This document shows positions 1 to 64,000 of a stretch of 64,000 nucleotides of DNA, piece by piece (positions within the stretch are counted from its first letter, which is position 1; each line of letters starts with the position of its first letter). The stretch lies in contig OZ287718.1 of the NCBI GenBank assembly GCA_965649825.1, forward strand, positions 120,796 through 184,795. Direction: 5' to 3'. This DNA comes from Penicillus capitatus (Eukaryota > Plantae > Chlorophyta). Both the position numbers and the translations under genes were made by a program. The notes beneath the pieces are model-generated. The model was not told where the DNA came from, searched no databases, and saw nothing but the letters and a program-made list of their open reading frames with translations.

Positions 1-614
1 CTCGGAGCACCCGCCATTGCTTCCAAACAAACTTCTACATTGCAGCGACAGTGTTAAACGAAGAAACCGAGTTCGGTCACGACAATGGTGTAGAAGAGCC
101 AAATCGAGAGGAGACCGTTTGAAGACGCGGCGTTCGCCATTCTCTTATCATCTGAAGATTTCTTGAAAGCGGACATGATAAACACGCGGTGCCGTACAAG
201 GAGATGACGGAATGGTATAACGCATGGCGTCGTCTTCCATCGAAGCTCAGAAGAGACGCATCATCGAAGATTACCGACACCGTCGCCGCAGACAGGAGCA
301 ATCGCAGGATACCTTGTCACGTCTCTGGAGGTAACACACGACACAGTAGAGCTGGTTGGCGAGCACTGGTGTCGGTGCAGGTGGTGTGCATCTCAGAAGG
401 TCAACTTTGATTCGCTGATTGGCATTGCAGTTTACGATACCTGGTGGGAACCTGCATTACTGTACGTAACGTGCAGTCTCGTTGTGTGGTTGGTTCTGTG
501 GGGTGCGTTGATTCAACTACGCAACGCTGTTCATCTGATTCTCCTTCTCCGAGACACGTTGTTCACTTGGCTGCGTTTCTTAGCTCATTTCTTGGCAGCT
601 TCTCGTAAAGCACA

Positions 615-1043
615 ATGAGCTTCTTGTTACCGCATCTACATTCCGGATACGCAGTGGACCAAGCCATTCTTTCCGAAGAGCTACGTGTGGTGATCCTGCG
701 TTTTGGCCATGACTGGGATCCAACATGTATGCAGATGGATGAAATTCTCTCTCAGTGCTCTGACAGTGTCAAGAACTTTGCAGTTGTCTATCTGGTAGAC
801 ATCACAGAAGTGCCAGATTTCAATACAATGTATGAGCTCTATGATCCATGCACTGTCATGTTCTTCTTCAGAAACAAGCACATCATGATTGATCTGGGGA
901 CAGGCAACAACAACAAGATCAACTGGGCGATGAGTGATAAACAGGAATTTGTCGATATCGTTGAGACAGTCTACAGAGGAGCACGGAAAGGACGAGGATT
1001 GGTGGTGTCGCCAAAAGATTACTCGACAAAATACAGATACTGA
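615..1043 (+). CDS. DIM1: U5 snRNP thioredoxin-like protein Dim1/TXNL4A (intronless)
   Basis: 142-aa ORF, MSFLLPHLHSGYAVDQAILSEELRVVILRFGHDWD...GRGLVVSPKDYSTKYRY, matches the highly conserved Dim1 sequence end to end. Confidence 0.97.
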   Translation: MSFLLPHLHSGYAVDQAILSEELRVVILRFGHDWDPTCMQMDEILSQCSDSVKNFAVVYLVDITEVPDFNTMYELYDPCTVMFFFRNKHIMIDLGTGNNNKINWAMSDKQEFVDIVETVYRGARKGRGLVVSPKDYSTKYRY

Positions 1044-1064
1044 TGACGCCTGCCAGCAAAGACG

Positions 1065-2319
1065 TCAGAAATTTGTGATGTACTCGTCTAGAGGCTGCAT
1101 GGACATCTCTGAAGGGAGCCCTTTCTCCTGTCGGTGAAGGAAGACTTTTGTCATGTAGCTAAGCTTCTGCTGTGTAAACGCTGTGTGTCGTTCATCTTTT
1201 GCGATCTCCTCTGCCATTGCATCCAAGTCTTTCTGAGCCACTGTGTCTGTGGAGCTCCAGATGGCCATAAGCACGCTCAGTTGTTTTTCAGAGAATGCTG
1301 AGAGTCTGTGCGACTTACAGATCTCTTGGTTCAAGGTCTCGAAATGGGACGATGACTCGATGCCAGAAGACAAAGCACGGTCCTTGTTGATCAGGTGCAT
1401 TGCGCACTGTAGACGCGTGAGATCGTCCTCTGTATAACACTTCATTCTGCAACACACTCCACATGATCACATTTCACAGTAAACACCATGAGGCACATAC
1501 CTGTGCGGTCGGAGACACTGGTCAAGCAGTGCTTGAATGAAATGCCTGCGCCTATAAGTGAGAATGGCAGATGATAAGAAGAGATCCACGATCGATGCTT
1601 CGTTAAAATGCCTAACGCATTCCATAGATCGAGTCGAGATATTTTGAATGTCGATGTGTATACTCGAGTCGATGGGGTTTGATGGTTTCTTTTGCCAGTG
1701 GATCCAGATAAGCTTCAAAGTAGAAACGCAGACGGGCCAGTCCCTTCCAGATCTCACCGATCTGCACTTCCGTAAACGACATTCCCCTTTCTTCGCGTAT
1801 CACTTCCCTCATGACCTCCACCAGCAGTTCCGAGATGCCAAAGAACACGCCGCATGGCTGAACACTGTTTGCCTTTGTTGCTATCCTTCCGAGGCGTCCC
1901 ATGGATTTGACCATCACCACCAACTGGATGTGATCTAGCTCAGAGAAGACCCGCTTTTCTCTCATATCTTTGCACATATCTCCAAGCAATTGAGGATGCA
2001 TGTAGCCCAGTAATGCACAGGAACTGAACATGAACACCATTCTGCGTGGTGTCCAAGAGGAGATCGCTTTCCTCGTCGTACAGAGCTGTGACAGATGATT
2101 CAGATCTTTATGCATGGCGTCTCTGGGAGGGCGAAATCGACAGTGCGCCAACTTGCGGAAACTCAGTTCCAGCTGCGAGGGTGTCGGTTGTTTCTCTTGT
2201 GTGACCTTGTTCATTATGCTCTCCCAACTCAGAGACTCCCATTCTTCATAGATCTTGGTAAAGCAGCGCACGTGTTTGAGATATATTGCATGAAATTTAA
2301 CACATCTGATGACTCTCAT
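1065..2319 (-). CDS. Organelle-targeted helical-repeat protein, degenerate OPR/FASTK-like (about 3 exons)
   Basis: ORF pieces 1612-2331, 1467-1757 and 1065-1457. First ATG at 2319 gives a presequence-like MRVIRCVKFHAIYLKHVRCF. Repeated motifs such as FTEVQIGEIWKGLARLRF, FNEASIVDLFLSSAILTY and FSEKQLSVLMAIWS resemble OPR consensus. Family call is an inference. Confidence 0.5.
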
Positions 2320-2354
2320 CGTATTAAACAATCACGGCAGCACGCAAAACGCAT

Positions 2355-4645
2355 ATGACTCCGACTTTGGAATTTGAAGAATTCTGGCCACAATGGCCTC
2401 GAGAGACATCCGGACGGTTGCTATTAAATCTCTGTGTAGAGACGTCGTTCGCTGAGTTGGTGCATCACATCTGGTCTCCCAATTCCCGTTTTCTAGTACT
2501 CAGTGTGCTCTTTCGCGAACCAGACAAAACTGCATGCGCAGGCAGAAGCGAATAGACAGAGAGGGTATGTAGACTTTCATTGCACCGATTGGATGAGTTC
2601 TGAAACGGAACTCCCCGACCTGCCTGGGGGTTTCGATTGGCGTTGGGAACATTCTCCAACTGTTAATTTTATTACTAATATTCGAGGAAAAATGAGAAAG
2701 GCGAGTGCAACCACCCATCCTGTACGTGTTTGGAGTGCGGATGAGAGAGTGCGTGTATATTAGGTGCGCTTTGAGGCGAGAAGTGGCAGTGTTTTGACAC
2801 AGCAGCCCTTTAAGACAGAAGAAGTTCAGAGATGCACACAGTACAAGGAGAAAGAGTGTATGGTCGTGGATGCATGTGTGCGATCAACGGCACCGTTGTG
2901 TGACAAAATTCGAGTTCTTTGCAGGCAACACATCCAATCCGATGTCGCCTTCTCCATTCGACAGACATTGTTGCAGATACACCATTAAGGCTGTGAAGCC
3001 AGAGAAGTGTCAGTTGAGAGTCGTTTACCACATCGAGTACCTCCAAAGTCTAAACGGGTTTCTCAAAGGCATTCTCGAGAGAGGCGCCAGAGGTATGGCA
3101 GACGAATAAATATCTGGATGTAGAAGAAAGGCGTCTTCTTTTCTAAATGTTCAGACGGGCTGACATCAAACTACGATACATTTGGCAAAGTGCTGCTTTC
3201 CTGTGTCTCTCCGATCTCAGAGAATGCTACTGCTGATTCAACACCAGAATCCCAACCGGATGTCGATGTGCTTCAATCCTCCGCTAAAAACATGTGATGC
3301 TCTTCTCGCTGTCCCATCAACAAATGTGTTTTCCTGCAGGCGTCCCTACCAAAGCGTTCTCAATTGGTCAGCAATTCCGCCTATATCTTTCATCTTTGCC
3401 TTGCTCAACATCCTGACAACAAGGTCATTATTGATGTGGTTTTTTGAACTTGTGGTGGAGTTTTCGATGGCTGTTCTCTATGTCGCATTTCTATATCTTC
3501 TCTTCCACGTGTGGACATTGATTAGGGAGAAATTCAATACAGGAGGTCTTTTCTTGATATCTTCGGAAATCGATTTCCGACAAGGGTTGATGACAGTATT
3601 TGTCCTTATCCTTTTGTTGGAGGGGTCACAGGTTTTCATCCATTTTTTCAAGAGACTGTTGAATATTTCTCGATTGTGCTGCATTCATCTGTACGGAAAG
3701 ATGAGTGAGTTTTTGGCCAGACTGCATGCAGAGAGCCATCGGAATCTCCACAGTAGCCCCTCCATCGATGACACTGTGAGCCTTGCTGAGCATCTGACGG
3801 ACGACGACCGGATCGATTCTGGATGCTCGGCAGAGACAGAGGTCGACGAAGGAAATCAGGATGATTCCTTCATCCGAAAAATTGTGAACGGATTCTGGAC
3901 TCTTCTATATTACAGTAAGACCAAACAGACACTGTCTGTCTGTCATTACGCTCTCCACATCCATCACCTGTTGCCGATGCTGTAGATAGTTCAGATTTCA
4001 GAAAGTTTGCGCATTCCATGCCAATCGAAGAACGCACCAATCCGGATGGTAGTGTCGTTGAAGAGCTGTTCGAGAATGAACGGCTCCAACCTTTCCGGGT
4101 GAGTGAGATCTGTCCAACAATACCACTAGAGAGAGATTGTGAATGAAATCGATGGCTGTCCTTCGTTCTAGGGTTGGGGACATCAGTGGCCGGGACATTT
4201 CCTCCCGACGGATAAGTTTAGTCATTGGAGTTCTTTTGATATGGATGGGAACATTGTCACATGTGACCAACGTGAAAAAGTCGAACCGTTTCTTCCACCC
4301 GGATGGGAATGGAAGGAAGAAGACTGGAAGGTAATGCAAGGACGCAACTCTGTTGCCAAGTGTGTTCACCATCTGATGCTCCCTCCATAGGTGGATCTGA
4401 GCAGAAGGAATTCGCAAGCTGTCGACAAACAAGGTTGGTATTACAGTTTGGACTTTCCATGGATCAAATTCGCCCCAGAGAAAAACAACGGAATCCGAAA
4501 GATGTCTGATTTCGTACGACGACGCAGATATACCAGAACACGCATCCGCAAGACTCAAGGTCTAAACGCTAATGCCCAAGCATCCACTTTCCAAGACAAT
4601 CCCTCCAATCCAACGCCATACTTCTCCTTTCTCCAGTTCCTTTAG
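2355..4645 (+). CDS. VASt (StART-like lipid-transfer) domain + transmembrane segments + C-terminal DysF (peroxin/ferlin) domain protein, multi-exon
   Basis: Spliced reading gives VASt-like segments LLLNLCVETSFAELVHHIWSPNSRFL, RQRGYVDFHCTDW and RYTIKAVKPEKCQLRVVYHIEYLQSLNGFLKGILERGARDGLTSNYDTFGKVL. Hydrophobic helices follow at about 3370-3650. The DysF signature is EELFENERLQPFRGWG..LPPGWEWKEEDWKVD..VDKQGWYYSLDF..SDFVRRRRYTRTR. GT-AG introns with matching phases link the VASt, TM and DysF segments. Confidence 0.75.
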
Positions 4646-4764
4646 CGTTGAAGCTGCTCGCTCGTATTGCATTTGTATATACACAAGAGCAACAACAACA
4701 ATGATTAAACGAATGAGAATAAGCAAGCGTCATCCGATCTATCCGTCCTGTCTCTGTTAGATCA

Positions 4765-7700
4765 TCACGGAGAGGATGTGCGCTTCATGGCGTCGCCACA
4801 ATGCCACCAAGTCCTGGCGGACTTTCTTTCTTTTCTGTCTGTCCCTCTTCGGTTTCTGTTTCGTCGAGAGATGCAATGGCTTTCTCTGCTACCTCTGATC
4901 GAGGCTGACGACTAAAGCCGTATCCCAAGCTGTACCCAGATTCTTGAGACAGACTCTGTAATTCAGCAAAATGGTCTCGGCGGAATTCATCTAAAATGTT
5001 ACCGATCTCCTCCTCTGGAATACGAACCTGCCAAAGAAAAACGATCTATCGGTTTTTTATATCGTAGAGAGACGTGACCTGTGCAAGGACGGTCGCAGCA
5101 AGTTGAAGACTGGGTTCCAGTGTTTCGGGAACAACCACATTGGCTCCTGCTCGTTCAAGATTGCGAGCATGTTCTAGATCGAAAGCACGGACATATGTCT
5201 TGACATGAGGAAAATGATGCTTCATGGTCCACACACAGCGATAGTTGGAACCTGTGGGAGTGACAGCGATCGGGCCAGATCGCAAGCAAACGGTAACTAG
5301 GCCATACCTGGACTGTCCAGCACAACAACGATACAAGAGGCTCGTGCTGCACCCAAGCTATGCAAGACTTGTTGGCTGCCTGCATCTCCAAAGTAAACAG
5401 GCAGATCAAGATTCTTGCCATTCTGTCGTCAGAAAAGTCAGATGGGATGCTCATGCCTCGACGAGATGCACACGCACTTGCACTCTCTGGCTGACAACAT
5501 CGACAGCCACAAAGGGGATCAGCCGTTCGCTCAGTAACTGCGCAATCAACTGTCCCACACGGCCGAAACCGGCAATGATGATGTGATCCTTCAGGTGTCC
5601 TGTTTCGACCTCATTTGGAGTCATTGCCTGGCACACACGTTGGTCAACGGAACAGAGAAGAGGGTAAGAAAGTCAAGCCCATCCTGCCGACCTTCATATC
5701 GCCCTTTTCAAAAATCCTCCCCAACCGAGCGCCGGCAATAGCAAGATAAGGCAGCAATGCCATGGAGAGTGAGACAACAAGATAAAGCTGTGTTACCAAT
5801 GCTGTGGGTAAGACGCCTTGAGAAGCAGCTTCTCCGAATGCAACAAAGGCGAATTCGCCGCCAGGTGCCAACAGAAGACCCGATCTCAATGCAGTCAGTC
5901 GAGAAATGCCAAACAGTGGACCCACTACTGCCATCACTGCCACTTTGCCAGTCAAAAGGAAGGAGAGTTGGAAAATGAGGTTCCGCCAACTCTCGATCAT
6001 GAGACCGACAGAGATCTCCATTCCGACTGTCATGAAGAAGAGACCCATAAGCAATCCCTTGTAAGGCTCGATGTCAGATTCCACCTATTTGCGAGAAGCA
6101 CGAGAGAAATCGGACATGGATAGCAGGGATCGCACCTGCACAACGTATTCTGTTTCTGCTAGTAGAAGACCCGCTAGGAAGGCCCCAAGCGCAAGAGAAA
6201 GGCCTGCGAGCTGTGTGATTAGACTGGTGCCCAGAACAACTAGAAGTGTAAGAGCAGCAAAAATCTCCTTGTTTTCTAGACGAGCAACGAGACTGTAAAT
6301 TGGTCTGACCCACACGCGCCCGACAGAAATAATCCCTAGAGCAGAGGAAAAAGTGGATCTGTACGATCCTCAAACGCACGATGACGGAACATGCCTGTGA
6401 TGCAGATCACTGCTTTGATTGCTGCAATACTGAGCGCCTTCATGATCACATCAAGTCCACCGCCAGATGCTGAATTCTTGTTTGACAGCAGAGGAATGAG
6501 CATGAGAACCACAACCACTGCCAGATCTTGCAACAGGAGAATGGAGAACGTTGCCCGGCCGTGACGTGATCCAGTCTCAGCACGTTCTTGAAGGACCTGA
6601 TCGGCACAAAGGCACTGTCCAATAAACACATTGTTCATGGCAGTAGTAAAGCGACCTGCATGGCGACAGCTGTCGACGACAGAGCTAAACCAGATCCCAG
6701 AATGATAGCACCGGGCCCCGGCAATCCAGCAAGCGACCCTGGATGGCAATGATGTGTAACATGTGTGCTAACAGAAGAGTGATTTTGATGTGACCTGCCA
6801 CTAAGGCGACGGCGATTGTGGTGACCAACACCTGAGTCGATCCCATTCCAAATACCATCTTGGCCATAGACCTCAGTCTTTCAAGACTGAGTTCCAAACC
6901 GATGTTAAAAAGTAAGAACACGACACCCAACTCTGCCAACGTCCTGACTTCCTCAATGTTCTTAATGATACCCAATGCATGAGGTCCGACCATGGCACCT
7001 GCTACCTAGGACTCACCACAAATTCATGGAGGTGAGAGTGGCACTGGCTTACAAGAAATCCGAGAACGGGAGTGGCACCAGGAAGGACCCGACAAACAAC
7101 TGGCACCATGACGACACTCATAAGCAGAAGCCAGATGGTTCGGATGAACCCCGCTTCAGATCCATGACTCTCGGGAAGCAAAGCTGAAAACGCTTCTGCT
7201 GGACGGGATATCAGACGCTGAAATGAAAGCGTTGCAGCTGTGATGAGCTTTCCTCCCAAGGGAGAAAAAGCAAGAACAAGAGCCGCAGCGAGAACAACGA
7301 TGCCGATCGCCAATGGAACACGGTGTTCGTTGACAAATGTCTTGACGGAAGCTTGGAATGGAGATTTGGCATCCACGAGGACAACATCTTCTGCACTGTC
7401 ATCGCCTGTGCCTCCAGTGCTCTCTTTATCGAGCAGTACTTTGGGTTGGAGTCCATTTTCCCTCAAAACCTCTTCCCTGTCAGTCAAGAATGATGGCTGG
7501 ATGGAACACGCATGAGGTCTGAGATCAAATGTCTCACATTTCTGCTCGGATTCGCCTGGCACCTTCTGTATCCAGCTCCTGCGATTCCAGCATATCAATT
7601 TCAGACATTGCTTTGTTAAAAGCAGTTTCAGTCTCTTTCAGAACAGCCTTGGACTCCAACTCAACAGTGACGGCTGACTGCGCTGCCTTCATCACAGCCT

Positions 7701-8832
7701 GCGCTCTGGCCTCGGCCTTACGGGCAACAGTCTGACATTCATGCACACGATCTCGCTCATGGGAAATCTGAAAGACGACGAGGAAGCACATCACTCACTT
7801 AACACGTTCCATGTGAAGGAAAACAGACTTTGGCATCAATCGATGTGATTCTCTTGCCCAAGTCTTCATAACTCGCCTTCGCTTTCTCCAGTGATTGTAA
7901 CAGTTCTCTGATCTCGGCATTGATTTCTTCCGCCGTGCGTCGTGGTTTTGAGATCGGTTTTCCATTTGTTTTCGCCATAGAGACGTCTCCAGTCGTGGAT
8001 TCCTCTTCAGCAACGGAGTCCGTGTGATACATTGGCTGCTCTCCAACTCCATCGACACCATCATGACTGAAAGCACACAGACTTCGTTCAAACGACAGCA
8101 CACATACAGTCATGAGTATGACTCTTCTGCATCTGTCGTTTCTGCGACGTGCTCTTGTAGGATTGAGATCTGGGATTTCAGCGAGTCCATCTCAGATGAT
8201 AGGAGTTCCCGTTCGTCGATACATGATTGCTTCTCTGCCAAACAGCAGTCCAGCTTCTTCTTTGCCTCTTCATATCCTTCAATGGCAACCAGTGCCAGTT
8301 CAGCAATGTTGATGGCCTGTCAACAAAGAAAGAAATGGACGATGATCTCCTGTGTTCGCGGATTTGGGAGACCTACTTCAGCTTCGAGAGCCTCTCTTTT
8401 GAAAGCAGATTTCCCAGCCTTGACTTTTGCTCTTTCGAGAGCATCCCTGAGGGGTTCCATCTCATCGTCCGACGGCGGTTCTCCCTCTTTACCGTGGTCT
8501 TCCTTTGGCGATGGCGTATCAGACGCGTCATCTGGAGTACTGTGACAAGCGACCCCGCTGGACAAAAGCACTCATTGAGATCAAGCAAGATCTCCAAGCA
8601 GAGATTTGTCTGACCGTGTCCAAAAACAACGCCTCGGTGCGTAACGCTCGTACTGAGCTTTCAGGTAACGACTGGGCAAAGACGTCTCTGTCCCCCACAG
8701 CAGAGGAAGGTTATGGCCAATGCAGCGCGAAGCACGTGTCAGATTGAGAAATCTCCTCTGCACCGAGACTGCTTTTGGATAGTGGAAAAAATGCACATGC
8801 TTTTGCGTAACGGATCTGTAAACGAGTACCAT
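4765..8832 (-). CDS. KEA1/2: Plastid envelope K+/H+ antiporter KEA1/KEA2-like (CPA2; N-terminal coiled coil, TM domain, KTN/TrkA-N), many exons
   Basis: Transit-like first exon from ATG 8832, then acidic coiled-coil exons. Motifs include LAELGVVFLLFNIGLELS, LLLQDLAVV, ESDIEPYKGLLMGLFFMTVGM, HIIIAGFGRVGQLIAQLL, VPETLEPSLQLAA and the C-terminal FRRDHFAELQSLSQESGYSLGYG. Stop TGA at 4765-4767. Confidence 0.92.
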
Positions 8833-8964
8833 GCTTGGGGCGTCTGTCAGACAATGTAATTCGCGGTATGATTCCCACGACTGCGCCGGTGACGTGACAG
8901 ACGACTCTAAGAACTCACTGACTTACTGGAGTGCGTGCGTATGGGCATTGCCGACGAATAGACG

Positions 8965-11730
8965 ATGAATCGAAGCGTCGCCCCATCGATCTTGGCGCAC
9001 TACTTTTCAAATGCGTTTGAGGATGTCGTGGATCGACACATTCGTCTGTGTCGCGCTGTACTGAGCTGCTGTTCCACGCATCCAGGGTCAAATCCACTTC
9101 TCTCGAGCTTATCGATCGTTCGAGGGAAGCCTGTGGTTTATTTGGACGGCGTCGAGCTTGAAAAGCTGAAGATCGATGAACTGTCTGCCGAGCTCAGTGC
9201 TCATCCAGATGATACCATTCGTTGTTTAGCTGCTGCTACACATCAAGCATGTGATGGAGGATCTGATGGATCTTTGTTGGACGCAGATGTGACAGTTCGT
9301 TTGTTCAACTGTCCTGCATTCAGTGTCCAGATCTCGAGCATCGGTGCAGCTCGGATTGGGAAACTGGTGAGCGTGACTGGAACTGTGTCAAGAATGAGTG
9401 CAGTAGCATCACTGATCATGTCGATGGATTGTGTGTGCAAACAATGCGGATGGAGAATTCGGAGAGAATTTACAAAATGTTCATCGACACCGACATGCGA
9501 AAGACCACGATGCAAAAGTCGTCATTTCATACCGGACACAGCATCTATCAGAAGAGGCGATTGGCAACAGATCGTTATTCGACAAGATATCTGTGCCAGT
9601 CAACAAGTGTTCTGTGCACTTCCTTTACTGTGAAATACATGTCCAGTGCTCCTTAGATTAGCGGCGGCGTTGGGAACAGTATGATTGCCGTGTTGAAGGA
9701 TGATCTTGTTCATGGCTGCGTCCTTGGCGATGCGGTGACTGTCGTCGGCATTGTGCGAACAGTTGGTCAAGCTGCATCGAAGAACAGACCACCGCCACAG
9801 CCATGCAATCCGTTCACGTTGTTCGTTGATGCTCTATCTGTGGCTCAGACTGAACCACAACGCCTTCCCTTCTCTCATCTTGGAATGCCAGATCATCTCA
9901 GTCGCTCTTTTAGTCACAGAGACATCAAGATGATTCATGCATTTCGTCGAGACTGCGCAGGACGTGTCTTGAAGTGTGCGCAGCTTCTGAAATCACTTTG
10001 GTTTACATTCTTTTGCATTCAGGCACTTGGTTCACGCCTTCTGTCCACAAGTCTGTGGTCATGAAGCGATCAAAGCGGGTCTCTTGTTGTCGTTGATGGA
10101 TGGATGCTCGAATGAAAAGACGAAACAAATCGAAGGTCATTGCGCAGAAACCACGCATCTGCATGTTCTACTCGTCGGTGATCCGGGAATGCAAACAACG
10201 GAGCTCCTCCAAGTCATCAACCTTACTCCTTCTACACCCTTCTTCATGCTTTTGCAGGAAGCAGCCCGCTGGGCTCCTAAATCTGTCTACATTACTGGCG
10301 GCCAGTGTTCAAAGAACAACTTGACGGTGTCCTGCACAAAAGAAGATACATCTGGATGCTGGATGTTTGAAGCAGGTCCAATTGTTCTGGCGAAGAACGG
10401 ATTGTGTTGTATCGAAGGATTCGATGAGTTGGCATCATCTCGACTGTTATCTCTGACGGACATTATGGACAACCATGTACGTTACTCCTGATCAGTAAGG
10501 TTTCGCGGTTTGACAAGATCTCCTCTAGGCTAATCTGACTGAAGACAGAGGTGGTGCCATCCTGTCCACTTCTGTCCCTGTCAACATTATCGCCACGACT
10601 GGACCTTCATATGGGCACTATCAATACTCCAAGACTCTGGTTCAGAATCTCCGGATAGACGAATCGATTGCATCGCGATTTGGTCTGATCTTCCTGATGA
10701 CAGACAGGCCAGATACCGAACGAGATAGGATGCTATCCCGGCACATGCTCAAGATGCAATCCCGAAGACACTTCAAAGGTCGCCCTGTTTTTTGAGAGTG
10801 GAGAATTTCCCATCACACTTTGTTCGATGTAGGTACGCACTCGAAGGGCCAACTACAGCGACGCATGGATCTCTTTTCGTCCGTCGATGAGATGTCAAAA
10901 TGTAGTGGATTCATCGAGCAACTTCAGCTGCCAGCATCACTGAGGAAATCCACAATGCCAACAGACTTTCTGAAGAAATATGTGGCCTATGCAAAGAAAC
11001 ATGTGCATCCTCAGTTGTCTAATGAAGCTATGGACACTTTGGAGAAATTCTATCTCCATCTCAGAAGCCAATTAACTGTGTCATCGGAGATCCCTGTTAC
11101 TGCCCGGAATCTTCAGATGCTCATCAGGTGAACCGAATACGCTCTGTCGGTTTCTTGCATTCCATCTTTGTAGCCTTGCCAAGGCATGTGCCAGAATCGA
11201 ATTAAGAGAATCGGTGACGGTTTCAGATGCTGAGGTATGTAAACGATCTGTTGGATTATTGAGATATCCATGCAAGTGATTCTCTAGAATGCTATCCGTC
11301 TTGTGAACCATGTGATCTGCTCGAGAATTGTAAACGCGCCAGGTCCTACTGATGATCTGCCGCTGAACAGGAGAAAGAGAAAAGCCAAACAGATTGAAAT
11401 TTTTATCCAAGAGTTGCGGCAGCATGCTTTGTCAAAAGACACAGACTTGGTGACAATGAACGATATCTACCTGGTTGCCGATGACCTCGAGTTGGATGTG
11501 GAAGACATTCAAGACTTTGTTGACAAACTCAATGATGAAGGTAACAGTGCTGATGTCTATCCATCGTGAAAGATGCCTGTTGTCTTTCAGGCGAATTGCT
11601 GAAGAAAGGCCCCCAACTGTACAGAGTATTGGGAACACAGAATGCAACGTTGCAGAACTCTAATCCAAACGGCGAAGCCAGGCGCCTCACAGGGAGAGGA
11701 TTTTCAGTGCTCAGCAGACCTGAACTGTGA
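8965..11730 (+). CDS. MCM8-like: MCM8-like helicase homolog with degenerate ATPase motifs, multi-exon
   Basis: Zn finger CKQC..C..C, OB-fold LKDDLVHGCVLGDAVTVVGIV, AAA entry CPQVCGHEAIKAGLLLSL, Arg finger SRF, VTARNLQMLIRLAKACARIELR, and MCM8-type C-terminus DFVDKLNDEGELLKKGPQLY. Walker A/B are altered (see findings). Confidence 0.85.
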
Positions 11731-11973
11731 CAAACAAAGACAGAAAAACGTCATATCTGTCTTGAAGGATGATGACAAGAACAGGGAGTGAACTGCATGT
11801 CATGATCGTGTGGCGACAGGCGTTCTCTTTGAAAGTGCATGGGCATTGAAAGCAGCTGTCAGAAGAACGTGGAATTGTCCAATGTCTAACCGTTTCGAGT
11901 AGCACATGTAAAACAAAGAACAGTGAGTGCAATGACCCGCAAGCAGATGGATGGACTCCATTCGAAAGAAGAA

Positions 11974-14900
11974 TCAAAACATGATTTGGCAGTCTTCAAT
12001 AAAGAGATCCCCCAACGGGCCAGATCCAGGTCTAACGGCAAGTGCTCCCTTAGCCGCGTCGTTCACTATTTCAACACTCCAGTTCCATAAGTTGCACGTG
12101 GTATTGGTTCGCATCCAGTCAATGCCACGAAATCGGGCAGCAATAGCTCCAACTTGACAACCAAGGACATAATTTGACACGGCGGGTTGTTTGTGATACT
12201 CCCATCTTAACTTTCGCTCTGAGACACCAATTCCCAGTTTTTCATCTTCGGATAGACTGGCAAAGTCTTCTGTGGCAACGAAATGCGTAATGGGTGGGTA
12301 GTCCAGGATGTCCAAACTGGCTACCGAGGCATAGACACAGGAAAGTGCTGCTTCGGCTGGAGATAAGAAGACAGAATTGTCCAGTTCCAGAATCTCTTGC
12401 CGATAGACGGGATTGTTCATGTAATCACTCGTCAGATTCGTCAAGGCCGTGCCTGGGGGCAATGTCAGAAAGACGCGCATCTTCTCATACTTCTCAACAG
12501 AACGCAGTCTTCTGGCTAACTCCAAGGCAAATGCCACATTCATGGCCTTGGTGGTGGAATACGTCCGAATACCGGCATCCTGAAACAGAGAACCATCTCC
12601 ATCGGGATCTGTATGAACCTGTCCGTTCGCCGAATTGGAATCTCCAGGTCTTTGGATCGCAAGGTCGATAAGATCCTTTTCTTCCACATTGAAGGCGGAA
12701 CCTGAGGATTGGATAACAATCCGGCCAGACTGGAGATTCAGTCGGTTGTTCTGCAGCAGGAGCATTGTCAGGAAAAACTGACCAAGGTGTGTCACGCTCA
12801 CGGCCTTCGACACTCCAGCCATGTTACTTGACCATCCAGCTGATCCATTGTGCACAGCATTGAGAATTAAGATGTCCACTTTACCTGACTGGAATCCAAA
12901 GTGTGCAGAGATCGCTGCCGTCAGCTTCTTCACACTCTTGACATCGTCAAGAGCGACGGCGAAACATGTGAATGTTCCAACCTGTAATGGATTAAAGCGA
13001 CTGAAGATCTGAGTGATCGCTGCTACTCTCTCATTGCACGTGTCCGACGACTGAGATGTAGCAATGACATTGGCACCCAATCTGAGAAGATGGAGTGCAA
13101 CTGAGAATCCGATGCCGTTTGTCCCTCCTGTCAGCACCACGTTCTTTCCTTGCACTTGGTCGATTCTTCCTTCGTCGCTTATACGTGGCAGCGACCCATC
13201 CAGGTCTGGATCTGAGAACTGTGAGATAGAGATCTCAGAAGGTGTGATTGGAATAGCGGTGTTGAGTAACCAATCAGGACAGAGGTCACTCCTGTCGGAC
13301 TTCAAATCGTTACGTGTCAAACGAAAACCACTTGTCTCCAATCTATGCACTGCATTGTTGCTGTCTCCATGTCTTTCGTTCTCTGCCTTCTTCACTCCCA
13401 CCCGTTGAGCACTGTTGAAGATTTCCGAGTTTTTCAATCGACTCTTGATTTTTACAAGAGTCTTGTACGCTTCCTTCCCATAGTACTTATCTTCCCAGTC
13501 TTCCATACCAGAATAGGCATAATTAACATAGGAGCCAGTGCAGAAAGGACTCAGCGAGCGATAGGTATCTTCTGTCCATTTCTTCAAGGCATCCATCGTC
13601 ATGACATAATCATCGTTCGATGTCTTTTTCCTCTTCTTTTCCGGAACCATCATTGACGTGATGGACAGCATGGATACTGCATTACTATGCTTCCAGAGAG
13701 AAGGCCCTCTTCCGATATTACCCCCTAGGTGTTCCATCACAATATACACAGAGCTGTCGAATCCTTCGGGGATGAAATCAATTCCAGCATACCTAAGAAC
13801 AGAAAAGCTTATTGATCGGTGTTTCTGATTGCATGTGGACACTTGAATCGATCCAGCAAAACAAGAGAACGATTGTGTGACCACTCGTCTGTGATTCCAC
13901 TCGTCCAGTATACACGTGCATGGCGGATCCCGTACATATTGGACCATTCCGTGAATGTGTATCCTTGTCGAAATGGACCGCCTTTCAGTATCCAGTCTTG
14001 TGTATGTTTCTTGGCCTTTTCCATTTCGTCAGGACTCGAACAACGCAAGCTGAGTAAGCTGCAGCACAATAAAGAAGTCAGTGCTGTATTTTACGATCAT
14101 CCACCCAGCGTACGTGCATGCTGTTTCTGCACTCACGGCTCGCGCCGTTCGATTGAGAAAAGGCTGCAGAACATCGATCCCTTCTTCGATGGGTCCATCA
14201 AACATCAATCCAAACTCCACGCTCACCTAATCAGGTAAATAAATGCCCGTCGATCTTAATATTGTATGTGGGAATGCAAAATAACTCTGATATTTCCTGT
14301 GTGCCGATGTGGAAAGACTCTTCTGATAAAGAGGTCCATTGTCAAGCGAGGGTCGATATCAGCATCAAGGATGGTGTCTTGGTAGATATCAAGGAATTCT
14401 GCCGATGCGTCTGGTGACCTATGCAGACAAAGATGCATGGACACAGCCACCAATTAATATGTTAAGAGGATACTGGAAAAAAGCAATGTGGCCTGCTAGA
14501 TAAGACGGATAGGCAGGATATGTCCTGAGAATGACATCGGTGACGACACCAAAATTTGAACCACCAGCACCGCGGAGTGCCCACATCAATTCTGGATCAT
14601 TTGTATCATCCACGATAACGACCTCTCCATCTGGCAACACCATCCGAACAGACAGGACATTGTCCGAAACAAGTCCGCGATTGCGGGATGTCCATCCGAT
14701 GCCTCCTCCAAGGGCCAATCCAACAACTCCCACTAACGGACAACCACCCACCACAGCGGACAGACTTCTTTCCTCTAGCAAAGAAAGGACATCTTTCCAT
14801 AGAGACCCGCCTTGAGCCACAATAGCATTGGATGGAAATCTTGTCATCCACCGACGCTCGCATTCATCCAACGGTTTCTCGTCTGCGAAGTGTACCCCAT

Positions 14901-15444
14901 TGAAGTAGACCATGTCAATCACCATTCCACCCTCCGAAATGGAAAATCCAGCTGGATTGTGTCCTCCATTGCGCACCGTCACTGTCAAGTTCTGCTGTTT
15001 TGCCAGCTTAAGTGCCATTCGAATATCGTTTAGAGTGACAGGCATCATCACCATTTTTGGTTTAGCGGAGATGGCTAGATTGAATAGAGGATAGCGCGAG
15101 AGATACGATTCTGCACTTTGGGGACAGAGATAGGGACCCAGGAAATGACTGTTCAGATACCCAATGGCCTCTTCATCGAAACAGGGATCCTTCAAAGAGG
15201 ATGGAATCGAAATCTCCACCCATACAGTACAAAGTGGTCGTCCTCTGCCTCCCGGATCACTAAAGTCCAATGACTGCCTTGTAAATCCTTGTCAGCAAGC
15301 GACATCACACGTAGAAAGTGATGTGACCCTTCGCAAACCTATAAGCTCTTCGAGTGTTGAAGTAGGATAGATGGCGAACAAGAAGCATCCAACTAGAGTA
15401 ATGATCGACAGACAGAAGGTGACATAGAGCCGACGCGGATGCAT
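11974..15444 (-). CDS. Signal-anchored berberine-bridge-enzyme-like FAD oxidase fused to a short-chain dehydrogenase/reductase
   Basis: Exon 1 is MHPRRLYVTFCLSIITLVGCFLFAIY. FAD-binding motifs VRNGGHN, GGCPLVGVVG and ALRGAGGSNFGVVT; BBE C-terminus GSYVNY..W..KYYG..Y..L..IK. The same uninterrupted ORF continues into SDR motifs TGGTNGIG, ILILNA and YSTTK. Confidence 0.85.
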
Positions 15445-15580
15445 CTCAATGAAATGGATCAGCCGACCTGGCTTCCATGCAGCGCATACGACACGTGCTG
15501 TGGCTACGGTAGGTATGGTGTACGTACGGTCATGGCTCTGTCCATTGTCGCCGGATACCTTATTTCGACCGTCTCGTGAA

Positions 15581-17617
15581 ATGTTTTCCGCTCTATTCTC
15601 ACGGTCGCGCAGGCCGGGCTCTCAATCTCTGACGGATTTGCCTTCGGACTTTCTTCATCGCGTCTTCATCCATCTGGAGAGCGCGCGCGATGTCATATCT
15701 CTTCAGTCGACGTCCAAGCGCTTACTGGAGATTGGTCGCTCTCGAAGTGTATGGGCAAACAGACTGCGCAAAGAATACGGACTTCGACTTGAGGTAGAGA
15801 CGTCGTCGCTCTTCCAAGCACGTCGTCGGGAAGCCAATTTCAAATAGGTGGATTCTCGTTGCGACCACAATGCATTGCAAGATCTCTACAGAGATACCTT
15901 CAGGCAGAAGGACGCGCTGCGTTACTGGGGAGTCTACACCGATGGCGGCTGTGATAACTCTTGGCTGAACTACTGGGTGCGCTTGCTGTGGATGGTAGGA
16001 TGCATCTTGTGTTGAATGTGGGTGGATGCTGCAGATGGATAACATGTTTACTCCAAACCACTGGGAGTCATTCTGCAGCGAATTCGGGAAGAATGTGAAT
16101 TGTGTGGGTGTGATGGTAGAAGGAGAGCTGGAGAAGGATATTCGGAAAAGGGAAGAACGCAACTTCATGATACACAAATGTCGCATTCCGGCCAGTCGCG
16201 TTTTCAATGAGACATATCATCACACTGGCATCGAAGAGGCGGTGAGAAGGCTGCAGGCGTGGTCTCGACCAGAACTTGTGAATTTCATGATTGCACTCTG
16301 CAATGACATGGAAGCTGGTGGTATGTGGGGAGAATTGTTACTGCATGGAGTCCCAGAAGCAGAGAGAGATAGCGAAAAAGTGAGCAGTTGTGCTTCTGAA
16401 TTGATGGGACAGTTCAAGCAATCTCTGTTTTTCAGACTCGCCTCAGAGAATTTGTTCAGCAGCTGGACAATGAGAGAGATTTGAAAGTGGAATCGGTTGG
16501 AATAGAACAGTTCTTTGAGCATCCAGCGCAGAACTTCTCAAAGAGTGGGTGTCCGCTGCCATCACCGTGCATTCAACACAGCTGTCTCTACGACAAAGCA
16601 TACACAAATGCAGTCCGTCAACAACCGGAAGTTGATGTGACAGGTACACCGTTGCCAACACGGTATGCTCGGCTTTGACGAATTGGCTGTGCATCAGGTG
16701 TCATCGATTTCATAAGAGCATGCAGATTTGGACCGTTCAGCTGTCCTGTTGCCAGTGCTGTCCTTTTTGTAGGACAAGTGAATATGTCGCGTAATGCAGA
16801 GTCAGACAGTTCCATGGCAGATGCTCTCAAGGTAGAGAGAGCGACTGTGTGATGGTGGTATTCCTGGCATCGATCGGGTGTGTCTGATAGGAACTGTGCA
16901 CAAGTGCAGCATCTGAGTCCTTTGACGATCTCTTCCAGAAAGACATGGTTCAAGCAGCCATTGCTGACAAGACACTGCCCGCTATCTGCCAGCACAAGTC
17001 TAGTACTGTAGGTCACTGGGTTGAATTCAGTCGTGATTACACAGACAAAAAACTGGCAGAGAAATTCAGTCGACTGCAGCCTGTCGTTTGGTTCCACTTT
17101 TATTCCAAAGAAGAATTGCGGAATGGCGAGTTTGTTGCCGGAGACGACGACGACACAGATAACGAAGACAATGGGTTTGAGTCTATGGATTCCGATTCCG
17201 ATCACGGTTCCGTTGACAGTTTTCCATCGGAGATCCTGTCCGAAGACGAACACGTCGTCGAGGACTTGGAGAATGAAATCGTGCAGGATGTCCTGGAAGA
17301 TCTACCAGATCTTGTCGACGAAATAGATGGACATGTGGACCCACACCAACCTCCATCTGGCAAAGACACGTATGTCCCTGACATCACTCACTCACTCAAT
17401 TCTGCCATCCTGTGCTGTGCTCTGCAGATTGGAAATGCGATTGAGCTCAAGGGTAAGTGGCAATGTAGTACTGGTGAAATTGATTCATCCTGAGAATCTG
17501 ATGGAGGAATTCCGAGATCTCCATTCAGACCCAAACATAGATATCAACGCCATCCTTCTGAATGGGAAGAAGATCACATTGCCCGTGGGCACACGCTTTC
17601 TTTACAGCAACGATTGA
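15581..17617 (+). CDS. F-box protein with a C-terminal domain of unknown function and an acidic insert, multi-exon
   Basis: F-box LTDLPSDFLHRVFIHLESARDVISLQSTSKRL. Later exons read LRYWGVYTDGGCDNSWLNYW/VDNMF, RACRFGPFSCPVAS, PVVWFHF and VKLIHPENLMEEFRDLHSDPNIDI. Stop at 17615-17617. Confidence 0.75.
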
Positions 17618-17860
17618 ATGGCGGATTGGCATGTGCAACAATCAATCCATCGAGTTTCATTCACTTTGCCCCTTTCCTTGATTTGGTCTTTCATTTTGTG
17701 AGTGTCTGCGAATGCGGATGATCATGTACCTTGCTGCGACGAGTACCTGAAAGACATGAATGGCTAGATGTTTTTGACTTCATGGCTGTTTTTGCATCCG
17801 CCAGGCGGCTTTTGCCACGACGTAATATAATGCTTCCTCATTCGATAAATGCGTTCTGAC

Positions 17861-18727
17861 ATGGCCCTTGTTCAAATCTTAAAAACGTCTCCCACTCTGA
17901 CAGCCATCCGCTCGTCGCCGCGATCTCTGATTCGAAGAGGAAGGTGTATGGCGTCGACGCCTCACGCATCCTTAAGCGTCGTCGTGAAAGGCAACCCCCA
18001 AACAAACGTATCTTGATGGTTTTATATTTGATGACGAGGTCCTCATCTCCACCTGCCGGTGTTCATCTGTAGACACTCGGAGATTGCCCATTCTGTCATC
18101 GTGTGTTGTTGACAATGGAACAGAAAACCATCGACTATGACCGGATCTATGTCGATCTCCAAAACAAACCTCAATGGCTACTGGATGTAAACCCAGAAGG
18201 CACGGTGCCTGTTCTGAAAGAAGAAGAAACCTACTTGCCAGACTCCGATGCCATTGTGAAACACTTAGAAGAGAAATTCCCGCTGCCTTCTGTTCCTCAA
18301 AATCCGGAAGCATTGGAAGCTGTCAACGGGATCTTTGGCGCCTTCAGATCTTATTTCTTGAACAAGGATGATGAAAAAGAGGGGGAACTGAAAGAGACAC
18401 TAAGTGCAGAATTAAGAAAGCTGGAGGCGTTCCTGAAGACAACATCTGGACCATTCTTGGGTGGAGATACCTTCGATGCGACAGATGCATTGATTCTACC
18501 ACGCCTCTATCACATGCGTGTGGCATTGGGGTACTTCAAGCAATGGACGATACCGGAGGATTGTCCAAAGGCACGCACTCAATCCAGGATGTCTAAAATC
18601 GATGTGGAGTGGCGGAATGCTTTTGTAGGTGACACAGTACATGAGTGCTGCTGAACAGACTGATGTCTGGAAGAGATGCGTGTACTCTGAATCGTTAATC
18701 GTTGAGGGATGGGGATCTAAGCTGTGA
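17861..18727 (+). CDS. DHAR: Dehydroascorbate reductase (GST fold) with N-terminal transit peptide, 3 exons
   Basis: VVKGNPQTN/TLGDCPFCHRVLLTME, KPQWLLDVNPEGTVPVL, LPDSDAI, GPFLGG, LPRLYHMRVALGYFKQW. The last intron is GC-AG. Confidence 0.92.
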
Positions 18728-18761
18728 ATCTTAGATGTTTCAAAAACAAACTGTCCTTTAT

Positions 18762-19352
18762 TCAGTACTGACTTGTTTTCAGCTGTAAATCCAGGAGTTC
18801 ATCCTATGCAAAGGAATGTTACGCCTGTAATCAAGAATCAGATTCTACCTCGTCGATTGTTTTGATCTTGCAGTCGGCGAGTGGCTCAGACACACACAGA
18901 AGAGCATAGCCCTGATCGGCGACGTCCTCACTCAACATCGAACCTGATTGATCCACTTCTCCAGCCACCTGTTGAACTGAAGCAGTCGAAACTGTATGTG
19001 TGAGAATAGAGAGGATTGGCAAGGACCAGTTTTGCAGGGCATGTCATGCAGACGCCGAGTTTGCAGTCGTGAGGGAGTTCCAATCCAGAGTCTAAAGCGA
19101 CTTCTAGAATGGACTGCCCCTGGCAACAGAGTAGAGTCTTTCGCTCTTCGCCGAAAACGAAATTCTAAGATAGTGAACCTCGGCGACGTCAAGTTGGTGC
19201 GTTTTGCCCTGATGCTCGATCTCCACTTTGTGGGTGGTCGCCGCCGCTCGAAAAGGGTTTAATTGCAGACGTCTCCAAGATCGATCAAGGGACCGCCACG
19301 ACCGCACAGATCTCTCAGAAAGCGATAGAGGAGAGTATGGAGTCGACGCCAT
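18762..19352 (-). CDS. FdC1: Plastid 2Fe-2S ferredoxin, FdC1/FDX4 type, 4 exons
   Basis: GQSILEVALDSGLELPHDCKLGVCMTCPAKL/VAGEVDQSGSMLSEDVADQGYALLCVS and C-terminal DELLDLQL, after a Ser/Arg-rich transit peptide. Confidence 0.92.
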
Positions 19353-19792
19353 TGCGCTTGAAAAATGTGACAGTATTTTGAGATTTGTAAAATTGAAGGT
19401 TGGTTTCCAGGGATGTGTGGTTCTCTGCATCAAAAGATAACGGATTCTATCACATCGCCAAGTGACAGATGGCCTCTTCTTTTCGTCGATGGATTGGCCA
19501 AGAATACAGATTTCTAAGAATAAGAAAAACTGAAATCCCTAGGATAATCAGAATTCTCAAGGAATTTGTCATCTGCAGCTCCACAAAAAGTTAAAAGGAA
19601 GGAAAACGAATTGTGTGATTCCAAGCATGCGAATGTAAAGACAGCATGCATTCGAGTAGGTCCAGACTCGATTCTGGGACGATGGAATGTGTCTGTTTCA
19701 TTTCAGATAGACTTGATTGCGCGTCTTGCCTTTGTCGGCACTGCTAACGCCACCTGTGGATGGAATGAGTATTTTAGTAGGAAAGTGAGAAA

Positions 19793-22700
19793 TCAAGTAA
19801 CCAAACCGGGACATGGACAGGGAACATTGCACTCAATAGTGAGTCTCTTGCAAATTGCCATGCAGGCGTTCACATAAGTTGCACCATCTGATGCACAGAC
19901 AGGAGAGTAATCAAACGTGCATTCATCGCAATCAGGAACGGGTTCAGGAGAAGGTTCAGCAGGTGGTTCTGGAGAGGGCTCGGCGACACCTACAAAGAAC
20001 TAAAATTCTGGAAGTGCAGTAATAATCACGAATGCTACTTGGCTTAGGACACGGACATTTGCCTGGACATGCAACGACTACATCTCTGCACTTGGCAGCG
20101 CACTCATTGCGATATGTCCTTCCATCTTCGCCGCAGACTGGATCAAGGTCTTCTGAACAAGTTTTGCAATCTATAGACGGTGTTGGCTCAGGTGATGATG
20201 GACTGATGCCTAGAAAAGTGAAATTTCTTGTGGTCCAGTTTTATTTACTGGGAGTGTACTTGGTTTGGGGCACGGACAAGCATCGGGACATGCAATGTCT
20301 ACTTTTGCGCATTTGGCGAGGCATTCGTTGCCGTAAGTGTTTCCATCAACACCGCACACTGGATTATATATTTTTGGACAGTCACATCCTGTAGAAGGCT
20401 CGGGGGAGATGGGAGGAGACACAACAGAAGCAGTTGGCTTCTCCAGTACTTTAGGTGATGGACTGGGACCTGCAGTAGAGACATTAATGCTTTTCTAGAA
20501 ACTACTACTCGATCATACCTGGCTTAGAGCAAGGACACACATCTGAACATGCGATGGCTACTTGTGCACATTTGGCAAGGCATTCATTCTCATATGTCTT
20601 CCCATCAACACCGCATACAGGATCATAAGTCTTTGGACAGTCACATCCTGTAGATGTTCCAGGGGTTTTGGGTGGAGACACGACAGAAGAAAAGGCACCT
20701 AAGGCAAAGAGTTAGTGACATCTTGCAAGATTACTACTGCATGCATGTTCATACCTAGTTTAGGGCACGGACACACGTCGGGACATGCGATGTCCACCTT
20801 GGCGCATTTAGCCAGGCATTCGTTCTCATAGGTCTTTCCATCGACACCGCACACTGGATCATAAATCTCGGGACAGTCGCATCTTGCAGATGTTCCAGGG
20901 GTTTTGGGTGGAGACACGACATGCGTAGAGAGACTGGTGCCTGTAGTTGGCAGATAGTGACATCTTGAAAGACTACGACTGCATGTTCATACCTGGTTTG
21001 GAGCAAGGACACACATCTGAACATGCGATGGCTACTTGTCCACATTTAGCAAGGCATTCGTTCTCATAGGTCTTCCCATCGACACCGCATACAGGATTGT
21101 ATGTTTTCGGACAGTCTTCGCATTTTGTGGCCGGTTTGGGTGGAGAAACAACAGTAGAAGGAATGACACCTGCAGTGGAAACATCATGTCTTCTAAAAGA
21201 GCCTCTACTACTTGTTTGTACCTTCTTTAGAGCAAGGACACACGTCGGCACACGCAATGTCCACCTTGGCGCATTTCGCCAAGCATTCGTTTTCATAGGT
21301 CTTTCCATCAACACCGCACACTGGATCATAAGCCGCGGGACAGTCACATCCTGCAGATGTTCCAGGGGTTTTGGGTGGAGACACGACATGCGTAGAGAGA
21401 CTGGTGCCTGTAATTGGCAGATAGTGACATTTTGAAAGCCCACGACTGCATGTTCGTACCTGGTTTGGAGCAAGGACACACATCTGAACATGCGATGGCT
21501 ACTTGTCCACATTTGGCAAGGCATTCGTTCTCATAGGTCTTCCCATCGACACCGCATACAGGATCATAAGTCTTTGGACAGTCGCATCCTGCGGATGTTC
21601 CAGGGGTTTTGGGTGGAGACACGACATGCGTAGAGAGACTGGTGCCTGTAATTGGCAGATAGTGACATCTTGAAAGACTATGACTGCATGTTCATACCTG
21701 GTTTGGAGCAAGGACACACGTCGGGACACGCAATGTCCACCTTGGCGCATTTGGCCAGGCATTCATTGTCATACGTCTTTCCATCGACACCGCATACAGG
21801 ATCATAAGTCTTTGGACAGTCTTCGCATTTTACAGCCGGTATGGGCGAGATTCGCGGGCATACAACAGAAGAAGGAATGAAACCTGAAATACAAATTTCG
21901 ATGCTTTTCAAGAAACGATGTTATGTTTGTACCTGGTTTGGAGCACGGACACTCGCCGGGACATGCAATAGCTACTTTTGCGCATTTTGCAAGGCATCCG
22001 TTGCCATAAGTCTTTCCATCAACACCACAAACTGGATCGTAAGTCTTAGGACAATCTTCACATTTTGTAACATGTCCAGGCAAGGTTGGCGGACATACAA
22101 CTGAGGCTGGAATGGGACCTACAGCGCAACCATCAATGCGGCTCGAAAAACCATTGCACGCCCATACCTGGTTTGGAGCAAGGACACTCATCGGGACATG
22201 CAATGTCTACCTTGGAGCATTTGGCAAGGCATTCATTGTCGTATGTCTTCCCATCAACACCGCATACAGGATTGTATGTCTCAGGACAGTCTTCACATTT
22301 TATAGCCACTACGGGCGGGATGGGCGGAGGCTCAACAGAAGCAATTGGCGCAACAGTAACCTTAGGTGGTGGAGTGATACCTGAAGCAGAGACATCGATG
22401 TTTTCTAGATATCAGGACTACTGCATATATATTCATACTTGGTTTAGCAGGGCACGGACATTCACCAGAACATCTGATGGCTACTTTTGCGCATTTGGCG
22501 AGGCATTCATTGCCGTATGTCTTCCCATCGACACCGCATACAGGGTTGTAGATCGTCGGACATGCTTTGCATGGCGACTCCGTCGTGATCGGAGAAGAAG
22601 GCGATGGAACAGGTCTTGTCGATTCCATCGGAGATGGAGAAACCACCTTAGGAGCCTCCGATGAAGAAGGTTTAACGGTTGTTGGACAAGATGGTCGGTG

Positions 22701-23155
22701 TCGTCGACAACGAGCTTTCGGCGTCGTGGGAACTTCACCTGCACGACAGAACTGTATTCGCAAGACAAAAATCACGATCCCTCACATGGACATCGTCCGC
22801 GACAAGCGACCTTGGTGCCATGGCATGCTGCAGAGCATGCATTGATGTAGGTATGTCCGTCTACTCCACATACTGGATCACGAGCCCAGAAGATCGGGTA
22901 TGGCCACGTGCAGACACACCATTTGTTTATTCCACGATCTGTGACAAGGGCGATATCTCACGCATTTGGGGTACAGAAACGAATCGAACGCAGTTTCGCA
23001 AGAAAGGACACTAAGTATACGTAGCGCTGGCACGGGCGTCGTGTCTTACCTGCAAGACCGAATGTCGACTGGACATATACTGCGACGACGAAAAGAACGA
23101 AGCATCGAGACTGCGATGCCGTCGACCAGTGAGCCTTTGGCGAAACTCTACCCAT
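19793..23155 (-). CDS. Secreted multidomain Kazal-type protease-inhibitor-like protein (13 Kazal-like domains, Pro/Thr/Ser linkers)
   Basis: Signal-peptide exon ends [19 protein letters not shown]. It is followed by 13 units of the form C-x1-2-C-P-x-x-Y-x-PVCGxDGxTYxNxCxAxC-x5-C-x3-CPC, separated by phase-1 introns. Stop at 19793-19795. Confidence 0.88.
20500..22320 (-). repeat. Tandem exon+intron units of about 240 bp encoding the central Kazal domains
   Basis: Near-identical blocks such as acctggtttggagcaaggacacac and ttcccatcgacaccgcatacaggatc recur about every 240 bp, and several introns are also near-identical. Confidence 0.85.
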
Positions 23156-23741
23156 CCTTTCAGATTCGTCGAGACGAAGAAAGGACGCGGCTGGAAAGAC
23201 CTCGGCAATGCGACAAAGGGGTCAACTCCCGAATGCGTTAACGCCAGACAAATGGCAGTCAGTTAACGCGTGTCTTGTATCTAAATAACCATTATGTTGC
23301 CTCAGATGACAGCCGTTCATATAGTAGATCACTCTGAGATGACTGAGGTCCACGCAAGGATGATGATCGCTTTCTATCCCGAACTGTGCGTTTATCCCCA
23401 CGACCATGCGCGTCGGCACATCTGGATGCTTTAAGTCTCGGCATTGATCTTGGAGAATCCGCTTATGGACCACATACCGCTACACGGAATCTCAATACCT
23501 GTTCGCATAAGGGATCATTCCTCTTTGTCGCAGATATCGAATGCTGTACTGGTCATTTCCTTGAACAGGTACTCAAAGAAAGTGTTCCCTTCGCTCATCT
23601 GCGTCCCATTCAATGGGTCCCATCCAATCTACAGCATAATGATGGCATCCGTTCGAGCAGGGCGACCATTCGACGTACGTCTCTTTTCTCTCTCGTCGCT
23701 GCGTGTTGGCTTCATCTTCACTTTACGCCGCGTAAAACAGA

Positions 23742-26226
23742 ATGGGCAAGAAAACGAAGACGAAGACGTCGACGACCGCTTCTGAAGTGGTCGACTCGGA
23801 ACGCGCGACAGAGGTTGCAGACTTGAAGAGATCTGGTGAGTCGCGGCCTTGACAACGTCCTTGTCGTCAGAGCCTCCTATCCTCGCTCCCTGACAACTCT
23901 TCGTCTTGCCATTCAAGGAAACAACCAATTCGCCGAGCGCGAGTATCAGAAGGCGTTGGATACTTACGACAAGGCCGTAAAGATGTTGCCAGACGCATCA
24001 ACAGAGAAAGCAGATATTCTTTGCAACAAGGCAGCCTGCTACATTCAGGTATCGTCTTGTTCTGCCGCCCATGTCCTTTCAATGCACATGTTGGCAGATG
24101 AAGCGTTTCAAAGAAGCTGTCCGCGAATGCTCTGCTGCGCTGTCATCCACTCCAGGTTTCTCCAAAGCGCTGATAAGGAGATCACGTAGGATGGATCCTT
24201 CGAGGGAAATGACTGGCCATCGACTGATGTCGGGTTTTGATGTGTTGTTAAGGTGCTTATGAGAGTCAGGGTCTCTTTAAACAGGCTCTGACGGACATTC
24301 AGCAAGTGAACCGTAGCGATGCTGCCACGACAGAGTCGAAGGAAAATGAGAAGAGACTGAAAGAGATAGTTGCAGGCAGAAGGGCTCCAGGTATGTTAGA
24401 ATTGCCTGCTCTATGCAATGAGACCCGCCTCCTTCAAAACAATGCTTGCAGGTTCGCCAGCGGGACGCAACATGGGTGGACGTGTGCCACCTCTCGTCTA
24501 CTTCACAGCCAAGTGCACATATGAAGAAGAAACGAGGTGAGGCCTGTTTGTTAATACTACCATGATGAATGTCTGATGGGATTGTTGCGTGCCAGAACAA
24601 TCCACTTGTCACATGCCACCTCATACGCTGAGTTACTGGACGTTGTTCGTACAAAGTTCCAACATATTGGGCCATTCTTAATCAAGTACCAGGACAAGGA
24701 AGGAACGATGATCACAATTTCAGAGCGTGCAGATATTGCCAATGCAATTTCAGAAGTGTTGACAGCCTACGAGAAAACAGTCTCCGCACACAGTTCCAGA
24801 CTCAATCCCCAGTTCCCTCCAGTGAAATTTAAGATCGAAAAAGCTGAATCTGAAGAACAGGTACCAGTCCCTCCGGAAGACGAGATTCGCGAAAGAAACC
24901 AACTCATTGCAAATCAAAGAGCGAGGGAGAAAGCCCGTCAAGCAAAGCTGTTAGCAGAGAAGAAGGAAGCAGGCGGCGAAGATGCTGTCTACGAGATTGA
25001 TGATTGGTTAGTGGATTTTGCGAATCTCTTCCGAGAGAGGACAGGAATTGACCCAGATCGACATGTGGATATGCATAATCTTGGAGTGGAGAAATGCCAG
25101 AAAGCATTGGAATCGGTCATTCACAGTTCAGCGGCCATCCCAATCTTCGAAGAAGCGGCAGAGAAATTCAAAGAAGTCACTTGCGTTGGGCTGTTGAATT
25201 GGGGAAACGTTTACTTGTGTGTTGGTCACAAACTCGGCAGCGAAGCGGCCTCTCAAGGCAAATCGGCAGAAGATGTGGAGGCAGATATCCTTGCTTACTT
25301 TGACAAAGCAGAAGATCGATACAACGAAGCGATGAAGTACAAAGAGGATTTCTACGATGGCATCTTGGCGCTGGCTCAGTTAGAATTTGAACGAGCCAAG
25401 ATTAAGATGGGATTGATCGTTGAGCCTCCGGAGGAAGCGGAACAGAAGCCGGGAGACAGCGAGGAGATAGAAGGACCGCCTACCAAAGTTCCACCCGAGA
25501 AGCCTCCCACCAAGGTTCTCTCTGTCCGGAGAGCGAATTAAGAGTTTTACACAGATGCTGTTGATGTCAAGGAACCTGCTGATGAGGAAAAGTCTCAACA
25601 AGCAGCTGCACAGGCCATGAATGAAGCCATGAAGAAGGCGCTTGCTCGTGTTGATGCCTCCAAGTTGCCACTGGTGCAGCCATTGATCGATAAGTCCTGG
25701 GAGATCTATGCAAAATCTGTGACACTTGGGATCGATCTGGATGCGCAGCGAGAGAAAGAGAAAGAGAAGAAGGCGGCGAAGGAAAAGGCAAAGGCTGATG
25801 GCCAGCCAGAGGCAAAGACAGACACCGACTCCAAGGACGACAGCCAAGATGAACCGGGCTTGAAGACACACGCACTTGTCATGTGGGGCAACGTGATCTT
25901 TGAACAGGTCAACACAATCATGTCATCCACCCTACTCTCTTTCACTCGAGGGCTGTGCTGTGCCATCACAGAGTCAAATACTTGCAGCGACAGGCGGCGA
26001 TTGGAGGCCATCTCTTGATGAGGCGATCGCCAAGTTTAAGGAAGCCGGTTGCAATGAGAAGGATATCAATCAGGCTTTGAGGACGCACTTCAAGGCAGAT
26101 GAATTGGAGATTCCTGATCTGGAAGCAGAGGAAGAAGCACCAGCTGGTTCGAGCAAAGAAGAAGAATCACCAGTCAAGGGACTGCCATCTCTTGGACCAA
26201 AACCAAAGAAATCGATTGAGGCCTGA
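23742..26226 (+). CDS. CLMP1/PHOX: PHOX/CLMP1-like TPR-PB1-TPR protein, multi-exon
   Basis: N-terminal TPR GNNQFAEREYQKALDTYDKA..NKAACY; PB1 segment FLIKYQDKEGTMITI; EIDDWLVDFANLFR..GIDPD; C-terminal ALVMWGNVIFEQSQ..AGCNEKDI. Confidence 0.88.
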
Positions 26227-26778
26227 ATAGATGATTAATTGCAAAGGACAGAGCTTTCTTTCCTTTACTATTGTGCCCTCCAGTGCATATGTTTATTTGA
26301 ATGTCGGAATCAACAATGAAATGCAACATGTGAGTGCCTGGACCTGATTTTGTTGGCGTGGCCTCCATAGTGGAGATGCTGGGTTCTCCGTAGCAACCCA
26401 TTTCGAAAACAGAACCTCCTTTATCCGTCATTCTTTAAGCGGCTATTCGTCACATCAGATCGTGTCGACGAAGAACCGGCCGGATTCGAATCTCTTCGTC
26501 GACGCACCGCCTCCGAATCAGCTGTTCGATCTGAAATGAATCCTTACATTCTTCTCAAGAAATGACACACAACGTGTCATTAAAATCTGTGTTTGTTAGA
26601 AACTTCTTCACAGGGGACAGCCACACAGACACGATCACAAGAATCAATCGTATCCGTGCAGCCAAAAGAATCGATAAGACAGAACGATGACATGAGAACG
26701 TTAACACAACCTGCTTCCGAGGATCAATTGAGATCTGCTGTGCAGATGGACGCACCTTAGGATCGACACAGTAAGCAT

Positions 26779-27574
26779 TTACGTCCACCATGGAGCTGTG
26801 TTTGTTCTGAAATCGGTCTCTGTCCATGGAGAGAAGAACACCGCACCGTCAGATGATACTTCACAGTGCTCCAGAGCGAGAGACAATGGAGCTGGTCCAC
26901 GCACCACCTTCCCAGTGCCATCGTATTGAGATCCATGGCATGGACACTTGAACTTTTTCTCGGCCTGGATCATCGCAGAGCAATGAGAGTGCCATCCGGC
27001 TAACAGAATATGGAGCACACACTTGGTTCCATGGCACAACGCATCCCAGATGTGTACAGACAGCATTGAGGCCGTAGCTCTCCAGGCCGCCTCCGTCGTT
27101 GACAATGAGATAGGTGGGATCGCCCTTCAGTCCCTGTGACAGAGATCTATCGCCGGGCAAGTGAGTCTTCGTCCACTCCGCCACAGTGATGTCGTTTCCA
27201 AGTGCATCCTTTGCTGGTTGAGCACCTCCGGCACCACCCGCTCTACAAAGACAGTGGAGCGAGATGTCATGATGGACACCAAGAATCACTCAGGGAACGA
27301 CATACCCCTTTGGGATAAAGAAGCTGAAGTATGGACCGGCCATGAGAACGATGGGGACGCCAGATGCCCCAACCAACAACCAGTTCATAAGAACGCGTTT
27401 ATTCATGTCTGGAACCTCGTCCGCCGAGACGGATGCCGCCATGCACACTGTCTTCTTGGCGACTGTGCGTCGCACAATGGGTTCATGCATTCGGAGAGGT
27501 TTGCCGACGCCTCTGGCCGATGCGGATCTTGACGAGATCGAAAAGGTTTTGGTGCCAAGACATGAGGACGCCAT
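26779..27574 (-). CDS. petC: Cytochrome b6f Rieske Fe-S subunit precursor, 3 exons
   Basis: [57 protein letters not shown]. Confidence 0.97.
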
Positions 27575-27974
27575 TCTTGTGGTGTCGCTAAGAAACCTTA
27601 GACCAACACGCAGCAGATCTTTCTACGGACAAAGAACCGAGGCGGAAACCAGGAACGATGAATGCGTTTGTTTGTATCAATTCGATTTGACTTTCGACGT
27701 GGCAGTGTATCTACCGCTCAGCGATCCAAGAAAGCCTTCAAAGAATAAGGGACACGGAGTGTACATCTAATGCTTCAAATAGGCGTCAGTGAGGCTCCTT
27801 AGATAACAGCAACCTACTCCTGACGCATTTATTGCATAATATCCACGTCCTGTAGTCGTCAGCAACCACGACGTTCCGCCATCTGACAAGACCCATGAGC
27901 ACGTTTTCATCATTTTAGCCAAATGAATAATAGACATGCATACGCAGACGCAAACGCAGAAACAGGGTTCTTTC

Positions 27975-28924
27975 ATGGCCGCCAACAAGTCTGTTGAAGA
28001 TCTATCTCTTTTGCGGATATCTATCGAGAATGCCATCTGTAGATACGACATCTCGAAATATGATATCTCCAAGACCAGTACCTTAGAAAGCGCTGTTTTG
28101 GAAACGGTAGAAGTAGACATCGTGCTTCGCAACACACACCCTTCGCATGCGATTATAGATCGGTAAAGGGGAATTTGACTTGTACCTCAATCTCGCCCTG
28201 CTCCGCCTCTATCAGTTCGAGCAGGAACTGCTGAAGATTGATATTGTGGCTTTGATTCTGTGCAAAGCCTTGACAACACTTCCGGACGCTAACTTTGGCA
28301 TCTGTCTGCATGTTCTGCCGGAATCGACGCAGGTCTGTCTCTTTGTGTCTGTCATCTTCTCAAATGCATACGCATGATGATGGTTGCAGCTAAAAGAACC
28401 TGTGGCTTCACTCATTCTCTTGGCGCAGCATTTGGATGGTGCTCGATTTCATCTCTTCTGGCCGCTGACTGAATCCATTAAGGACACTCTGTCGAAAGGT
28501 ATGATCGAAGAATTTAGGGATTTCTTACCTTCGATATAACTCGTGGGGGTAGTGCCAAATTTCTTTGATCTGATACGCGCTTACATACTGACGATGGTAT
28601 CGTTGACGTTCAAGAAGATCCCTGAAACGCTTTTAGCATCCTATCTGAAGCTCTCTTCCGCAGAAATGACATCGTTGGTGAGATACAAGATGTCAAATCA
28701 CACGCAGCGTTTGGTCGTTGTGTAGGTGAATGTTAAAAGCAACAGTGATGGTTGGTCAGTGATCGAGACGCCCAATGGGTCAGTGATCTGCTTTCCAGAA
28801 AGGTTGAGATTGTCACAACAGCGATTCCTCGTGAAGAGACTGTTTAATCAGGAAGGAAAAGCATGACCTGCAAGAAGCTCTTTCCTCCATCGGTTTGGAG
28901 GACGCCATGTCTCTGTTTAAATGA
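27975..28924 (+). CDS. eIF3K: Eukaryotic translation initiation factor 3 subunit K, multi-exon
   Basis: FDLYLNLALLRLYQF, ILCKALTTLPDANFGIC, LDGARFHLFW, VPNFFDLIRAYI. The last exon ends GLEDAMSLFK* at 28924. Confidence 0.88.
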
Positions 28925-29133
28925 GTGAAGCAAGGATCAGAGGCATCGGCGAAAGAAAGCAGACCCATTCAAATGGAAATCGCCACCGCTGCCGCTTCTG
29001 TATTTCAGACCTTGGTTCTGCTTGTTTGTAACTGGCTCTTACCGTTGCATCGGCATTTGGTGGCGCGTGTGTCCAGCTTGGACATGAGAATAGGCAGCTT
29101 CCTGGAGGTGTCGATGGCGCGCAACGTGACGTC

Positions 29134-30740
<1,607 letters not shown>

Positions 30741-31134
30741 ATTCCTTCTTTGTCTCGAAAACGAATGAGTAAACATCGATTTTCCTGTCCGTCTATGATG
30801 GGATCTTTTTGATCGACTCCCTTTCGGAACGAGTGTGTGTGGTATAACCGTTTACATGAAGTATCTAGTACATTGTGGGTGAACCTCGGACCGTTGTCGG
30901 ATGTTACATGTGGCCGCAATGCCAGAGTGTTTTCTTAACGAATGTGATAGAACTTCGATTCGCCGATCGCTAGAGAGCGTGTGAGCAAACAAGTGTGACA
31001 TGGAATGACATGACAGCGACATGCTGTCGTTGCCACCTCGGATGTGCCCCCAGGACTCACACGACACCTTGTTTGTGCCAGTAGTGGAGTATACGGTATC
31101 TACGGTCCGATACCGAGTCAGAAATTTCGTGCAG

Positions 31135-32022
31135 ATGAGCAATGGTTCGTGGCAAGGTGTATCCGAGTCTTCGCCGCAGCCGGAGGTCGATGGAGAGGAA
31201 CCACAAGCAGGATACTCGTCCGCGATGGAACCCGTAAAAGAAGCCGCCGAAGACGAGAATGGTATCGACGATAACGAGGGCAATAAAAAAGTGGTGGAAG
31301 GCGCTTGTGCCGACCGTCTTGAGATGACCGATGATGGCGAGGAGGAGGACGAAGACGACGACCCGCTCGTTCAAGAATTAAAAGCAGAATTGGAGCGAAC
31401 GGCATTTCGACAGTCAAGCTTCGGACAGCAGCACGTTGCGAAAGAGAAAACGCCACATGAACCTCCTTCCTCATCCTCCCAAGCGCACTACACTTCTAAG
31501 ATCGCGTACAGCATCACAGAAAAGGGAAATCGCCCTAATCCATGTGCATGGATGTGCTCTGTTTGTCTAGTGCCTTGATGGAGACGATGGATGATGACCA
31601 ATTGAATCGCTTTGAGGCATTTCGACGGTCGACTCTGTCGAGGGCAAGCATGAAGAAAGTAAGGCTCTGCAGGTAGAATGACTGACTGACTGACGACCTG
31701 CTGCGTCAATCCTTGATAGTTAGTATCGAGTTTAATCAATCAGACAATGAACGATGAGAAAGTGAACATCGTCCTCTGCAGTCTGGGCAAAATGTTTGTT
31801 GGCGACTTGGTCGAAACAGGTAGTTCATGGCCTCTTTGAGTGTGCCTGTCCATTGATGTCTGTGTGTTTGATGATGCTCGTGTAAAAGCTCGAGGAATTG
31901 CCAATGCAGAGCAGCATGTTGGCCCTTTGACGCGATCTCATGTCTACCAAGCTTACAAAGCGATTGGAAAGAAGAACAGACGCATTAAACGAAGGGCGGG
32001 TCGGTTTTTTGGTCGTCTATGA
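31135..32022 (+). CDS. TAF11: TFIID subunit TAF11 with long acidic N-terminus (start codon uncertain)
   Basis: DQLNRFEAFRRSTLSRASMKK, NIVLCSLGKMFVGDLVET/ARGIA and GPLTRSHVYQAY match the TAF11 histone fold. Confidence 0.82.
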
Positions 32023-32702
32023 GTCCAGATGATTTCATTATAGACGTTGTTTTTGTTTCGTCGGGCCAATCGTGAACACGTCTGGCAAACAGCATTCTGC
32101 CACTACCCCTGTTCGAATTCTTTCGGTCTTCTTGTCAGCATTCTGCCTGGCGATGGCGACGTCGATGATATGGATGGATAGCACAGTTTCTTTCAGACAT
32201 GTCTGTCCTCCTCCGTCCAAACTTGCACGGCTGTATCCAGTACATCAACCTCAGCACCATCCAAACTTGAGATCCTGCTTGAATTCTAAATGTGTAGATG
32301 AAGCAATACACCATCCGTCCTTCATTATAGATGCTGTTTCTGGTCACTGTGTTAGACAGCAACGATGGAGACGCTTCCCCGGCTTTCCTACAGCAAATGC
32401 GCGAGTAGAGGCACTGGATAACGGAAGATACTCAACGCTGAGTCTGTCTAGACAGTTCAGTTTCCGCGTCGGTTAGATGCATTACGTTAAAGATGTCCGG
32501 CAGATGAATTCTCCATCGTCGGTTTCCCCATTTTGATACGCTCCTGTACACTGAAATCCAGGTGGCCGACTTTCTTTGTACCTGCACGAAGACAGCGACG
32601 GGTATTAGAACAAACGAACTTCTGTAAGCCCAGGAGTGCGAGTGAGCTTTTGACGTTGTTTGAGTTTTGTTGGTTTCTTATTGGACGTCGAAGAACCTGA
32701 GC

Positions 32703-33920
32703 ATGGCTCCGCTACATATGTGCTACGTCCAGCCGTTTCCACGATACAATGCTCATGGCGTTGGGGTGCCGATATCTCCCCCAGACATGGCTGTTTACGG
32801 TCACTCACCCGTGGCATTTGATGGCTTGTCGCAAGCCGAATCGTTCAGCAGTTGGGAATCACCTCCGCCACAGCCCTATTACCCTACCGCAGCGCCGATG
32901 TACGAAGCTAGACCGAAAGGGCTGAATCCTGCGTGGGACATGGACAGCCTGAAAACGGCGCTTCAGAACGCCCGTCCCGGTATGAACGAGATACGCTACT
33001 ATCTCGAGACGTGTACGTTCAAGCCCCGAGAACAGGCATTCACGACGCTCGTGAATCAATGCAGTCGCCAGAGAGAGTGGCGCAAAGCCCTCGAAATTCT
33101 GGAAGCAATGAAGGGATTTCGGGGTCTGCGTCCGAATAAGTATACTTATTCGGCGGCCATTTCAGCCTGCAGCAATGCCGGAAAATGGGAAAAGGCATTG
33201 GAGGTCTTTAATGAGATGAAAGCTGTCTCTCAAAAGGACCCTGGTTGTTTGCCAAACTTGGTCACCTACAGCACTGTCATCACGGCGTGTGAGCGCGGCG
33301 GAAAATTTGATAAGGTTCTTGCCCTCTATGACGAAATGATCACGGAAAAAATATCTCCGGACAAGATCACCTTCGTCTCTGTTCTCGGAGCCTGTGTGCG
33401 GAGCAAGAACTGGAAGCGAGCTGAAGAAATTCTGGAAAGTATGCATGCAGACGGCCTTGCCGGAACGTCTCGTGTTTATACAAAGCTTCTGGAACACTAC
33501 GGCATTACAGCAGAGTGGCAAAAGGCCTTGGATCTGTTCCTGACCATGCAGATTCAGGGATCGTCCGTCGATCGCCAGACGTGCCGAGCGTTGATGTCAG
33601 CATTGGAAGCGGGCAAGAAATCGGATATGGCTGTCCAATTACTCGAAGCCATGAAGGAGGCAAAAATCACGGCAGATGCTCAGACATACAACTCTGCTCT
33701 GCGAACACTTGCTGCGTGCAGCGAATTGGACAAAGCCGTGGCAATGATGAATGAAATGGACGCACTGAAAATCAAAGTAACGTCGGAGACAGCGAACACG
33801 GTTCTGGTCTCCTGCGCTACGGCTAACAAGGTTACTCTGGGAAGGCAGTTGATGGGGAAATTTGCATCTCTGGGTCTGCCCGTCGATGGCAACACCATCG
33901 GCAACAAGAAATCTCATTAA
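32703..33920 (+). CDS. Pentatricopeptide repeat protein, paralog A (intronless)
   Basis: About 35-aa repeats such as PNKYTYSAAISACSNAGKWEKALEVFNEM and PNLVTYSTVITACERGGKFDKVLALYDEM, after a Pro/Ser/Tyr-rich leader. Confidence 0.9.
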   Translation: MAPLHMCYVQPFPRYNAHGVGVPISPPDMAVYGHSPVAFDGLSQAESFSSWESPPPQPYYPTAAPMYEARPKGLNPAWDMDSLKTALQNARPGMNEIRYYLETCTFKPREQAFTTLVNQCSRQREWRKALEILEAMKGFRGLRPNKYTYSAAISACSNAGKWEKALEVFNEMKAVSQKDPGCLPNLVTYSTVITACERGGKFDKVLALYDEMITEKISPDKITFVSVLGACVRSKNWKRAEEILESMHADGLAGTSRVYTKLLEHYGITAEWQKALDLFLTMQIQGSSVDRQTCRALMSALEAGKKSDMAVQLLEAMKEAKITADAQTYNSALRTLAACSELDKAVAMMNEMDALKIKVTSETANTVLVSCATANKVTLGRQLMGKFASLGLPVDGNTIGNKKSH

Positions 33921-36456
33921 AGCGCTCGACAGCATCCACTCCATCCAAGCACGGATGGGGGATTGGCTGTCGAGGGGGTCCGGGGTGCTGGGTGTTGTTA
34001 ACATAACGACAACGACAACGATGACACTTATTCGTTGACTTCAGTGGTACAATCAGCTAGCTTTTCATGCTTTGGCCTTTGTGCATTCTTCTCGCTGCAA
34101 GTTTCCAACAAACAACAAACGGCATGCATCTCGTGTTGTTTAGCATCTCGACCAACTAGCCGTTTCTCTTACATTTTAATCGGGTTCTGGGCAAGCACAG
34201 GTTAGTGAGGTCTCGTCACTCCAACAAATCCAATCTCGATTTGCAAAATGAGCTTTTGTATGCGTCGAGTTCCTTGTTGAGCATCAGATCAGATATCTAT
34301 GTGGACAGCAGATGGTCTTTGCTTGTCAGTCAAATGCGCTGTCCTTCTGTTTTCTTTCGTTCTCAACTTTCCTGCCTATATTATGTCGCAGCACCGCGAC
34401 TGAATGTGTGCTGTTGTTTCAATCAGACAATCTGTGCTAGGAATATTGTACTTTCTTTGCTGTCTTCTCTACCTACGACCATTTCCACAACAAAAGACCC
34501 TTATCACGGGCATCATTTCATATTTGACTTGAGACCTCACACAACGAATGAAGAGAAATCGGCCACTGGTCCGATGGCGATGTTTTCAGGCTTTGAAAGA
34601 GGAGAAGCGTGGGACACATCATCACCATTCGATCGATCGAATCTGTGGACACGCTTGATGCATTATACGTTTTGATTTACTTAGCAAGTGGGCAGGCATC
34701 TACGAGAATTTGTTTGCTGCGAGTTTCATGTTTTCTGGTCCGGTGTTTAGTGATTCTCCTGTTCATATCTGTCATAAACCGGCGATCATAGGATACTGTG
34801 TTGTGCACACTGTCTGCCCACCCAGCATTACCTACAAACACATCTGACCACGAAACCAAAAGAGAGCGAGATTTAGCAACGGCTCTGAAGATGTGCCCAG
34901 CATGACCTATCCAGGTTTGCACATCAGAACTTCGACTGTTTTTCTTTCTCAGAAGGTGGTTGAAATGGCTCCAGTAGATATATGCGTGTGAGTTTGTTTG
35001 TCCATCAGTTCAAAACCAATATTCAGTGACGACGCCATGCACGTGTGTTGAAGTTCTGTCCTGGGTTTGTTGTATCTGTGTGTTTATCGCCTGATTGTCT
35101 TTGACCGTACAAGAAGCAATCATTTGTGTCAATCAGTCCGTCACACTTTGATGAAAATTGTGTGTTTTCTTCTATCGAAGATTGATTCAAGTCGTTTTAG
35201 TTTGATTTCTTCATAAAGAACTCTACTATACTATACTATACAATACAATACGATGCTTACGCATTCACTCACTCATTTATTTAACTTTTCTTGACCGGGG
35301 GACTCCAGCAAATGTTGTTGTTGTTGTTTCTCTCCTTCGACCATATTCCATGTGTGTTTACTTGTGCTTGGGTGGCACCATGGCAAAATGGCAATTATTT
35401 GTTGTGCTCTTCGGTGCGATTTTGATAGCCTATCCGCTGCAGTGCTTTTCTCAACATCATTTCTTAGCAGCAGGCGACAATCGGAATTTCATACAATTTT
35501 TATTTGCATGAGAGCGTCGAGTGACGGTTGTCATCTCCATGTCTCATGCATATGCCCTTAGCAACAGAACTGTATTCTGGTCTCACCTCACGACAGTCTG
35601 GGAACGACTCGCTCCAGTGTCATGGCCTTTGAACAATGAACGGTCATGCTATAAGAATACATGTGTGTGTGCACAAGGGAAAGGAGAAATGGATCGGGTG
35701 CGAAGCCGATCTCTTTTCTTTCTGTGTTGATAGTCACAGCCTCATTGCGAGGCAAAGAATGCCTCGTGCTTGCTCTGGCGTCAACACATGTCCAGCCAAG
35801 TTTCCTCTGTAAGAACAGCTTGAGGAAATGTGACTGTGACCCGACTGGATGCATGGCTCTGTGGATGTGCGATCTCATTCTCATCTTCAATATGAAATGA
35901 GGAGATTGCGAAGCATCCACACACCATTGCCATGCATATGTTTCCAAGCAGAATCTCCAATAGGATTTTTTCGATTCCTGCAAACCTATTTTCATCGACT
36001 TCGCACAATGAAACATTTCTTTGAACGAAGAAAGGAGAGGAAACCCCCCTTGCGGTTTTCTTTATGAGTTCAGTCCCGTGAATACTCTTTAATTCTATAC
36101 TTGTCTGTGATGTGCGGTAGCAAAGAATGCGTATATTGGTCAGTCTTCTTGAGTGGATAGGTGCTTTTTTAAGCTAACACTGAGAAGATTACTAGTCCCC
36201 CTCGCCAACTCTCCATACGAGTATCCCTTAAACTATTCCCCCTGAACACGAAAACGATGTATTTCATGTGTTCACTCTCCCCACTTTTTAAGCGTCCGGC
36301 CGTGATTCCCTCATCCGATGAGGCGCGCGTGTTGTACTGATGATCAACAGAAAAACAGACAGACACAACGATGACGACAGGCAAAACCAAAATCCTAAAA
36401 AGCACAACATTTGGCGATACATTGGAATGTTCAGTTCGAATGCAACGATGCTCGGA

Positions 36457-38035
36457 TCAGTCTTCCAAAACAACCTCTCTGATATCAGGAAACTTGTCTC
36501 TGATGGCAGCCTTTATTCCTTCTCCGATTGGAACAGGACCTGAATACTTCAGTCTGCAGACTCCATCATTCACATGCACCACTTCAACATTGCCACCATA
36601 TCTACACGAAAAAGTGACGCTCGGATGGTTAGGACAGTGAGACAGGCCCAGTCAGGTCAGACGTACCCTTCAATGGCAGGACGTAGAATATTGAGATGTT
36701 CGTTGATGGCATCTGTGTTCGCGGATGTATCTTGCACATCCACTTGAATGACTTCAATCAATTGTTCGGCGAATGTAGATTTCAGAACTCTCTCTATTCC
36801 CATTTTCATCGTAGCCGTGGACGATGGACACGTTCCTGAAGAAGCATAATCCACGTTGTGTCACGAGAGTTGTCTTACCGCACGCTCCCTGCAACCGGAG
36901 GAAGACATTTCCCTCTTCAACACTCACCACTTCAACGTTCCCTCCATCTGCAATCAGATATGGCCGTACTTCGTCCAACGCTTTGTCTACAGATGCTATA
37001 TCCATTTCGATATCTGGCTTTTCCATTGCATTGCCAACGCTGCGATGAATGGGTGCTTGTGCAAAAGGACTGATGATACTGTCCTGTGGTGACGATTCTC
37101 TCGGACTTCCACTCTGGACAGAACACACATGATCAGTGAGCGGGCGGGGGCGAGCGGTGAGATACAACAACGGTATGTACGCCATCGCCTTCTGTTGCTT
37201 TCGTCTGTTCGTCGATGACGGCACTCCAGTTATCGCCTTCCACTGCCTTGACAAGCCTCAGTCGACGTTCTTTTGATTCCAAACTTTCCCCAGGTACATC
37301 GTCGTGAAGGTTTGCTCCCATTGCCTTTTTCAACTTGTTCTTCTTCTCCTCATACTCTCTTCTTTCGCCGGATGACATGTTTGTTACTCCCAGTGTATTG
37401 ACATCTTCCCACAATTCTCTCTCGGCGCCATTTCCAGGTGGAATTGTGCCTTCATGTTCCATCCAATCCAATGCCTCTCTCTCCAAATTCTCTCGAGTTG
37501 TCATCGCCTTGTTCATGAAAACCATCACCCGCACAAATGCACAAAGATCGTCGCCGAGAGCATTTCGATGCTTTTTCAAAGCAAGGACGATGTTGCGGGC
37601 GTATCCAATGTACTGGATATTGTGATCGCCGTCGTAAACAGCGTAAACACCAAGTGGTTTCTCGCCATCTCGAGATTCCAAATAAGCAGAGAGCGGTACA
37701 ATGGCATCGCCATCATCTTCTCCCTTGCGGAAGTTATACTTCCCAGAGGAGTGAATCTCAGCACCATCTTCTCCATATAAAGCACTGTGTAGTCCTTGGT
37801 GTCCCTCTGGAACACTGGAGTCGGTCATCACGCCGTTGTTCGAAGGAACGGTCTTGATGGCAGACTCCAAGGACAAGTGCACGTGTTTCAGTGCGATCTT
37901 GGGCGGATTCGCGAACTGCCGTCGGTTTGGAGCACAAAAGGCATTTCTCTTCTGTCCTCTCAACGAACATCGCGTGAGGGAAAAAGGCGACAGCGGCGTG
38001 GCCATAACGAAAGCGACGGAACGCATCAAGTTCAT
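36457..38035 (-). CDS. NFU1: Plastid NFU1 Fe-S carrier with N-terminal GIY-YIG-like domain, multi-exon
   Basis: Transit peptide, then GVYAVYDGDHNIQYIGYARN. An in-phase intron (about 37110-37180) joins this to VDKALDEVRPYLIADGGNVEV..LQGACG/TCPSST and a second NifU-C domain ending DKFPDIREVVLED. Confidence 0.88.
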
Positions 38036-38599
38036 CAAACGGATGGGAAGAATGGGTTCAGTGAAGAATCAGATGCAACTTCCGGGGTCCACTGACCCGA
38101 GCAAAATAGAGATCCGCATATGCAGCTGCCAGCCCCTGCTGACGGTAATCACCTAGATTGTCTTGTGAGTGGACACAGCACGCACGTCTGCCCAACAGAC
38201 ACCCTCCTGACCTGACACCCATCTACTGTCTCAAGGAGTACCGTCTCGCCTTCCTATCCGACGTGTGTGTTGGGACGAAAGGTCGCAGAACTGCCCGTAC
38301 GGTGCCGCTTCGACAGTTCAAACGGTTCCTACGGGCACCTCAGAAGTTCATGGCTCCTACTGAACCGTCGTCCTGCATGCGGTGATCAGACTTCCGCGGC
38401 ACAGCCAACACATTCTTTTCTTCTAAACAACCAGGTACTATAGCGTCTGAAAGACGTCCGCTTTCTGTCTGTTCATTCTGCGACGCTCTGTTTGTGTGTC
38501 TGTTTTTTGCCGTCACTCGTCAAGTCTCTGACAACAAAGTGAGCAACGCCACGCCTTCCTGTAGATGGACGCCCGCGGTATCTGTGTCTCTGTTACAGA

Positions 38600-39835
38600 A
38601 TGTCTGGCTCTCCTTGGGTTGCTTCATTAGACGCGAGTTCTGCCTATCCGGCAGTCTACCAGTCTAAGACGGCACCATTCGCGGTGCCATCTTTACAGCT
38701 CTCCGAAACGTTTTCGCCGTCGGACTACTCATACAGCTATGGAATGCCGACGTATCGCAGTATGGAATCGGGCGAGTATGCAAGTTCTTTGTACTCGTCA
38801 CCACGACCATCGCCGGTTGGATGCGCGGCGGACGTTGAAGAGCTGAAGATTGCCGTGCAACGAGCGCACTGCGGCACCGGAGAAGTCCAACGTGTAATTC
38901 ATTCTTGTCAGTTTCGTCCGAGAGAGCAAGCTTTCACTGCGTTGATCAACATGTGTGGCCGCATGAAGGACTGGCCAAAGGCGCTGGAAGTCTTCGACAG
39001 TATGCTGCAGTCGCCATATGTTAGACCAAACACATTCACATATACAGCCTTGATCTCAGCATGCAGCAATTCCGGAGAGCATCACATGGCATTGAGGTTG
39101 TTCGGTGACATGAAAATCGCAGCCAAGTCGTCGGCTGCCTGTAAACCGAACTTGGTGACGTACAGTGCAATCATTGCCTCTTGTGAAAAGGGAGATATGG
39201 CTGAATCTGCACTGGAACTCTGTGATGAGATGCTTGACGAAGGCATTGAACCTGACCGAGTCACTTACGTTTCAGTCCTCTCTGCATGTCAGACTCTTCG
39301 AAATTGGGACAAAGCTGAAGAGATTGTGAATCGCATGCACAGGGCCGGCCTTCCAGCGACTGTCAGCATTTACTATCAGTTGCTGATCCACTACGCCAAC
39401 AATAATGATTGGTCACAGGCTCTTGATCTCTTCCTCATCATGCAAATGCAAGGTCAGAACGCAAATCGAGATATGTGCCGGGCATTCATGAAGGCTCTTG
39501 AGAATGGTGGCCGCCACGACATGGCCTTACAGTTACTGGACTCAATGTGGGATGCCGGAATGGTGATTGACATTGAAACGTATAATTCTGCTCTTCGAGT
39601 CCTCGGAAGACATGGACAGTGGGAAAACGCATTGAGACTTCTGAAGGAAATCAAGTCTGCCCATTTGAAGATGAATCTGGAAACTGCCAACTCTGTATTG
39701 ACTGCGGCCATTCGGGGAGAGCAAGATCACTTAGTACAGAAGCTGATGGAGAATTTCTCTCTCTGTGGTCTCAGACCTGATCTCGCGAAGATAAAAGCAA
39801 GAATAATCGAACAAGACGAGATCTTGAGACAATAA
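38600..39835 (+). CDS. Pentatricopeptide repeat protein, paralog B (intronless)
   Basis: PNTFTYTALISACSNSG, PNLVTYSAIIASCEKG and PDRVTYVSVLSAC; same architecture as paralog A. Confidence 0.9.
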   Translation: MSGSPWVASLDASSAYPAVYQSKTAPFAVPSLQLSETFSPSDYSYSYGMPTYRSMESGEYASSLYSSPRPSPVGCAADVEELKIAVQRAHCGTGEVQRVIHSCQFRPREQAFTALINMCGRMKDWPKALEVFDSMLQSPYVRPNTFTYTALISACSNSGEHHMALRLFGDMKIAAKSSAACKPNLVTYSAIIASCEKGDMAESALELCDEMLDEGIEPDRVTYVSVLSACQTLRNWDKAEEIVNRMHRAGLPATVSIYYQLLIHYANNNDWSQALDLFLIMQMQGQNANRDMCRAFMKALENGGRHDMALQLLDSMWDAGMVIDIETYNSALRVLGRHGQWENALRLLKEIKSAHLKMNLETANSVLTAAIRGEQDHLVQKLMENFSLCGLRPDLAKIKARIIEQDEILRQ

Positions 39836-40902
39836 TCCGACGTACTTCTTTCCAGAGGTCATCTATGGATGTCTGTTTATCCACTCTCGTCCCTTGCAGC
39901 ACGTTTTGCAGGGAATGATTGAACAAATGTGGCTTTCAGGTAGATCTACGTTTCGAGAAGCAGGCAGCCTTATCCTCAAATGAGTACTCTGTTCTCAAAG
40001 AGTCTTGCATATATGTAGCATCTAGTACTGGCACGAGACAGAAATCTCTCTTGTCTACAACAACCAAAACCAGAATCATTTTTTACACTGAACCTTTTTT
40101 GCGGTCGGATGAAAAATCCCGTTTGCCAAATCATTGACAGAAGTGTGGGTATATATATCCATGCTTTTCCTCTTCACTTGACAGTATTCGAAAACAGGAG
40201 ATCTTCCATCAAGGCGATGGCTTTACCGTTCTTGTTGTGTAGCACACTGATCTTTCTTCATCGTTTGTTTGTTGTTTTCGCATTACTAGCAGAAAAAAAG
40301 TCACCGTGCCGATCAGCACAGAAGCGTGTTTTTGGCTGATCCATTCCTTTTTATTTTCCTCACTAAAAAAATCATCACAATCACAGTCGCCATCGATCAA
40401 TTTCCAACGCCAAAGAAATCGTTGAATGATGGTTGACCCTGTCAATAGCACGCACGCATTGCAAGTTCTAGCGTTATCATTCATCGCTGAAAGTTCTTTG
40501 ATTGGCGTTTTTCTTCCTCGTTTTCGTTATTTTTGACAGTTTAAAGGTCTTCTGTGAGTAATGACTAAGCTGCTCTGCACGGCTGAAAACGAACGCTGTT
40601 TTTATTGCCAGGGGCAAGTTTATTCTGGATAGTGTACAGATTTAATTCATCCATTTCCTCCTGACACTACTAGGGAACCATCAAAGGGAGATCCAGATCT
40701 ATTGAGGAATCGACATTCTGTTTGAGCGTGTCAGCTTCGATCTTGTCAAAAAAGTGCCTATGCAGATACATGTATTGTACAAATTGAGATACGCGAGTGA
40801 TTTGCGTGTGGTCATTGTTGTCTGGGATGTGTGAGTGAGTGAGTGAGTCCTAAAAGAATAAGGATAGCTGTTACAGTGCAGCTGTCTCTTCCACACATAA
40901 GG

Positions 40903-42492
40903 CTAGATCATGCGAACCTCGTAGTTACCAGCCATGGTGATATACCTCACCCAAGGCAATGCCTGATAACCACTCTTTTCGATCACTTTCAAATACCGGA
41001 CTTGTATGCCCGAGACTGTGTAGTATGGGATCTCGAATTTGACTTTGATAGGAGGCATGCGGCCTGATGCGTCATCCTCTGCTTGAACAGACGGTAAACT
41101 GAACTGACATCTCAGCAGATACTCCTTTCCACCGGGAAAGCTTTTGATTTTCCACACCAACGCCTCATTGTCCGGCTCATAAGTTGCAGATCCCTGAGAT
41201 GTTCTCACAGATGGTGTCGTGGCATCCGATGGAAGGGGGACGTCGATCTGCACATTGATGGCAGCCGACCTCTCTTTGAACTGCGACCGTGCTTTGACCA
41301 GGTATTCTGTTCGACTCCTGCTGTGTTTCTCAACAGTGGCTTCGATCCAAATCAAAGGTCTAAAGGAGTCAATCATTGATAACGTGTGTGTCAGTGATGG
41401 ATCTGCTGCTGTGAGCACTTGATGTTCTGACTCAGACGGTAATTCATGAGATCGAAGTTCCCGTCTGGGGGAATGAAAGAAATCGTGCGATCATTCTCAA
41501 AACGAGCGAGACGAACACACTGATGAAACTTAATGTCTTCCAAATCAACTGCTTTGTTTACTCCACGACCTTGGGATTGAAAGAGTACCTGCAGAAAGAA
41601 CATGTCCCGTTAACACTCATCACCAATAATCGCCGACATCTCGATTACTTTGTCGTTCAATCCCAGTTTGCATTCAGGCATACCACTTAGAAATGTTCGC
41701 ATTTTCAGAGCACCGACGACCTCAGATTGAACAACAAGTCCATTTGTGTTGACGAGAAGATTGACACTTTCCACAACGTCCAAAAACACTTCATTCTTCT
41801 TATGTTTGATCCCTTCCGAGCGCCACGAAACCACATTGGTCACCGCCATCGGAGGCTTTTGGATCTATCCCACAGCAACGGATAAACGGATGGATGGATC
41901 GGTATCTATCGTAATGCATTCTGGGTGCTTTCTCTTACCTCCATGCGATGCGCATCCGTTTTGATGAATTCGGAAAGTATTTTGCCCTCTGTGAACTGCG
42001 GATATCCAAAATCCATAACCTGGATTCAGATCACAAAAACAAGACGCCTTCCACCCTTGCTTGTTTCCTGGATAGAGCTTGCTTCATCAAGCAGTTCGTA
42101 GACAATGACAAAGTTGTCTCTGAGGGATTCTTCTTCCAATTCTTCAAAGTACTCTTTGAATACATCCACCAGACGATGTAGGAAGAGCACAACAGAACTC
42201 GCATTGATATTCGAGCGTGTCATTGCCAGAAGGTAAAGATTCGAATGCTGTGTCCAAACATACGTGATTCCTTCCATCAGTACAAGAACACTCAATGGAA
42301 AGGCTCGGCGTTGAGCGCAGAGGATTGATTACCATCGTCGTAGACGACTGGGGTCAAGTGTCCTCCCTCTTCTAAGTCGTTCAGCTTATTAAAGAACCGT
42401 TCTGCTTGACTGCTGGGAATATCGCCACGGTAATCCCTGCTGAGGATGATTCTGCCTTTCGTGTCGAGGAAGTGCAGCGCCGACACAGCCAT
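40903..42492 (-). CDS. AP1M: AP-1 adaptor complex subunit mu, multi-exon
   Basis: SRDYRGD, LRDNFVIVYELLDE, VSWRSEGIKHKKNEVFLDV, KFHQCVRLARFENDRTISFIPPDG, GYQALPWVRYIT. Confidence 0.96.
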
Positions 42493-42671
42493 CCGCGACG
42501 ATTCCGCTTTTCAGGTTTCGTTGATATCCCTCCCGGTCAGTAGAGTGCGAGAGAGATGCAGAGGGAGACCAATCATCCCTCGTCACCATCATCATTATTT
42601 TCTCAATGGCGTCGTACTCCTATCATTAGTGCCTCCATCATGCTCTAGGCGCCATCCCTTCACCAGTGATC

Positions 42672-43957
42672 ATGCAGACAGGCGTTCTGAGTGCACTGAA
42701 ACATGAATTTGGCACTGCATTCGGGGGACCAGTGCTGAATTCGACGCTATCTGCGACGGCTCTCTATATTCTGAATGGAAAGTATTCACCTTCGAGTAGA
42801 TGTCGTTTCCCAGCCGGTGGCGCGAATTGCGATGCTCCAACATCCAGATACGTACGCCCTGCTTATAGATCTGCAAGATCCCCTGACCGACGATCGCATG
42901 TGTGGCGCTGCAGGATGACTTCATGTACTGCCCCAGAGTCAAAAGCTTCAATGAAGTTTTCTCCCCTCGGACAGTGACCTTAATCCTGGCAAAGAAGTAT
43001 GTCCCTGCTTCACAAGATGCACACTAATCTTGATTCTCTTTATTCCTTTGCATCTCATGGAGATATTCTGTGATAGTTTGTTCGTAAATATCATGATAAA
43101 GATGTCTCGATACATCGCTGAAAGTTGTCAGGAACTGCAAGAAGCAGAAGATGAAGTCAGTCCTGGACTCCTGTTCTCAGCGTAACCTGATTTTTGTTGC
43201 CAGGATCGCGAACCCGAGATGCCAGATTTTCCTCCTCTTGAAGGGGCTGTCAAGAATGGGCTGCTGGGATCGTTACGTCAGGCCACTGTTCTGTTTGTGA
43301 GGTGCGTCAATGGGGTGGGAACATGGACGACAAACATGTGCTCTCAGATGGATTTATGATCAGTGTGCCCATGCCCTACTTTCAGCTCGTTTTGCTTTCA
43401 AGATGTTGAGAGGTATGGACACCCATCAAGCCATGACCAGCATGTCCTTTGAAGCTGGCTGTCATTTCCTGCAGACTATCGCAAAGAAGTGTTGGATGTT
43501 CTCTTGAAGATGCCCAACAGGCTTCATATGATCAGTCCTGTTTATACAATCTCGATGGAGAGTAAGAAGCTCTCTGTCTAAATCAGGAGCTTTGTATCTT
43601 GTGTGTTCTTAATTCTTAGCAAGCTACACATGGCTTCTGGCAGACTTTACCGTGGCTCTTTTTTTCGCTACCATAAGGTATTCCTATGTGTTAATTTGCC
43701 TGGACAATTCCTCAGAGTGTTCTCCATTCAGAATGTTCTATGTGAAGGACAAGACGCAAAGACGTGAGTATTGGTTGAGATGCATGGGATTTCAGGCCGC
43801 CAAGAACGTTTGTCAGTTATTTGTGTCGCCATTGGGAGCCGTCTTTGGAGTCTTACTGACAAAGAGCGTGAGAGGAACGCTTGTCGGATACAATGTGGCA
43901 GAAATCACACTCACTGCTGCCATGGAGATGACCTTAGTTGCTTACAACAGCAAGTAG
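42672..43957 (+). CDS. Hypothetical multi-exon protein with hydrophobic C-terminus
   Basis: A chain of short stop-free segments flanked by plausible GT/AG sites: DDFMYCPRVKSFNEVF, DREPEMPDFPPLEG, WIYDQCAHALLSARF, KNVCQLFVSPLGAVFGVLL. No family recognised and splicing not fully resolved. Confidence 0.4.
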
Positions 43958-44529
43958 GAACGGTCGCTCGTCGCACATCATCAAAAATCTCCCGCCTGTT
44001 TAAGATAATGCTGCTTCGATGTCCCATGTCTGCGTCGTTCTTTCCATCGATGTGTTCTCGTCTCGAATTCTCGCTTCTTCCCCTGAAATTACCCGTTCGT
44101 ATCCATGCACTGGTTAGACTTGAATCTCTGAAAAGAATTTGTTTCCGCGAGACGCTGTCGTCCAACCCTGTATCTCATGATAGTAGGCTAAAGCGAAGCG
44201 ACAGGCGACCGCAGATTCCAACCGCTCTCCACGTGAATTCGGTTCATATTGTATCACGGTCACATCAGATTCATTAGATGACCAATCCCGCACGTCTGTG
44301 GACTGTCTAAGGCCAAAAAGACAGCAATGTCGTACTGTAAATGAGGTTTGTGGGCCATATAAGCAGACGGTTGTCCTTCACTTCATGTCCGCGTACATAG
44401 TAACAAAAATATGCTCGCTTAGGTCGCCATAGAAATCTTACTGCTGGTAATTGCTCGAATTTTTACCCTCAATCTTTTCACCCGGACGAACGTGAGGTCG
44501 ACACGCACTCACAGACTCGTGTTTCCGAG

Positions 44530-45772
44530 ATGGAGAATGCAATGCCATTCGTTTGTGGACAATACTGCCTGTCTGCGCCTCGGCCATACGCATTGTACCC
44601 ATATTCCATCCTGGCGATATCACAGGGTTCAGGCGACCATTGCCATTCCGCCGGAGACATGGGTCGGCCGACGAGTCGCAGTTCGACGAAAGAGAATCTC
44701 AGCAGTCCGTCCGCCTGGGTAAGGAGCCCGACGTTTGAAAATCGGAGAGGACTTCAGGCGCCATTCGACATGGATACTCTCAAGGCGATGATTCAAGCGG
44801 CACGGCCGGACTGCGGAGAAGTACGCAAAGCCATTCTTTCGTGTACATTCAAGCCCCGAGAAAGAGCATTCACGCGTTTGATAAATATGTGTGGTCGACA
44901 AAAGGAATCGCGAAAAGCGATGGAAGTGTTTGCAACTATGCGAGAGTGTCGTGGTTTGCGACCAAACACTTACACATATTCGGCACTCATCTCCGCTTGC
45001 AGCAACTCCGGCGACTGGGACTCAGCTGTTGACGTATTTCACCGAATGAAACAGGCTGCTGTCAGTGATCCAGGATGTCGTCCTAATCAAGTAAGGGCCT
45101 GTTCTTACACAAGATCGTCCTTCAGCAATCTGTTGATCTTGCTAGGTGACATACAACGCCATCATTGCTGCCAGTGAACGCGGAGGTCGATATGACGTTT
45201 GTTTGGCATGTTTTCAAGACATGGTTGATAGCGATGCCTTACCAGACAGTGTAGCATATTGCTCGGCAATAAATGCCTGTCAAAAAATGGGACAATGGAG
45301 AGAGGCGGAGAGAATTCTTTCAGACATGCATGAGCGGGAATTCGTTGCTAGTGTCGGGGTCTATGCTTCAATGATCGAGCACTATGCGACGTATTCCTGC
45401 TGGGAGTCTGCTTTGGATTTGTTTATGACGATGCAGGTGCTGGGACAGACTGTCGACGTTCGTTGTTGTGAGGGACTAATGATGGCATTCGTCTCAGGCC
45501 AGAAACCAGAAATGGCCTATCATCTTCTCGAATCCATGCGGACGAATGATATCCAGATCAACACATCAACGTTTTCAGCTGCGTTACGCATCATCACGGC
45601 TGCTTCACGATGGGAATTGGCATACGATCTCGTCACTGCTCTCCATGACAATGGCAAGGACATTGCACTGGAGACGGTGTTGCCTGTTATCCAGTCTATG
45701 AAGTTGGCGGGGAAACAAGAGATGGCCACGGGACTGGAAACCATCGTTAAGCAGTTAAACACCGATAGTTAG
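44530..45772 (+). CDS. Pentatricopeptide repeat protein, paralog C (one intron, about 45091-45144)
   Basis: FKPRERAFTRLINMCG, PNTYTYSALISACSNSG, DPGCRPNQ/VTYNAIIAASERGG. Confidence 0.88.
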
Positions 45773-46416
45773 TCGAATCGTGCTCTTGTACAAGGATAAT
45801 TGCGTTTGGGTGATTGCAACCGGGCTGTGAGGTATGCAATCATGAAAGGTCGCAATTATCTGTCATGTATAACAAGCACGTTCGTACGAGTATGGGACAT
45901 GTAACGTTGGGTTTACAACCGATATCCGTAAGGATGCATGCTTTGCCTAATGCATGCTTTACTTATTCTTTCGTGGTGTATTTGTTCTTCATTCCCATGT
46001 TGTCGATAGATCCCTTTTTCGTCGTATGTTCGTGAAAATCACAGATCTATTGCTCTCTCTCCATCTGCTGTTGAAAACTGGCTCTCTAAAGCATCCGCAG
46101 CGAAACATTTTGTCCCTTTATATTTTCTCCTTCACTATAGAAGAAATGCGTTTTCAGGATATCGGACTCCTTGAAATACGTCAAGCTTAGCAATACAATC
46201 TTTTTGACAAGGAATGTTATCATCCTCCTTGCCTTGCTTTTCTATGCAATATTGTGAAACTTCAGAAAGTTGATGAATGTGATTGCTGGATTCAGCTTCG
46301 TTAAAATCCAATATCCTGATCACAGCATGCTGATAATCTGTTTGATCTTATTCACCTTTTGGAGATGTCTTGGCATTTCTCTTCTTTGGTGCTTAAATAA
46401 TTCTCTCTTTGTGTGA

Positions 46417-48900
46417 TTGTTCTTCAGTGTAGTGTTTCTTTCTGCTTCGTACCGCGAAAATCGATGCATCAGGCCGATGAGAAACATGAATGAGCCAATG
46501 ACGATGAATATCGACAGAGTACCTATTCAAACATATCGAGTTCGTGGGCAACGTTGTTATCCGCAACAGGACACCGACGCGATTCGCCAGTTGTCTCTCT
46601 CTCTCGCGACGACCAAGAAGAGGATTCTTTTCTTTGCAGACTTGCGCAGAAAAGCAGAACACTTAATCCCAACTGCCTGGTCGCTGCGTCGCCAGTCCAC
46701 TGTGCAACCAGTCGCTGTCTCATTACCCACCAGGATGTCCTTCTTTCAGGAACCAATCACTTATCACCACTGCACTGAGTACGATGGTATTGACGCTACT
46801 GAGAACAAGCTCAACAGTGTCCTGAAAGGTAATTTGAGAAAGAAAATGATCCATCATGCACGGACATGCATTCCATTCTTCGAATTCCACAGACTCAGGA
46901 AGTCAATCGTCACGTGGAGATACTTCATTGAACAGGCACACTTTCAGAAAATAAAGAGTATCATAGAGCAGACTTCTCTCTTCGGACATGAAAAGATCTA
47001 TCGAATGCTTCAGAAGATCCGGGAAATCTCCCTCCGCGCGCATCACGTCCACTTCTTCAGATACCTCGTTGAACCGTCGTTAGATGACATCCATCTAAGA
47101 ACGCCAGCGAAATGACAGTAAGGAGTCTTCGCATGGTTCAGAAAGGTAATTGCAGGAAGGTACATTTCTTCGACCTGGAAAACGAGTATCGGCACAGCGT
47201 CATCGAGCCGCAATTTTCGCTGTCTTGAAAGAATGTCAGAAAGTGTTAAAGAACGTGTCCAGCCCGATTGAAAGTCGTCACCAGTCCGTTCAGTGGCCAC
47301 TCGACAGTATCCAGTTGGAATTTGACAAGTGTTCGGATGAGCTTTGGCATATCAATGACACGTGAAAGCAGACCATTCCAGCGACAAGGTATGCATGTGC
47401 AGATAGACGCGGTGAGATCGATGATTTCGTATCAGAATTCTTCAAGAAACAGAGACCTGGACGAGAGAGCTCCTTCGGCTTGTAGGTCTGGCAGATTTTA
47501 TACTGCAAACAGAGGTTGCCCGTGTCTTGTATACCACTTCCGAAACTGTTCTGTGCCAAATGAAATGGACGAGAAGCCCATGATTCGAGTAGAACTCTCC
47601 TGCACAACGGACCCGTTCACAATGCCTCTGAAACAGATCCAAGTGCTTTAAGGCTCGATGCCTTGAGCTTCCTAACTGTTATTGACAAACAATCCGCACG
47701 CAGGCTGTAAGAGACGCTATTGATCCGATGATTGACTTTGTCCAACAGATCTGTCTGCCACAGAGGATAACCGGAGCGAGGAATGTACCGATTCTTATGA
47801 AAGAATGGAACGAGAAAGAAGACATCGACTATGTACTATGGTGCGAGCGTTAGCTGAAGAAGGCGTGGTACGAACAATGCAATGAACACAGCAAAATCTA
47901 TAGTTAAACGGCATTGATTCACGGCGCAGAGCGTATTCGAGAGGAGAATGTGTCTGTCTTACAAAAGTGCCTGAGCGAGGCTCGTCGATGGATGGAATTG
48001 ATGTCACAGACACTGACCCTTTGTGTCGATCTTTCGACGGAAAGCTCGATACTTCCCAGATCACATAAGCTGAAGAAGAAGTACTATCGCTCAGATGTGT
48101 AATGCATTGTCGTTGTGCGACGGCAGCTTAAGCGAATGTTCGATGTAATGCAGGCTACAGAGAGGTCATTTGTGGCAGCAATCAGCCTTTTTCTGCACAG
48201 GAGGACTCCATCTCGATTTTAAAAGTTGAGAAATACTAACTAGCGTCGACAGAGGTATTCGATGACTCGATCAGGTGTTTGTGGATAGCCTTGTTAATAG
48301 ATGCTCACAGATCGTCGAACCGAACAGCTACAGCGCGACGTCATTCAGTAACCTCTCTATGGAACGCGAATATAATTTCTCATTCTGTAGAACATGCAGC
48401 GTCGACCATTTCTGGTTGACGATTTCTTCCAATTCTGTCGAGATGCACGACAATTCTGTTAGACAACGAAGAAAGTGAAGGCGGAGGAAGAGACTATCGA
48501 TAAAGGTCATCGCTATCCTTAAAGTCAATCGCGTCATTCTACCATATCAGCAGAATCAAGGAGGATTCTGTTGCACACATCATCTTCTGAGACAGCTCTC
48601 AAGGTGACCGTGCGCAACACGGGGAAAGCTCTGTTCTACGCGAAACAGCTCTTCACGATGGACTCCACTTCGTCCAAGAGAGAGAATCTCTGATGGTGTA
48701 ATCCCTTCATGCAGAAAAAAATGCAGTAGAAGAAACTGTCAGGGTATAGTTGGCAGTTCGAACTGAATTCTGTGAGTGGTTTAGATTTCTCTTTGCAGCT
48801 ACCGAAAGAGCAGATTCCATTGCGTGAAATGCGCAGAACGAAGGTGGCCAAGATGCAGATCAAAATAAGAAAAGTCGACAAAACGACGCCTTACGATCAG
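46417..48900 (+). CDS. Protein resembling the N-terminal tail of DNAH6-type axonemal dynein heavy chain, with no motor domain; boundaries approximate
   Basis: IPFFEFHRLRKSIVTWRYF..YRMLQKIREI, ELLRLVGLADFILQTEV, KPMIRVEL and RRPFLVDDFFQF recall successive DNAH6 N-terminal segments. This is similarity from memory, not a search. Confidence 0.4.
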
Positions 48901-49046
48901 ACATCTCAAAATTGGAGATACCACTGAACAATTGCTTTACACTGTAGCCGGCGGCTTTCACTCACGGTAGACAACGAAATACATTTTTTCAGGAGGTTTA
49001 AAGAGAATGCAAAAATCTGTATTGCTTTGCTCAACATGACATTGTG

Positions 49047-51148
49047 CTAAAAAGAACAGTGACCAGGGTATCGAGGAAAAGGAATGACATCTCTTATGTT
49101 CTCCATCCCTGTCACAAATTGAACGAATCGCTCAAATCCCAAACCGAACCCGGAGTGCGGCACTGATCCATATTTCCTCAAATCCAAATACCACCAGTAG
49201 TCATCAGGATTCAGACCTCCTTCCTTAATTCTTGCAGTCAACTTGTTGTAGTCATCTTCACGTTGACTTCCCCCAATCAATTCACCGATCCCTGGAACAA
49301 GGATATCCATGGCAGCAACTGTCTTTCCATCTTCGTTAAGCTTCATGTAGAATGGCTTTATGTCTTTTGGATAATCGGTCACCACAACTGGTTTTCCGCT
49401 AAAGATGACTTCTGCCAGATGTCGCTCGTGCTCACTTTGCAGGTCATTTCCCCACTCCACGGCGAACTCAAACTGCTTCCCAGACTCTTGGAGCAGATTC
49501 ACTGCATCTGTGTATGTGAGTCGCTTGAATCCTGACGTCGACAGAAGCTGCAACAACAGTATCTCACACAGCACAATGCAGAAGGCCTCTCACTTCTAGA
49601 CGACTGATGAGTCCTCTTTGATAAAATCGATCGAAAAGAGCAAGATCTTCTGTGCATTCTGTCAGAATTCTCTTCAGACAGTACTTGAAGTAGGCTTCGG
49701 CACATGAAATATCTTGAGAAAGGTCACAAAATGCCATCTCAGGTTCCAACATCCAAAACTCTGCCAAATGTCGTGTCGTGTTTGAGTTCTCTGCTCTAAA
49801 CGCTGGGCCAAATGTGTAAACGCGACCTAGTGCACAAGCATATGCTTCGGCATTCAATTGACCTACGTCATCCAGCAATTGATCAGTGCTATCCCTTGGC
49901 ATACGTACCAGATACAGTTAGGAATGAGGCTTGCCCGAAAAAATCCTCCGATGACCGAGGAGGTTCGTTGACAGCAGAAGACTACGAGAGTACAGCGGGT
50001 TTAGCATTTCAGTGATGAGATTTTCCCACACCTCGTTTTTTGTTTTGTTAGGTGCGGAATTGTCATCGGTAAGAAGAGTTGTCACACGAAACATCTCTCC
50101 TGCTCCTTCGCAGTCAGATCCAGATATGATCGGTGTCTGTATATAGTAGAAGCCATTTGATCGGAAAAAGTCATGAGTTGCACAGCAAAGCTCACTGCGA
50201 ACGCGCATAACGGCACTCATTGTGTTCGTCCTACAGCGCAGATGGGCAATGCCTATACTGCTATATCACCTAGCATTGTTCGAGAAGACATGCATCTTTA
50301 CTTCTCAGAAACTCCAGAGAGTGTCTTTTCTTTTGTAACGGATAGCTTGCAGGATCTGCATCACCCAGGAGGAGCAATTTATTCGCCTGCAACTCAATCT
50401 GCACAGATGCACACTATCACTAGTGAATGATGTATTGCTTAGATCACCGTACTTTTTGCTTTCCGCCTGGAGATTCGACAAGTTTTCCTGTCACTGTAAT
50501 TGCAGCTCCTGTATTGATTTTGCCTTCCTTCACAAGATCATAACCCGGCACATCGTCCTGGAGTATCACTTGTAGTGTTGATAGGGTCGATCCATCCGAC
50601 ATCTGTAATGAACGACACAGAATCATGAAACCTGAAGTTATCACACTCGTAACCTCGACGAACGAAAAGCTTTTCTGGGATCTCAGTGTACGCACCCACC
50701 CACTTATCTCGAACTGCTCTCCAACACGTGACACTCCTCCATCTTTCTCACCCTAAGCAACAAATGATGATGCATTCGCTGGCAGTTTAGCATGTTAGAC
50801 TGGAACAATGATATTGCGAATCTGATCTCCAAAACCAGGTATTCTGATCAGAGACTCTATCTTTGAAGATTTCTCTTCTGATGTAATCGCCACATCATTT
50901 CTCGAAGACTCGGAGCGAATTGGACTGATTGAGGTTCTTCGGTGCGTTCTTACTAAATGCCAGATGTCAGCAGCAGAACAAACAGAAAACACTGTACGGA
51001 TCGTGCCGTCGCAAGGGATTCCACTTTCCGGAAGCCTTGAGTCTACGAGAGCAGACCCGCCAGTAGATCGGAGGCCTCTTTTGGAAACTAGCAGTGTGCG
51101 AGTTCTGGATATCGCCATCGCTGAACGTAAAACCGAAGAGCGGATCAT
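49047..51148 (-). CDS. asnS: Asparaginyl-tRNA synthetase, organellar/bacterial-type, multi-exon
   Basis: [82 protein letters not shown]. An Arg/Ser-rich presequence starts at ATG 51148 (51181 also possible). Confidence 0.95.
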
Positions 51149-52922
51149 TCTAATCAACTCGTTTAGCCTGAATAAATTCATCGTTCGACGCCATGGCGAT
51201 CGAATCAAAGAGAATAAGGGTTGTCGTCGAGTCATGGAAGGAGATGTGCGTGCTCACGGACGCATGGGTTTCTTTAATGCGTGCACAGCAAAGCAGCAAG
51301 CAGACAGTGGTTCTCAGCATCGTCGATGAACTCGTTTGTGCAGTCTGTAGTGAAGAACTCCGTCCTCCGTCTTCTTTTAAACGTGAGCCGTCACTTCTTA
51401 CCAAGAAACAGCTTTAGCAACTTCTTGTGGCCGAATACAGTTGACTCGTCCGAACTTTTTAATGCAGAGGCCATTCCAAGCAAGAGAGACTCGTGGTTGC
51501 GGGGAATCCTTCCATCTGGATAATGCATATCAGCCCGCCCTCCTTAGAAAAGAACGAACGAGCTGTGAACATGTAGTCGATTTGCACGTACACGAAAGGT
51601 CATCTCTCTTGACAAGCATTTAGGACAACAGCAGTCGACAGTGTAATCAGGCATCTTGAAACACTCTTAATGGAAAAAAACTTGCAAAAAACCATTTGAG
51701 GAGTATTCGAATGGGAAAGGAGAGCGCCACAGTTCTCTTTCGTCGTTTGGTTTTTTACATTCTCCGCGAGCAAAACCTCTTTATAAAAGAAACTCGTTGA
51801 TCAAGCAAACAGAATCGGATAGCAACAGAGCAAGGAAGAATGTGTATGTAGATGAAGACTAGCAGATCTTCGGTGATTCTAGAGAGACATGTCAAATGAG
51901 GTCAACTTACAGCAGCTGAATGTGAGAGGCAACGATGGCAAGTCATGACGGTAGTCTCTCTCTGCTATATTAGAAATTTGATCACATACACCTTGTATGC
52001 AATCTTTAATGTGACCTCAGTTTGCTTCAACGAGTGTCGTCGAGGTACTGATTGGAGCTTCTGCAGTGCGTCAAATGAGGTTTTTTAGATTTAAAGCTTA
52101 TCTCAAAGAATCCCGTATCTCGAGTGGAATTATAGAATGTCTCTAGATGTATGTACGATCAAAAGTATTCTAACTAGCTTTAGTCTTTTGATAGCATTAC
52201 TTACTGTGTGGTGGATAGACTACTTAAACCACATCAAGACCTGCAAAAATAAACCGTTGGATACTACTGAAGATGTCTGTTTTTCATCGACATTTAGCGG
52301 CGTGCGTGATGAACATGACGAATGACTTCAAATGAACACACAGGTCATTACCAATCAGTGATTTTTTGACGTTCTCTCCTCTCCCTGGGTAGTCTTGATG
52401 TCTATAGTTGCATTTATTTGAATGCTATGTCGACTAATAAATTAATTCCCTCTAGACGTCCAATCGATCTTAAAAGTTGTTTATAGCATTCATCTACTTT
52501 CATTCGACTCTTGATCCTGCATCACTTTATTGTTGAAACAGTTTCTATTACCCTCTTCGATGCCGGTAATGATTTGGTTAGATAGTCATTCGTGATGGTA
52601 GAAACGAAGGTCTGGGTACCATGATTGGCTGCATAGTCTCCCGAACAACTGCTCAATAGAATCGGAGTCCTTGATTTCAATAGTTATAGCAGATTGTTGA
52701 AAGGATCTGGCTGTCACATCGTGACTGTCTAGATTTCCCAGGGTTCTGTCTCCGAGTGGGCGCTTATAAGGGGTTCATTGTCACTTGTCCAGGCACATCC
52801 TGGGTATAAATCTGTGAATGTGGACATGTAGATACCCTAGCTTTGTAATCAGTAAAGCCTTCCGCTGAAAGGTCTGTGTGCTTGATCCAGTAGATGGTGA
52901 TGTGACGTGTGAGGACATCCAG

Positions 52923-53549
52923 TCAGTCTAAGGAAATGTCTTGAGATGCTTCATCTCTTAGGCACTCGACAGGATGACAAAGATCAATTATGTGTGCACG
53001 TATTGTATGAACGATTTCCGGCATCTCGGTTTCGAAAGGTAATGCAACACTATACAGATTCGCCCTCGGAAGATCGTCTTTGACAAAAGCACTTAGTAGC
53101 CCTTGACGGGCAATTTGCACAGGGATCTCGCTGGAGACTGTAACGTCCGCATATTCAAACACTCTGTCAAAGTTATACATTTTAGAGAGTTCCAGAAAAT
53201 CAGCCTAAAAGCAATTGTCCTTATATAGATGTTCACAATCCGTCAACCAACTTACGAGTAAATTCACGTGCTCAAACAAATTAAAATCGATAGAGGACAT
53301 TCGAATGGCTGGACGAAGGCTGTTTAAAATAAGAATCCATGCCTTTCTTGTTGCCTCTTCGAGAAACACTATCACAGTCTCTGCGCAGTCCGTGAGCGCT
53401 GCTCGGAAAGTCGGTGACGCCATCTTCACCAAAACAGCATAGGTCTTCAACAAGGAACCGTTAGCGAACTGACGCCTCAGGTCTCCATCGCGACTGTGTT
53501 CACACGTGCCGTCGAAAAGGAAGAAATTTGAGTTTGCGCCACTATTCAT
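52923..53549 (-). CDS. BTB/POZ-domain protein, 2 exons; possibly prematurely truncated
   Basis: GDLRRQFANGSLLKTYAVLVKMASPTFRAAL..VFLEEATRKAWILILNSLRP resembles BTB. A CTC|GTAAGT...TTTTAG intron joins it in phase to ADFLELSKMYNFDRVFEYAD. Confidence 0.6.
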
Positions 53550-55869
53550 CGTCTCAAAAGCTGGACTGCTCGACTCTAACTCCGTCCTCAGAAAGCTACG
53601 ACACCGAAGAACGACTTCAAAAACACGGACCGTGTTAAGAACAATAACCGTAAGAATGCACAGAACTCGTTCCTAGACCAGAGGCAGCCACGTGTCGCAC
53701 GAAGAGATCTTAGTCATCCAATGATGCGACATCGAAGGCGGACAAACCATTCGCCGTCACAGATCGACAAACAGGACGCGCCCTTTTGAAAATGATCTAT
53801 AGGAGGTAAGGGTATTTAACAACATTCCAGCCGACATGCGAAGCCTCCTGGTGCGGTCACGTGCTCAAGTCCTCGACGCCACATCAGGTGAAACTGGTCG
53901 TGTCAGTACAATATCGAAGACACTCTTGCGCGCGGCGGATCGTTTCGAGCACCCAACGTCGCGTCAGGTGTAACGCGTGCTGTCTGTCAGCGACTCGCAG
54001 AAGTGCTCTATGACGCCGGCGACACGGTCGAGCGAGGGTGGGAATGTGTCGGCGGGGTCGAGTGGATGCTGTAGGACCCTTGGTTGGAGCCCGACGGCGG
54101 CGTCCTCGGGCTGTGGCGCGGCCTTTCCGGATTCGACATTTCGGCACACTGCGGCCGACGGCGGGCCCACCGTCGGCAGTCTTCGACGCAGACGGGTGCG
54201 GGACGGCTCGGGACACGCCGCGGATGCCAATCGGTGGAGGCTCGTTTGGCTCTGGGCGGTGTCGTACGGAGTTGAAATCGTGGCGGTTACGTCGCATCAG
54301 GTGTAACCTGGCCTGTCAGTACGATCTGGAAGTGCACGACGACGCCGGCGACACGGTCGAGCGAGGGCGGGGATGTGTCGGCGGGGTCGAGTGGATGCCG
54401 ACGGACCCTTGGTTGGAGCCCGGCGGCGGCGTGCTCGGGCTGTGGCGCGGCCTTTCCGGATTCGACATTTCGGCACACTGCGGCCCACGGAGGGCCCACC
54501 GTCGGCAGTCTTCGACGCAGACGGGTGCGGGACGCCTCGGGACACGCCGCGGATGCCGATCGGTGGAGGCTCGTTTGGCTCTGGGCGGTGTCGTACGGGG
54601 TTGAAATCGTGGCCGTTACGTCGCATCAGGTGTAACCTGGCCTGTCAGTGACTCGCAGAAGTGCACGACGACGCCGGCGACACGGTCGAGCGAGGGCGGG
54701 GATGTGTCGGCGGGGTCGAGTGGATGCGGACGGACCCTTGGTTGGAGCCCGACGGCGGCGTCCTCGGGCTGTGGCGCGGCCTTTCCGGATTCGACATTTC
54801 GGCACACTGCGGCCGACGGCGGGCCCACCGTCGGCAGTCTTCGACGCAGACGGGTGCGGGACGCCTCGGGACACACCGCGGATGCCGATCGGTGGAGGCT
54901 CGTTTGGCTCTGGGCGGTGTCGTACGGAGTTGAAATCGTGGCGGTTACGTCGCATCAGGTGTAACCTGGCCTGTCAGTACGATCTGGAAGTGCACGACGA
55001 CGCCGGCGACACGGTCGAGCGAGGGCGGGGATGTGTCGGCGGGGTCGAGTGGATGCCGACGGACCCTTGGTTGGAGCCCGGCGGCGGCGTGCTCGGGCTG
55101 TGGCGCGGCCTTTCCGGATTCGACATTTCGGCACACTGCGGCCCACGGAGGGCCCACCGTCGGCAGTCTTCGACGCAGACGGGTGCGGGACGCCTCGGGA
55201 CACGCCGCGGATGCCGATCGGTGGAGGCTCGTTTGGCTTTGGGCGGTGTCGTACTTGGTTGAAATCGTGGCGGTTACGTCGCATCAGGTGTAACCTGGCC
55301 TGTCAGTACGATCTGGAAGTGCACGACGACGCCGGCGACACGGTCGAGCGAGGGCGGGGATGGGTCGGCGGGGACGAGTGGATGCCGACGGACCCTTGGT
55401 TGGAGCCCGACGGCGGCGTCCTCGGGCCGTGGCGCGGCCTTTCCGGATTCGACATTTCGGCACACTGCGGCCGACGGCGGGCCCACCGTCGGCAGTCTTC
55501 GACGCAGACGGGTGCGGGACGCCTCGGGACACGCCGCGGATGCCGATCGGTGGAGGCTCGTTTGGCTCTGGGCGGTGTCGTACTTGGTTGAAATCGTGGC
55601 GGTTACGTCGCATCAGGTGTAACCTGGCCTGTCAGTACGATCTGGAAGTGCACGACGACGCCGGCGACACGGTCGAGCGAGGGCGGGGATGGGTCGGCGG
55701 GGTCGAGTGGATGCCGACGGACCCTTGGTTGGAGCCCGACGGCGGCGTCCTCGGGCCGTGGCGCGGCCTTTCCGGATTCGACATTTCGGCACACTGCGGC
55801 CGACGGCGGGCCCACCGTCGGCAGTCTTCGACGCAGACGGGTGCGGGACGCCTCGGGACACACCGCGGA

Positions 55870-58800
55870 TGCCAATCGGTGGAGGCTCGTTTGGCTTTGG
55901 GCGGTGTCGTACGGGGTTGAAATCGTGGCGGTTACGTCGCATCAGGTGTAACCTGGCCTGTCAGTGACTCGCAGAAGTGCACGACGACGCCGGCGACACG
56001 GTCGAGCGAGGGCGGGGATGTGTCGGCGGGGTCGAGTGGATGCGGACGGACCCTTGGTTGGAGCCCGACGGCGGCGTCCTCGGGCTGTGGCGCGGCCTTT
56101 CCGGATTCGACATTTCGGCACACTGCGGCCGACGGCGGGCCCACCGTCGGCAGTCTTCGACGCAGACGGGTGCGGGACGCCTCGGGACACACCGCGGATG
56201 CCGATCGGTGCAAGCTCGTTTGGCTTTGGGCGGTGTCGTACTTGGTTGAAATCGTGGCGGTTACGTCGCATCAGGTGTAACCTGGCCTGTCAGTACGATC
56301 TGGAAGTGCACGACGACGCCGGCGACACGGTCGAGCGAGGGCGGGGATGTGTCGGCGGGGTCGAGTGGATGCCGACGGACCCTTGGTTGGAGCCCGGCGG
56401 CGGCGTGCTCGGGCTGTGGCGCGGCCTTTCCGGATTCGACATTTCGGCACACTGCGGCCGACGGAGGGCCCACCGTCGGCAGTCTTCGACGCAGACGGGT
56501 GCGGGACGCCTCGGGACACGTCGCGGATGCCGATCGGTGGAGGCTCGTTTGGCTCTGGGCGGTGTCGTACGGAGTTGAAATCGTGGCGGTTACGTCGCAT
56601 CAGGTGTAACCTGGCCTGTCAGTACGATCTGGAAGTGCACGACGACGCCGGCGACACGGTCGAGCGAGGGCGGGGATGTGTCGGCGGGGACGAGTGGATG
56701 CTGACGGACCCTTGGTTGGAGCCCGACGGCGGCGTGCTCGGGCTGTGGCGCGGCCTTTCCGGATTCGACATTTCGGCACACTGCGGCCGACGGAGGGCCC
56801 ACCGTCGGCAGTCTTCGACGCAGACGGGTGCGGGACGGCTCGGGACACGCCGCGGATGCCAATCGGTGGAGGCTCGTTTGGCTCTGGGCGGTGTCGTACG
56901 GAGTTGAAATCGTGGCCGTTACGTCGCATCAGGTGTAACCTGGCCTGTCAGTACGATCTGGAAGTGCACGACGACGCCGGCGACACGGTCGAGCGAGGGT
57001 GGGGATGTGTCGGCGGGGACGAGTGGATGCTGTAGGACCCTTGGTTGGCGACCGACGGCGGCGTCCTCGGGCTGTGGCGCGGCCTTTCCGGATTCGACAT
57101 TTCGGCACACTGCGGCCGACGGCGGGCCCACCGTCGGCAGTCTTCGACGCAGACGGGTGCGGGACGCCTCGGGACACGCCGCGGATGCCAATCGGTGGAG
57201 GCTCGTTTGGCTTTGGGCGGTGTCGTACGGAGTTGAAATCGTGGCGGTTACGTCGCATCAGGTGTAACCTGGCCTGTCAGTACGATCTGGAAGTGCACGA
57301 CGACGCCGGCGACACGGTCGAGCGAGGCCGGGGATGTGTCGGCGGGGTCGAGTGGATGCCGACGGACCCTTGGTTGGAGCCCGGCGGCGGCGTGCTCGGG
57401 CTGTGGCGCGGCCTTTCCGGATTCGACATTTCGGCACACTGCGGCCCACGGAGGGCCGACCGTCGGCAGTCTTCGACGCAGACGGGTGCGGGACGCCTCG
57501 GGACACGCCGCGGATGCCGATCGGTGGAGGCTCGTTTGGCTCTGGGCGGTGTCGTACGGAGTTGAAATCGTGGCGGTTACGTCGCATCAGGTGTAACCTG
57601 GCCTGTCAGTACGATCTGGAAGTGCACGACGACGCCGGCGACACGGTCGAGCGAGGGCGGGGATGGGTCGGCGGGGTCGAGTGGATGCCGACGGACCCTT
57701 GGTTGGAGCCCGACGGCGGCGTCCTCGGGCCGTGGCGCGGCCTTTCCGGATTCGACATTTCGGCACACTGCGGCCGACGGAGGGCCCACCGTCGGCAGTC
57801 TTCGACGCAGACGGGTGCGGGACGCCTCGGGACACGCCGCGGATGCCAATCGGTGGAGGCTCGTTTGGCTCTGGGCGGTGTCGTACGGGGTTGAAATCGT
57901 GGCGGTTACGTCGCATCAGGTGTAACCTGGCCTGTCAGTGACTCGCAGAAGTGCACGACGACGCCGGCGACACGGTCGAGCGAGGGCGGGGATGTGTCGG
58001 CGGGGTCGAGTGGATGCGGACGGACCCTTGGTTGGAGCCCGACGGCGGCGTCCTCGGGCTGTGGCGCGGCCTTTCCGGATTCGACATTTCGGCACACTGC
58101 GGCCGACGGCGGGCCCACCGTCGGCAGTCTTCGACGCAGACGGGTGCGGGACGCCTCGGGACACGCCGCGGATGCCAATCGGTGGAGGCTCGTTTGGCTC
58201 TGGGCGGTGTCGTACTTGGTTGAAATCGTGGCCGTTACGTCGCATCAGGTGTAACCTGGCCTGTCAGTACGATCTGGAAGTGCACGACGACGCCGGCGAC
58301 ACGGTCGAGCGAGGGTGGGGATGTGTCGGCGGGGTCGAGTGGATGCCGACGGACCCTTGGTTGGAGCCCGACGGCGGCGTCCTCGGGCCGTGGCGCGGCC
58401 TTTCCGGATTCGACATTTCGGCACACTGCGGCCGACGGCGGGCCCACCGTCGGCAGTCTTCGACGCAGACGGGTGCGGGACGCCTCGGGACACGCCGCGG
58501 ATGCCAATCGGTGGAGGCTCGTTTGGCTTTGGGCGGTGTCGTACGGGGTTGAAATCGTGGCGGTTACGTCGCATCAGGTGTAACCTGGCCTGTCAGTGAC
58601 TCGCAGAAGTGCACGACGACGCCGGCGACACGGTCGAGCGAGGGCGGGGATGTGTCGGCGGGGTCGAGTGGATGCGGACGGACCCTTGGTTGGAGCCCGA
58701 CGGCGGCGTCCTCGGGCTGTGGCGCGGCCTTTCCGGATTCGACATTTCGGCACACTGCGGCCGACGGCGGGCCCACCGTCGGCAGTCTTCGACGCAGACG

Positions 58801-61660
58801 GGTGCGGGACGCCTCGGGACACACCGCGGATGCCGATCGGTGCAAGCTCGTTTGGCTTTGGGCGGTGTCGTACTTGGTTGAAATCGTGGCGGTTACGTCG
58901 CATCAGGTGTAACCTGGCCTGTCAGTACGATCTGGAAGTGCACGACGACGCCGGCGACACGGTCGAGCGAGGGCGGGGATGTGTCGGCGGGGTCGAGTGG
59001 ATGCCGACGGACCCTTGGTTGGAGCCCGGCGGCGGCGTGCTCGGGCTGTGGCGCGGCCTTTCCGGATTCGACATTTCGGCACACTGCGGCCGACGGAGGG
59101 CCCACCGTCGGCAGTCTTCGACGCAGACGGGTGCGGGACGCCTCGGGACACGTCGCGGATGCCGATCGGTGGAGGCTCGTTTGGCTCTGGGCGGTGTCGT
59201 ACGGAGTTGAAATCGTGGCGGTTACGTCGCATCAGGTGTAACCTGGCCTGTCAGTACGATCTGGAAGTGCACGACGACGCCGGCGACACGGTCGAGCGAG
59301 GGCGGGGATGTGTCGGCGGGGACGAGTGGATGCTGACGGACCCTTGGTTGGAGCCCGACGGCGGCGTGCTCGGGCTGTGGCGCGGCCTTTCCGGATTCGA
59401 CATTTCGGCACACTGCGGCCGACGGAGGGCCCACCGTCGGCAGTCTTCGACGCAGACGGGTGCGGGACGGCTCGGGACACGCCGCGGATGCCAATCGGTG
59501 GAGGCTCGTTTGGCTCTGGGCGGTGTCGTACGGAGTTGAAATCGTGGCCGTTACGTCGCATCAGGTGTAACCTGGCCTGTCAGTACGATCTGGAAGTGCA
59601 CGACGACGCCGGCGACACGGTCGAGCGAGGGTGGGGATGTGTCGGCGGGGACGAGTGGATGCTGTAGGACCCTTGGTTGGCGACCGACGGCGGCGTCCTC
59701 GGGCTGTGGCGCGGCCTTTCCGGATTCGACATTTCGGCACACTGCGGCCGACGGCGGGCCCACCGTCGGCAGTCTTCGACGCAGACGGGTGCGGGACGCC
59801 TCGGGACACGCCGCGGATGCCAATCGGTGGAGGCTCGTTTGGCTTTGGGCGGTGTCGTACGGAGTTGAAATCGTGGCGGTTACGTCGCATCAGGTGTAAC
59901 CTGGCCTGTCAGTACGATCTGGAAGTGCACGACGACGCCGGCGACACGGTCGAGCGAGGCCGGGGATGTGTCGGCGGGGTCGAGTGGATGCCGACGGACC
60001 CTTGGTTGGAGCCCGGCGGCGGCGTGCTCGGGCTGTGGCGCGGCCTTTCCGGATTCGACATTTCGGCACACTGCGGCCCACGGAGGGCCGACCGTCGGCA
60101 GTCTTCGACGCAGACGGGTGCGGGACGCCTCGGGACACGCCGCGGATGCCGATCGGTGGAGGCTCGTTTGGCTCTGGGCGGTGTCGTACGGAGTTGAAAT
60201 CGTGGCGGTTACGTCGCATCAGGTGTAACCTGGCCTGTCAGTACGATCTGGAAGTGCACGACGACGCCGGCGACACGGTCGAGCGAGGGCGGGGATGGGT
60301 CGGCGGGGTCGAGTGGATGCCGACGGACCCTTGGTTGGAGCCCGACGGCGGCGTCCTCGGGCCGTGGCGCGGCCTTTCCGGATTCGACATTTCGGCACAC
60401 TGCGGCCGACGGAGGGCCCACCGTCGGCAGTCTTCGACGCAGACGGGTGCGGGACGCCTCGGGACACGCCGCGGATGCCAATCGGTGGAGGCTCGTTTGG
60501 CTCTGGGCGGTGTCGTACGGGGTTGAAATCGTGGCGGTTACGTCGCATCAGGTGTAACCTGGCCTGTCAGTGACTCGCAGAAGTGCACGACGACGCCGGC
60601 GACACGGTCGAGCGAGGGCGGGGATGTGTCGGCGGGGTCGAGTGGATGCGGACGGACCCTTGGTTGGAGCCCGACGGCGGCGTCCTCGGGCTGTGGCGCG
60701 GCCTTTCCGGATTCGACATTTCGGCACACTGCGGCCGACGGCGGGCCCACCGTCGGCAGTCTTCGACGCAGACGGGTGCGGGACGCCTCGGGACACGCCG
60801 CGGATGCCAATCGGTGGAGGCTCGTTTGGCTCTGGGCGGTGTCGTACTTGGTTGAAATCGTGGCCGTTACGTCGCATCAGGTGTAACCTGGCCTGTCAGT
60901 ACGATCTGGAAGTGCACGACGACGCCGGCGACACGGTCGAGCGAGGGTGGGGATGTGTCGGCGGGGTCGAGTGGATGCCGACGGACCCTTGGTTGGAGCC
61001 CGACGGCGGCGTCCTCGGGCCGTGGCGCGGCCTTTCCGGATTCGACATTTCGGCACACTGCGGCCGACGGCGGGCCCACCGTCGGCAGTCTTCGACGCAG
61101 ACGGGTGCGGGACGCCTCGGGACACGCCGCGGATGCCAATCGGTGGAGGCTCGTTTGGCTTTGGGCGGTGTCGTACGGGGTTGAAATCGTGGCGGTTACG
61201 TCGCATCAGGTGTAACCTGGCCTGTCAGTGACTCGCAGAAGTGCACGACGACGCCGGCGACACGGTCGAGCGAGGGCGGGGATGTGTCGGCGGGGTCGAG
61301 TGGATGCGGACGGACCCTTGGTTGGAGCCCGACGGCGGCGTCCTCGGGCTGTGGCGCGGCCTTTCCGGATTCGACATTTCGGCACACTGCGGCCGACGGC
61401 GGGCCCACCGTCGGCAGTCTTCGACGCAGACGGGTGCGGGACGCCTCGGGACACACCGCGGATGCCGATCGGTGCAAGCTCGTTTGGCTTTGGGCGGTGT
61501 CGTACTTGGTTGAAATCGTGGCGGTTACGTCGCATCAGGTGTAACCTGGCCTGTCAGTACGATCTGGAAGTGCACGACGACGCCGGCGACACGGTCGAGC
61601 GAGGGCGGGGATGTGTCGGCGGGGTCGAGTGGATGCCGACGGACCCTTGGTTGGAGCCCG
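55870..61660. repeat. Higher-order repeat of 8 monomers (2632 bp), about 2.2 copies
   Basis: Diagnostic variants recur at exactly 2632 bp. For example, gtgcaagctc occurs at about 56210, 58842 and 61474, and identical ORFs start at 56020/58652/61284 and 57007/59639. Confidence 0.93.
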
Positions 61661-62989
61661 ACGGCGGCGTGCTCGGGCTGTGGCGCGGCCTTTCCGGATT
61701 CGACGTTTCGGCAGATTGCGACCCACGGAGGGCCGACCGTCGGCAGACTTCGACGCAGACGGGTGCGGGACGCCTCGGGACACGTCGCGGATGCCGATCG
61801 GTGGAGGCTCGTTTGGCTCTGGGCGGTGTCGTACGGAGTTGAAATCGTGGCCGTTACGTCGCATCAGGTGTAACCTGGCCTGTCAGTACGATCTGGAAGT
61901 GCACGACGACGCCGGCGACACGGTCGAGCGAGGGCGGGGATGTGTCGGCGGGGACGAGTGGATGCTGTAGGACCCTTGGTTGGCGACCGACGGCGGCGTC
62001 CTCGGGCCGTGGCGCGGCCTTTCCGGATTCGACATTTCGGCACACTGCGGCCGACGGCGGGCCCACCGTCGGCAGTCTTCGACGCAGACGGGTGCGGGAC
62101 GCCTCGGGACACGCCGCGGATGCCAATCGGTGGAGGCTCGTTTGGCTCTGGGCGGTGTCGTACGGAGTTGAAATCGTGGCCGTTACGTCGCATCAGGTGT
62201 AACCTGGCCTGTCAGTACGATCTGGAAGTGCACGACGACGCCGGCGACACGGTCGAGCGAGGGTGGGGATGTGTCGGCGGGGACGAGTGGATGCTGACGG
62301 ACCCTTGGTTGGAGCCCGACGGCGGCGTGCTCGGGCTGTGGCGCGGCCTTTCCGGATTCGACATTTCGGCACACTGCGGCCGACGGAGGGCCCACCGTCG
62401 GCAGTCTTCGACGCAGACGGGTGCGGGACGGCTCGAGACACGCCGCGGATGCCAATCGGTGGAGGCTCGTTTGGCTCTGGGCGGTGTCGTACGGAGTTGA
62501 AATCGTGGCCGTTACGTCGCATCAGGTGTAACCTGGCCTGTCAGTACGATCTGGAAGTGCACGACGACGCCGGCGACACGGTCGAGCGAGGGTGGGGATG
62601 TGTCGGCGGGGTCGAGTGGATGCTGACGGACCCTTGGTTGGAGCCCGACGGCGGCGTCCTCGGGCTGTGGCGCGGCCTTTCCGGATTCGACATTTCGGCA
62701 GAGTGCGGCCGACGGCGGGCCCACCGTCGGCAGTCTTCGACGCAGACGGGTGCGGGACGCCTCGGGACACGCCGCGGATGCCAATCGGTGGAGGCTCGTT
62801 TGGCTTTGGGCGGTGTCGTACTTGGTTGAAATCGTGGCGGTTACGTCGCATCAGGTGTAACCTGGCCTGTCAGTACGATCTGGAAGTGCACGACGACGCC
62901 GGCGACACGGTCGAGCGAGGGCGGGGATGTGTCGGCGGGGTCGAGTGGATGCCGACGGACCCTTGGTTGGAGCCCGGCGGCGGCGTCCT

Positions 62990-64000
62990 CGGCCTGTGGC
63001 CCGACCCTTCCGGATTCCACATTTCGGCAAACTGCGACGTACTGAGGGCCGGCCGTCGGCGGAATTCGACGCGGACGGGTGCGGGACGCCTCGGGACACG
63101 TCGCGGATGCCAGTCGGTGGAAGTTTGTCCCTCTTTGGGCGCTGTCGTACGGAGTTGAAATCGGGCACCAGACGTCACATCGGGTGTAACCTGGCCTGTC
63201 AGTACGATCTGGAAGTGCACGATGACGCCGGCGACGTGGTCGAGCGAGGGTGGGGATGGGTCGGCGGGGTCGAGTGGATGCCAAGGGACCCAAGTTTGGC
63301 GACCGACGGCGGCGTCCTCGGCCTGTGGCCCGACCCTTCCGGATTCCACATTTCGGCAAACTGCGACGTACTGAGGGCCGGCCGTCGGCGGAATTCGACG
63401 CGGACGGGTGCGGGACGCCTCGGGACACGTCGCGGATGCCAGTCGGTGGAAGTTTGTCCCGCTTTGGGCGCTGTCGTACGGAGTTGAAATCGGGCACCAG
63501 ACGTCACATCGGGTGTAACCTGGCCTGTCAGTACGATCTGGAAGTGCACGATGACGCCGGCGACGTGGTCGAGCGAGGGTGGGGATGGGTCGGCGGGGTC
63601 GAGTGGATGCCAAGGGACCCAAGTTTGGCGACCGACGGCGGCGTCCTCGGCCCGTGGCGCGGCCTTTCTGGATTCCACATTTCGGCAAACTGCGACTTAC
63701 TGAGGGCCGACCGTGGGCGGAATTCGACGCGGACGGGTGCGGGACGCCTCGAGACACGTCGCGGATGCCAGTCGGTGGAAGTTTGTCCCGCTTTGGGCGC
63801 TGTCGTACGGAGTTGAAATCGGGCACCAGACGTCACATCAGCCGTAATTTGACCTGTCAGTACGATCTGGAAGTGCACGATGACGCCGGCGACGTGGTCG
63901 AGCGAGGGTGGGGATGGGTCGGCGGGGTCGAGTGGATGCCAAGGGACCCAAGTTTGGCGACCGACGGCGGCGTCCTCGGCCTGTGGCGCGGCCTTTCTGG
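62990..64000. repeat. Diverged satellite subfamily with the same 329-bp period
   Basis: Monomers carry many shared substitutions, e.g. ggattccacatttcggcaaactgcgac, ggaattcgacgcggacgg and aaatcgggcaccagacgtcacatc. Confidence 0.9.

Follow-up and report, generated by a model that had tools for sequence, protein, structure and literature searches.

A chlorophyte gene predicted to combine a VASt domain, a central membrane anchor and a DysF domain in a candidate lipid-transfer protein

Most VASt proteins combine this domain with lipid-binding targeting domains, and Khafif et al. 2014 listed Pex24p among the VASt-associated domains, reporting a VASt-VASt-Pex24p architecture that was ascribed to oomycetes and terming the combination an oomycete innovation (PMC4082322). 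The fungal Pex23/Pex30 proteins, whose family has been called fungus-specific, are ER proteins found at contact sites with peroxisomes, lipid droplets and the vacuole (PMC8172628). The DysF domain of Pex30, which binds phosphatidic acid, is required at several contact sites of the ER, while the lipid specificity of DysF domains varies, with phosphatidic acid bound in the case of Pex30 and sphingomyelin in the case of TECPR1 (PMC12101078). In Viridiplantae, the other carrier of DysF besides the protein described below is VPS13M, a lipid-transfer protein of the bridge-like type whose VAB domain contains an inserted DysF (PMC10683392).

Within the window, i.e. the whole 64-kb stretch of DNA analysed, positions 2355–4645 of the plus strand are, judging from the sequence, one nine-exon gene of the green-alga type for an integral membrane protein of 605 aa. 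The predicted spliced frame is open over its entire length, from the ATG at 2355 to the TAG at 4643–4645, and is interrupted by eight introns of 46–73 nt each; the limits given in the original prediction coincide exactly with this start and stop. In the protein, a VASt domain (aa ~20–205) is followed by a hydrophobic anchor (aa ~246–343), an acidic, poorly conserved linker of ~100 aa and a DysF domain (aa ~449–570), and the earlier proposal that introns join a VASt domain, a hydrophobic block and a DysF domain in one gene is borne out by the 605-aa model and by its homologues. Exon 1 (2355–2495) encodes the N-terminus together with the first strand and helices of VASt, and exons 2 (2542–2700) and 3 (2764–2924) continue this domain, with the VASt core in exon 3 (...APLCDKIRVLCR). 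According to homologue alignments and Pfam, exon 4 (2977–3092) contributes VASt beta-strands and the start of the C-terminal helix, which exon 5 (3155–3293) continues (DGLTSNYDTF...) before entering a poorly conserved linker. Exon 6 (3340–3914) comprises a conserved W-x-x-I-P-P lead-in, the hydrophobic block and the acidic linker, the end of which is found in exon 7 (3986–4098) together with the first DysF strand (...VVEELFENERLQPFR). The DysF domain extends through exon 8 (4172–4330; GWGHQWPGHFLPTD...GWEWKEEDWK) into exon 9 (4391–4645), which encodes the DysF end (VD...GWYYSLDF...VRRRRYTRTR), a tail, a C-terminal motif and the stop codon.

The full-length orthologue P0001 (620 aa) aligns end to end with the predicted protein at 43% identity and 100% coverage, and with E = 1.5e-134 this sequence match is far beyond chance. 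A syntenic orthologous locus, L001, allowed a clean 629-aa model to be built with conserved intron positions. The N-terminus MTPTLEFEEFWPQWP lines up from residue 1 with both P0001 (MTLELSFDEYWPHWP) and the L001 orthologue, and the C-terminal motif PYFSFLQFL (4616–4642) is common to the window protein, P0001, L001 and the orthologue fragment P0038. The minus-strand ORF described earlier as shadowing the DysF exons is present at 3998–4558 (186 aa); it has no Pfam match and overlaps conserved plus-strand exons, and was therefore rejected as a gene and classed as a shadow ORF. Rfam and tRNA scans of the 64-kb window found nothing. A DIM1 protein is encoded in the same window.

The exon joins of the original prediction preserve the reading frame, but introns 2 and 3 had to be corrected, as both need GC-AG splicing; they are the two of the eight introns with GC donors. 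Intron 2 (2701–2763) has the donor aag/GCGAGT, and L001 carries an intron at exactly the same position with a GT donor. Starting intron 2 from a GT donor at 2722 was rejected, as it adds seven residues (ASATTHP) that are absent in all 10 aligned homologues; this in-frame donor may nevertheless represent an alternative splice choice. For intron 3 (2925–2976; cag/GCAACA), GC-AG splicing leaves no gap when the protein is aligned to P0001 and other homologues, and the Pfam VASt score climbs from 29.1 to 47.7–49.2 bits, whereas the rejected GT-AG versions (2898–2964 or 2898–2976) lose CDKIRVLCR from the VASt core, leave VASt at 29.1 bits and open a gap versus all homologues. The models limited to GT-AG splicing were replaced by GC-AG introns, which L001 supports, having the GC donor cag/GCGGGT at the position of intron 3. 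The position of intron 1 is likewise conserved in L001, which also keeps the intron located after PFR at the DysF start, i.e. at the end of exon 7. Intron 5 (3294–3339; 46 nt, GTGATG...CTGCAG) contains a TGA at 3295–3297, so that the stop codon near 3297 that had been named as a possible end of transcripts lies inside an intron of the model. Gene finders restricted to GT-AG splicing will mis-model this VASt-DysF locus.

Pfam analysis of the spliced protein, for which the curated gathering scores served as cut-offs, reported VASt and Pex24p alone, both above threshold, and profile matches for the two domains had been named beforehand as a test of the proposed architecture. The VASt match (PF16016) covers aa 28–194 and profile positions 7–152 of 152 and reached 49.2 bits, the cut-off being 27; a PF16016 match was obtained in 18 of the 27 family members. 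No GRAM or PH family was found in the spliced protein at E <= 1. Among solved VASt domains, the family profile matched At5g50170 (2e-12), Aster-C, Ysp2 and Lam4, a plant VASt domain being the nearest solved relative in sequence. For P0001, which was taken in place of the window protein, the AF2 model has a pLDDT >90 over the VASt domain, and in Foldseek comparisons this domain superposes on the sterol-bound Aster/Lam structures 7azn, 6gqf, 5yqj and 6cay with target-normalised TM scores of 0.81–0.88. The orthologue model thus predicts a helix-grip VASt fold with a lipid pocket of the Aster/Lam type, for which a sterol would be the default guess as ligand.

The hydrophobic block (aa 246–343; window 3359–3652) lies in exon 6, with segments at 3389–3526 and 3581–3652 and Kyte-Doolittle maxima of 2.25 and 2.04. 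Three overlapping hydrophobic stretches (aa 256–274, 268–301 and 320–343) can be counted as two or three, and a hydrophobic block is found at the same place between VASt and DysF in most of the full-length homologues, often with two segments; for P0001, AF2 predicted helices at 278–313 and 322–387. A Pfam search with the blocks of 10 family members, limited in sensitivity, gave nothing at E <= 10 for Reticulon or for the N-terminal portion of the Pex24p profile, and the Pex24p match of P0001 starts no earlier than profile position 150. With no detectable similarity of this block to the Pex30 membrane domain, DysF alone ties the protein to the Pex30 family, and the relationship to Pex30-family proteins suggested earlier therefore holds for the part that matches the Pex24p profile but does not extend to the hydrophobic block.

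With a score of 32.1 bits, the Pex24p match (PF06398) of the window protein exceeded the cut-off of 26.8; it spans aa 449–570 (window 4039–4537) and profile positions 242–358, which correspond to the DysF part of the profile. The solved DysF domains of myoferlin (2k2o, 1.5e-6), dysferlin (4cah, 3.6e-6) and TECPR1 (8p5p, 5e-3) were matched by the family profile, and the motif E-N-x-R-x-Q-P in the first DysF strand (exon 7) is invariant across the family. For the AF2 model of the fragment P0038, all nine Foldseek matches at E <= 1e-3 were DysF domains, and comparison with the isolated domains of TECPR1, dysferlin and myoferlin gave target-normalised TM scores of 0.58–0.69 at 25–31% identity. This model points to a DysF fold with two long antiparallel beta-strands and W/R stacking, and both domains of the predicted architecture, VASt and DysF, are accordingly matched in orthologues at the level of the fold as well.

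In protein searches the nearest relatives were all chlorophytes, and the best hits suggest that the DNA itself comes from a chlorophyte, probably one near Bryopsidales. A search with P0037 for oomycete or other non-chlorophyte relatives returned four metagenome proteins and nothing else; the VASt-DysF family appears, within these searches, to be confined to chlorophytes. NCBI and UniRef already list chlorophyte proteins that carry the two Pfam domains, labelled as hypothetical, "VASt domain-containing" or "Peroxin/Ferlin domain-containing". In chlorophytes the family is conserved and catalogued, and it is new as a subject of study, while the earlier impression that the combination had not been described does not stand in view of these entries and of the VASt plus Pex24p pairing reported by Khafif et al. 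2014 (PMC4082322).

On balance, and by analogy with described proteins, we lean towards a membrane-anchored protein for lipid transfer and tethering, in which DysF would replace the GRAM domain of Lam/Aster, and which probably moves lipids between organelles. The protein would reside in the ER, as do the Lam/Aster and Pex30 proteins, and its anchor would comprise an even number of spans, which in turn would place VASt and DysF both on the cytosolic side; an odd number would set the two domains on opposite sides of the membrane and would count against this explanation. Carried by a flexible linker, DysF could then recognise an anionic or defect-rich membrane, either one rich in phosphatidic acid, as for the Pex30 DysF, or one marked by another lipid, as for TECPR1. 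Such binding would keep the protein in place, either at a membrane contact site or in an organelle-forming ER subdomain, where the VASt pocket would extract and deliver a lipid, by default a sterol, so that DysF would do the job of the Lam/Aster GRAM domain. Sterol as the ligand, anchoring in the ER and the nature of the partner organelle, and with them the initial idea of a shuttle at ER-peroxisome or ER-lipid-droplet contacts, are inferred from these analogies.

Less probable, yet deserving serious consideration, is a Pex30-like scaffold rather than a shuttle, in which anchor and DysF would organise subdomains or contact sites and VASt would act as lipid sensor, regulator or local presenter. 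Conservation is by far the strongest in DysF (window protein vs L001: 72% identity, as compared with 51% for VASt), every invariant column of the family falls within it, and the VASt domains of several homologues have diverged to below the Pfam threshold (e.g. P0008 with 24.9 bits), which fits a function resting on DysF and oligomeric scaffolding as in the Pex30 family (PMC12101078). However, the VASt fold, a high-confidence prediction, can be superposed on genuine sterol-transfer domains, and the membrane block is unlike the reticulon-homology region of Pex30. Unlikely, in our view, is an anchor in a non-ER membrane, such as the chloroplast envelope, a lipid droplet, a peroxisome or the vacuole, with a role in a plastid-related or storage-lipid pathway, a reading in line with a family-specific anchor that matches no ER-protein families, with the restriction to chlorophytes and with the clade-specific hydrophobic C-terminal motif. 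Phosphatidic acid is a presumed intermediate of ER-chloroplast lipid traffic. Against this placement, no N-terminal targeting peptide is evident, because the N-terminus is conserved and VASt begins around its residue 20, and all characterised membrane-anchored VASt and TM-DysF proteins reside in the ER (PMC8172628, PMC12101078). It is highly improbable that a gene-model artefact or two genes are involved, with a VASt-only gene ending at TGA 3295–3297 and a separate TM-DysF gene downstream: this in-frame TGA immediately follows exon 5, and an isoform retaining intron 5 would yield a soluble VASt-only protein of ~240 aa, but the L001 counterpart of exon 5 continues into the membrane block with neither an intron nor a stop, a single uninterrupted ORF (6001–7014, P0026) leading there from the VASt C-terminal helix through the membrane block to the DysF start, P0001 and more than 20 further homologues are contiguous across the exon 5/6 junction, both VASt and Pex24p occur in P0016 (Picochlorum oklahomense, MMETSP; Pex24p match of 20 bits, under the Pfam cut-off) and in P0037, two ORFs derived from transcripts, and the first ATG of exon 6 lies only well inside the hydrophobic block (methionine in ...SLLMWFF...).

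Returning to the DysF-guided lipid-transfer protein that we favour, yeast Pex30 work leaves lipid movement unexplained because Pex30 proteins are without a transfer cavity (PMC12101078). The algal protein joins DysF and an anchor to a predicted lipid-transfer fold and is therefore a model in which lipid transfer guided by DysF can be put to a direct test. The presence of DysF in the algal VASt protein and in plant VPS13M suggests a recurring green-lineage design, and we tentatively raise the possibility that DysF is a general address module for lipid-transfer proteins of this lineage, attached to VASt in chlorophytes and to VPS13M across Viridiplantae, with the algal family as a "Rosetta stone" fusion supplying the cavity that Pex30-type TM-DysF proteins lack. 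If so, StARkin-mediated transfer of sterol, or possibly of diacylglycerol or phosphatidic acid, would take place at Pex30-type sites while lipid droplets or peroxisomes form or in the course of ER-plastid exchange. Independently of this possibility, the family extends TM-DysF proteins beyond the fungi, to which the Pex23 family is described as restricted, and the pairing of VASt with Pex24p beyond the oomycetes.

Compared with known systems, the algal protein shares the VASt/StARkin domain (PF16016) with yeast Lam/Ltc proteins (Ysp2/Lam2, Lam4) and Aster/GRAMD1, to which the orthologue model is similar as given above, and it resembles them as a membrane-anchored protein with a lipid-transfer domain and a separate, putatively lipid-recognising targeting domain. 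In Lam/Aster, however, a GRAM domain lies N-terminal to VASt and a single C-terminal helix forms the anchor, whereas the algal protein has no GRAM or PH-like domain, its anchor is central, usually two-segmented and followed by ~260 residues, and a C-terminal DysF, carried by a long linker, is the candidate targeting domain. The order of a membrane domain followed by DysF, the latter cytosolic in Pex30, and a Pex24p match above threshold are shared with the Pex23/Pex30 family; this match is limited to the DysF part of the profile, while the hydrophobic block differs from the Pex24p N-terminal part and from reticulons, and the algal protein has an additional N-terminal VASt, in contrast to Pex30 proteins, which "lack an obvious hydrophobic cavity" (PMC12101078). 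The oomycete VASt-VASt-Pex24p proteins have the identical Pfam pair united in a single protein, in which VASt precedes Pex24p (PMC4082322), but contain two VASt domains where the chlorophyte protein has one VASt match. TECPR1, dysferlin and myoferlin have the DysF fold in common with the algal protein, whereas the remainder of these proteins is unrelated (tectonin repeats or C2 arrays) and their reported lipid specificities differ. Outside the family, and among the clusters examined, land-plant VPS13 proteins gave the best named DysF matches to its profile, and VPS13M is likewise a green-lineage protein in which DysF is joined to a lipid-transfer module (PMC10683392), although as a giant soluble tunnel-type transporter with neither VASt nor a membrane anchor.

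Nine exons on the plus strand (2355–2495, 2542–2700, 2764–2924, 2977–3092, 3155–3293, 3340–3914, 3986–4098, 4172–4330 and 4391–4645), running from an ATG at 2355 to a TAG at 4643–4645, join into an open frame for a predicted protein of 605 aa. Reading frames in the window are interrupted by very short introns, and the G+C content is ~46–50% up to a high-GC satellite near the window end. The eight introns of the gene measure 46–73 nt each; six are of the GT-AG type, and two require GC donors, namely intron 2 (2701–2763, +; aag/GCGAGT) and intron 3 (2925–2976, +; cag/GCAACA). GT-only models were rejected, as they either lacked 'CDKIRVLCR' of the VASt core (only 29.1 bits against Pfam VASt) or carried an extra 'ASATTHP' found in no homologue. 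The GC-AG model aligns gap-free to homologues and matches Pfam VASt at 49.2 bits (cut-off 27; aa 28–194), and its Pex24p match reaches 32.1 bits (cut-off 26.8; aa 449–570), so that both profiles anticipated in the original prediction are found on the spliced protein. The minus-strand shadow ORF reported to cover the DysF exons does exist as an ORF (3998–4558, 186 aa), for which no Pfam family match was found.

Four independent lines of evidence led to the conclusion that VASt domain, hydrophobic block and DysF domain belong to one gene, as originally proposed and precisely placed. The 620-aa full-length orthologue P0001 from a eukaryote proteome collection aligns with the window protein from the first residue to the shared C-terminal motif (E = 1.5e-134, 39% BLASTP identity, 100% coverage). 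The syntenic contig L001 of a related organism (Logan assembly, run SRR33785045) has the same gene order, DIM1 (+), a 239-aa ORF (−), VASt-DysF (+) and a K+/H+ antiporter (−), and a complete 629-aa orthologue model could be built from it, with six introns of 39–46 nt, four at the positions of window introns 1–4 and two corresponding to introns 7 and 8. Both domains are also present in two MMETSP transcript-derived ORFs, P0016 from Picochlorum oklahomense, with a Pex24p match of 20 bits that lies under the Pfam cut-off, and the complete, 993-aa P0037. Finally, alignment A2 comprises 27 sequences, the window model and its 26 matches; scanned individually (E ≤ 0.001), 25 match Pex24p and 18 VASt. 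The gene and its architecture are thus real with near certainty. Two separate genes, the first ending at the TGA near 3297, are essentially excluded, as this TGA (3295–3297) overlaps the donor of the 46-nt intron 5 (cat/GTGATG...CTGCAG), and L001, where introns 5 and 6 are absent, has no stop there and encodes a single uninterrupted 337-aa ORF from the C-terminal VASt helix (DGLAANYKTF...) through the hydrophobic block to the DysF start (...ENERLQPFR). An isoform retaining intron 5, predicted to yield a soluble VASt protein, is possible.

GC-AG introns are unusually common here, accounting for two of eight in the window gene and two of six in the L001 orthologue (5819–5857, 7130–7174), all introns of both genes being tiny (39–73 nt). 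One is common to both in position and GC donor, the L001 counterpart of window intron 3 (cag/GCGGGT); another has a GC donor in L001 and GT in the window, and the L001 counterpart of window intron 2 uses a GT donor exactly at the window's GC-donor position. Genes of this lineage would be mis-modelled by GT-AG-only gene finders.

The head-to-head neighbour is the conserved 239-aa ORF (window 1612–2331, −; L001 4548–5267, −; 51% identity), for which no Pfam family was found. Its boundary lies only 10–24 nt from the VASt-DysF start codon (window 2355, +; L001 5278, +), and in the window ~35 nt separate that codon from the first ATG of the ORF; therefore, either very little divergent promoter sequence lies between the two or their 5' UTRs overlap. 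The flanking genes, whose order is conserved in L001, are the intronless DIM1 (U5 snRNP thioredoxin-like protein; 615–1043, +; Pfam 224.8 bits) and the multi-exon antiporter of Na_H_Exchanger/TrkA_N type (~5000–6750, −). The satellite (54000–63997, continuing past the window end) consists of ~30 copies of a 329-bp tandem unit with 95% matches, 68% G+C vs ~47% in the remaining window and a strong, constant GC skew of +0.17; ORFs within it merely recur with the unit.

The family profile matches solved VASt domains of Arabidopsis At5g50170 (2e-12), Aster-C, Aster-A, Ysp2/Lam2 and Lam4. A structure was predicted using the family alignment for P0001, not for the window protein; pLDDT exceeds 90 over VASt, and target-normalised TM values against Aster and Lam domains with bound sterol or ligand are 0.81–0.88. 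The Pex24p match of the window protein is confined to profile positions 242–358, the DysF part, and the family profile matches DysF of TECPR1 (5e-3) and, more strongly, inner DysF of both myoferlin (1.5e-6) and dysferlin (3.6e-6). When P0038, a fragment of an orthologue, was modelled and compared using Foldseek, nine matches fell below E = 1e-3, every one a DysF domain; TM values against isolated DysF domains are 0.58–0.69. DysF is the best-conserved region and contains all invariant columns of the family; window and L001 share 72% identity in DysF, 51% in VASt, 24% in the hydrophobic block and ~18% in the linkers.

The hydrophobic block comprises aa 256–301 and 320–343 (Kyte-Doolittle maxima 2.25 and 2.04) and corresponds to helices 278–313 and 322–387 of the P0001 model. 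In most full-length homologues VASt is separated from DysF by a strong block, and a second, weaker segment is present in many. Because Pfam searches with isolated blocks of 10 members (E ≤ 10) gave nothing relevant, with no match to Reticulon or to the N-terminal part of Pex24p, the block appears, as far as sequence can tell, to be a family-specific anchor. No GRAM, PH or C2 domain was found in the window protein using Pfam. The length of the acidic, poorly conserved linker between block and DysF is highly variable, ~100 aa here and up to several hundred in other members. A conserved hydrophobic/aromatic C-terminal motif, P-x-F-x-F-x-x-F-L-COOH (window 4616–4642, PYFSFLQFL; L001 7391–7417, PSFLFLDFL; P0001 and P0038, PYFSFFNFL), is missing from the homologues of Bryopsis, trebouxiophytes and Chlorophyceae.

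When 1.84 billion representative proteins were searched exhaustively with the family profile, 82 clusters fell below E = 1e-30. The named members of the family are core chlorophytes without exception: Bryopsis (Ulvophyceae), Chlorella, Micractinium, Auxenochlorella, Parachlorella, Picochlorum, Myrmecia, Apatococcus and Trebouxia (Trebouxiophyceae), and Chlamydomonas eustigma and Astrephomene (Chlorophyceae). The best matches of the window point to a chlorophyte near Bryopsidales. In a divergent clade represented in marine metagenomes and an MMETSP transcriptome (P0037, P0201, P0202, P0066), VASt and hydrophobic block are accompanied by two DysF-like repeats in tandem. After VASt-DysF, the predicted Micractinium conductrix protein P0027 continues with GDSL-lipase and hemerythrin domains, which could be another lipid-related fusion or else the result of a merged gene model. 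Among named clusters looked up, the strongest DysF matches outside the family are land-plant VPS13 proteins (VPS13_N ... C2, Pex24p, VAB, VPS13_C), in agreement with the DysF insertion published for Viridiplantae VPS13M (PMC10683392).

The suggestion that this domain combination had not been described was overstated. In the paper that defined VASt, Khafif et al. 2014 listed Pex24p among its associated domains and described a VASt-VASt-Pex24p architecture, considered an oomycete innovation (PMC4082322). In a comparative-genomics review, the Pex23/Pex30 family is regarded as confined to fungi (PMC8172628). Public databases already list chlorophyte members under the labels hypothetical, 'VASt domain-containing' or 'Peroxin/Ferlin domain-containing' protein. 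The combination is therefore already catalogued, yet uncharacterised, and its chlorophyte single-VASt form is undiscussed; our literature search found no paper combining 'VASt domain' with Chlamydomonas and no functional study of the VASt-DysF family. The window protein belongs to an existing, unstudied chlorophyte family.

In Lam/Aster proteins, VASt transfers sterols at ER contact sites and is aimed by a GRAM domain. Pex30-family DysF domains bind phosphatidic acid and are needed for ER-peroxisome and ER-vacuole contacts, and sphingomyelin binding was reported for TECPR1 DysF; Pex30 proteins are noted to have no lipid-transfer cavity (PMC12101078). In the window protein, DysF and a lipid-transfer fold are united with a membrane anchor, and we somewhat favor an anchored VASt whose lipid exchange is aimed by DysF. 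The anchor would span the membrane an even number of times, so that VASt and DysF both face the cytosol. Carried on its long flexible linker, DysF may bind a membrane that is rich in phosphatidic acid or distinctive in some other way, either in trans or within an ER subdomain; VASt would exchange lipid there, with DysF taking the place of GRAM. The original idea of a sterol shuttle at ER contacts is reasonable but unproven. With the same architecture, the protein could instead act as a scaffold like Pex30, its VASt serving as sensor; this is the main alternative, though rather unlikely. A location outside the ER, e.g. at the plastid envelope, seems improbable. Compared with characterised systems, the DysF-aimed anchored protein we propose is a new variant of anchored StARkin lipid-transfer protein: unlike Lam/Aster proteins it has no GRAM to aim VASt, a role for which DysF is proposed instead, and unlike Pex30 it joins DysF to a lipid-transfer fold.

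Follow-up and report, generated by a model that had tools for sequence, protein, structure and literature searches.

The window, the whole 64,000-nucleotide stretch of DNA that was analysed, carries on its + strand (as is the case for all features below) an MCM8-like gene at 8965..11730. Its product, here called the window protein, is probably a constrained pseudo-ATPase or pseudo-helicase of the MCM8 clade, that is, a non-catalytic subunit and an independent functional analogue of MCMDC2/mei-MCM. As its own ATP-binding and ATP-splitting residues are all replaced, the protein is most likely a non-catalytic partner or scaffold and not a motor. The MCM8-like pseudo-ATPase is known from two species; the derived state of its dead site is older than the split between them and has since been held by purifying selection.

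The predicted CDS runs from ATG to TGA over 9 exons and specifies 788 aa, in a comparative gene model supported by Pfam and by the structure of the gene in the sister species, the exon limits being drawn from the model and the orthologue together. Exon 1 (8965..9606, also found as ORF P0121) encodes the N-terminal helical subdomain, the zinc finger and the start of the OB fold, and exon 2 (9657..9973) the remainder of the OB fold and the N-C linker. The AAA+ core begins in exon 3 (10023..10212) with Walker A and continues through exon 4 (10258..10476), which holds the helix-2 insert region, Walker B and an MDNH motif, into exon 5 (10529..10778), with the pre-sensor-1 (PS1) hairpin, sensor 1 and the Arg finger. 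Exon 6 (10833..11127) contributes a variable insert, the lid and sensor 2, exon 7 (11174..11234) the end of the lid, exon 8 (11288..11540, also supported by Pfam) a linker and most of an MCM8-type winged helix, and exon 9 (11591..11730) the end of the winged helix, a C-terminal tail and the stop codon TGA. The 8 introns are all GT..AG and 45-54 nt long, and the frame is intact across the 9 exons; the intron before exon 4 differs in length between the window (45 nt) and the relative (47 nt), and is thus a true, non-coding intron. Once these short introns are removed, all of the motifs listed in the preliminary description of this DNA are found where it had placed them.

Upstream of the gene lies a conserved 5' flank (8736..8964) that aligns gap-free with the relative at 90% identity, compared with 77% for the introns and 73% for the 3' flank, and that is a putative 5'UTR or promoter. 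E2F-type sites (TTTSSCGS) are absent from this flank and under-represented in the window. No second MCM gene was found in the window, L002 or L003. A viral or foreign source for the MCM8-like gene was considered and rejected on the basis of its spliceosomal introns, its neighbour-like base composition and its conserved synteny with host genes. The host itself is an uncultured alga and plausibly a green one, as the preliminary description supposed.

By sequence, the window protein is a member of the MCM8 family with the full predicted architecture of OB fold and zinc finger, AAA+ core, lid and winged helix. Pfam recognises MCM_OB at aa 125-250 (5.6e-15), MCM (PF00493, 161 bits), MCM_lid (PF17855, 84 bits) and, at 11381..11628 across the intron 11541-11590, the MCM8-type winged-helix domain WHD_MCM8 (PF25051), which scores 61 bits, the cut-off being 26. 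In the family alignment, the zinc finger (9436..9513) keeps 4 of 4 Cys (C158, C161, C178 and C183). The best solved relative is human MCM8 at 325 bits and 8e-96, any other MCM reaching 222 bits at most, and identity to MCM8s is 31-33% over the full length and 39% to a Chlamydomonas-type MCM8 over matched stretches. An AlphaFold2 model has the complete MCM fold with a mean pLDDT of 71.6, and its hits to MCM structures, human MCM8 (7wi7_A) among them, have E-values of 1e-43 to 1e-37. Neighbour-joining (NJ) placed the protein inside the MCM8 clade, apart from MCM2-7, MCM9 and archaeal MCM, in 198 of 200 bootstrap replicates, in a tree where MCM2-7 is represented by one sequence. The MCM8-like identity first proposed for the gene is therefore upheld by the winged helix, the score against human MCM8 and the tree.

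Placement within the MCM8 clade is looser, with sequences from ENA as the sister in 35% of NJ replicates and Chlamydomonas in 25%, and the nearest named MCM8s are scattered over Chlamydomonas, Closterium, Paulinella, Coemansia, Peronospora, Cimex and lamprey. In a 140-taxon tree, the window protein and its orthologue sit on a very long branch grouped with ENA representatives, a grouping that is read as long-branch attraction. Simple arithmetic from the NJ distances makes the branch of the window protein about 2.7 times that of Chlamydomonas MCM8, and the past acceleration in rate is compatible with neofunctionalisation as well as with a transient relaxation.

The loss of the cis ATPase site is seen in alignments with human MCM8 and with the family, the latter consisting of the best-scoring 146 MCM8-family representatives from 1.84 billion proteins, aligned with MAFFT. 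Walker A reads GDPGMQTT (10177..10200) where the family has GDPGLGKS, Walker B reads CCIEGFDE (10405..10428) in place of CCIDEFDK, and sensor 1 reads IIATTGP (10586..10606) in place of AAANP; residue by residue, the counterparts in human MCM8 are GDPGLGKS, CGIDEFDK and IAAANP, with SRFDL for the Arg finger and PITTRQL for sensor 2. The Walker A Lys, present in 146/146 representatives, is Thr in the window protein, the Walker B Asp and Glu (144/144) are Glu and Gly, and the sensor 1 Asn (145/145) is Gly. None of the 146 representatives in the MAFFT alignment has lost this cis triad. The initial claim that the cis ATPase motifs are lost is thus borne out, the catalytic residues replaced here being invariant among the representatives.

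Lost positions are concentrated in the AAA+ core. Of 83 conserved family columns the window protein keeps 55 and has lost 28, and all 6 of the cis ATP-site columns are among those lost (chance P = 0.001). Lost and kept columns number 25 and 36 in the AAA+ core, 1 and 7 in the N-terminal domain, and 2 and 11 in the lid. Several losses are absent from the preliminary description: DEFDK has become EGFDE, the near-invariant MEQQ has become MDNH (10465..10476; MDNC in the relative), the tip of the pre-sensor-1 hairpin is EDRGG where the family has AKAG, with Lys replaced by Arg (10541..10555), SRFD has become SRFG, and LIRL has become LISL.

Such a site could in principle belong to an active ATPase whose catalytic residues have been relocated, as in 'with-no-lysine' kinases. 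The tight constraint on the AAA+ core (dN/dS 0.11) would agree with this, as would an adenine pocket that is partly kept: of the 5 positions named for human MCM8, 2 (Leu and His) are retained when the human MCM8 alignment is compared with the residues given in PMC10415141, and the protein may have some residual nucleotide binding. A working non-canonical site is nevertheless very unlikely, as the Gly-Lys of Walker A, the two acidic residues of Walker B and the Asn of sensor 1 have all been substituted together, and the P-loop VGDPGMQTTELLQEAARW has no Lys or Arg within it or adjoining it, the first such residue being the Arg of AARW.

The orthologue that allows the age of these changes to be judged was found in sample ERZ26696514, where it is syntenic, has identical intron positions and has an intact frame. 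A word-seeded search of 5.8 billion proteins with exon 1 returned only its own ORF and one orthologue, and no further relatives came up in JGI metagenome contigs, which were scanned once with the protein and once with the two-orthologue alignment. Of the 28 derived residues, 24 are common to both orthologues. Walker A, Walker B and sensor 1 are identical in the relative at the protein level and differ by 1, 2 and 3 synonymous changes, respectively; the five ATPase-site motifs together have 11 changes that are synonymous and 1 that is not. The metagenome assembly behind the window was built from long reads, at 44x coverage, which leaves room for the suspicion that the odd motifs are sequencing or assembly errors; however, they consist of multiple substitutions with no frameshifts, the Walker A codons read in the other two frames give no Gly-Lys-Ser, and the independent assembly, at 184x, has the identical derived residues with synonymous differences in the same codons. 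With dS at about 0.3-0.4, the two assemblies are not one genome. Error as the source of the motifs, which the preliminary description had allowed for, is refuted and can be set aside with near certainty.

Constraint on the gene can be measured from the same pair. Between the orthologues dN/dS is 0.167 (NG86) to 0.245 (ML), with pN at 0.062 against pS at 0.303 (Fisher p = 4e-45). By region, the lid (0.105) is held as tightly as the AAA+ core, and the segment at aa 669-786, which holds the winged helix, has the lowest value in the gene (0.06). A decaying MCM8 duplicate, or a pseudogene that has yet to acquire stops, would account for the long branch and for a retention of conserved columns that, at 66% against a median of 97.6%, is the lowest of the full-length aligned sequences. 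It would not account for a 2.4-kb frame and all 16 splice sites that are intact in both species at this dS, nor for a single exonic indel between them, 3 nt long and in exon 2, when intron lengths vary freely. The level of constraint is also comparable with that of the neighbouring genes, for which dN/dS is 0.04 to 0.29. Decay had been suggested earlier as the reading that a dN/dS near 1 would indicate; with the values found being well below this, it is scarcely credible.

The residues that act in trans present a more divided picture. The Arg-finger motif ASRFGL (10670..10687) keeps the Arg found in 142/143 ungapped representatives, with the Asp of SRFD replaced by Gly, and sensor 2, PVTARNL (11093..11113), keeps an Arg found in 142/142. 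In the comparison with the relative, ASRF has four consecutive synonymous changes and the Arg is kept in both species, whereas the sister species has Leu in place of the sensor-2 Arg, the sole orthologue difference among the 55 retained family-conserved columns. The earlier statement that trans elements are retained consequently holds for the Arg finger of both species and, for sensor 2, in the window species only.

These residues bear on a further possibility, a hexamer in which the window protein alternates with an active partner such as MCM9, so that its trans residues complete the partner's sites and three of six sites fire, much as the non-catalytic alpha subunits of F1-ATPase give an arginine to the catalytic beta sites. 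The constancy of the Arg finger and the presence of the sensor-2 Arg in the window species favour such an arrangement, and the stable heterodimer interface I of the human complex contains the Walker site of MCM9 (PMC11055865) and, as the trans residues of MCM8, R586 and R711 (PMC10415141). On the other hand, keeping 2 of 2 trans residues is no better than chance (P = 0.44), the sensor-2 Arg is lost in the sister species, and the changes of SRFD to SRFG, MEQQ to MDNH and LIRL to LISL fall against it. In human MCM8-9, the Walker A site of MCM8 is the essential one for unwinding, as MCM8 K460A abolishes it and MCM9 K358A merely reduces it (PMC11055865); a hexamer without MCM8 cis sites is therefore expected to be a poor helicase. 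The suggestion in the preliminary description that trans elements were kept specifically to complete a neighbour's site is thereby weakened, and a half-active hexamer of this kind is a minority reading, though one with some substance. The window protein may still supply the Arg finger for the site of a neighbouring subunit, although it seems that this is not essential.

The preferred reading, a non-catalytic subunit, combines these features as follows. All parts needed for folding, joining a ring and contacting DNA are kept: the N-terminal helical subdomain, the zinc finger with its four Cys and the OB fold, then the alpha/beta core of the AAA+ module and its hairpin loops, and finally the lid and the winged helix. 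The protein's own nucleotide site is destroyed, with the Gly-Lys of Walker A, the Asp-Glu of Walker B and the Asn of sensor 1 all replaced. The protein would then serve as a non-catalytic subunit or scaffold in an MCM assembly for recombination or repair, with MCM9, canonical MCM8 or another partner, and its N-terminal tier and winged helix would serve to bind DNA, or to clamp it, and to recruit partners. It would have arisen independently from a bona fide MCM8, in parallel with MCMDC2 and MEI-217/218 in animals and Mcmd1 in Tetrahymena. It is improbable, though still conceivable, that these algae have no other MCM8 and that the window protein remains paired with MCM9, giving a natural MCM8-9 ring in which the MCM8 Walker A site at the labile interface II, the one that human unwinding depends on, is permanently dead. 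If so, the ring would be a three-site motor or an ATP-gated DNA clamp and not a helicase, and would mirror Drosophila REC, in which the cis site is kept and the Arg finger is lost.

The value of the non-catalytic MCM8-like protein lies in where it stands among the MCMs. MCMDC2, MEI-217/218 and Mcmd1 control meiotic recombination, but their divergence obscures both their origin and their structural relation to the active MCMs. Here, the MCM8 clade itself provides such a case, a constrained MCM subunit whose nucleotide site is dead while the remainder is recognisably MCM8, and the orthologue pair defines which derived residues are under selection. The protein offers a natural separation-of-function allele for both kinds of ATPase site in MCM8-type rings, one that complements Drosophila REC and the human K460A and K358A mutants, and it suggests that pseudo-ATPase MCM subunits have evolved repeatedly. 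This value is reduced in so far as the host organisms are uncultured.

Compared with canonical MCM8 from human, Arabidopsis and Chlamydomonas, the window protein has the same order of domains, including the MCM8-specific winged helix, and keeps the zinc finger, OB fold, lid and Arg finger; it differs in being without the cis catalytic residues and in changes at MEQQ and other near-invariant positions. Non-hydrolysing subunits that give an arginine to a neighbour's catalytic site are found in F1-ATPase (alpha) and V-ATPase (B), which belong to a different ATPase fold family and are an analogy only. Like the window protein, Drosophila REC is a fast-evolving protein of the MCM8 clade with altered ATPase-site motifs, and REC functions in meiotic recombination (PMC1231718, PMC6553819). 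The two are mirror images, however, in that Walker A (GDPGIGKT) and a conservative Walker B (LDDVDKL) persist in REC but the Arg finger (LLREFHLV) is gone, whereas in the window protein the Arg finger persists and the motifs lost are Walker A, Walker B and sensor 1.

Non-catalytic MCM paralogues in meiotic recombination have precedent (PMC5070785, PMC6553819, PMC6922451), and MCMDC2 and MEI-217/MEI-218 are thought to be non-ATPase modulators of an MCM8-containing complex (PMC5070785, PMC6553819). The window protein also resembles MCMDC2/mei-MCM in having an MCM fold in which Walker A and B are not conserved. MCMDC2 and MEI-218 were initially referred to as MCM8-derived, a statement that is not supported by their description as separate, highly divergent MCM paralogues (PMC5070785, PMC6553819, PMC6922451); the window protein, in contrast, is MCM8 by sequence (8e-96) and has the MCM8 winged helix. 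Its membership of the MCM8 clade argues against orthology to MCMDC2. Tetrahymena Mcmd1, which acts with Pamd1, is meiotic and functional without the signature motifs for ATPase activity, unwinding or DNA binding. Both its sequence and its secondary structure have diverged strongly, and clear orthologues of MCM8 and of MCM9 are present beside it (PMC6922451). Unlike Mcmd1, the window protein largely keeps the DNA-binding architecture of zinc finger, OB fold and hairpins.

The interval 10170-11135, previously attributed to an MCM8-like protein with an otherwise intact reading frame, sits within a multi-exon eukaryotic gene on the + strand. Once eight short GT..AG introns (45-54 nt) are taken out, its nine exons form a 2,367-nt frame that starts with the ATG at 8965, ends with the TGA at 11730 and encodes 788 aa. 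Both parts of that attribution are borne out. Pfam recognizes MCM_OB (aa 125-250), the MCM P-loop domain (aa 316-532, 161 bits), MCM_lid (aa 584-667) and the MCM8-specific winged helix PF25051 (aa 690-755; 61 bits, cut-off 26); the best match among solved structures is human MCM8 (8e-96, 325 bits), followed by the next MCM at 222 bits, with human MCM9 at 142 bits. Structure prediction with AlphaFold2 from 31 MCM8 homologues (mean pLDDT 71.6) yields a helical subdomain, OB fold, AAA+ core, lid and winged helix, and the model has matches among MCM structures with E-values from 1e-43 to 1e-37, human MCM8 chain 7wi7_A included. In a reduced NJ analysis, the protein and its sister-species orthologue fell within MCM8, apart from MCM9, one MCM2 (the only MCM2-7 sequence in the tree) and archaeal MCM, in 198/200 bootstraps. 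The gene is thus shown to be a real, intact member of the MCM8 clade.

Pairwise alignment with human MCM8 confirmed the degenerate cis motifs that had been described: Walker A is GDPGMQTT (human GDPGLGKS), Walker B is CCIEGFDE (CGIDEFDK) and sensor 1 is IIATTGP (IAAANP), while the trans motifs are SRFGL at the Arg finger (SRFDL) and PVTARNL at sensor 2 (PITTRQL). The same picture is seen across the family, for which 1.84 billion cluster representatives were searched exhaustively with phmmer and the 146 best-scoring family members were aligned with the protein. The Walker A Lys (146/146 representatives) is replaced by T and the preceding Gly (142 representatives, A in the other 4) by Q; the Walker B Asp and Glu (each 144/144) are E and G, and the sensor 1 Asn (145/145) is G. 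The Arg-finger Arg (142/143 ungapped representatives) and the sensor 2 Arg (142/142) are kept. Loss of the cis triad was found in 0/146 representatives. Further changes that the preliminary description did not list, all at near-invariant positions, are DEFDK to EGFDE, MEQQ to MDNH, Lys to Arg in the PS1 hairpin, SRFD to SRFG, and LIRL to LISL. The protein retains 55 of the 83 columns that are ≥90% conserved (66%), the lowest of all full-length sequences in the alignment (median 97.6%), and most of the losses fall in the AAA+ core (25 lost, 36 kept); the N-terminal tier lost 1 and kept 7, including 4/4 zinc-finger Cys, and the lid lost 2 and kept 11. The 28 lost columns include 6/6 cis ATP-site columns (P = 0.001), and retention of 2/2 trans columns is unremarkable (P = 0.44). 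As judged from these alignments, the cis nucleotide site is shown to be destroyed.

The exon-1 ORF is recorded on a single contig, ctg340469_44x_l (942,848 bp) of ENA metagenome assembly ERZ25074695, and the window is an internal, reverse-complemented part of this contig. A search with the neighbouring AsnRS returned a 92%-identical fragment on ctg303805, a 1.39-Mb contig of the separate assembly ERZ26696514 (184x) from a sister species, on which gene order is that of the window; exon 1 searched against a 5.8-billion-protein collection found exactly one other protein, 85% identical and on the same contig. A word-seeded search with the full 788-aa query missed both the window's own ORF fragments and this orthologue fragment, which the exhaustive and exon-1-only searches recovered; long divergent queries may overlook exon-sized matches in such searches. 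The neighbours at the sister-species locus match those in the window (DIM1, Na/H exchanger, adh_short/BBE, FAD_binding_4, F-box and GST), and the gene there has the same nine exons, 8/8 introns at identical positions with GT..AG ends, and an intact frame of 787 aa. Intron lengths are 50/53/47/56/53/46/51/46 in the relative and 50/49/45/52/54/46/53/50 in the window, with differences that are not multiples of three, and the only exonic indel is one of 3 nt; the conserved introns, intact frame and lone indel validate the predicted gene structure from comparison alone. At the protein level the orthologues share 87.3% identity. JGI metagenomes yielded no MCM8-like relatives, and no further MCM gene was found within the window or the fetched loci.

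Comparison of this pair bears on two alternatives named at the outset, namely that the gene is a decaying duplicate under relaxed selection (dN/dS near 1) or that its motifs are assembly errors. By NG86, dN is 0.065, dS 0.388 and dN/dS 0.167 (about 0.245 by YN00 or ML), with pN of 0.062 against pS of 0.303 (Fisher p = 4e-45), which rules out the first; intron-interior divergence (K = 0.27) is near dS. The ratio is 0.40 in the N-terminal 120 aa, 0.21 in the OB/zinc-finger tier, 0.11 in the AAA+ core, 0.105 in the lid and 0.06 in the winged helix and tail, and as the values for seven genes or exons nearby lie between 0.04 and 0.29, the gene is under constraint equal to that of its ordinary neighbours. 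Assembly error is ruled out by the independent assembly, in which synonymously different codons encode identical derived residues. The dead-site state is therefore shown to be held by purifying selection in two species; since 24 of the 28 derived residues at family-conserved columns are common to both orthologues, it is also older than the species split.

Walker A, Walker B, sensor 1 and the Arg-finger motif are protein-identical in the relative, with 10 synonymous and 0 non-synonymous changes, including four consecutive synonymous changes across A-S-R-F. Among the 55 retained family-conserved columns, one differs in the relative: the sensor-2 Arg is Leu (CGG to CTG). The proposed retention of trans motifs thus stands for the Arg-finger SRF in both species, but not for sensor 2. 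From these codon changes, SRF is under selection, possibly for structural reasons, and the sensor-2 Arg, the second trans-acting residue, is on this substitution dispensable in the sister species.

The nearest named MCM8 by distance is that of Chlamydomonas; the sister group in the NJ replicates was other ENA sequences in 35% and Chlamydomonas in 25%. In the full 140-taxon tree the pair lies on a very long branch beside other ENA representatives, a grouping taken to be long-branch attraction. Three-point distances (window-Chlamydomonas 1.13, window-Gadus 1.31, Chlamydomonas-Gadus 0.79) give a branch ~2.7 times that of Chlamydomonas MCM8. As present-day constraint is normal, this acceleration was episodic, and probably either coincided with the loss of catalysis or came after it.

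The gene neighbourhood suggests that the source is a photosynthetic eukaryote, as it includes a plastid Rieske (PetC) exon, three PPR paralogues, DIM1, AsnRS, an AP-mu subunit, a Na/H exchanger, a GST-fold, DHAR-like ORF (Pfam GST_N) and a monodehydroascorbate-reductase-like ORF, the last two read from translation. The only named eukaryote in the 120 best AsnRS matches is the chlorophyte Monoraphidium (66% identity). With Chlamydomonas having the nearest named MCM8, a green alga is thus a plausible source. Upstream of the MCM8-like ATG, 229 nt at 8736-8964 are 90% identical and gap-free between species, on par with exons (introns 77%, 3' flank 73%); this may be a conserved 5'UTR or promoter, and it contains no E2F-type site. 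At 11974-15270 (-), a 657-aa ORF with a short-chain dehydrogenase domain and a BBE-like C-terminal motif adjoins a FAD_binding_4 exon, with which it may form one fused oxidoreductase gene; the region is conserved in the sister species (dN/dS 0.135-0.165). Tandem ORFs with a repeated Kazal-like Cys-rich module occupy 20973-22775 (-). The PPR-repeat paralogues (32667-33920, 38600-39835 and 44530-45772, all +) have a common N-terminal block, C(T/Q)FKPRE(Q/R)AFT.L(I/V)N(Q/M)C(S/G)R, and the sister species has a conserved copy of the third (dN/dS 0.14). A satellite of 329-bp tandem units (30.4 copies, 95% identity) extends from 54000 to 63997, reaching the window end yet internal to the 943-kb contig, with a GC of 0.66-0.68 and strong GC skew against 0.44-0.51 in the remaining window; it could be a centromeric or subtelomeric array. 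It is absent from the 20.5 kb fetched of the syntenic sister contig, where homology ends near window 51,700 and which stops ~12.5 kb past AsnRS. Close to where that contig ends, a run of three ORFs of 224, 483 and 800 aa (780-5301 of the fetched AsnRS-side locus) occupies the position of the satellite; the ORFs have no Pfam match on record and might be a mobile element.

Each MCM ATPase site combines a cis half, with Walker A, Walker B and sensor 1, and a trans half that contributes the Arg finger, sensor 2 and sensor 3 (PMC4619765); for human MCM8-9, K460 and D518/E519 are the cis residues, and the trans residues are R586 and R711 (PMC10415141). DNA unwinding by the human complex is abolished by MCM8 K460A and only reduced by MCM9 K358A, the MCM8 Walker site belonging to interface II, which is labile, forms the hexamer and 'powers' unwinding, and the more structural MCM9 site to the stable heterodimer interface I (PMC11055865). 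Because of this role in the human complex, a ring in which the algal protein replaced MCM8 would lack the critical site and, by analogy, keep the structural site at best, which favours a role as clamp or scaffold over that of a normal helicase. The protein probably serves as a non-catalytic subunit or scaffold in a recombination or repair MCM assembly, possibly donating its Arg finger to a neighbour without need for sensor 2. Non-catalytic MCM-fold precedents in meiotic recombination are MCMDC2, MEI-217/218 and Tetrahymena Mcmd1 (PMC5070785, PMC6553819, PMC6922451); in the literature these are separate, highly divergent MCM paralogues and not MCM8 derivatives, contrary to the derivation earlier proposed for MCMDC2 and MEI-218. 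The divergent MCM8 of Drosophila, REC, is the mirror image of the algal protein, having retained Walker A (GDPGIGKT) and, in conservative form, Walker B (LDDVDKL) but lost the Arg finger (LLREFHLV).

What the first reader, a model, noticed from the sequence alone, without database searches (positions are those of the whole stretch)
11974..15444. Bicovalent-FAD BBE-like oxidase fused in-frame to an NAD(P)-dependent SDR
Seen: the BBE C-terminal motif and the SDR Rossmann motif lie in one stop-free, intron-free stretch with a linker of about 90 codons (about 13400-13130), so the fusion is not a splicing guess. The His (RNGGH) and Cys (GGCPLVG) ligands typical of bicovalent FAD are present, SDR YxxxK is intact, and there is an N-terminal signal anchor. 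Known: BBE-like enzymes oxidise sugars, alcohols or alkaloids and make H2O2. Inference: a two-step oxidase/reductase acting on one substrate, possibly in specialised-metabolite or wound chemistry. I do not recall this fusion in a signal-anchored form.
Basis: partly seen in the sequence, partly recalled or inferred. Interest (0 to 1): 0.75.

Follow-up and report, generated by a model that had tools for sequence, protein, structure and literature searches.

The report
Algal flavin oxidase fused to SDR reductase
This green-alga gene really does encode one membrane-anchored protein joining a flavin-dependent (BBE-like) oxidase to an NAD(P)-dependent short-chain reductase; the same fusion occurs in a few marine algae, has never been studied, and probably oxidises and then re-reduces a single substrate.

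Summary
On the minus strand, 15444-11974 is a six-exon gene with five GT-AG introns of 50-59 nt. [quoted passage not shown] BBE, linker and SDR all lie in one exon.

The fusion is not an assembly or annotation artefact:
- A sister contig has the identical exon structure, with dN/dS 0.18 overall and 0.20 in the linker.
- A Caulerpa-like contig carries it as one intronless 1018-codon ORF.
- Full-length homologues occur in Caulerpa lentillifera, Bryopsis, two Tetraselmis species (including transcriptome contigs), the haptophyte Diacronema and a diplonemid transcriptome.

The residues expected to matter are invariant in all eight full-length proteins: His145, Cys218, oxygen-gate Gly216/Val221, the SDR glycine motif and Tyr872/Lys876.

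The architecture is rare and none of the named database entries recovered carries a functional name. No paper on it was found. Substrate and function are not shown. My best reading is a type II-anchored, lumen-facing enzyme that oxidises a C-OH or C-N with O2 and reduces the product with NAD(P)H, possibly inverting a stereocentre, as the separate pairs DprE1/DprE2 and BBOX/BBR do. The wound-chemistry idea is untested.

Verdict: a new variant of known enzyme kinds, of moderate interest.

The parts
11974..15444 (-). Whole coding region of the fusion gene (ATG 15444 to stop 11974-11976), 1066 aa after splicing
   Evidence: Gene model. It is colinear with full-length homologues. The model transfers exactly to the sister contig L001.
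15339..15444 (-). Exon 1: start codon, basic MHPRR, hydrophobic signal-anchor (aa 6-26 = 15429-15367)
   Evidence: The structure model gives a helix at residues 2-25. The N-terminal segment is conserved with Caulerpa, and a hydrophobic N-terminal stretch is present in every full-length homologue.
14474..15287 (-). Exon 2: FAD_binding_4 domain (15060-14614). Contains His145 in RNGGH (14961-14959), Cys218 in GGCPLVG (14742-14740), oxygen-gate Gly216/Val221 (Val 14733-14731) and conserved Cys71/Cys90.
   Evidence: Pfam E=8e-25. Invariant columns in alignment A1. Coordinates.
14286..14418 (-). Exon 3 (substrate-binding part of the BBE-like fold)
   Evidence: Matches Caulerpa residues about 298-329.
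14114..14226 (-). Exon 4
13843..14058 (-). Exon 5
11974..13792 (-). Exon 6: a single uninterrupted exon holding the end of the BBE-like fold, the BBE motif, the linker, the whole SDR and the stop codon
   Evidence: The equivalent single ORFs are seen in P0002, P0003 and P0007.
13405..13533 (-). BBE C-terminal domain, including Y-V-N-Y (aa 549-552, 13530-13519)
   Evidence: Pfam PF08031 E=1.7e-6. Tyr552 is invariant. The Y/FxN motif is described in PMC11375781.
13147..13404 (-). Inter-domain linker (86 codons). Mostly predicted disordered, but contains the conserved motif LCPDW (aa 631-635, 13284-13270).
   Evidence: pLDDT is below 50 at residues 596-619 and 642-672. The CP-x-W motif is present in 6 of 8 proteins, with Bryopsis keeping only the CP and Namystynia gapped at this position. 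Linker dN/dS is 0.20.
12295..13146 (-). SDR domain. Contains TGGTNGIG (13131-13108), Thr795 in place of the tetrad Asn (12792-12790), Ser824 (12705-12703), Tyr872 and Lys876 (12561-12547), and a roughly 33-residue insert between Ser and Tyr.
   Evidence: Pfam adh_short E=2.4e-14. Best NCBIfam matches are PRK06196/PRK06197, far below their cut-offs. Closest solved structure is 11-beta-HSD1, E=1e-10. Invariant Gly683/687/689, Tyr872 and Lys876.
11977..12294 (-). C-terminal extension of the SDR with conserved cysteines (GCQ..., TTCNLWNW). Part is predicted disordered.
   Evidence: dN/dS is 0.15.

Best explanation
This is a genuine single gene of a siphonous green alga (order Bryopsidales; closest to Caulerpa among the named relatives recovered). 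It encodes a type II membrane-anchored, lumen- or exterior-facing bifunctional redox enzyme.

Proposed mechanism:
1. The N-terminal domain is a BBE-like flavoprotein oxidase that probably carries FAD bound to both His145 and Cys218. It has an oxygen-permissive gate (Gly216/Val221). It would remove a hydride from a C-OH (or C-N) of the substrate and pass the electrons to O2, making H2O2.
2. The fused C-terminal SDR has an intact glycine motif and Ser-Tyr-Lys, with no acidic residue after strand beta-2, so NADP(H) is likely. It would then reduce the carbonyl or imine just formed.
3. The pair would therefore process one substrate in two steps. The most likely net result is stereo-inversion (epimerisation or deracemisation) or redox isomerisation.

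How firm each step is:
- Shown here: gene structure, domain order, conservation and invariant residues.
- Inferred: covalent flavin attachment, O2 use, topology, cofactor preference, coupling of the two reactions, and the substrate, which is unknown.

My sub-confidences: real conserved fusion 0.95; both domains catalytically competent 0.75; sequential action on one substrate 0.55; net epimerisation 0.3.
For: Fusion is real:
- The gene model is colinear with full-length homologues.
- Sister contig L001 has the same six exons, all introns GT-AG and no indel in any exon.
- dN/dS is 0.18 overall, 0.20 in the linker and 0.12 in the SDR.
- L002 carries the gene as one intronless 1018-codon ORF.
- The same three-domain architecture is found in Bryopsis, Caulerpa, Tetraselmis (MMETSP transcripts), Diacronema and Namystynia.
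- Pairwise identity matrices of the two halves correlate at r=0.94, which fits a single ancient fusion.

Competence of the domains:
- His145, Cys218, Gly216, Val221, Gly683/687/689, Tyr872 and Lys876 are invariant in all eight proteins.
- The predicted oxidase half has the complete BBE-like fold (Foldseek to EncM, target TM-score 0.82).

Oxygen gate:
- Valine at the gate position gives fast O2 reaction, leucine slow (PMC4513132).
- The EcBBE G164A variant is a dehydrogenase (PDB 4pzf title).

Topology:
- MHPRR followed by a 20-residue hydrophobic helix.
- Invariant cysteines in both halves and seven N-x-S/T sites.
- The closest solved SDR is 11-beta-HSD1. From background knowledge, that enzyme is itself an ER-lumen SDR with an N-terminal anchor.

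Precedent for oxidase-then-SDR chemistry:
- BBOX (BBE-like) plus BBR (an atypical SDR) epimerise bisbenzylisoquinolines (bioRxiv 10.64898/2026.05.22.726869).
- BeklD/BeklG has been postulated to do the same (PMC11375781).
- DprE1 (FAD oxidase) plus DprE2 (NADH reductase) epimerise decaprenylphosphoryl-ribose (PMC4366402, PMC11127046).
Against: - No substrate, transcript or protein data exist for this organism.
- Unfused oxidase-only paralogues exist in Ostreobium and Bryopsis with no SDR within 6 kb, so the oxidase can work alone.
- In the window protein and its sister, the SDR tetrad Asn is Thr (VTHLG); most homologues keep Asn. The NNAG motif is degenerate (LNAV).
- The SDR is very divergent: 54 bits against a 414-bit cut-off for the best NCBIfam model.
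- Supply of NAD(P)H in an algal secretory lumen is unproven.
- The structure model has pTM 0.50 and a disordered linker, so it says nothing about channelling between the two active sites.
- The closest bacterial relatives of the oxidase half lack the Cys, so bicovalent attachment is predicted from the motif alone.
Confidence: 0.5

Rival explanations
1. The two domains catalyse different steps of one pathway without stereo-inversion. For example, both act oxidatively: the flavoprotein oxidises one hydroxyl and the SDR, using NAD(P)+, oxidises another. Alternatively the SDR supplies the alcohol that the oxidase consumes. Either route would build a dicarbonyl, lactone or quinone-type specialised metabolite or a modified cell-wall sugar.
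For: SDRs are reversible. BBE-like enzymes often work within multi-step oxidative pathways, including double oxidations (review PMC11375781). Fusions of neighbouring pathway enzymes are common. The conservation data fit this reading as well as the main one.
Against: No neighbouring biosynthetic genes are visible; the neighbours are MCM8, an F-box protein and DHAR. The documented BBE-like plus SDR pairs work as oxidation followed by reduction.
Confidence: 0.25
2. The pair is a self-contained NAD(P)H-driven hydrogen-peroxide generator. The SDR reduces a small carbonyl mediator with NAD(P)H and the oxidase re-oxidises it with O2. The net reaction is NAD(P)H + O2 -> H2O2, for example for wound-plug cross-linking or defence.
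For: An oxidase-type gate (Gly216/Val221) is invariant. The topology appears to face the lumen or exterior.
Against: The family also occurs in unicellular Tetraselmis and in a haptophyte, which make no wound plugs. There is no precedent for such a cycle. NAD(P)H would have to be supplied outside the cytosol.
Confidence: 0.08
3. The SDR half is catalytically dead or purely structural or regulatory (for example a nucleotide-sensing or oligomerisation module), and only the oxidase works.
For: The tetrad Asn is replaced by Thr here. NNAG is degenerate. There is a large insert between Ser and Tyr. The SDR is far below every curated family cut-off. Oxidase-only paralogues exist.
Against: The glycine motif, Tyr872 and Lys876 are invariant across lineages as far apart as chlorophytes, a haptophyte and a diplonemid transcriptome, and the catalytic Ser is kept in 7 of 8. 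The SDR has the lowest dN/dS of the whole gene, 0.12.
Confidence: 0.12

Closest known systems
BBE-like flavoprotein oxidases (VAO/PCMH superfamily; Pfam FAD_binding_4 + BBE). Closest solved structures: EncM, 6-hydroxy-D-nicotine oxidase, Physcomitrella PpBBE-like 1.
   Same: Both Pfam domains are present. The predicted fold is complete (target TM-score 0.82 to EncM, 0.77-0.78 to PpBBE1 and 6HDNO). The RxGGH histidine, GxCxxVG cysteine and Y-x-N-Y motifs are present, and the oxygen gate is the valine type.
   Different: - It carries a C-terminal SDR and an N-terminal membrane anchor.
- Identity to any solved member is only 16-23% by structural alignment.
- By sequence it sits nearest the bacterial EncM/6HDNO-like group, whose closest members lack the Cys, yet it has the bicovalent-type Cys.
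- Its substrate is unknown.
Classical SDRs of the PRK06196/PRK06197 group (which I take, from background knowledge, to be the retinol-dehydrogenase/WWOX-like group) and 11-beta-hydroxysteroid dehydrogenase 1
   Same: Rossmann TGxxxGxG motif, Ser-Tyr-Lys, and an extended Ser-to-Tyr spacing as in the PRK06196/7 group. From background knowledge, 11-beta-HSD1 likewise faces the ER lumen behind an N-terminal anchor.
   Different: It is far below the family cut-offs (54 versus 414 bits). There is an extra insert of about 33 residues before the Tyr. Asn is replaced by Thr in this species. It has a roughly 100-residue cysteine-containing C-terminal extension. No free-standing close relative was found; all close SDR hits are parts of the same fusion family.
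Two-protein oxidase/reductase epimerisation modules: DprE1/DprE2 (mycobacterial arabinan precursor), BBOX/BBR (bisbenzylisoquinolines), BeklD/BeklG (berkeleylactones, postulated)
   Same: A flavin oxidase of the VAO superfamily makes a keto or imine intermediate, which an NAD(P)H-dependent SDR reduces to the other stereoisomer. The domain logic matches the order of domains here.
   Different: Those are separate polypeptides. From background knowledge, DprE1 has an ALO-type rather than a BBE-type C-terminus and non-covalent FAD. No sequence-level orthology to any of them was found. Whether the algal protein inverts a stereocentre is untested.
STORR / reticuline epimerase (P450 fused to an aldo-keto reductase in poppy)
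   Same: A natural fusion of an oxidising and a reducing enzyme that together epimerise one substrate. It is mentioned as 'fused epimerization enzymes' in bioRxiv 10.64898/2026.05.22.726869.
   Different: The protein families are entirely different (P450 and AKR), so this is an analogy of logic only.
Independent fusion P0155 (FAD_binding_4 + BBE + Cupin_2 + adh_short, 893 aa, metagenomic)
   Same: A BBE-like oxidase followed by an SDR in one polypeptide.
   Different: A cupin lies between the two domains. The SDR is a canonical one (140 bits to adh_short). No N-terminal anchor is evident in the sequence. It probably arose separately, and it is also uncharacterised.

Membership tests
BBE-like flavoprotein oxidases | FAD_binding_4 (PCMH-type) domain | tested here: met
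   PF01565 E=8e-25, 87.5 bits against a cut-off of 26.4.
BBE-like flavoprotein oxidases | C-terminal BBE domain with the Y/FxN motif | tested here: met
   PF08031 28.4 bits against a cut-off of 20.6. Y549-V-N551-Y552 is present and Tyr552 is invariant. The motif is described in PMC11375781.
BBE-like flavoprotein oxidases | Overall VAO/BBE fold (FAD domain plus substrate domain) | tested here: met
   The AlphaFold2 model has domain cores at pLDDT about 80-90. Foldseek gives target TM-scores of 0.82 to EncM and 0.71-0.78 to BBE, AtBBE15, PpBBE1 and 6HDNO.
BBE-like flavoprotein oxidases | His and Cys residues positioned for bicovalent FAD attachment | tested here: met
   RNGGH145 and GGC218PLVG are invariant in 8 of 8 fusion proteins. 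The register C-P-x-V-G...GGG matches the EcBBE Cys166 motif by pattern. I did not make a direct residue-by-residue alignment to EcBBE.
BBE-like flavoprotein oxidases | FAD actually covalently bound; oxidase turnover with O2 | not testable with these tools
   Needs purified protein (flavin fluorescence after denaturation, mass spectrometry, an H2O2 assay).
Classical short-chain dehydrogenases/reductases | N-terminal TGxxxGxG dinucleotide-binding motif | tested here: met
   T682-GGTNGIG. Gly683, Gly687 and Gly689 are invariant. PF00106 53.7 bits against a cut-off of 26.6.
Classical short-chain dehydrogenases/reductases | Catalytic Ser-Tyr-Lys (YxxxK) | tested here: met
   Ser824, Tyr872 and Lys876. 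Tyr and Lys are invariant; Ser is kept in 7 of 8.
Classical short-chain dehydrogenases/reductases | Fourth tetrad residue Asn and the NNAG motif | tested here: not met
   The window has Thr795 (VTHLG) where Caulerpa and Bryopsis have Asn. NNAG is LNAV. The deviation is real, but many active SDRs tolerate it.
Classical short-chain dehydrogenases/reductases | Membership of a named, curated SDR subfamily | tested here: not met
   The best NCBIfam models, PRK06196 and PRK06197, score 54 bits against cut-offs of 414 and 268. The closest PDB entry is 11-beta-HSD1, at only E=1e-10 over the N-terminal two-thirds.
Oxidase/reductase epimerase modules (DprE1/DprE2 type) | VAO-superfamily FAD oxidase paired with an NAD(P)H-dependent SDR | tested here: met
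   The domain composition matches; here the two are in one chain.
Oxidase/reductase epimerase modules (DprE1/DprE2 type) | Sequence orthology to DprE1 (ALO-type C-terminus) or DprE2 | tested here: not met
   The C-terminus is BBE-type, not ALO-type. No DprE1 or DprE2 appears among the listed PDB or NCBIfam matches.
Oxidase/reductase epimerase modules (DprE1/DprE2 type) | Keto or imine intermediate handed from oxidase to reductase, with net inversion | not testable with these tools
   Needs the substrate to be identified and the product stereochemistry determined.

The most novel reading that the evidence does not exclude
The protein is a natural, self-contained 'one-chain epimerase' of the secretory pathway. 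It would be anchored in the ER or Golgi membrane and would invert a hydroxyl-bearing stereocentre by O2-driven oxidation followed by NADPH-driven reduction. The target would be a lumenal substrate such as a cell-wall or scale sugar residue, or a secreted metabolite. That route to epimerisation has not been described in eukaryotic secretory compartments. The family would be shared by marine algae from several distant lineages.
Probability: 0.2. Interest if true: 0.7.

Novelty: new variant of a known kind. Interest (0 to 1): 0.45.

Why it matters
BBE-like oxidases and SDRs are each well known. Pairs of them have only recently been shown to carry out redox-mediated stereochemical editing as separate proteins. 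A conserved natural fusion of the two has several consequences:
- It implies that the two reactions are coupled, which narrows the search for the substrate.
- It would give enzymologists a ready-made single-chain oxidation-reduction catalyst, with deracemisation as a possible application.
- It marks a lineage-restricted piece of algal secretory-pathway biochemistry, seen in Bryopsidales, Tetraselmis and a pavlovophyte, that none of the named database entries recovered describes.
- The predicted need for NAD(P)H on the lumenal side raises a testable question about cofactor supply in algal endomembranes.

Tried and rejected
- Artefact hypothesis (two genes joined): rejected on conservation of the open frame in independent assemblies, an intronless homologue, transcriptome contigs and dN/dS.
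- Hidden SDR next to the 'unfused' Ostreobium and Bryopsis paralogues: tblastn of the SDR half against 6 kb of flank found nothing, so those are truly oxidase-only.
- Literature: three searches on the fusion architecture itself, out of six searches in all. No paper found describes a FAD_binding_4-BBE-SDR fusion or this algal family; only separate-protein pairs turned up.
- Sample accessions (SRR2835676, SRR33785046, ERZ26696514): not found in any searchable paper. Placement in Bryopsidales rests on the fusion protein and the neighbouring DHAR being closest to Caulerpa lentillifera, then Ostreobium.
- Rfam and tRNA scans of the window: nothing found, so no rRNA was available for taxonomy.
- Curated family assignment of the SDR (NCBIfam): only far-sub-threshold matches, so there is no functional name to borrow.
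- Structure model: it was hoped to show domain packing or a channel. With pTM 0.50 and a disordered linker, the relative orientation is not interpretable. No PDB chain covers both halves (best query TM-score 0.37).
- Gene neighbourhood as a functional clue: the neighbours (MCM8, F-box, DHAR/GST, PPR proteins) are housekeeping-type and uninformative.
- Wound chemistry specifically: considered but not adopted, because the family also occurs in non-siphonous unicells.
Full report
**1. What is in the sequence**

On the minus strand the region holds two large ORFs (15270-14419 and 13947-11974) separated by stop-containing stretches. Pfam finds three domains:
- FAD_binding_4 in the first ORF (E=8e-25).
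- BBE (E=1.7e-6) and adh_short (E=2.4e-14) together in the second ORF.

Using full-length homologues as guides and enumerating GT/AG pairs that keep the frame open, I obtained a six-exon model: 15444-15339, 15287-14474, 14418-14286, 14226-14114, 14058-13843 and 13792-11974. The five introns are 51, 55, 59, 55 and 50 nt, all GT-AG. The protein is 1066 aa.

The ATG at 15444 is the first in the open frame; there is an in-frame stop 60 codons upstream. BBE motif, linker, SDR and stop codon share the last exon. The gap between the two Pfam matches is 86 codons (13404-13147).

**2. Is the fusion real?**

Yes. Several independent lines agree.
- A sister contig (L001, from another ENA assembly) takes the model over exactly. 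It has six exons of identical length, all introns GT-AG, and an intron length change (59 to 47 nt) with no exon indel.
- Nei-Gojobori dN/dS between the two is 0.18 overall. By region it is 0.22 for the oxidase, 0.20 for the linker, 0.12 for the SDR core and 0.15 for the C-terminal extension. The linker is therefore coding sequence under constraint.
- A more distant relative (L003, 43-48% identity) has the FAD part upstream on the same strand, with BBE and SDR again in one ORF.
- Contig L002 carries the whole protein as one intronless 1018-codon ORF, colinear from residue 1 to 1062 of the window protein.
- An exhaustive HMMER search of 1.84 billion cluster representatives, Pfam scans and cluster look-ups recover the same FAD_binding_4-BBE-adh_short architecture in:
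  - Caulerpa lentillifera (1016 aa);
  - Bryopsis sp. KO-2023 (GMH38605.1, 1077 aa, 'hypothetical protein');
  - Tetraselmis astigmatica (MMETSP transcriptome contigs, 1071-1076 aa);
  - Tetraselmis striata (1113-1140 aa);
  - the haptophyte Diacronema lutheri (879-901 aa);
  - a Trinity transcript assigned to the diplonemid Namystynia karyoxenos (891 aa).

The transcriptome contigs show that homologues are transcribed as one message. Pairwise identity matrices of the two halves correlate at r=0.94, which fits one ancient fusion inherited as a unit.

**3. Organism and setting**

The window is part of a 943-kb contig of a metagenome-style ENA assembly, ERZ25074695. The gene calls stored for it split this eukaryotic gene into fragments.

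The fusion protein is closest to the Caulerpa versions (41-42%), then Bryopsis (33%). The neighbouring dehydroascorbate-reductase ORF is 60% identical to Caulerpa lentillifera and 46-49% to Ostreobium. The source is therefore a bryopsidalean (siphonous) green alga, closest to Caulerpa among the named relatives recovered.

Neighbours are MCM8, an F-box gene transcribed divergently, DHAR/GST and PPR genes. There is no biosynthetic cluster.

**4. The oxidase half**

Sequence search of the PDB puts it nearest EncM (E=5e-34) and 6-hydroxy-D-nicotine oxidase. Next come carbohydrate oxidases, PpBBE-like 1, BBE and the cannabinoid synthases. The AlphaFold2 model built on the eight-sequence alignment has mean pLDDT 69, with domain cores at 80-90. 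Its oxidase half superposes on EncM with a target TM-score of 0.82 and on the other BBE-like enzymes at 0.65-0.78.

Invariant in all eight fusion proteins are:
- His145 (RxGGH);
- Cys218 with Gly216 and Val221 (GGCPxVG);
- Tyr552 of the Y-x-N-Y motif.

In EcBBE the flavin is tethered to His104 and Cys166 (PMC11375781). The residue three positions after the Cys is the oxygen gatekeeper: valine gives fast O2 reaction, and leucine suppresses it about 400-fold (PMC4513132). Mutating the glycine two positions before the Cys turns BBE into a dehydrogenase (PDB 4pzf title). By motif register the algal protein is therefore of the bicovalent, oxygen-reactive type.

That register is an inference from the pattern. 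I did not make a residue-level alignment to EcBBE.

The nearest non-algal relatives are bacterial (Kribbella, Streptomyces, metagenomes; 27-30% identity). They have VSHTG in place of GCPxVG. The Cys is thus a feature of the algal family rather than of its closest bacterial relatives.

**5. The SDR half**

It has TGGTNGIG, Ser824 and Tyr872-x3-Lys876. The glycines, Tyr and Lys are invariant, and the Ser is kept in 7 of 8. It deviates in several ways:
- The tetrad Asn is Thr in this species and its sister, but Asn in Caulerpa and Bryopsis.
- NNAG reads LNAV.
- The Ser-Tyr spacing is 48 residues. From background knowledge about 13-14 is usual.
- There is a cysteine-containing C-terminal extension of about 100 residues.

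The best curated models are PRK06196 and PRK06197, far below their cut-offs. The best solved relative is 11-beta-HSD1 at E=1e-10.

Most homologues have Arg after strand beta-2; here it is Gln, and none has an acidic residue there. By the usual SDR rules (background knowledge) this points to NADP(H).

No free-standing close relative of this SDR turned up. Every close hit is part of the same fusion family, or a fragment ORF from a contig that also carries an FAD-domain fragment of the family.

**6. Anchor, linker, topology**

Residues 6-26 are the only membrane-grade hydrophobic segment outside the FAD-domain core. The model makes residues 2-25 a helix, preceded by MHPRR. Every family member starts with such a segment, the unfused paralogues included.

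The positive-inside rule (background knowledge) predicts a type II orientation with both catalytic domains lumenal or extracellular. Three observations fit that:
- Cys71, Cys90, Cys713 and Cys737 are invariant.
- There are seven N-x-S/T sequons.
- From background knowledge, eukaryotic BBE-like enzymes generally follow the secretory route.

The linker is mostly low-confidence in the model (residues 596-619 and 642-672). It does contain a conserved CP-x-W element (LCPDW, residues 631-635), present in 6 of 8 sequences, with Bryopsis keeping only the CP and Namystynia gapped there. Inter-domain geometry is not interpretable at pTM 0.50.

**7. How it most likely works**

Shown: one polypeptide, with both catalytic residue sets conserved and under purifying selection.

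Inferred: the oxidase removes a hydride from a C-OH or C-N and passes the electrons to O2, and the SDR reduces the resulting carbonyl or imine with NAD(P)H.

This two-step logic is documented for separate proteins:
- BBOX (BBE-like) plus BBR (an atypical SDR) invert C1 of bisbenzylisoquinolines (bioRxiv 10.64898/2026.05.22.726869).
- BeklD/BeklG has been proposed for berkeleylactones (PMC11375781).
- DprE1/DprE2 convert decaprenylphosphoryl-ribose to -arabinose (PMC4366402, PMC11127046).

Poppy reticuline epimerase is a fused example made from unrelated families.

I therefore favour a coupled oxidation-reduction on one substrate (about 0.55), with net epimerisation as the most specific version (about 0.3). 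Three rivals remain:
- Adjacent but non-inverting pathway steps.
- An NAD(P)H-driven H2O2 generator working through a cycled mediator.
- A non-catalytic SDR.

The last is disfavoured because the SDR has the lowest dN/dS in the gene.

Oxidase-only paralogues in Ostreobium and Bryopsis have no SDR within 6 kb. The oxidase can therefore stand alone, which weakens any claim of obligatory coupling.

**8. Comparison, novelty, verdict**

The protein passes the sequence and fold tests for BBE-like oxidases and the core tests for classical SDRs. It fails the Asn/NNAG detail and belongs to no curated SDR subfamily. It works like the DprE1/DprE2-type modules but is not a member of them.

The architecture is rare. 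About ten clusters at 50% identity among the top hits from 1.84 billion representatives carry it. One further fusion contains a cupin and probably arose separately (P0155).

None of the named database entries recovered gives a function, and no PDB chain covers both halves. No paper on the architecture was found in the three searches aimed at it.

The family's presence in Tetraselmis and a haptophyte makes that suggestion less likely.

I rate it a new variant of known kinds, interest about 0.45.

Noticed in passing
window 54000-63997: A tandem satellite with a 329-bp unit, 30.4 copies and 95% matches. GC is about 0.68 against about 0.47 elsewhere, with a strong G-over-C skew (+0.17). It runs off the end of the window. 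The many 186-204-aa 'ORFs' listed there are artefacts of the repeat.
   Followed up: partly
window 15449-15847 (+): An F-box-like ORF is transcribed divergently from the fusion gene, and the two start regions lie almost back to back. The same arrangement (GST/DHAR - F-box - fusion gene - MCM8) is kept in sister contig L001, and GST is also upstream in L003.
   Followed up: partly
window 32667-33920, 38600-39835, 44530-45772 (+): Three paralogous ORFs that look like pentatricopeptide-repeat (PPR) proteins share a conserved N-terminal motif ('...CTFKPREQAFT.LIN.CGR...'). This looks like a local tandem family. No domain search was run on them.
   Followed up: no
P0175 (Namystynia karyoxenos transcriptome, EukProt EP01062): A full fusion homologue (891 aa) is assigned to a heterotrophic diplonemid. 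It lacks the CP-x-W linker motif. This could be real, a horizontal transfer, or prey or contaminant RNA.
   Followed up: no
P0015-P0049 (bacterial relatives of the oxidase half): The closest bacterial homologues (27-30% identity) have VSHTG where the algal family has GCPxVG. They are the monocovalent EncM type. The algal family combines an EncM/6HDNO-like sequence background with the bicovalent-type cysteine, and a bacterial origin for the oxidase half is possible.
   Followed up: partly
L006 6001-13642 (Ostreobium quekettii) and L007 6001-10813 (Bryopsis sp. KO-2023): Oxidase-only paralogues with the same N-terminal anchor but no SDR within 6 kb. Bryopsis has both a fused and an unfused copy.
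   Followed up: yes
window 12792-12790 (Thr795): The fourth residue of the SDR catalytic tetrad (Asn) is Thr in this species and its sister contig. It is Asn in L003, Caulerpa and Bryopsis, so this is a recent lineage-specific substitution.
   Followed up: partly
L005 (ERZ26696514 ctg303557) versus L001 (ERZ26696514 ctg303805): The assembly that holds L001 contains a second contig with a near-identical copy of the gene (same 90%-identity protein cluster). It may be a haplotype or a recent duplicate.
   Followed up: no

Follow-up and report, generated by a model that had tools for sequence, protein, structure and literature searches.

The 329-bp array and its composition

The window, by which we mean the whole 64,000-nucleotide stretch of DNA that was analyzed, closes with a tandem array of 329-bp units that runs from about position 53,955 to the window end, with 30.4 copies and no indels. 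The window edge cuts this array, which continues past position 64000. Tandem Repeats Finder described positions 54000 to 63997 as a repeat of period 329 with 30.4 copies, 95% matches, 0% indels and a score of 17423, and, in a fixed 329-bp register, monomers 0–26 show 95–99% identity to their consensus. An earlier note on this DNA had claimed a GC- and CpG-rich 329-bp satellite of more than 10 kb, starting at position 53965. Both claims hold: a diverged partial monomer opens the array near 53,955–53,965, GC content is 0.67 (range 0.66–0.68) in the array vs. 0.475 in the flank (0.44–0.51 across the preceding 54 kb), and the observed/expected CpG ratio is 1.32 vs. 0.88. The density of CpG is 14.5 per 100 bp in the array and 5.0 in the flank, and the GC skew of the array is +0.17. 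At a CpG ratio of 1.32 no deamination decay is visible, although such a ratio does not decide the methylation state.

The strict length conservation that had been proposed applies inside the window, while a few variants of 324, 330 and 333 bp occur at other loci. Likewise, the unit length does lie near two nucleosome repeats, but the monomer has no detectable internal half-unit, so that the length itself is all that speaks for the idea. A dimer of ~165-bp units was rejected, the best internal self-alignment score being equalled by 75 of 300 shuffles. An 8-bp dyad, attributed to each typical monomer, is exact in 22 of the 30 window monomers at phase 154; however, it is lost in the B subfamily described below and is not rare by chance, given that a perfect 8-bp inverted repeat with a 3–20-nt spacer turns up somewhere in 12.5% of monomers shuffled at matched composition. 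Outside the pure-B locus L009, the dyad is perfect in 107 of 176 monomers and a variant with 7 of the 8 pairs is common. The 32 monomers of L009 and the final three complete monomers of the window all keep just 3–4 of the 8 pairs, so that the dyad is destroyed there. The minimum-energy single-strand fold of the monomer, which has a z-score of only −1.97, does not include the dyad. A role as a conserved binding site or cruciform was discarded on these four grounds, namely the absence from B, the common 7/8 variant, the matching shuffles and the position outside the fold.

Two further origins of the unit were examined and set aside. An RNA gene or its spacer (5S, snRNA, tRNA, rDNA spacer) is countered by the lack of any Rfam match at the gathering threshold over the window, of any at E ≤ 1 over three monomers, and of any tRNA. 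A protein-coding repeat is countered by the length of 329, which is not a multiple of 3, by ORFs devoid of Pfam domains, and by the absence of homologues of these ORFs apart from further satellite copies.

Features of the array and of the last unique DNA before it (window positions)
Feature	Position	Strand	Basis or remark
Last unique segment before the array	51705..53954		DNA without similarity to the syntenic region of the relative
Small ORFs in the last unique segment	52923–53180, 53205–53549	minus	No Pfam match
Proximal edge of the array: diverged partial monomer, phase ~285–329	53955..53999	+	Junction alignment
A-type array: 27 monomers × 329 bp	54000..62882	+ (G-rich strand)	95–99% identity to consensus
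8-bp dyad, example: GCCGACGG-N8-CCGTCGGC	54154..54177		Phase 154, every 329 bp in 22/30 monomers
Higher-order repeat, 8-monomer (2,632-bp) block	55974..61566	+	Two copies, 100% identity, and a third copy of the first monomer
Distal transition from A to B type	62883..64000	+	Monomer identity to B consensus

The higher-order structure that had been claimed is confirmed by an 8-monomer block present twice at 100% identity. Its copies, at 55974–58605 and 58606–61237, comprise monomers 6–13 and 14–21, and monomer 22 is again identical to monomer 6; monomers eight units apart show 98.2% identity, vs. ~96% at other lags. Contig L002, a haplotig or alternative contig of the window locus, carries a single copy of the block, i.e., it differs by one higher-order unit. 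Toward its distal end the array changes subfamily. The B type shows 84.5% identity to the A type, and successive window monomers from position 62883 onward match the B consensus, which was derived from locus L009, at 92.4, 96.7, 98.8 and 100%. The same A-to-B change is found at the distal end of L006, and L009 is purely of B type over more than 10 kb with 1.7% divergence. In a divergence matrix of 208 monomers, divergence is 1.7–6.6% within loci and 5–8% between A-type loci, and the nearest neighbors of most monomers come from the same locus; the distal B type is nearly identical between loci.

Polarity, edges and flanks of the arrays across loci

Other loci were reached through the spurious 186-aa ORF of the monomer, which was searched against 5.8 billion proteins and gave 17 clusters, all of them in ENA data. 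Eight of these clusters were looked up; with the window locus added, they correspond to nine contigs, and every one belongs to a single HiFi metagenome assembly (ENA, accession no. ERZ25074695). Counting haplotig pairs once, we obtained eight independent loci: the window with L002, L003, L004, L005, L007, L008 with L006, L009, and L011. A single-locus array, which the earlier note had named as the case that would speak against its proposal, thus does not apply. The junction of the window array and its first 15 monomers recur base for base in L002, an independent contig of another assembly.

All nine satellite-bearing contigs have the array abutting the contig end, and each contig reads from unique DNA through plus-strand monomers to its end (8/8 independent loci), with the G-rich strand pointing outward in the 5′ to 3′ direction. 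Under a random model such uniform polarity has a probability of 2 × 0.5^8 for eight independent loci (P ~0.008). Orientation switches occur ~1.5 kb before the contig ends in L003 and L009, and the arrays reach in places at least 16 kb of monomers. Six junctions could be aligned, and five of them (the window, L003, L005, L007 and L011) start the array at a common phase (~285–329). A 100-bp edge element is found in L003, L005 and L007 at 84–86% identity and is matched at 67–70% in the window; it is absent from L008 and L011. No longer spacer is common to the loci, and the edge matches are short: BLAST between loci at 1e-10 returned a 61-bp match of L003 and L005 at the array junction, a 79-bp match of the window and L002 with L003 ~1.2 kb from the array, and nothing else.

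The flanks are locus-specific and gene-dense. At four of the six junctions, ordinary genes, encoding AsnRS, a Sec23/24-like protein, a kinase and Vma12, lie 0.4–4 kb from the array. At the other two, single retroelements adjoin it (in L005 a reverse transcriptase followed by an integrase, in the gypsy-like order; in L007 a LINE with RVT_1 and zf-RVT domains); these two are unrelated to each other and have no counterpart at the remaining four junctions. A transposon-rich pericentromere was not found in the flanks of the six junctions, nor were copies or fragments of the satellite detected outside the arrays, whether in the 54 kb that precede the window array or in the flanks of the other loci fetched. 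The best annotated protein matches of the flanking genes range from 35 to 66% identity (Monoraphidium neglectum, 66%; Caulerpa lentillifera, 35%), and the closest proteins overall are metagenome sequences. The flanking genes are consistent with a green-algal host but test it weakly.

Comparison with a relative that shows ~90% amino-acid identity (88–92%) and 80–90% nucleotide identity reveals synteny from window position 39000 to 51704, where it stops, ~2 kb before the array. In the relative, 12.5 kb separate the syntenic AsnRS gene from the end of a 1.39-Mb contig (ctg303805), and this end is filled by an unrelated 239-bp satellite, which shares no homology with the 329-mer beyond words of 7–8 bp. 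Thus, the satellite at the syntenic position differs between close relatives. Exact-pattern searches with the 329-mer core gave 0 matches in JGI metagenome contigs and in GTDB genomes, and the 239-mer of the relative gave 0 in JGI. We also searched for telomere-type motifs on both strands of the window, 11 loci and the contig ends, and found none, either as three tandem copies (7 motifs) or as two copies (10 motifs); every contig stops inside the array.

Chromosomal placement of the arrays

Green-algal subtelomeres are known to carry species-specific tandem arrays with units of 166–850 bp (PMC8287924). Such arrays are uniform in orientation, more similar within than between arrays, anchored by a common spacer, and unrelated in sister species (PMC8287924). 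On the evidence above, we consider it probable that the 329-bp array is a species-specific subtelomeric satellite, i.e., one located at chromosome ends, with the architecture of the Sultan, Subrin, Subrecs and Subrel repeats. Arrays of one polarity that all end at contig ends are expected for chromosome ends; head-to-tail centromere arrays reached from both arms would not be expected to show this. Their terminal position is inferred rather than observed, because every contig stops inside the array and no telomere repeat was seen; the telomere would be placed beyond the assembled sequence.

If the arrays are subtelomeric, events within one chromosome end, such as unequal sister-chromatid exchange or break-induced replication, may sustain and remodel them; these events could have produced the perfect 8-monomer duplication and also the difference of one unit in copy number that separates the haplotigs. 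Exchange between ends, being less frequent, would have homogenized the distal B type, and frequent recombination with GC-biased repair may account for the high GC content (67%) and the excess of CpG. Judged by analogy with the Sultan arrays of Chlamydomonas, the array is probably methylated heterochromatin that acts as a buffer, with the telomere on one side and the first genes on the other.

Several observations count against a subtelomeric location. The switches in L003 and L009, if real, mean that mirror-symmetric arrays could give uniform polarity at an internal locus, and the layering with A outside and B inside is also a classic pattern of satellite centromeres. At two of six junctions the edge element is missing, and where present it is short in comparison with the 0.2–1.2-kb spacers of Chlamydomonas and Coccomyxa. 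Nor does the monomer show an evident telomere-like seed, and the loci found number only eight.

The earlier note had left the choice between a centromeric and a subtelomeric repeat, with the centromere as its headline. A multi-locus, non-coding satellite with higher-order structure is borne out, while the centromeric headline is the less likely of the two, given the uniform polarity, the gene-dense flanks, and the common start phase and edge element. The features cited as associated with centromeric satellites do not discriminate, since length conservation, higher-order repeats, a dyad and a length of about two nucleosomes are shared by green-algal subtelomeric repeats of 319–350 bp (PMC8287924). 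The 329-bp satellite is probably not a centromere.

Were it nevertheless centromeric, the array would form the edge of a regional centromere, in which diverged A layers flank a homogeneous, CENH3-binding B core, and contigs would break there because this core is identical between chromosomes. We regard this as unlikely, although the long arrays that were not assembled through, the higher-order repeats, the layering from A to a B type common to several loci, the strand switches inside two arrays and the turnover at the syntenic position in the relative would all fit. With one polarity at 8/8 loci, every centromere would need mirror symmetry; no contig shows a distal flank, and the array edges showed one polarity instead of both. 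Moreover, ordinary genes lie within 0.4–4 kb, with single elements at two of six loci in place of a transposon-rich pericentromere, the start phase and the edge element are common to different chromosomes, the array is GC-rich with an excess of CpG, and the dyad is not conserved between subfamilies. Centromeric satellites, which CENH3 defines, typically lie between both chromosome arms and amid pericentromeres rich in transposons and poor in genes, and their sequence is usually AT-rich. The green-algal centromeres characterized so far are, in addition, all transposon-based (PMC11005252). It is distinctly unlikely that the arrays are the outer layers of mirror-image (inverted) satellite centromeres around a homogeneous B core, which would be the first of their kind in a green alga.

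We judge it very unlikely that the arrays are interstitial, either as knob-like heterochromatic blocks or as a satellite spread to many internal sites by a mobile element whose terminus would set the start phase. The recurrence of this phase and of the edge element at different loci, together with the retrotransposon ORFs directly adjoining the array in L005 and L007, would be in agreement with such spreading. However, nine of nine contigs end in the array with no distal flank seen, the uniform polarity toward contig ends is unexpected for dispersed insertions, the two retroelements are unrelated and missing at the other four junctions, and neither the 54-kb window flank nor the other flanks hold copies or fragments. 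Finally, an assembly artefact, an RNA-gene array (5S rDNA, snRNA, tRNA or rDNA spacer sub-repeats) or a coding repeat is extremely improbable: the 100% identical higher-order duplication, the inversions near contig tips and the long ORFs that gene callers predict across the array could be read that way, but the junction and 15 monomers are reproduced in an independent contig, eight further contigs carry the repeat, and no rRNA gene is present in arrays longer than 10 kb.

Relation to known repeats and significance

Among known subtelomeric repeats, the closest in unit length are Subrin of C. incerta (~350 nt) and Subrecs-I and -II of C. schloesseri (319–321 and 266–327 bp) (PMC8287924). The 329-bp satellite resembles them in its near-equal monomer length, in its presence on many contigs, most without telomeres, in an orientation compatible with chromosome ends, in a sequence common to some loci at the centromere-proximal boundary, and in the unrelated repeats found at syntenic ends of close relatives. 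It differs in that there is no sequence similarity (none being expected), that some of their contigs end in telomere repeats while none do here, that their spacers measure ~1.2 kb vs. ~45–100 bp here, and that its GC content lies far above that of the genome. Furthermore, two subfamilies follow each other from proximal to distal on one array here, whereas the Subrecs types never mix on a contig. The Sultan element of Chlamydomonas reinhardtii has units of ~850 bp, a GC content of 53% vs. 64% for the genome, and demonstrated CpG hypermethylation; its border bears a telomere-like seed, and beyond the array come a transcribed Spacer and a G-rich microsatellite (PMC8287924). Segmental (higher-order) duplication within an end, putative rarer exchange between ends, a sharp border to a euchromatic, gene-bearing arm and transposons adjoining some arrays are points of likeness with Sultan; unlike it, the 329-bp repeat is GC-rich, and no telomere-like seed, transcribed Spacer or G-rich microsatellite was found at the loci studied here.

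The array also shares with human alpha satellite and Arabidopsis CEN180 a strict unit length, blocks of higher-order repeats, a homogeneous, shared subfamily beside diverged, locus-specific layers, occasional strand switches and rapid turnover between relatives, but departs from both in its uniform polarity to contig ends, its gene-dense flanks and its 67% GC. Characterized green-algal centromeres consist of clusters of ZeppL/L1 LINEs in Chlamydomonas, Coccomyxa and Chromochloris, and of LTR/Copia, L1 and RTEX elements in Chlorella (PMC11005252). Like these, the arrays are repeat-rich and assemblies break there; unlike these, they are a short-unit satellite and not transposable elements, and no Zepp-like cluster adjoins them. 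If the satellite were centromeric after all, it would overturn the transposon-only picture of green-algal centromeres.

A GC content 20 points above that of the genome, a CpG excess, and a gradual change from a proximal, locus-specific to a distal, shared subfamily are features not reported for Chlamydomonas-type arrays, and would be useful for studying sequence exchange between chromosome ends. In practice, the repeat marks assembly breaks, and it could help to assign an orientation to chromosome arms and to count them. If the array is subtelomeric, a poorly sampled lineage would join Chlamydomonas and Coccomyxa in a chromosome-end architecture in which a species-specific array of uniform orientation starts at a common boundary and is replaced wholesale between close relatives. 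Such a finding, if true, would support convergent or recurrent evolution of this architecture.

Structure of the array and genes of the window

Tandem Repeats Finder reports one array at 54000-63997 (period 329, 30.4 copies, 95% matches, 0% indels, score 17423), bearing out the 329-bp satellite described in the earlier note, and a diverged partial monomer extends it back to ~53,955-53,965, where that note had placed its start. In a fixed 329-bp register, numbered from 0, monomers 0-26 are 95-99% identical to the consensus; for monomers 27-30 the figure is 84-89%. The GC and CpG richness noted from the sequence was confirmed: GC is 0.66-0.68, compared with 0.44-0.51 across the 54 kb before the array, with 14.5 versus 5.0 CpG per 100 bp and a CpG observed/expected ratio of 1.32 versus 0.88 in the flank. 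GC skew is +0.17, the “+” strand being G-rich. Higher-order structure is also real: the block of monomers 6-13 recurs as 14-21 with 100% identity, monomer 22 repeats monomer 6, and identity at lag 8 is 98.2% against ~96% for other lags. No internal half-unit of ~165 bp was found in the 329-bp unit. The noted dyad, GCCGACGG-N8-CCGTCGGC, has a fixed phase and is perfect in 22 of 30 window monomers, but it is weak evidence for any reading because a comparable perfect inverted repeat is present in one of eight composition-matched shuffles, a 7/8 variant predominates at several other loci, the second satellite subfamily (B) lacks it, and the minimum-energy fold of the monomer (z-score -1.97) leaves it unused.

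The flanking genes of the window are eukaryotic and intron-bearing. Besides three PPR paralogues they include genes for NifU, an MCM, an AP-complex mu subunit, and PB1-domain and MDHAR-like proteins. For the AsnRS exon, the closest named relative is from Monoraphidium neglectum (66%). The PPR paralogues stand in tandem within 13 kb, ~10-20 kb from the array, an arrangement kept in a related alga. Farther from the array, one gene joins a FAD-binding/BBE oxidase to a short-chain dehydrogenase; this fusion has four matches in 5.8 billion proteins, of which the sole annotated one is from Caulerpa lentillifera (35%). The organism is tentatively placed among the chlorophyte green algae, in a poorly sampled lineage. 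A 235-238-bp repeat found by Tandem Repeats Finder comprises at least nine exon-plus-intron units, and since every unit encodes a Kazal-like cysteine motif (CxCPxxYxPVCGxDGKTYxNxCxAKC), its probable identity is a gene for a secreted multi-Kazal inhibitor, enlarged by unit duplication.

Features of the window and of the other loci
Locus	Contig (length)	Feature	Position
Window	OZ287718.1	BBE oxidase-dehydrogenase fusion	11974-15270 (minus)
Window		Kazal-like repeat	20210-22775 (minus)
Window		Three PPR paralogues	32667-33920, 38600-39835, 44530-45772 (+)
Window		Synteny with related alga	39000-51704
Window		AsnRS	3 kb from array
Window		Two small ORFs	0.4 kb from array
Window		329-bp array	54000-63997
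Window		Span compared with L002	55974-61566
L002	ctg329506 (31 kb)		
L003	ctg340429 (724 kb)	Sec23/24-like gene	0.6 kb from array
L003		Orientation switch	10789
L004	ctg340175 (274 kb)		
L005	ctg336634 (61 kb)	Gypsy-like element, RT then integrase	3455-6336, adjoins array
L006	ctg332811 (41 kb)		
L007	ctg339926 (214 kb)	1,245-aa single-ORF NACHT + HEAT-repeat protein and LINE (RVT_1 + zf-RVT)	780-4517 and 7028-9119, adjoin array
L008	ctg340356 (494 kb)	Kinase	flank
L009	ctg340286 (341 kb)	Orientation switches	10356, 10633, 11232
L010 (related alga)	ctg303805 (1.39 Mb)	239-bp satellite	1-5636 (read to 2.5 kb from the contig end)
L010		32-bp x4 GC-rich minisatellite	6251-6377
L011	ctg229990 (9 kb)	Vma12	flank

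Further copies, their polarity and their boundaries

To find further copies, we searched one array ORF against 5.8 billion protein clusters and obtained 17 clusters, every one ENA-derived. Loci were placed from eight of these and from one cluster of a window gene, which fall on nine contigs of one HiFi metagenome assembly (ERZ25074695, with metaMDBG-style contig names). L002 is the window locus itself (flank identity 99.75%, first 15 monomers base-for-base alike), after which the two differ by exactly one 2,632-bp, 8-monomer unit, reflecting either allelic copy-number variation or collapse in one assembly. L006 is a haplotig of L008 (99.5%), leaving eight independent loci.

The array touches the contig end in all nine contigs, with no sequence beyond it in any. 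Mapping the consensus onto all loci shows the same order at each, unique DNA, then “+” monomers, then the contig end; the chance of such agreement at 8/8 loci under random polarity is 2 x 0.5^8, or ~0.008. Random polarity would be expected if these were dispersed interstitial blocks, or head-to-tail centromere arrays that contigs enter from either arm. Orientation switches ~1.5 kb before the ends of L003 and L009, with arms 89-99% complementary, and these switches could be real foldback inversions or minimizer-graph assembler artefacts; the breakpoints lie in a CCGACGG/CCGTCGG motif region.

The flanks differ at each locus, with ordinary genes near the array, and a retroelement adjoins it only at L005 and L007, the two elements being unrelated to each other. 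The same monomer phase opens the array at five of six junctions, and a 100-bp edge element is common to L003, L005 and L007 (84-86% identity), where it is 60-69% alike to the normal monomer end. Monomers are homogenised locally: divergence is 1.7-6.6% within a locus versus 5-8% between loci of the A subfamily, and most monomers have their nearest neighbour within their own locus. The A and B subfamilies are 84.5% identical. After 27 A monomers, the window array passes into monomers 92, 97, 99 and 100% identical to a B consensus built from L009, which is nearly pure B over >10 kb; the last monomer of L006 is likewise B. If the distal subfamily is common to loci, that would account for the assembler stopping at this point.

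A different satellite in a related alga

A second assembly (ERZ26696514) holds a relative whose proteins are 88-92% identical to those of window genes and whose DNA aligns with the window at 80-90% nucleotide identity. The distance from its AsnRS gene to the contig end is 12.5 kb, and another satellite begins ~2 kb beyond the end of synteny, with a 239-bp unit in which half-units of 117 and 122 bp alternate, 98% identity between copies, GC of 0.55 and the G-rich strand outward here too (skew +0.07). A GC-rich minisatellite separates it from the genes. This 239-bp satellite shows no similarity to the 329-mer; thus the position persists as a landmark at which assemblies terminate, but the satellite occupying it is replaced between relatives.

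Subtelomeric and centromeric readings

The earlier note had proposed a centromeric (or subtelomeric) repeat. The satellite is genuine and multi-locus, and on balance we favor a subtelomeric array: it terminates contigs at several loci with uniform polarity, local homogenisation, a partly common boundary and gene-dense flanks, and is replaced in the relative. This architecture is like that of green-algal subtelomeres, with Sultan (~850 bp), Subrin (~350 nt), Subrecs (319-327 bp) and Subrel (166 nt) (Chaux-Jukic et al., PMC8287924). As for the adjacency to telomere repeats raised in the note, none was seen at the window or the loci, the contigs stopping inside the array; this is the chief weakness of the subtelomeric reading.

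A centromeric satellite in mirror-symmetric arrays would fit both the strand switches in L003 and L009 and the way A and B are layered, but is unlikely given the shared polarity and gene-dense flanks, and characterised green-algal centromeres are transposon-based throughout (PMC11005252). Less probable still is a dispersed or transposon-borne satellite: random polarity would be expected of dispersed blocks, and the two adjoining retroelements are unrelated and absent from the other junctions. An artefact or gene array is scarcely credible: no Rfam families or tRNAs were found in the window, nor any Rfam family at E<=1 across three monomers, which excludes a 5S, snRNA or tRNA gene array and an rDNA spacer repeat. 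A protein-coding repeat is also out. The ORFs of 186-204 aa that traverse the array are by-products of GC richness; 329 is not divisible by three, no Pfam domain was found in them, and their sole database relatives are further satellite copies.

On the subtelomeric reading, unequal sister exchange or break-induced replication would reshape the array within one end, yielding both the exact duplication of the 8-monomer block and the allelic difference of one unit, while rarer exchange between ends would homogenise the distal B type. GC-biased repair may underlie the high GC and CpG, and by analogy the array is probably methylated heterochromatin. Its most probable identity is a further example of an already described subtelomeric kind; were it instead a satellite centromere, a minority chance, it would be noteworthy for green algae.
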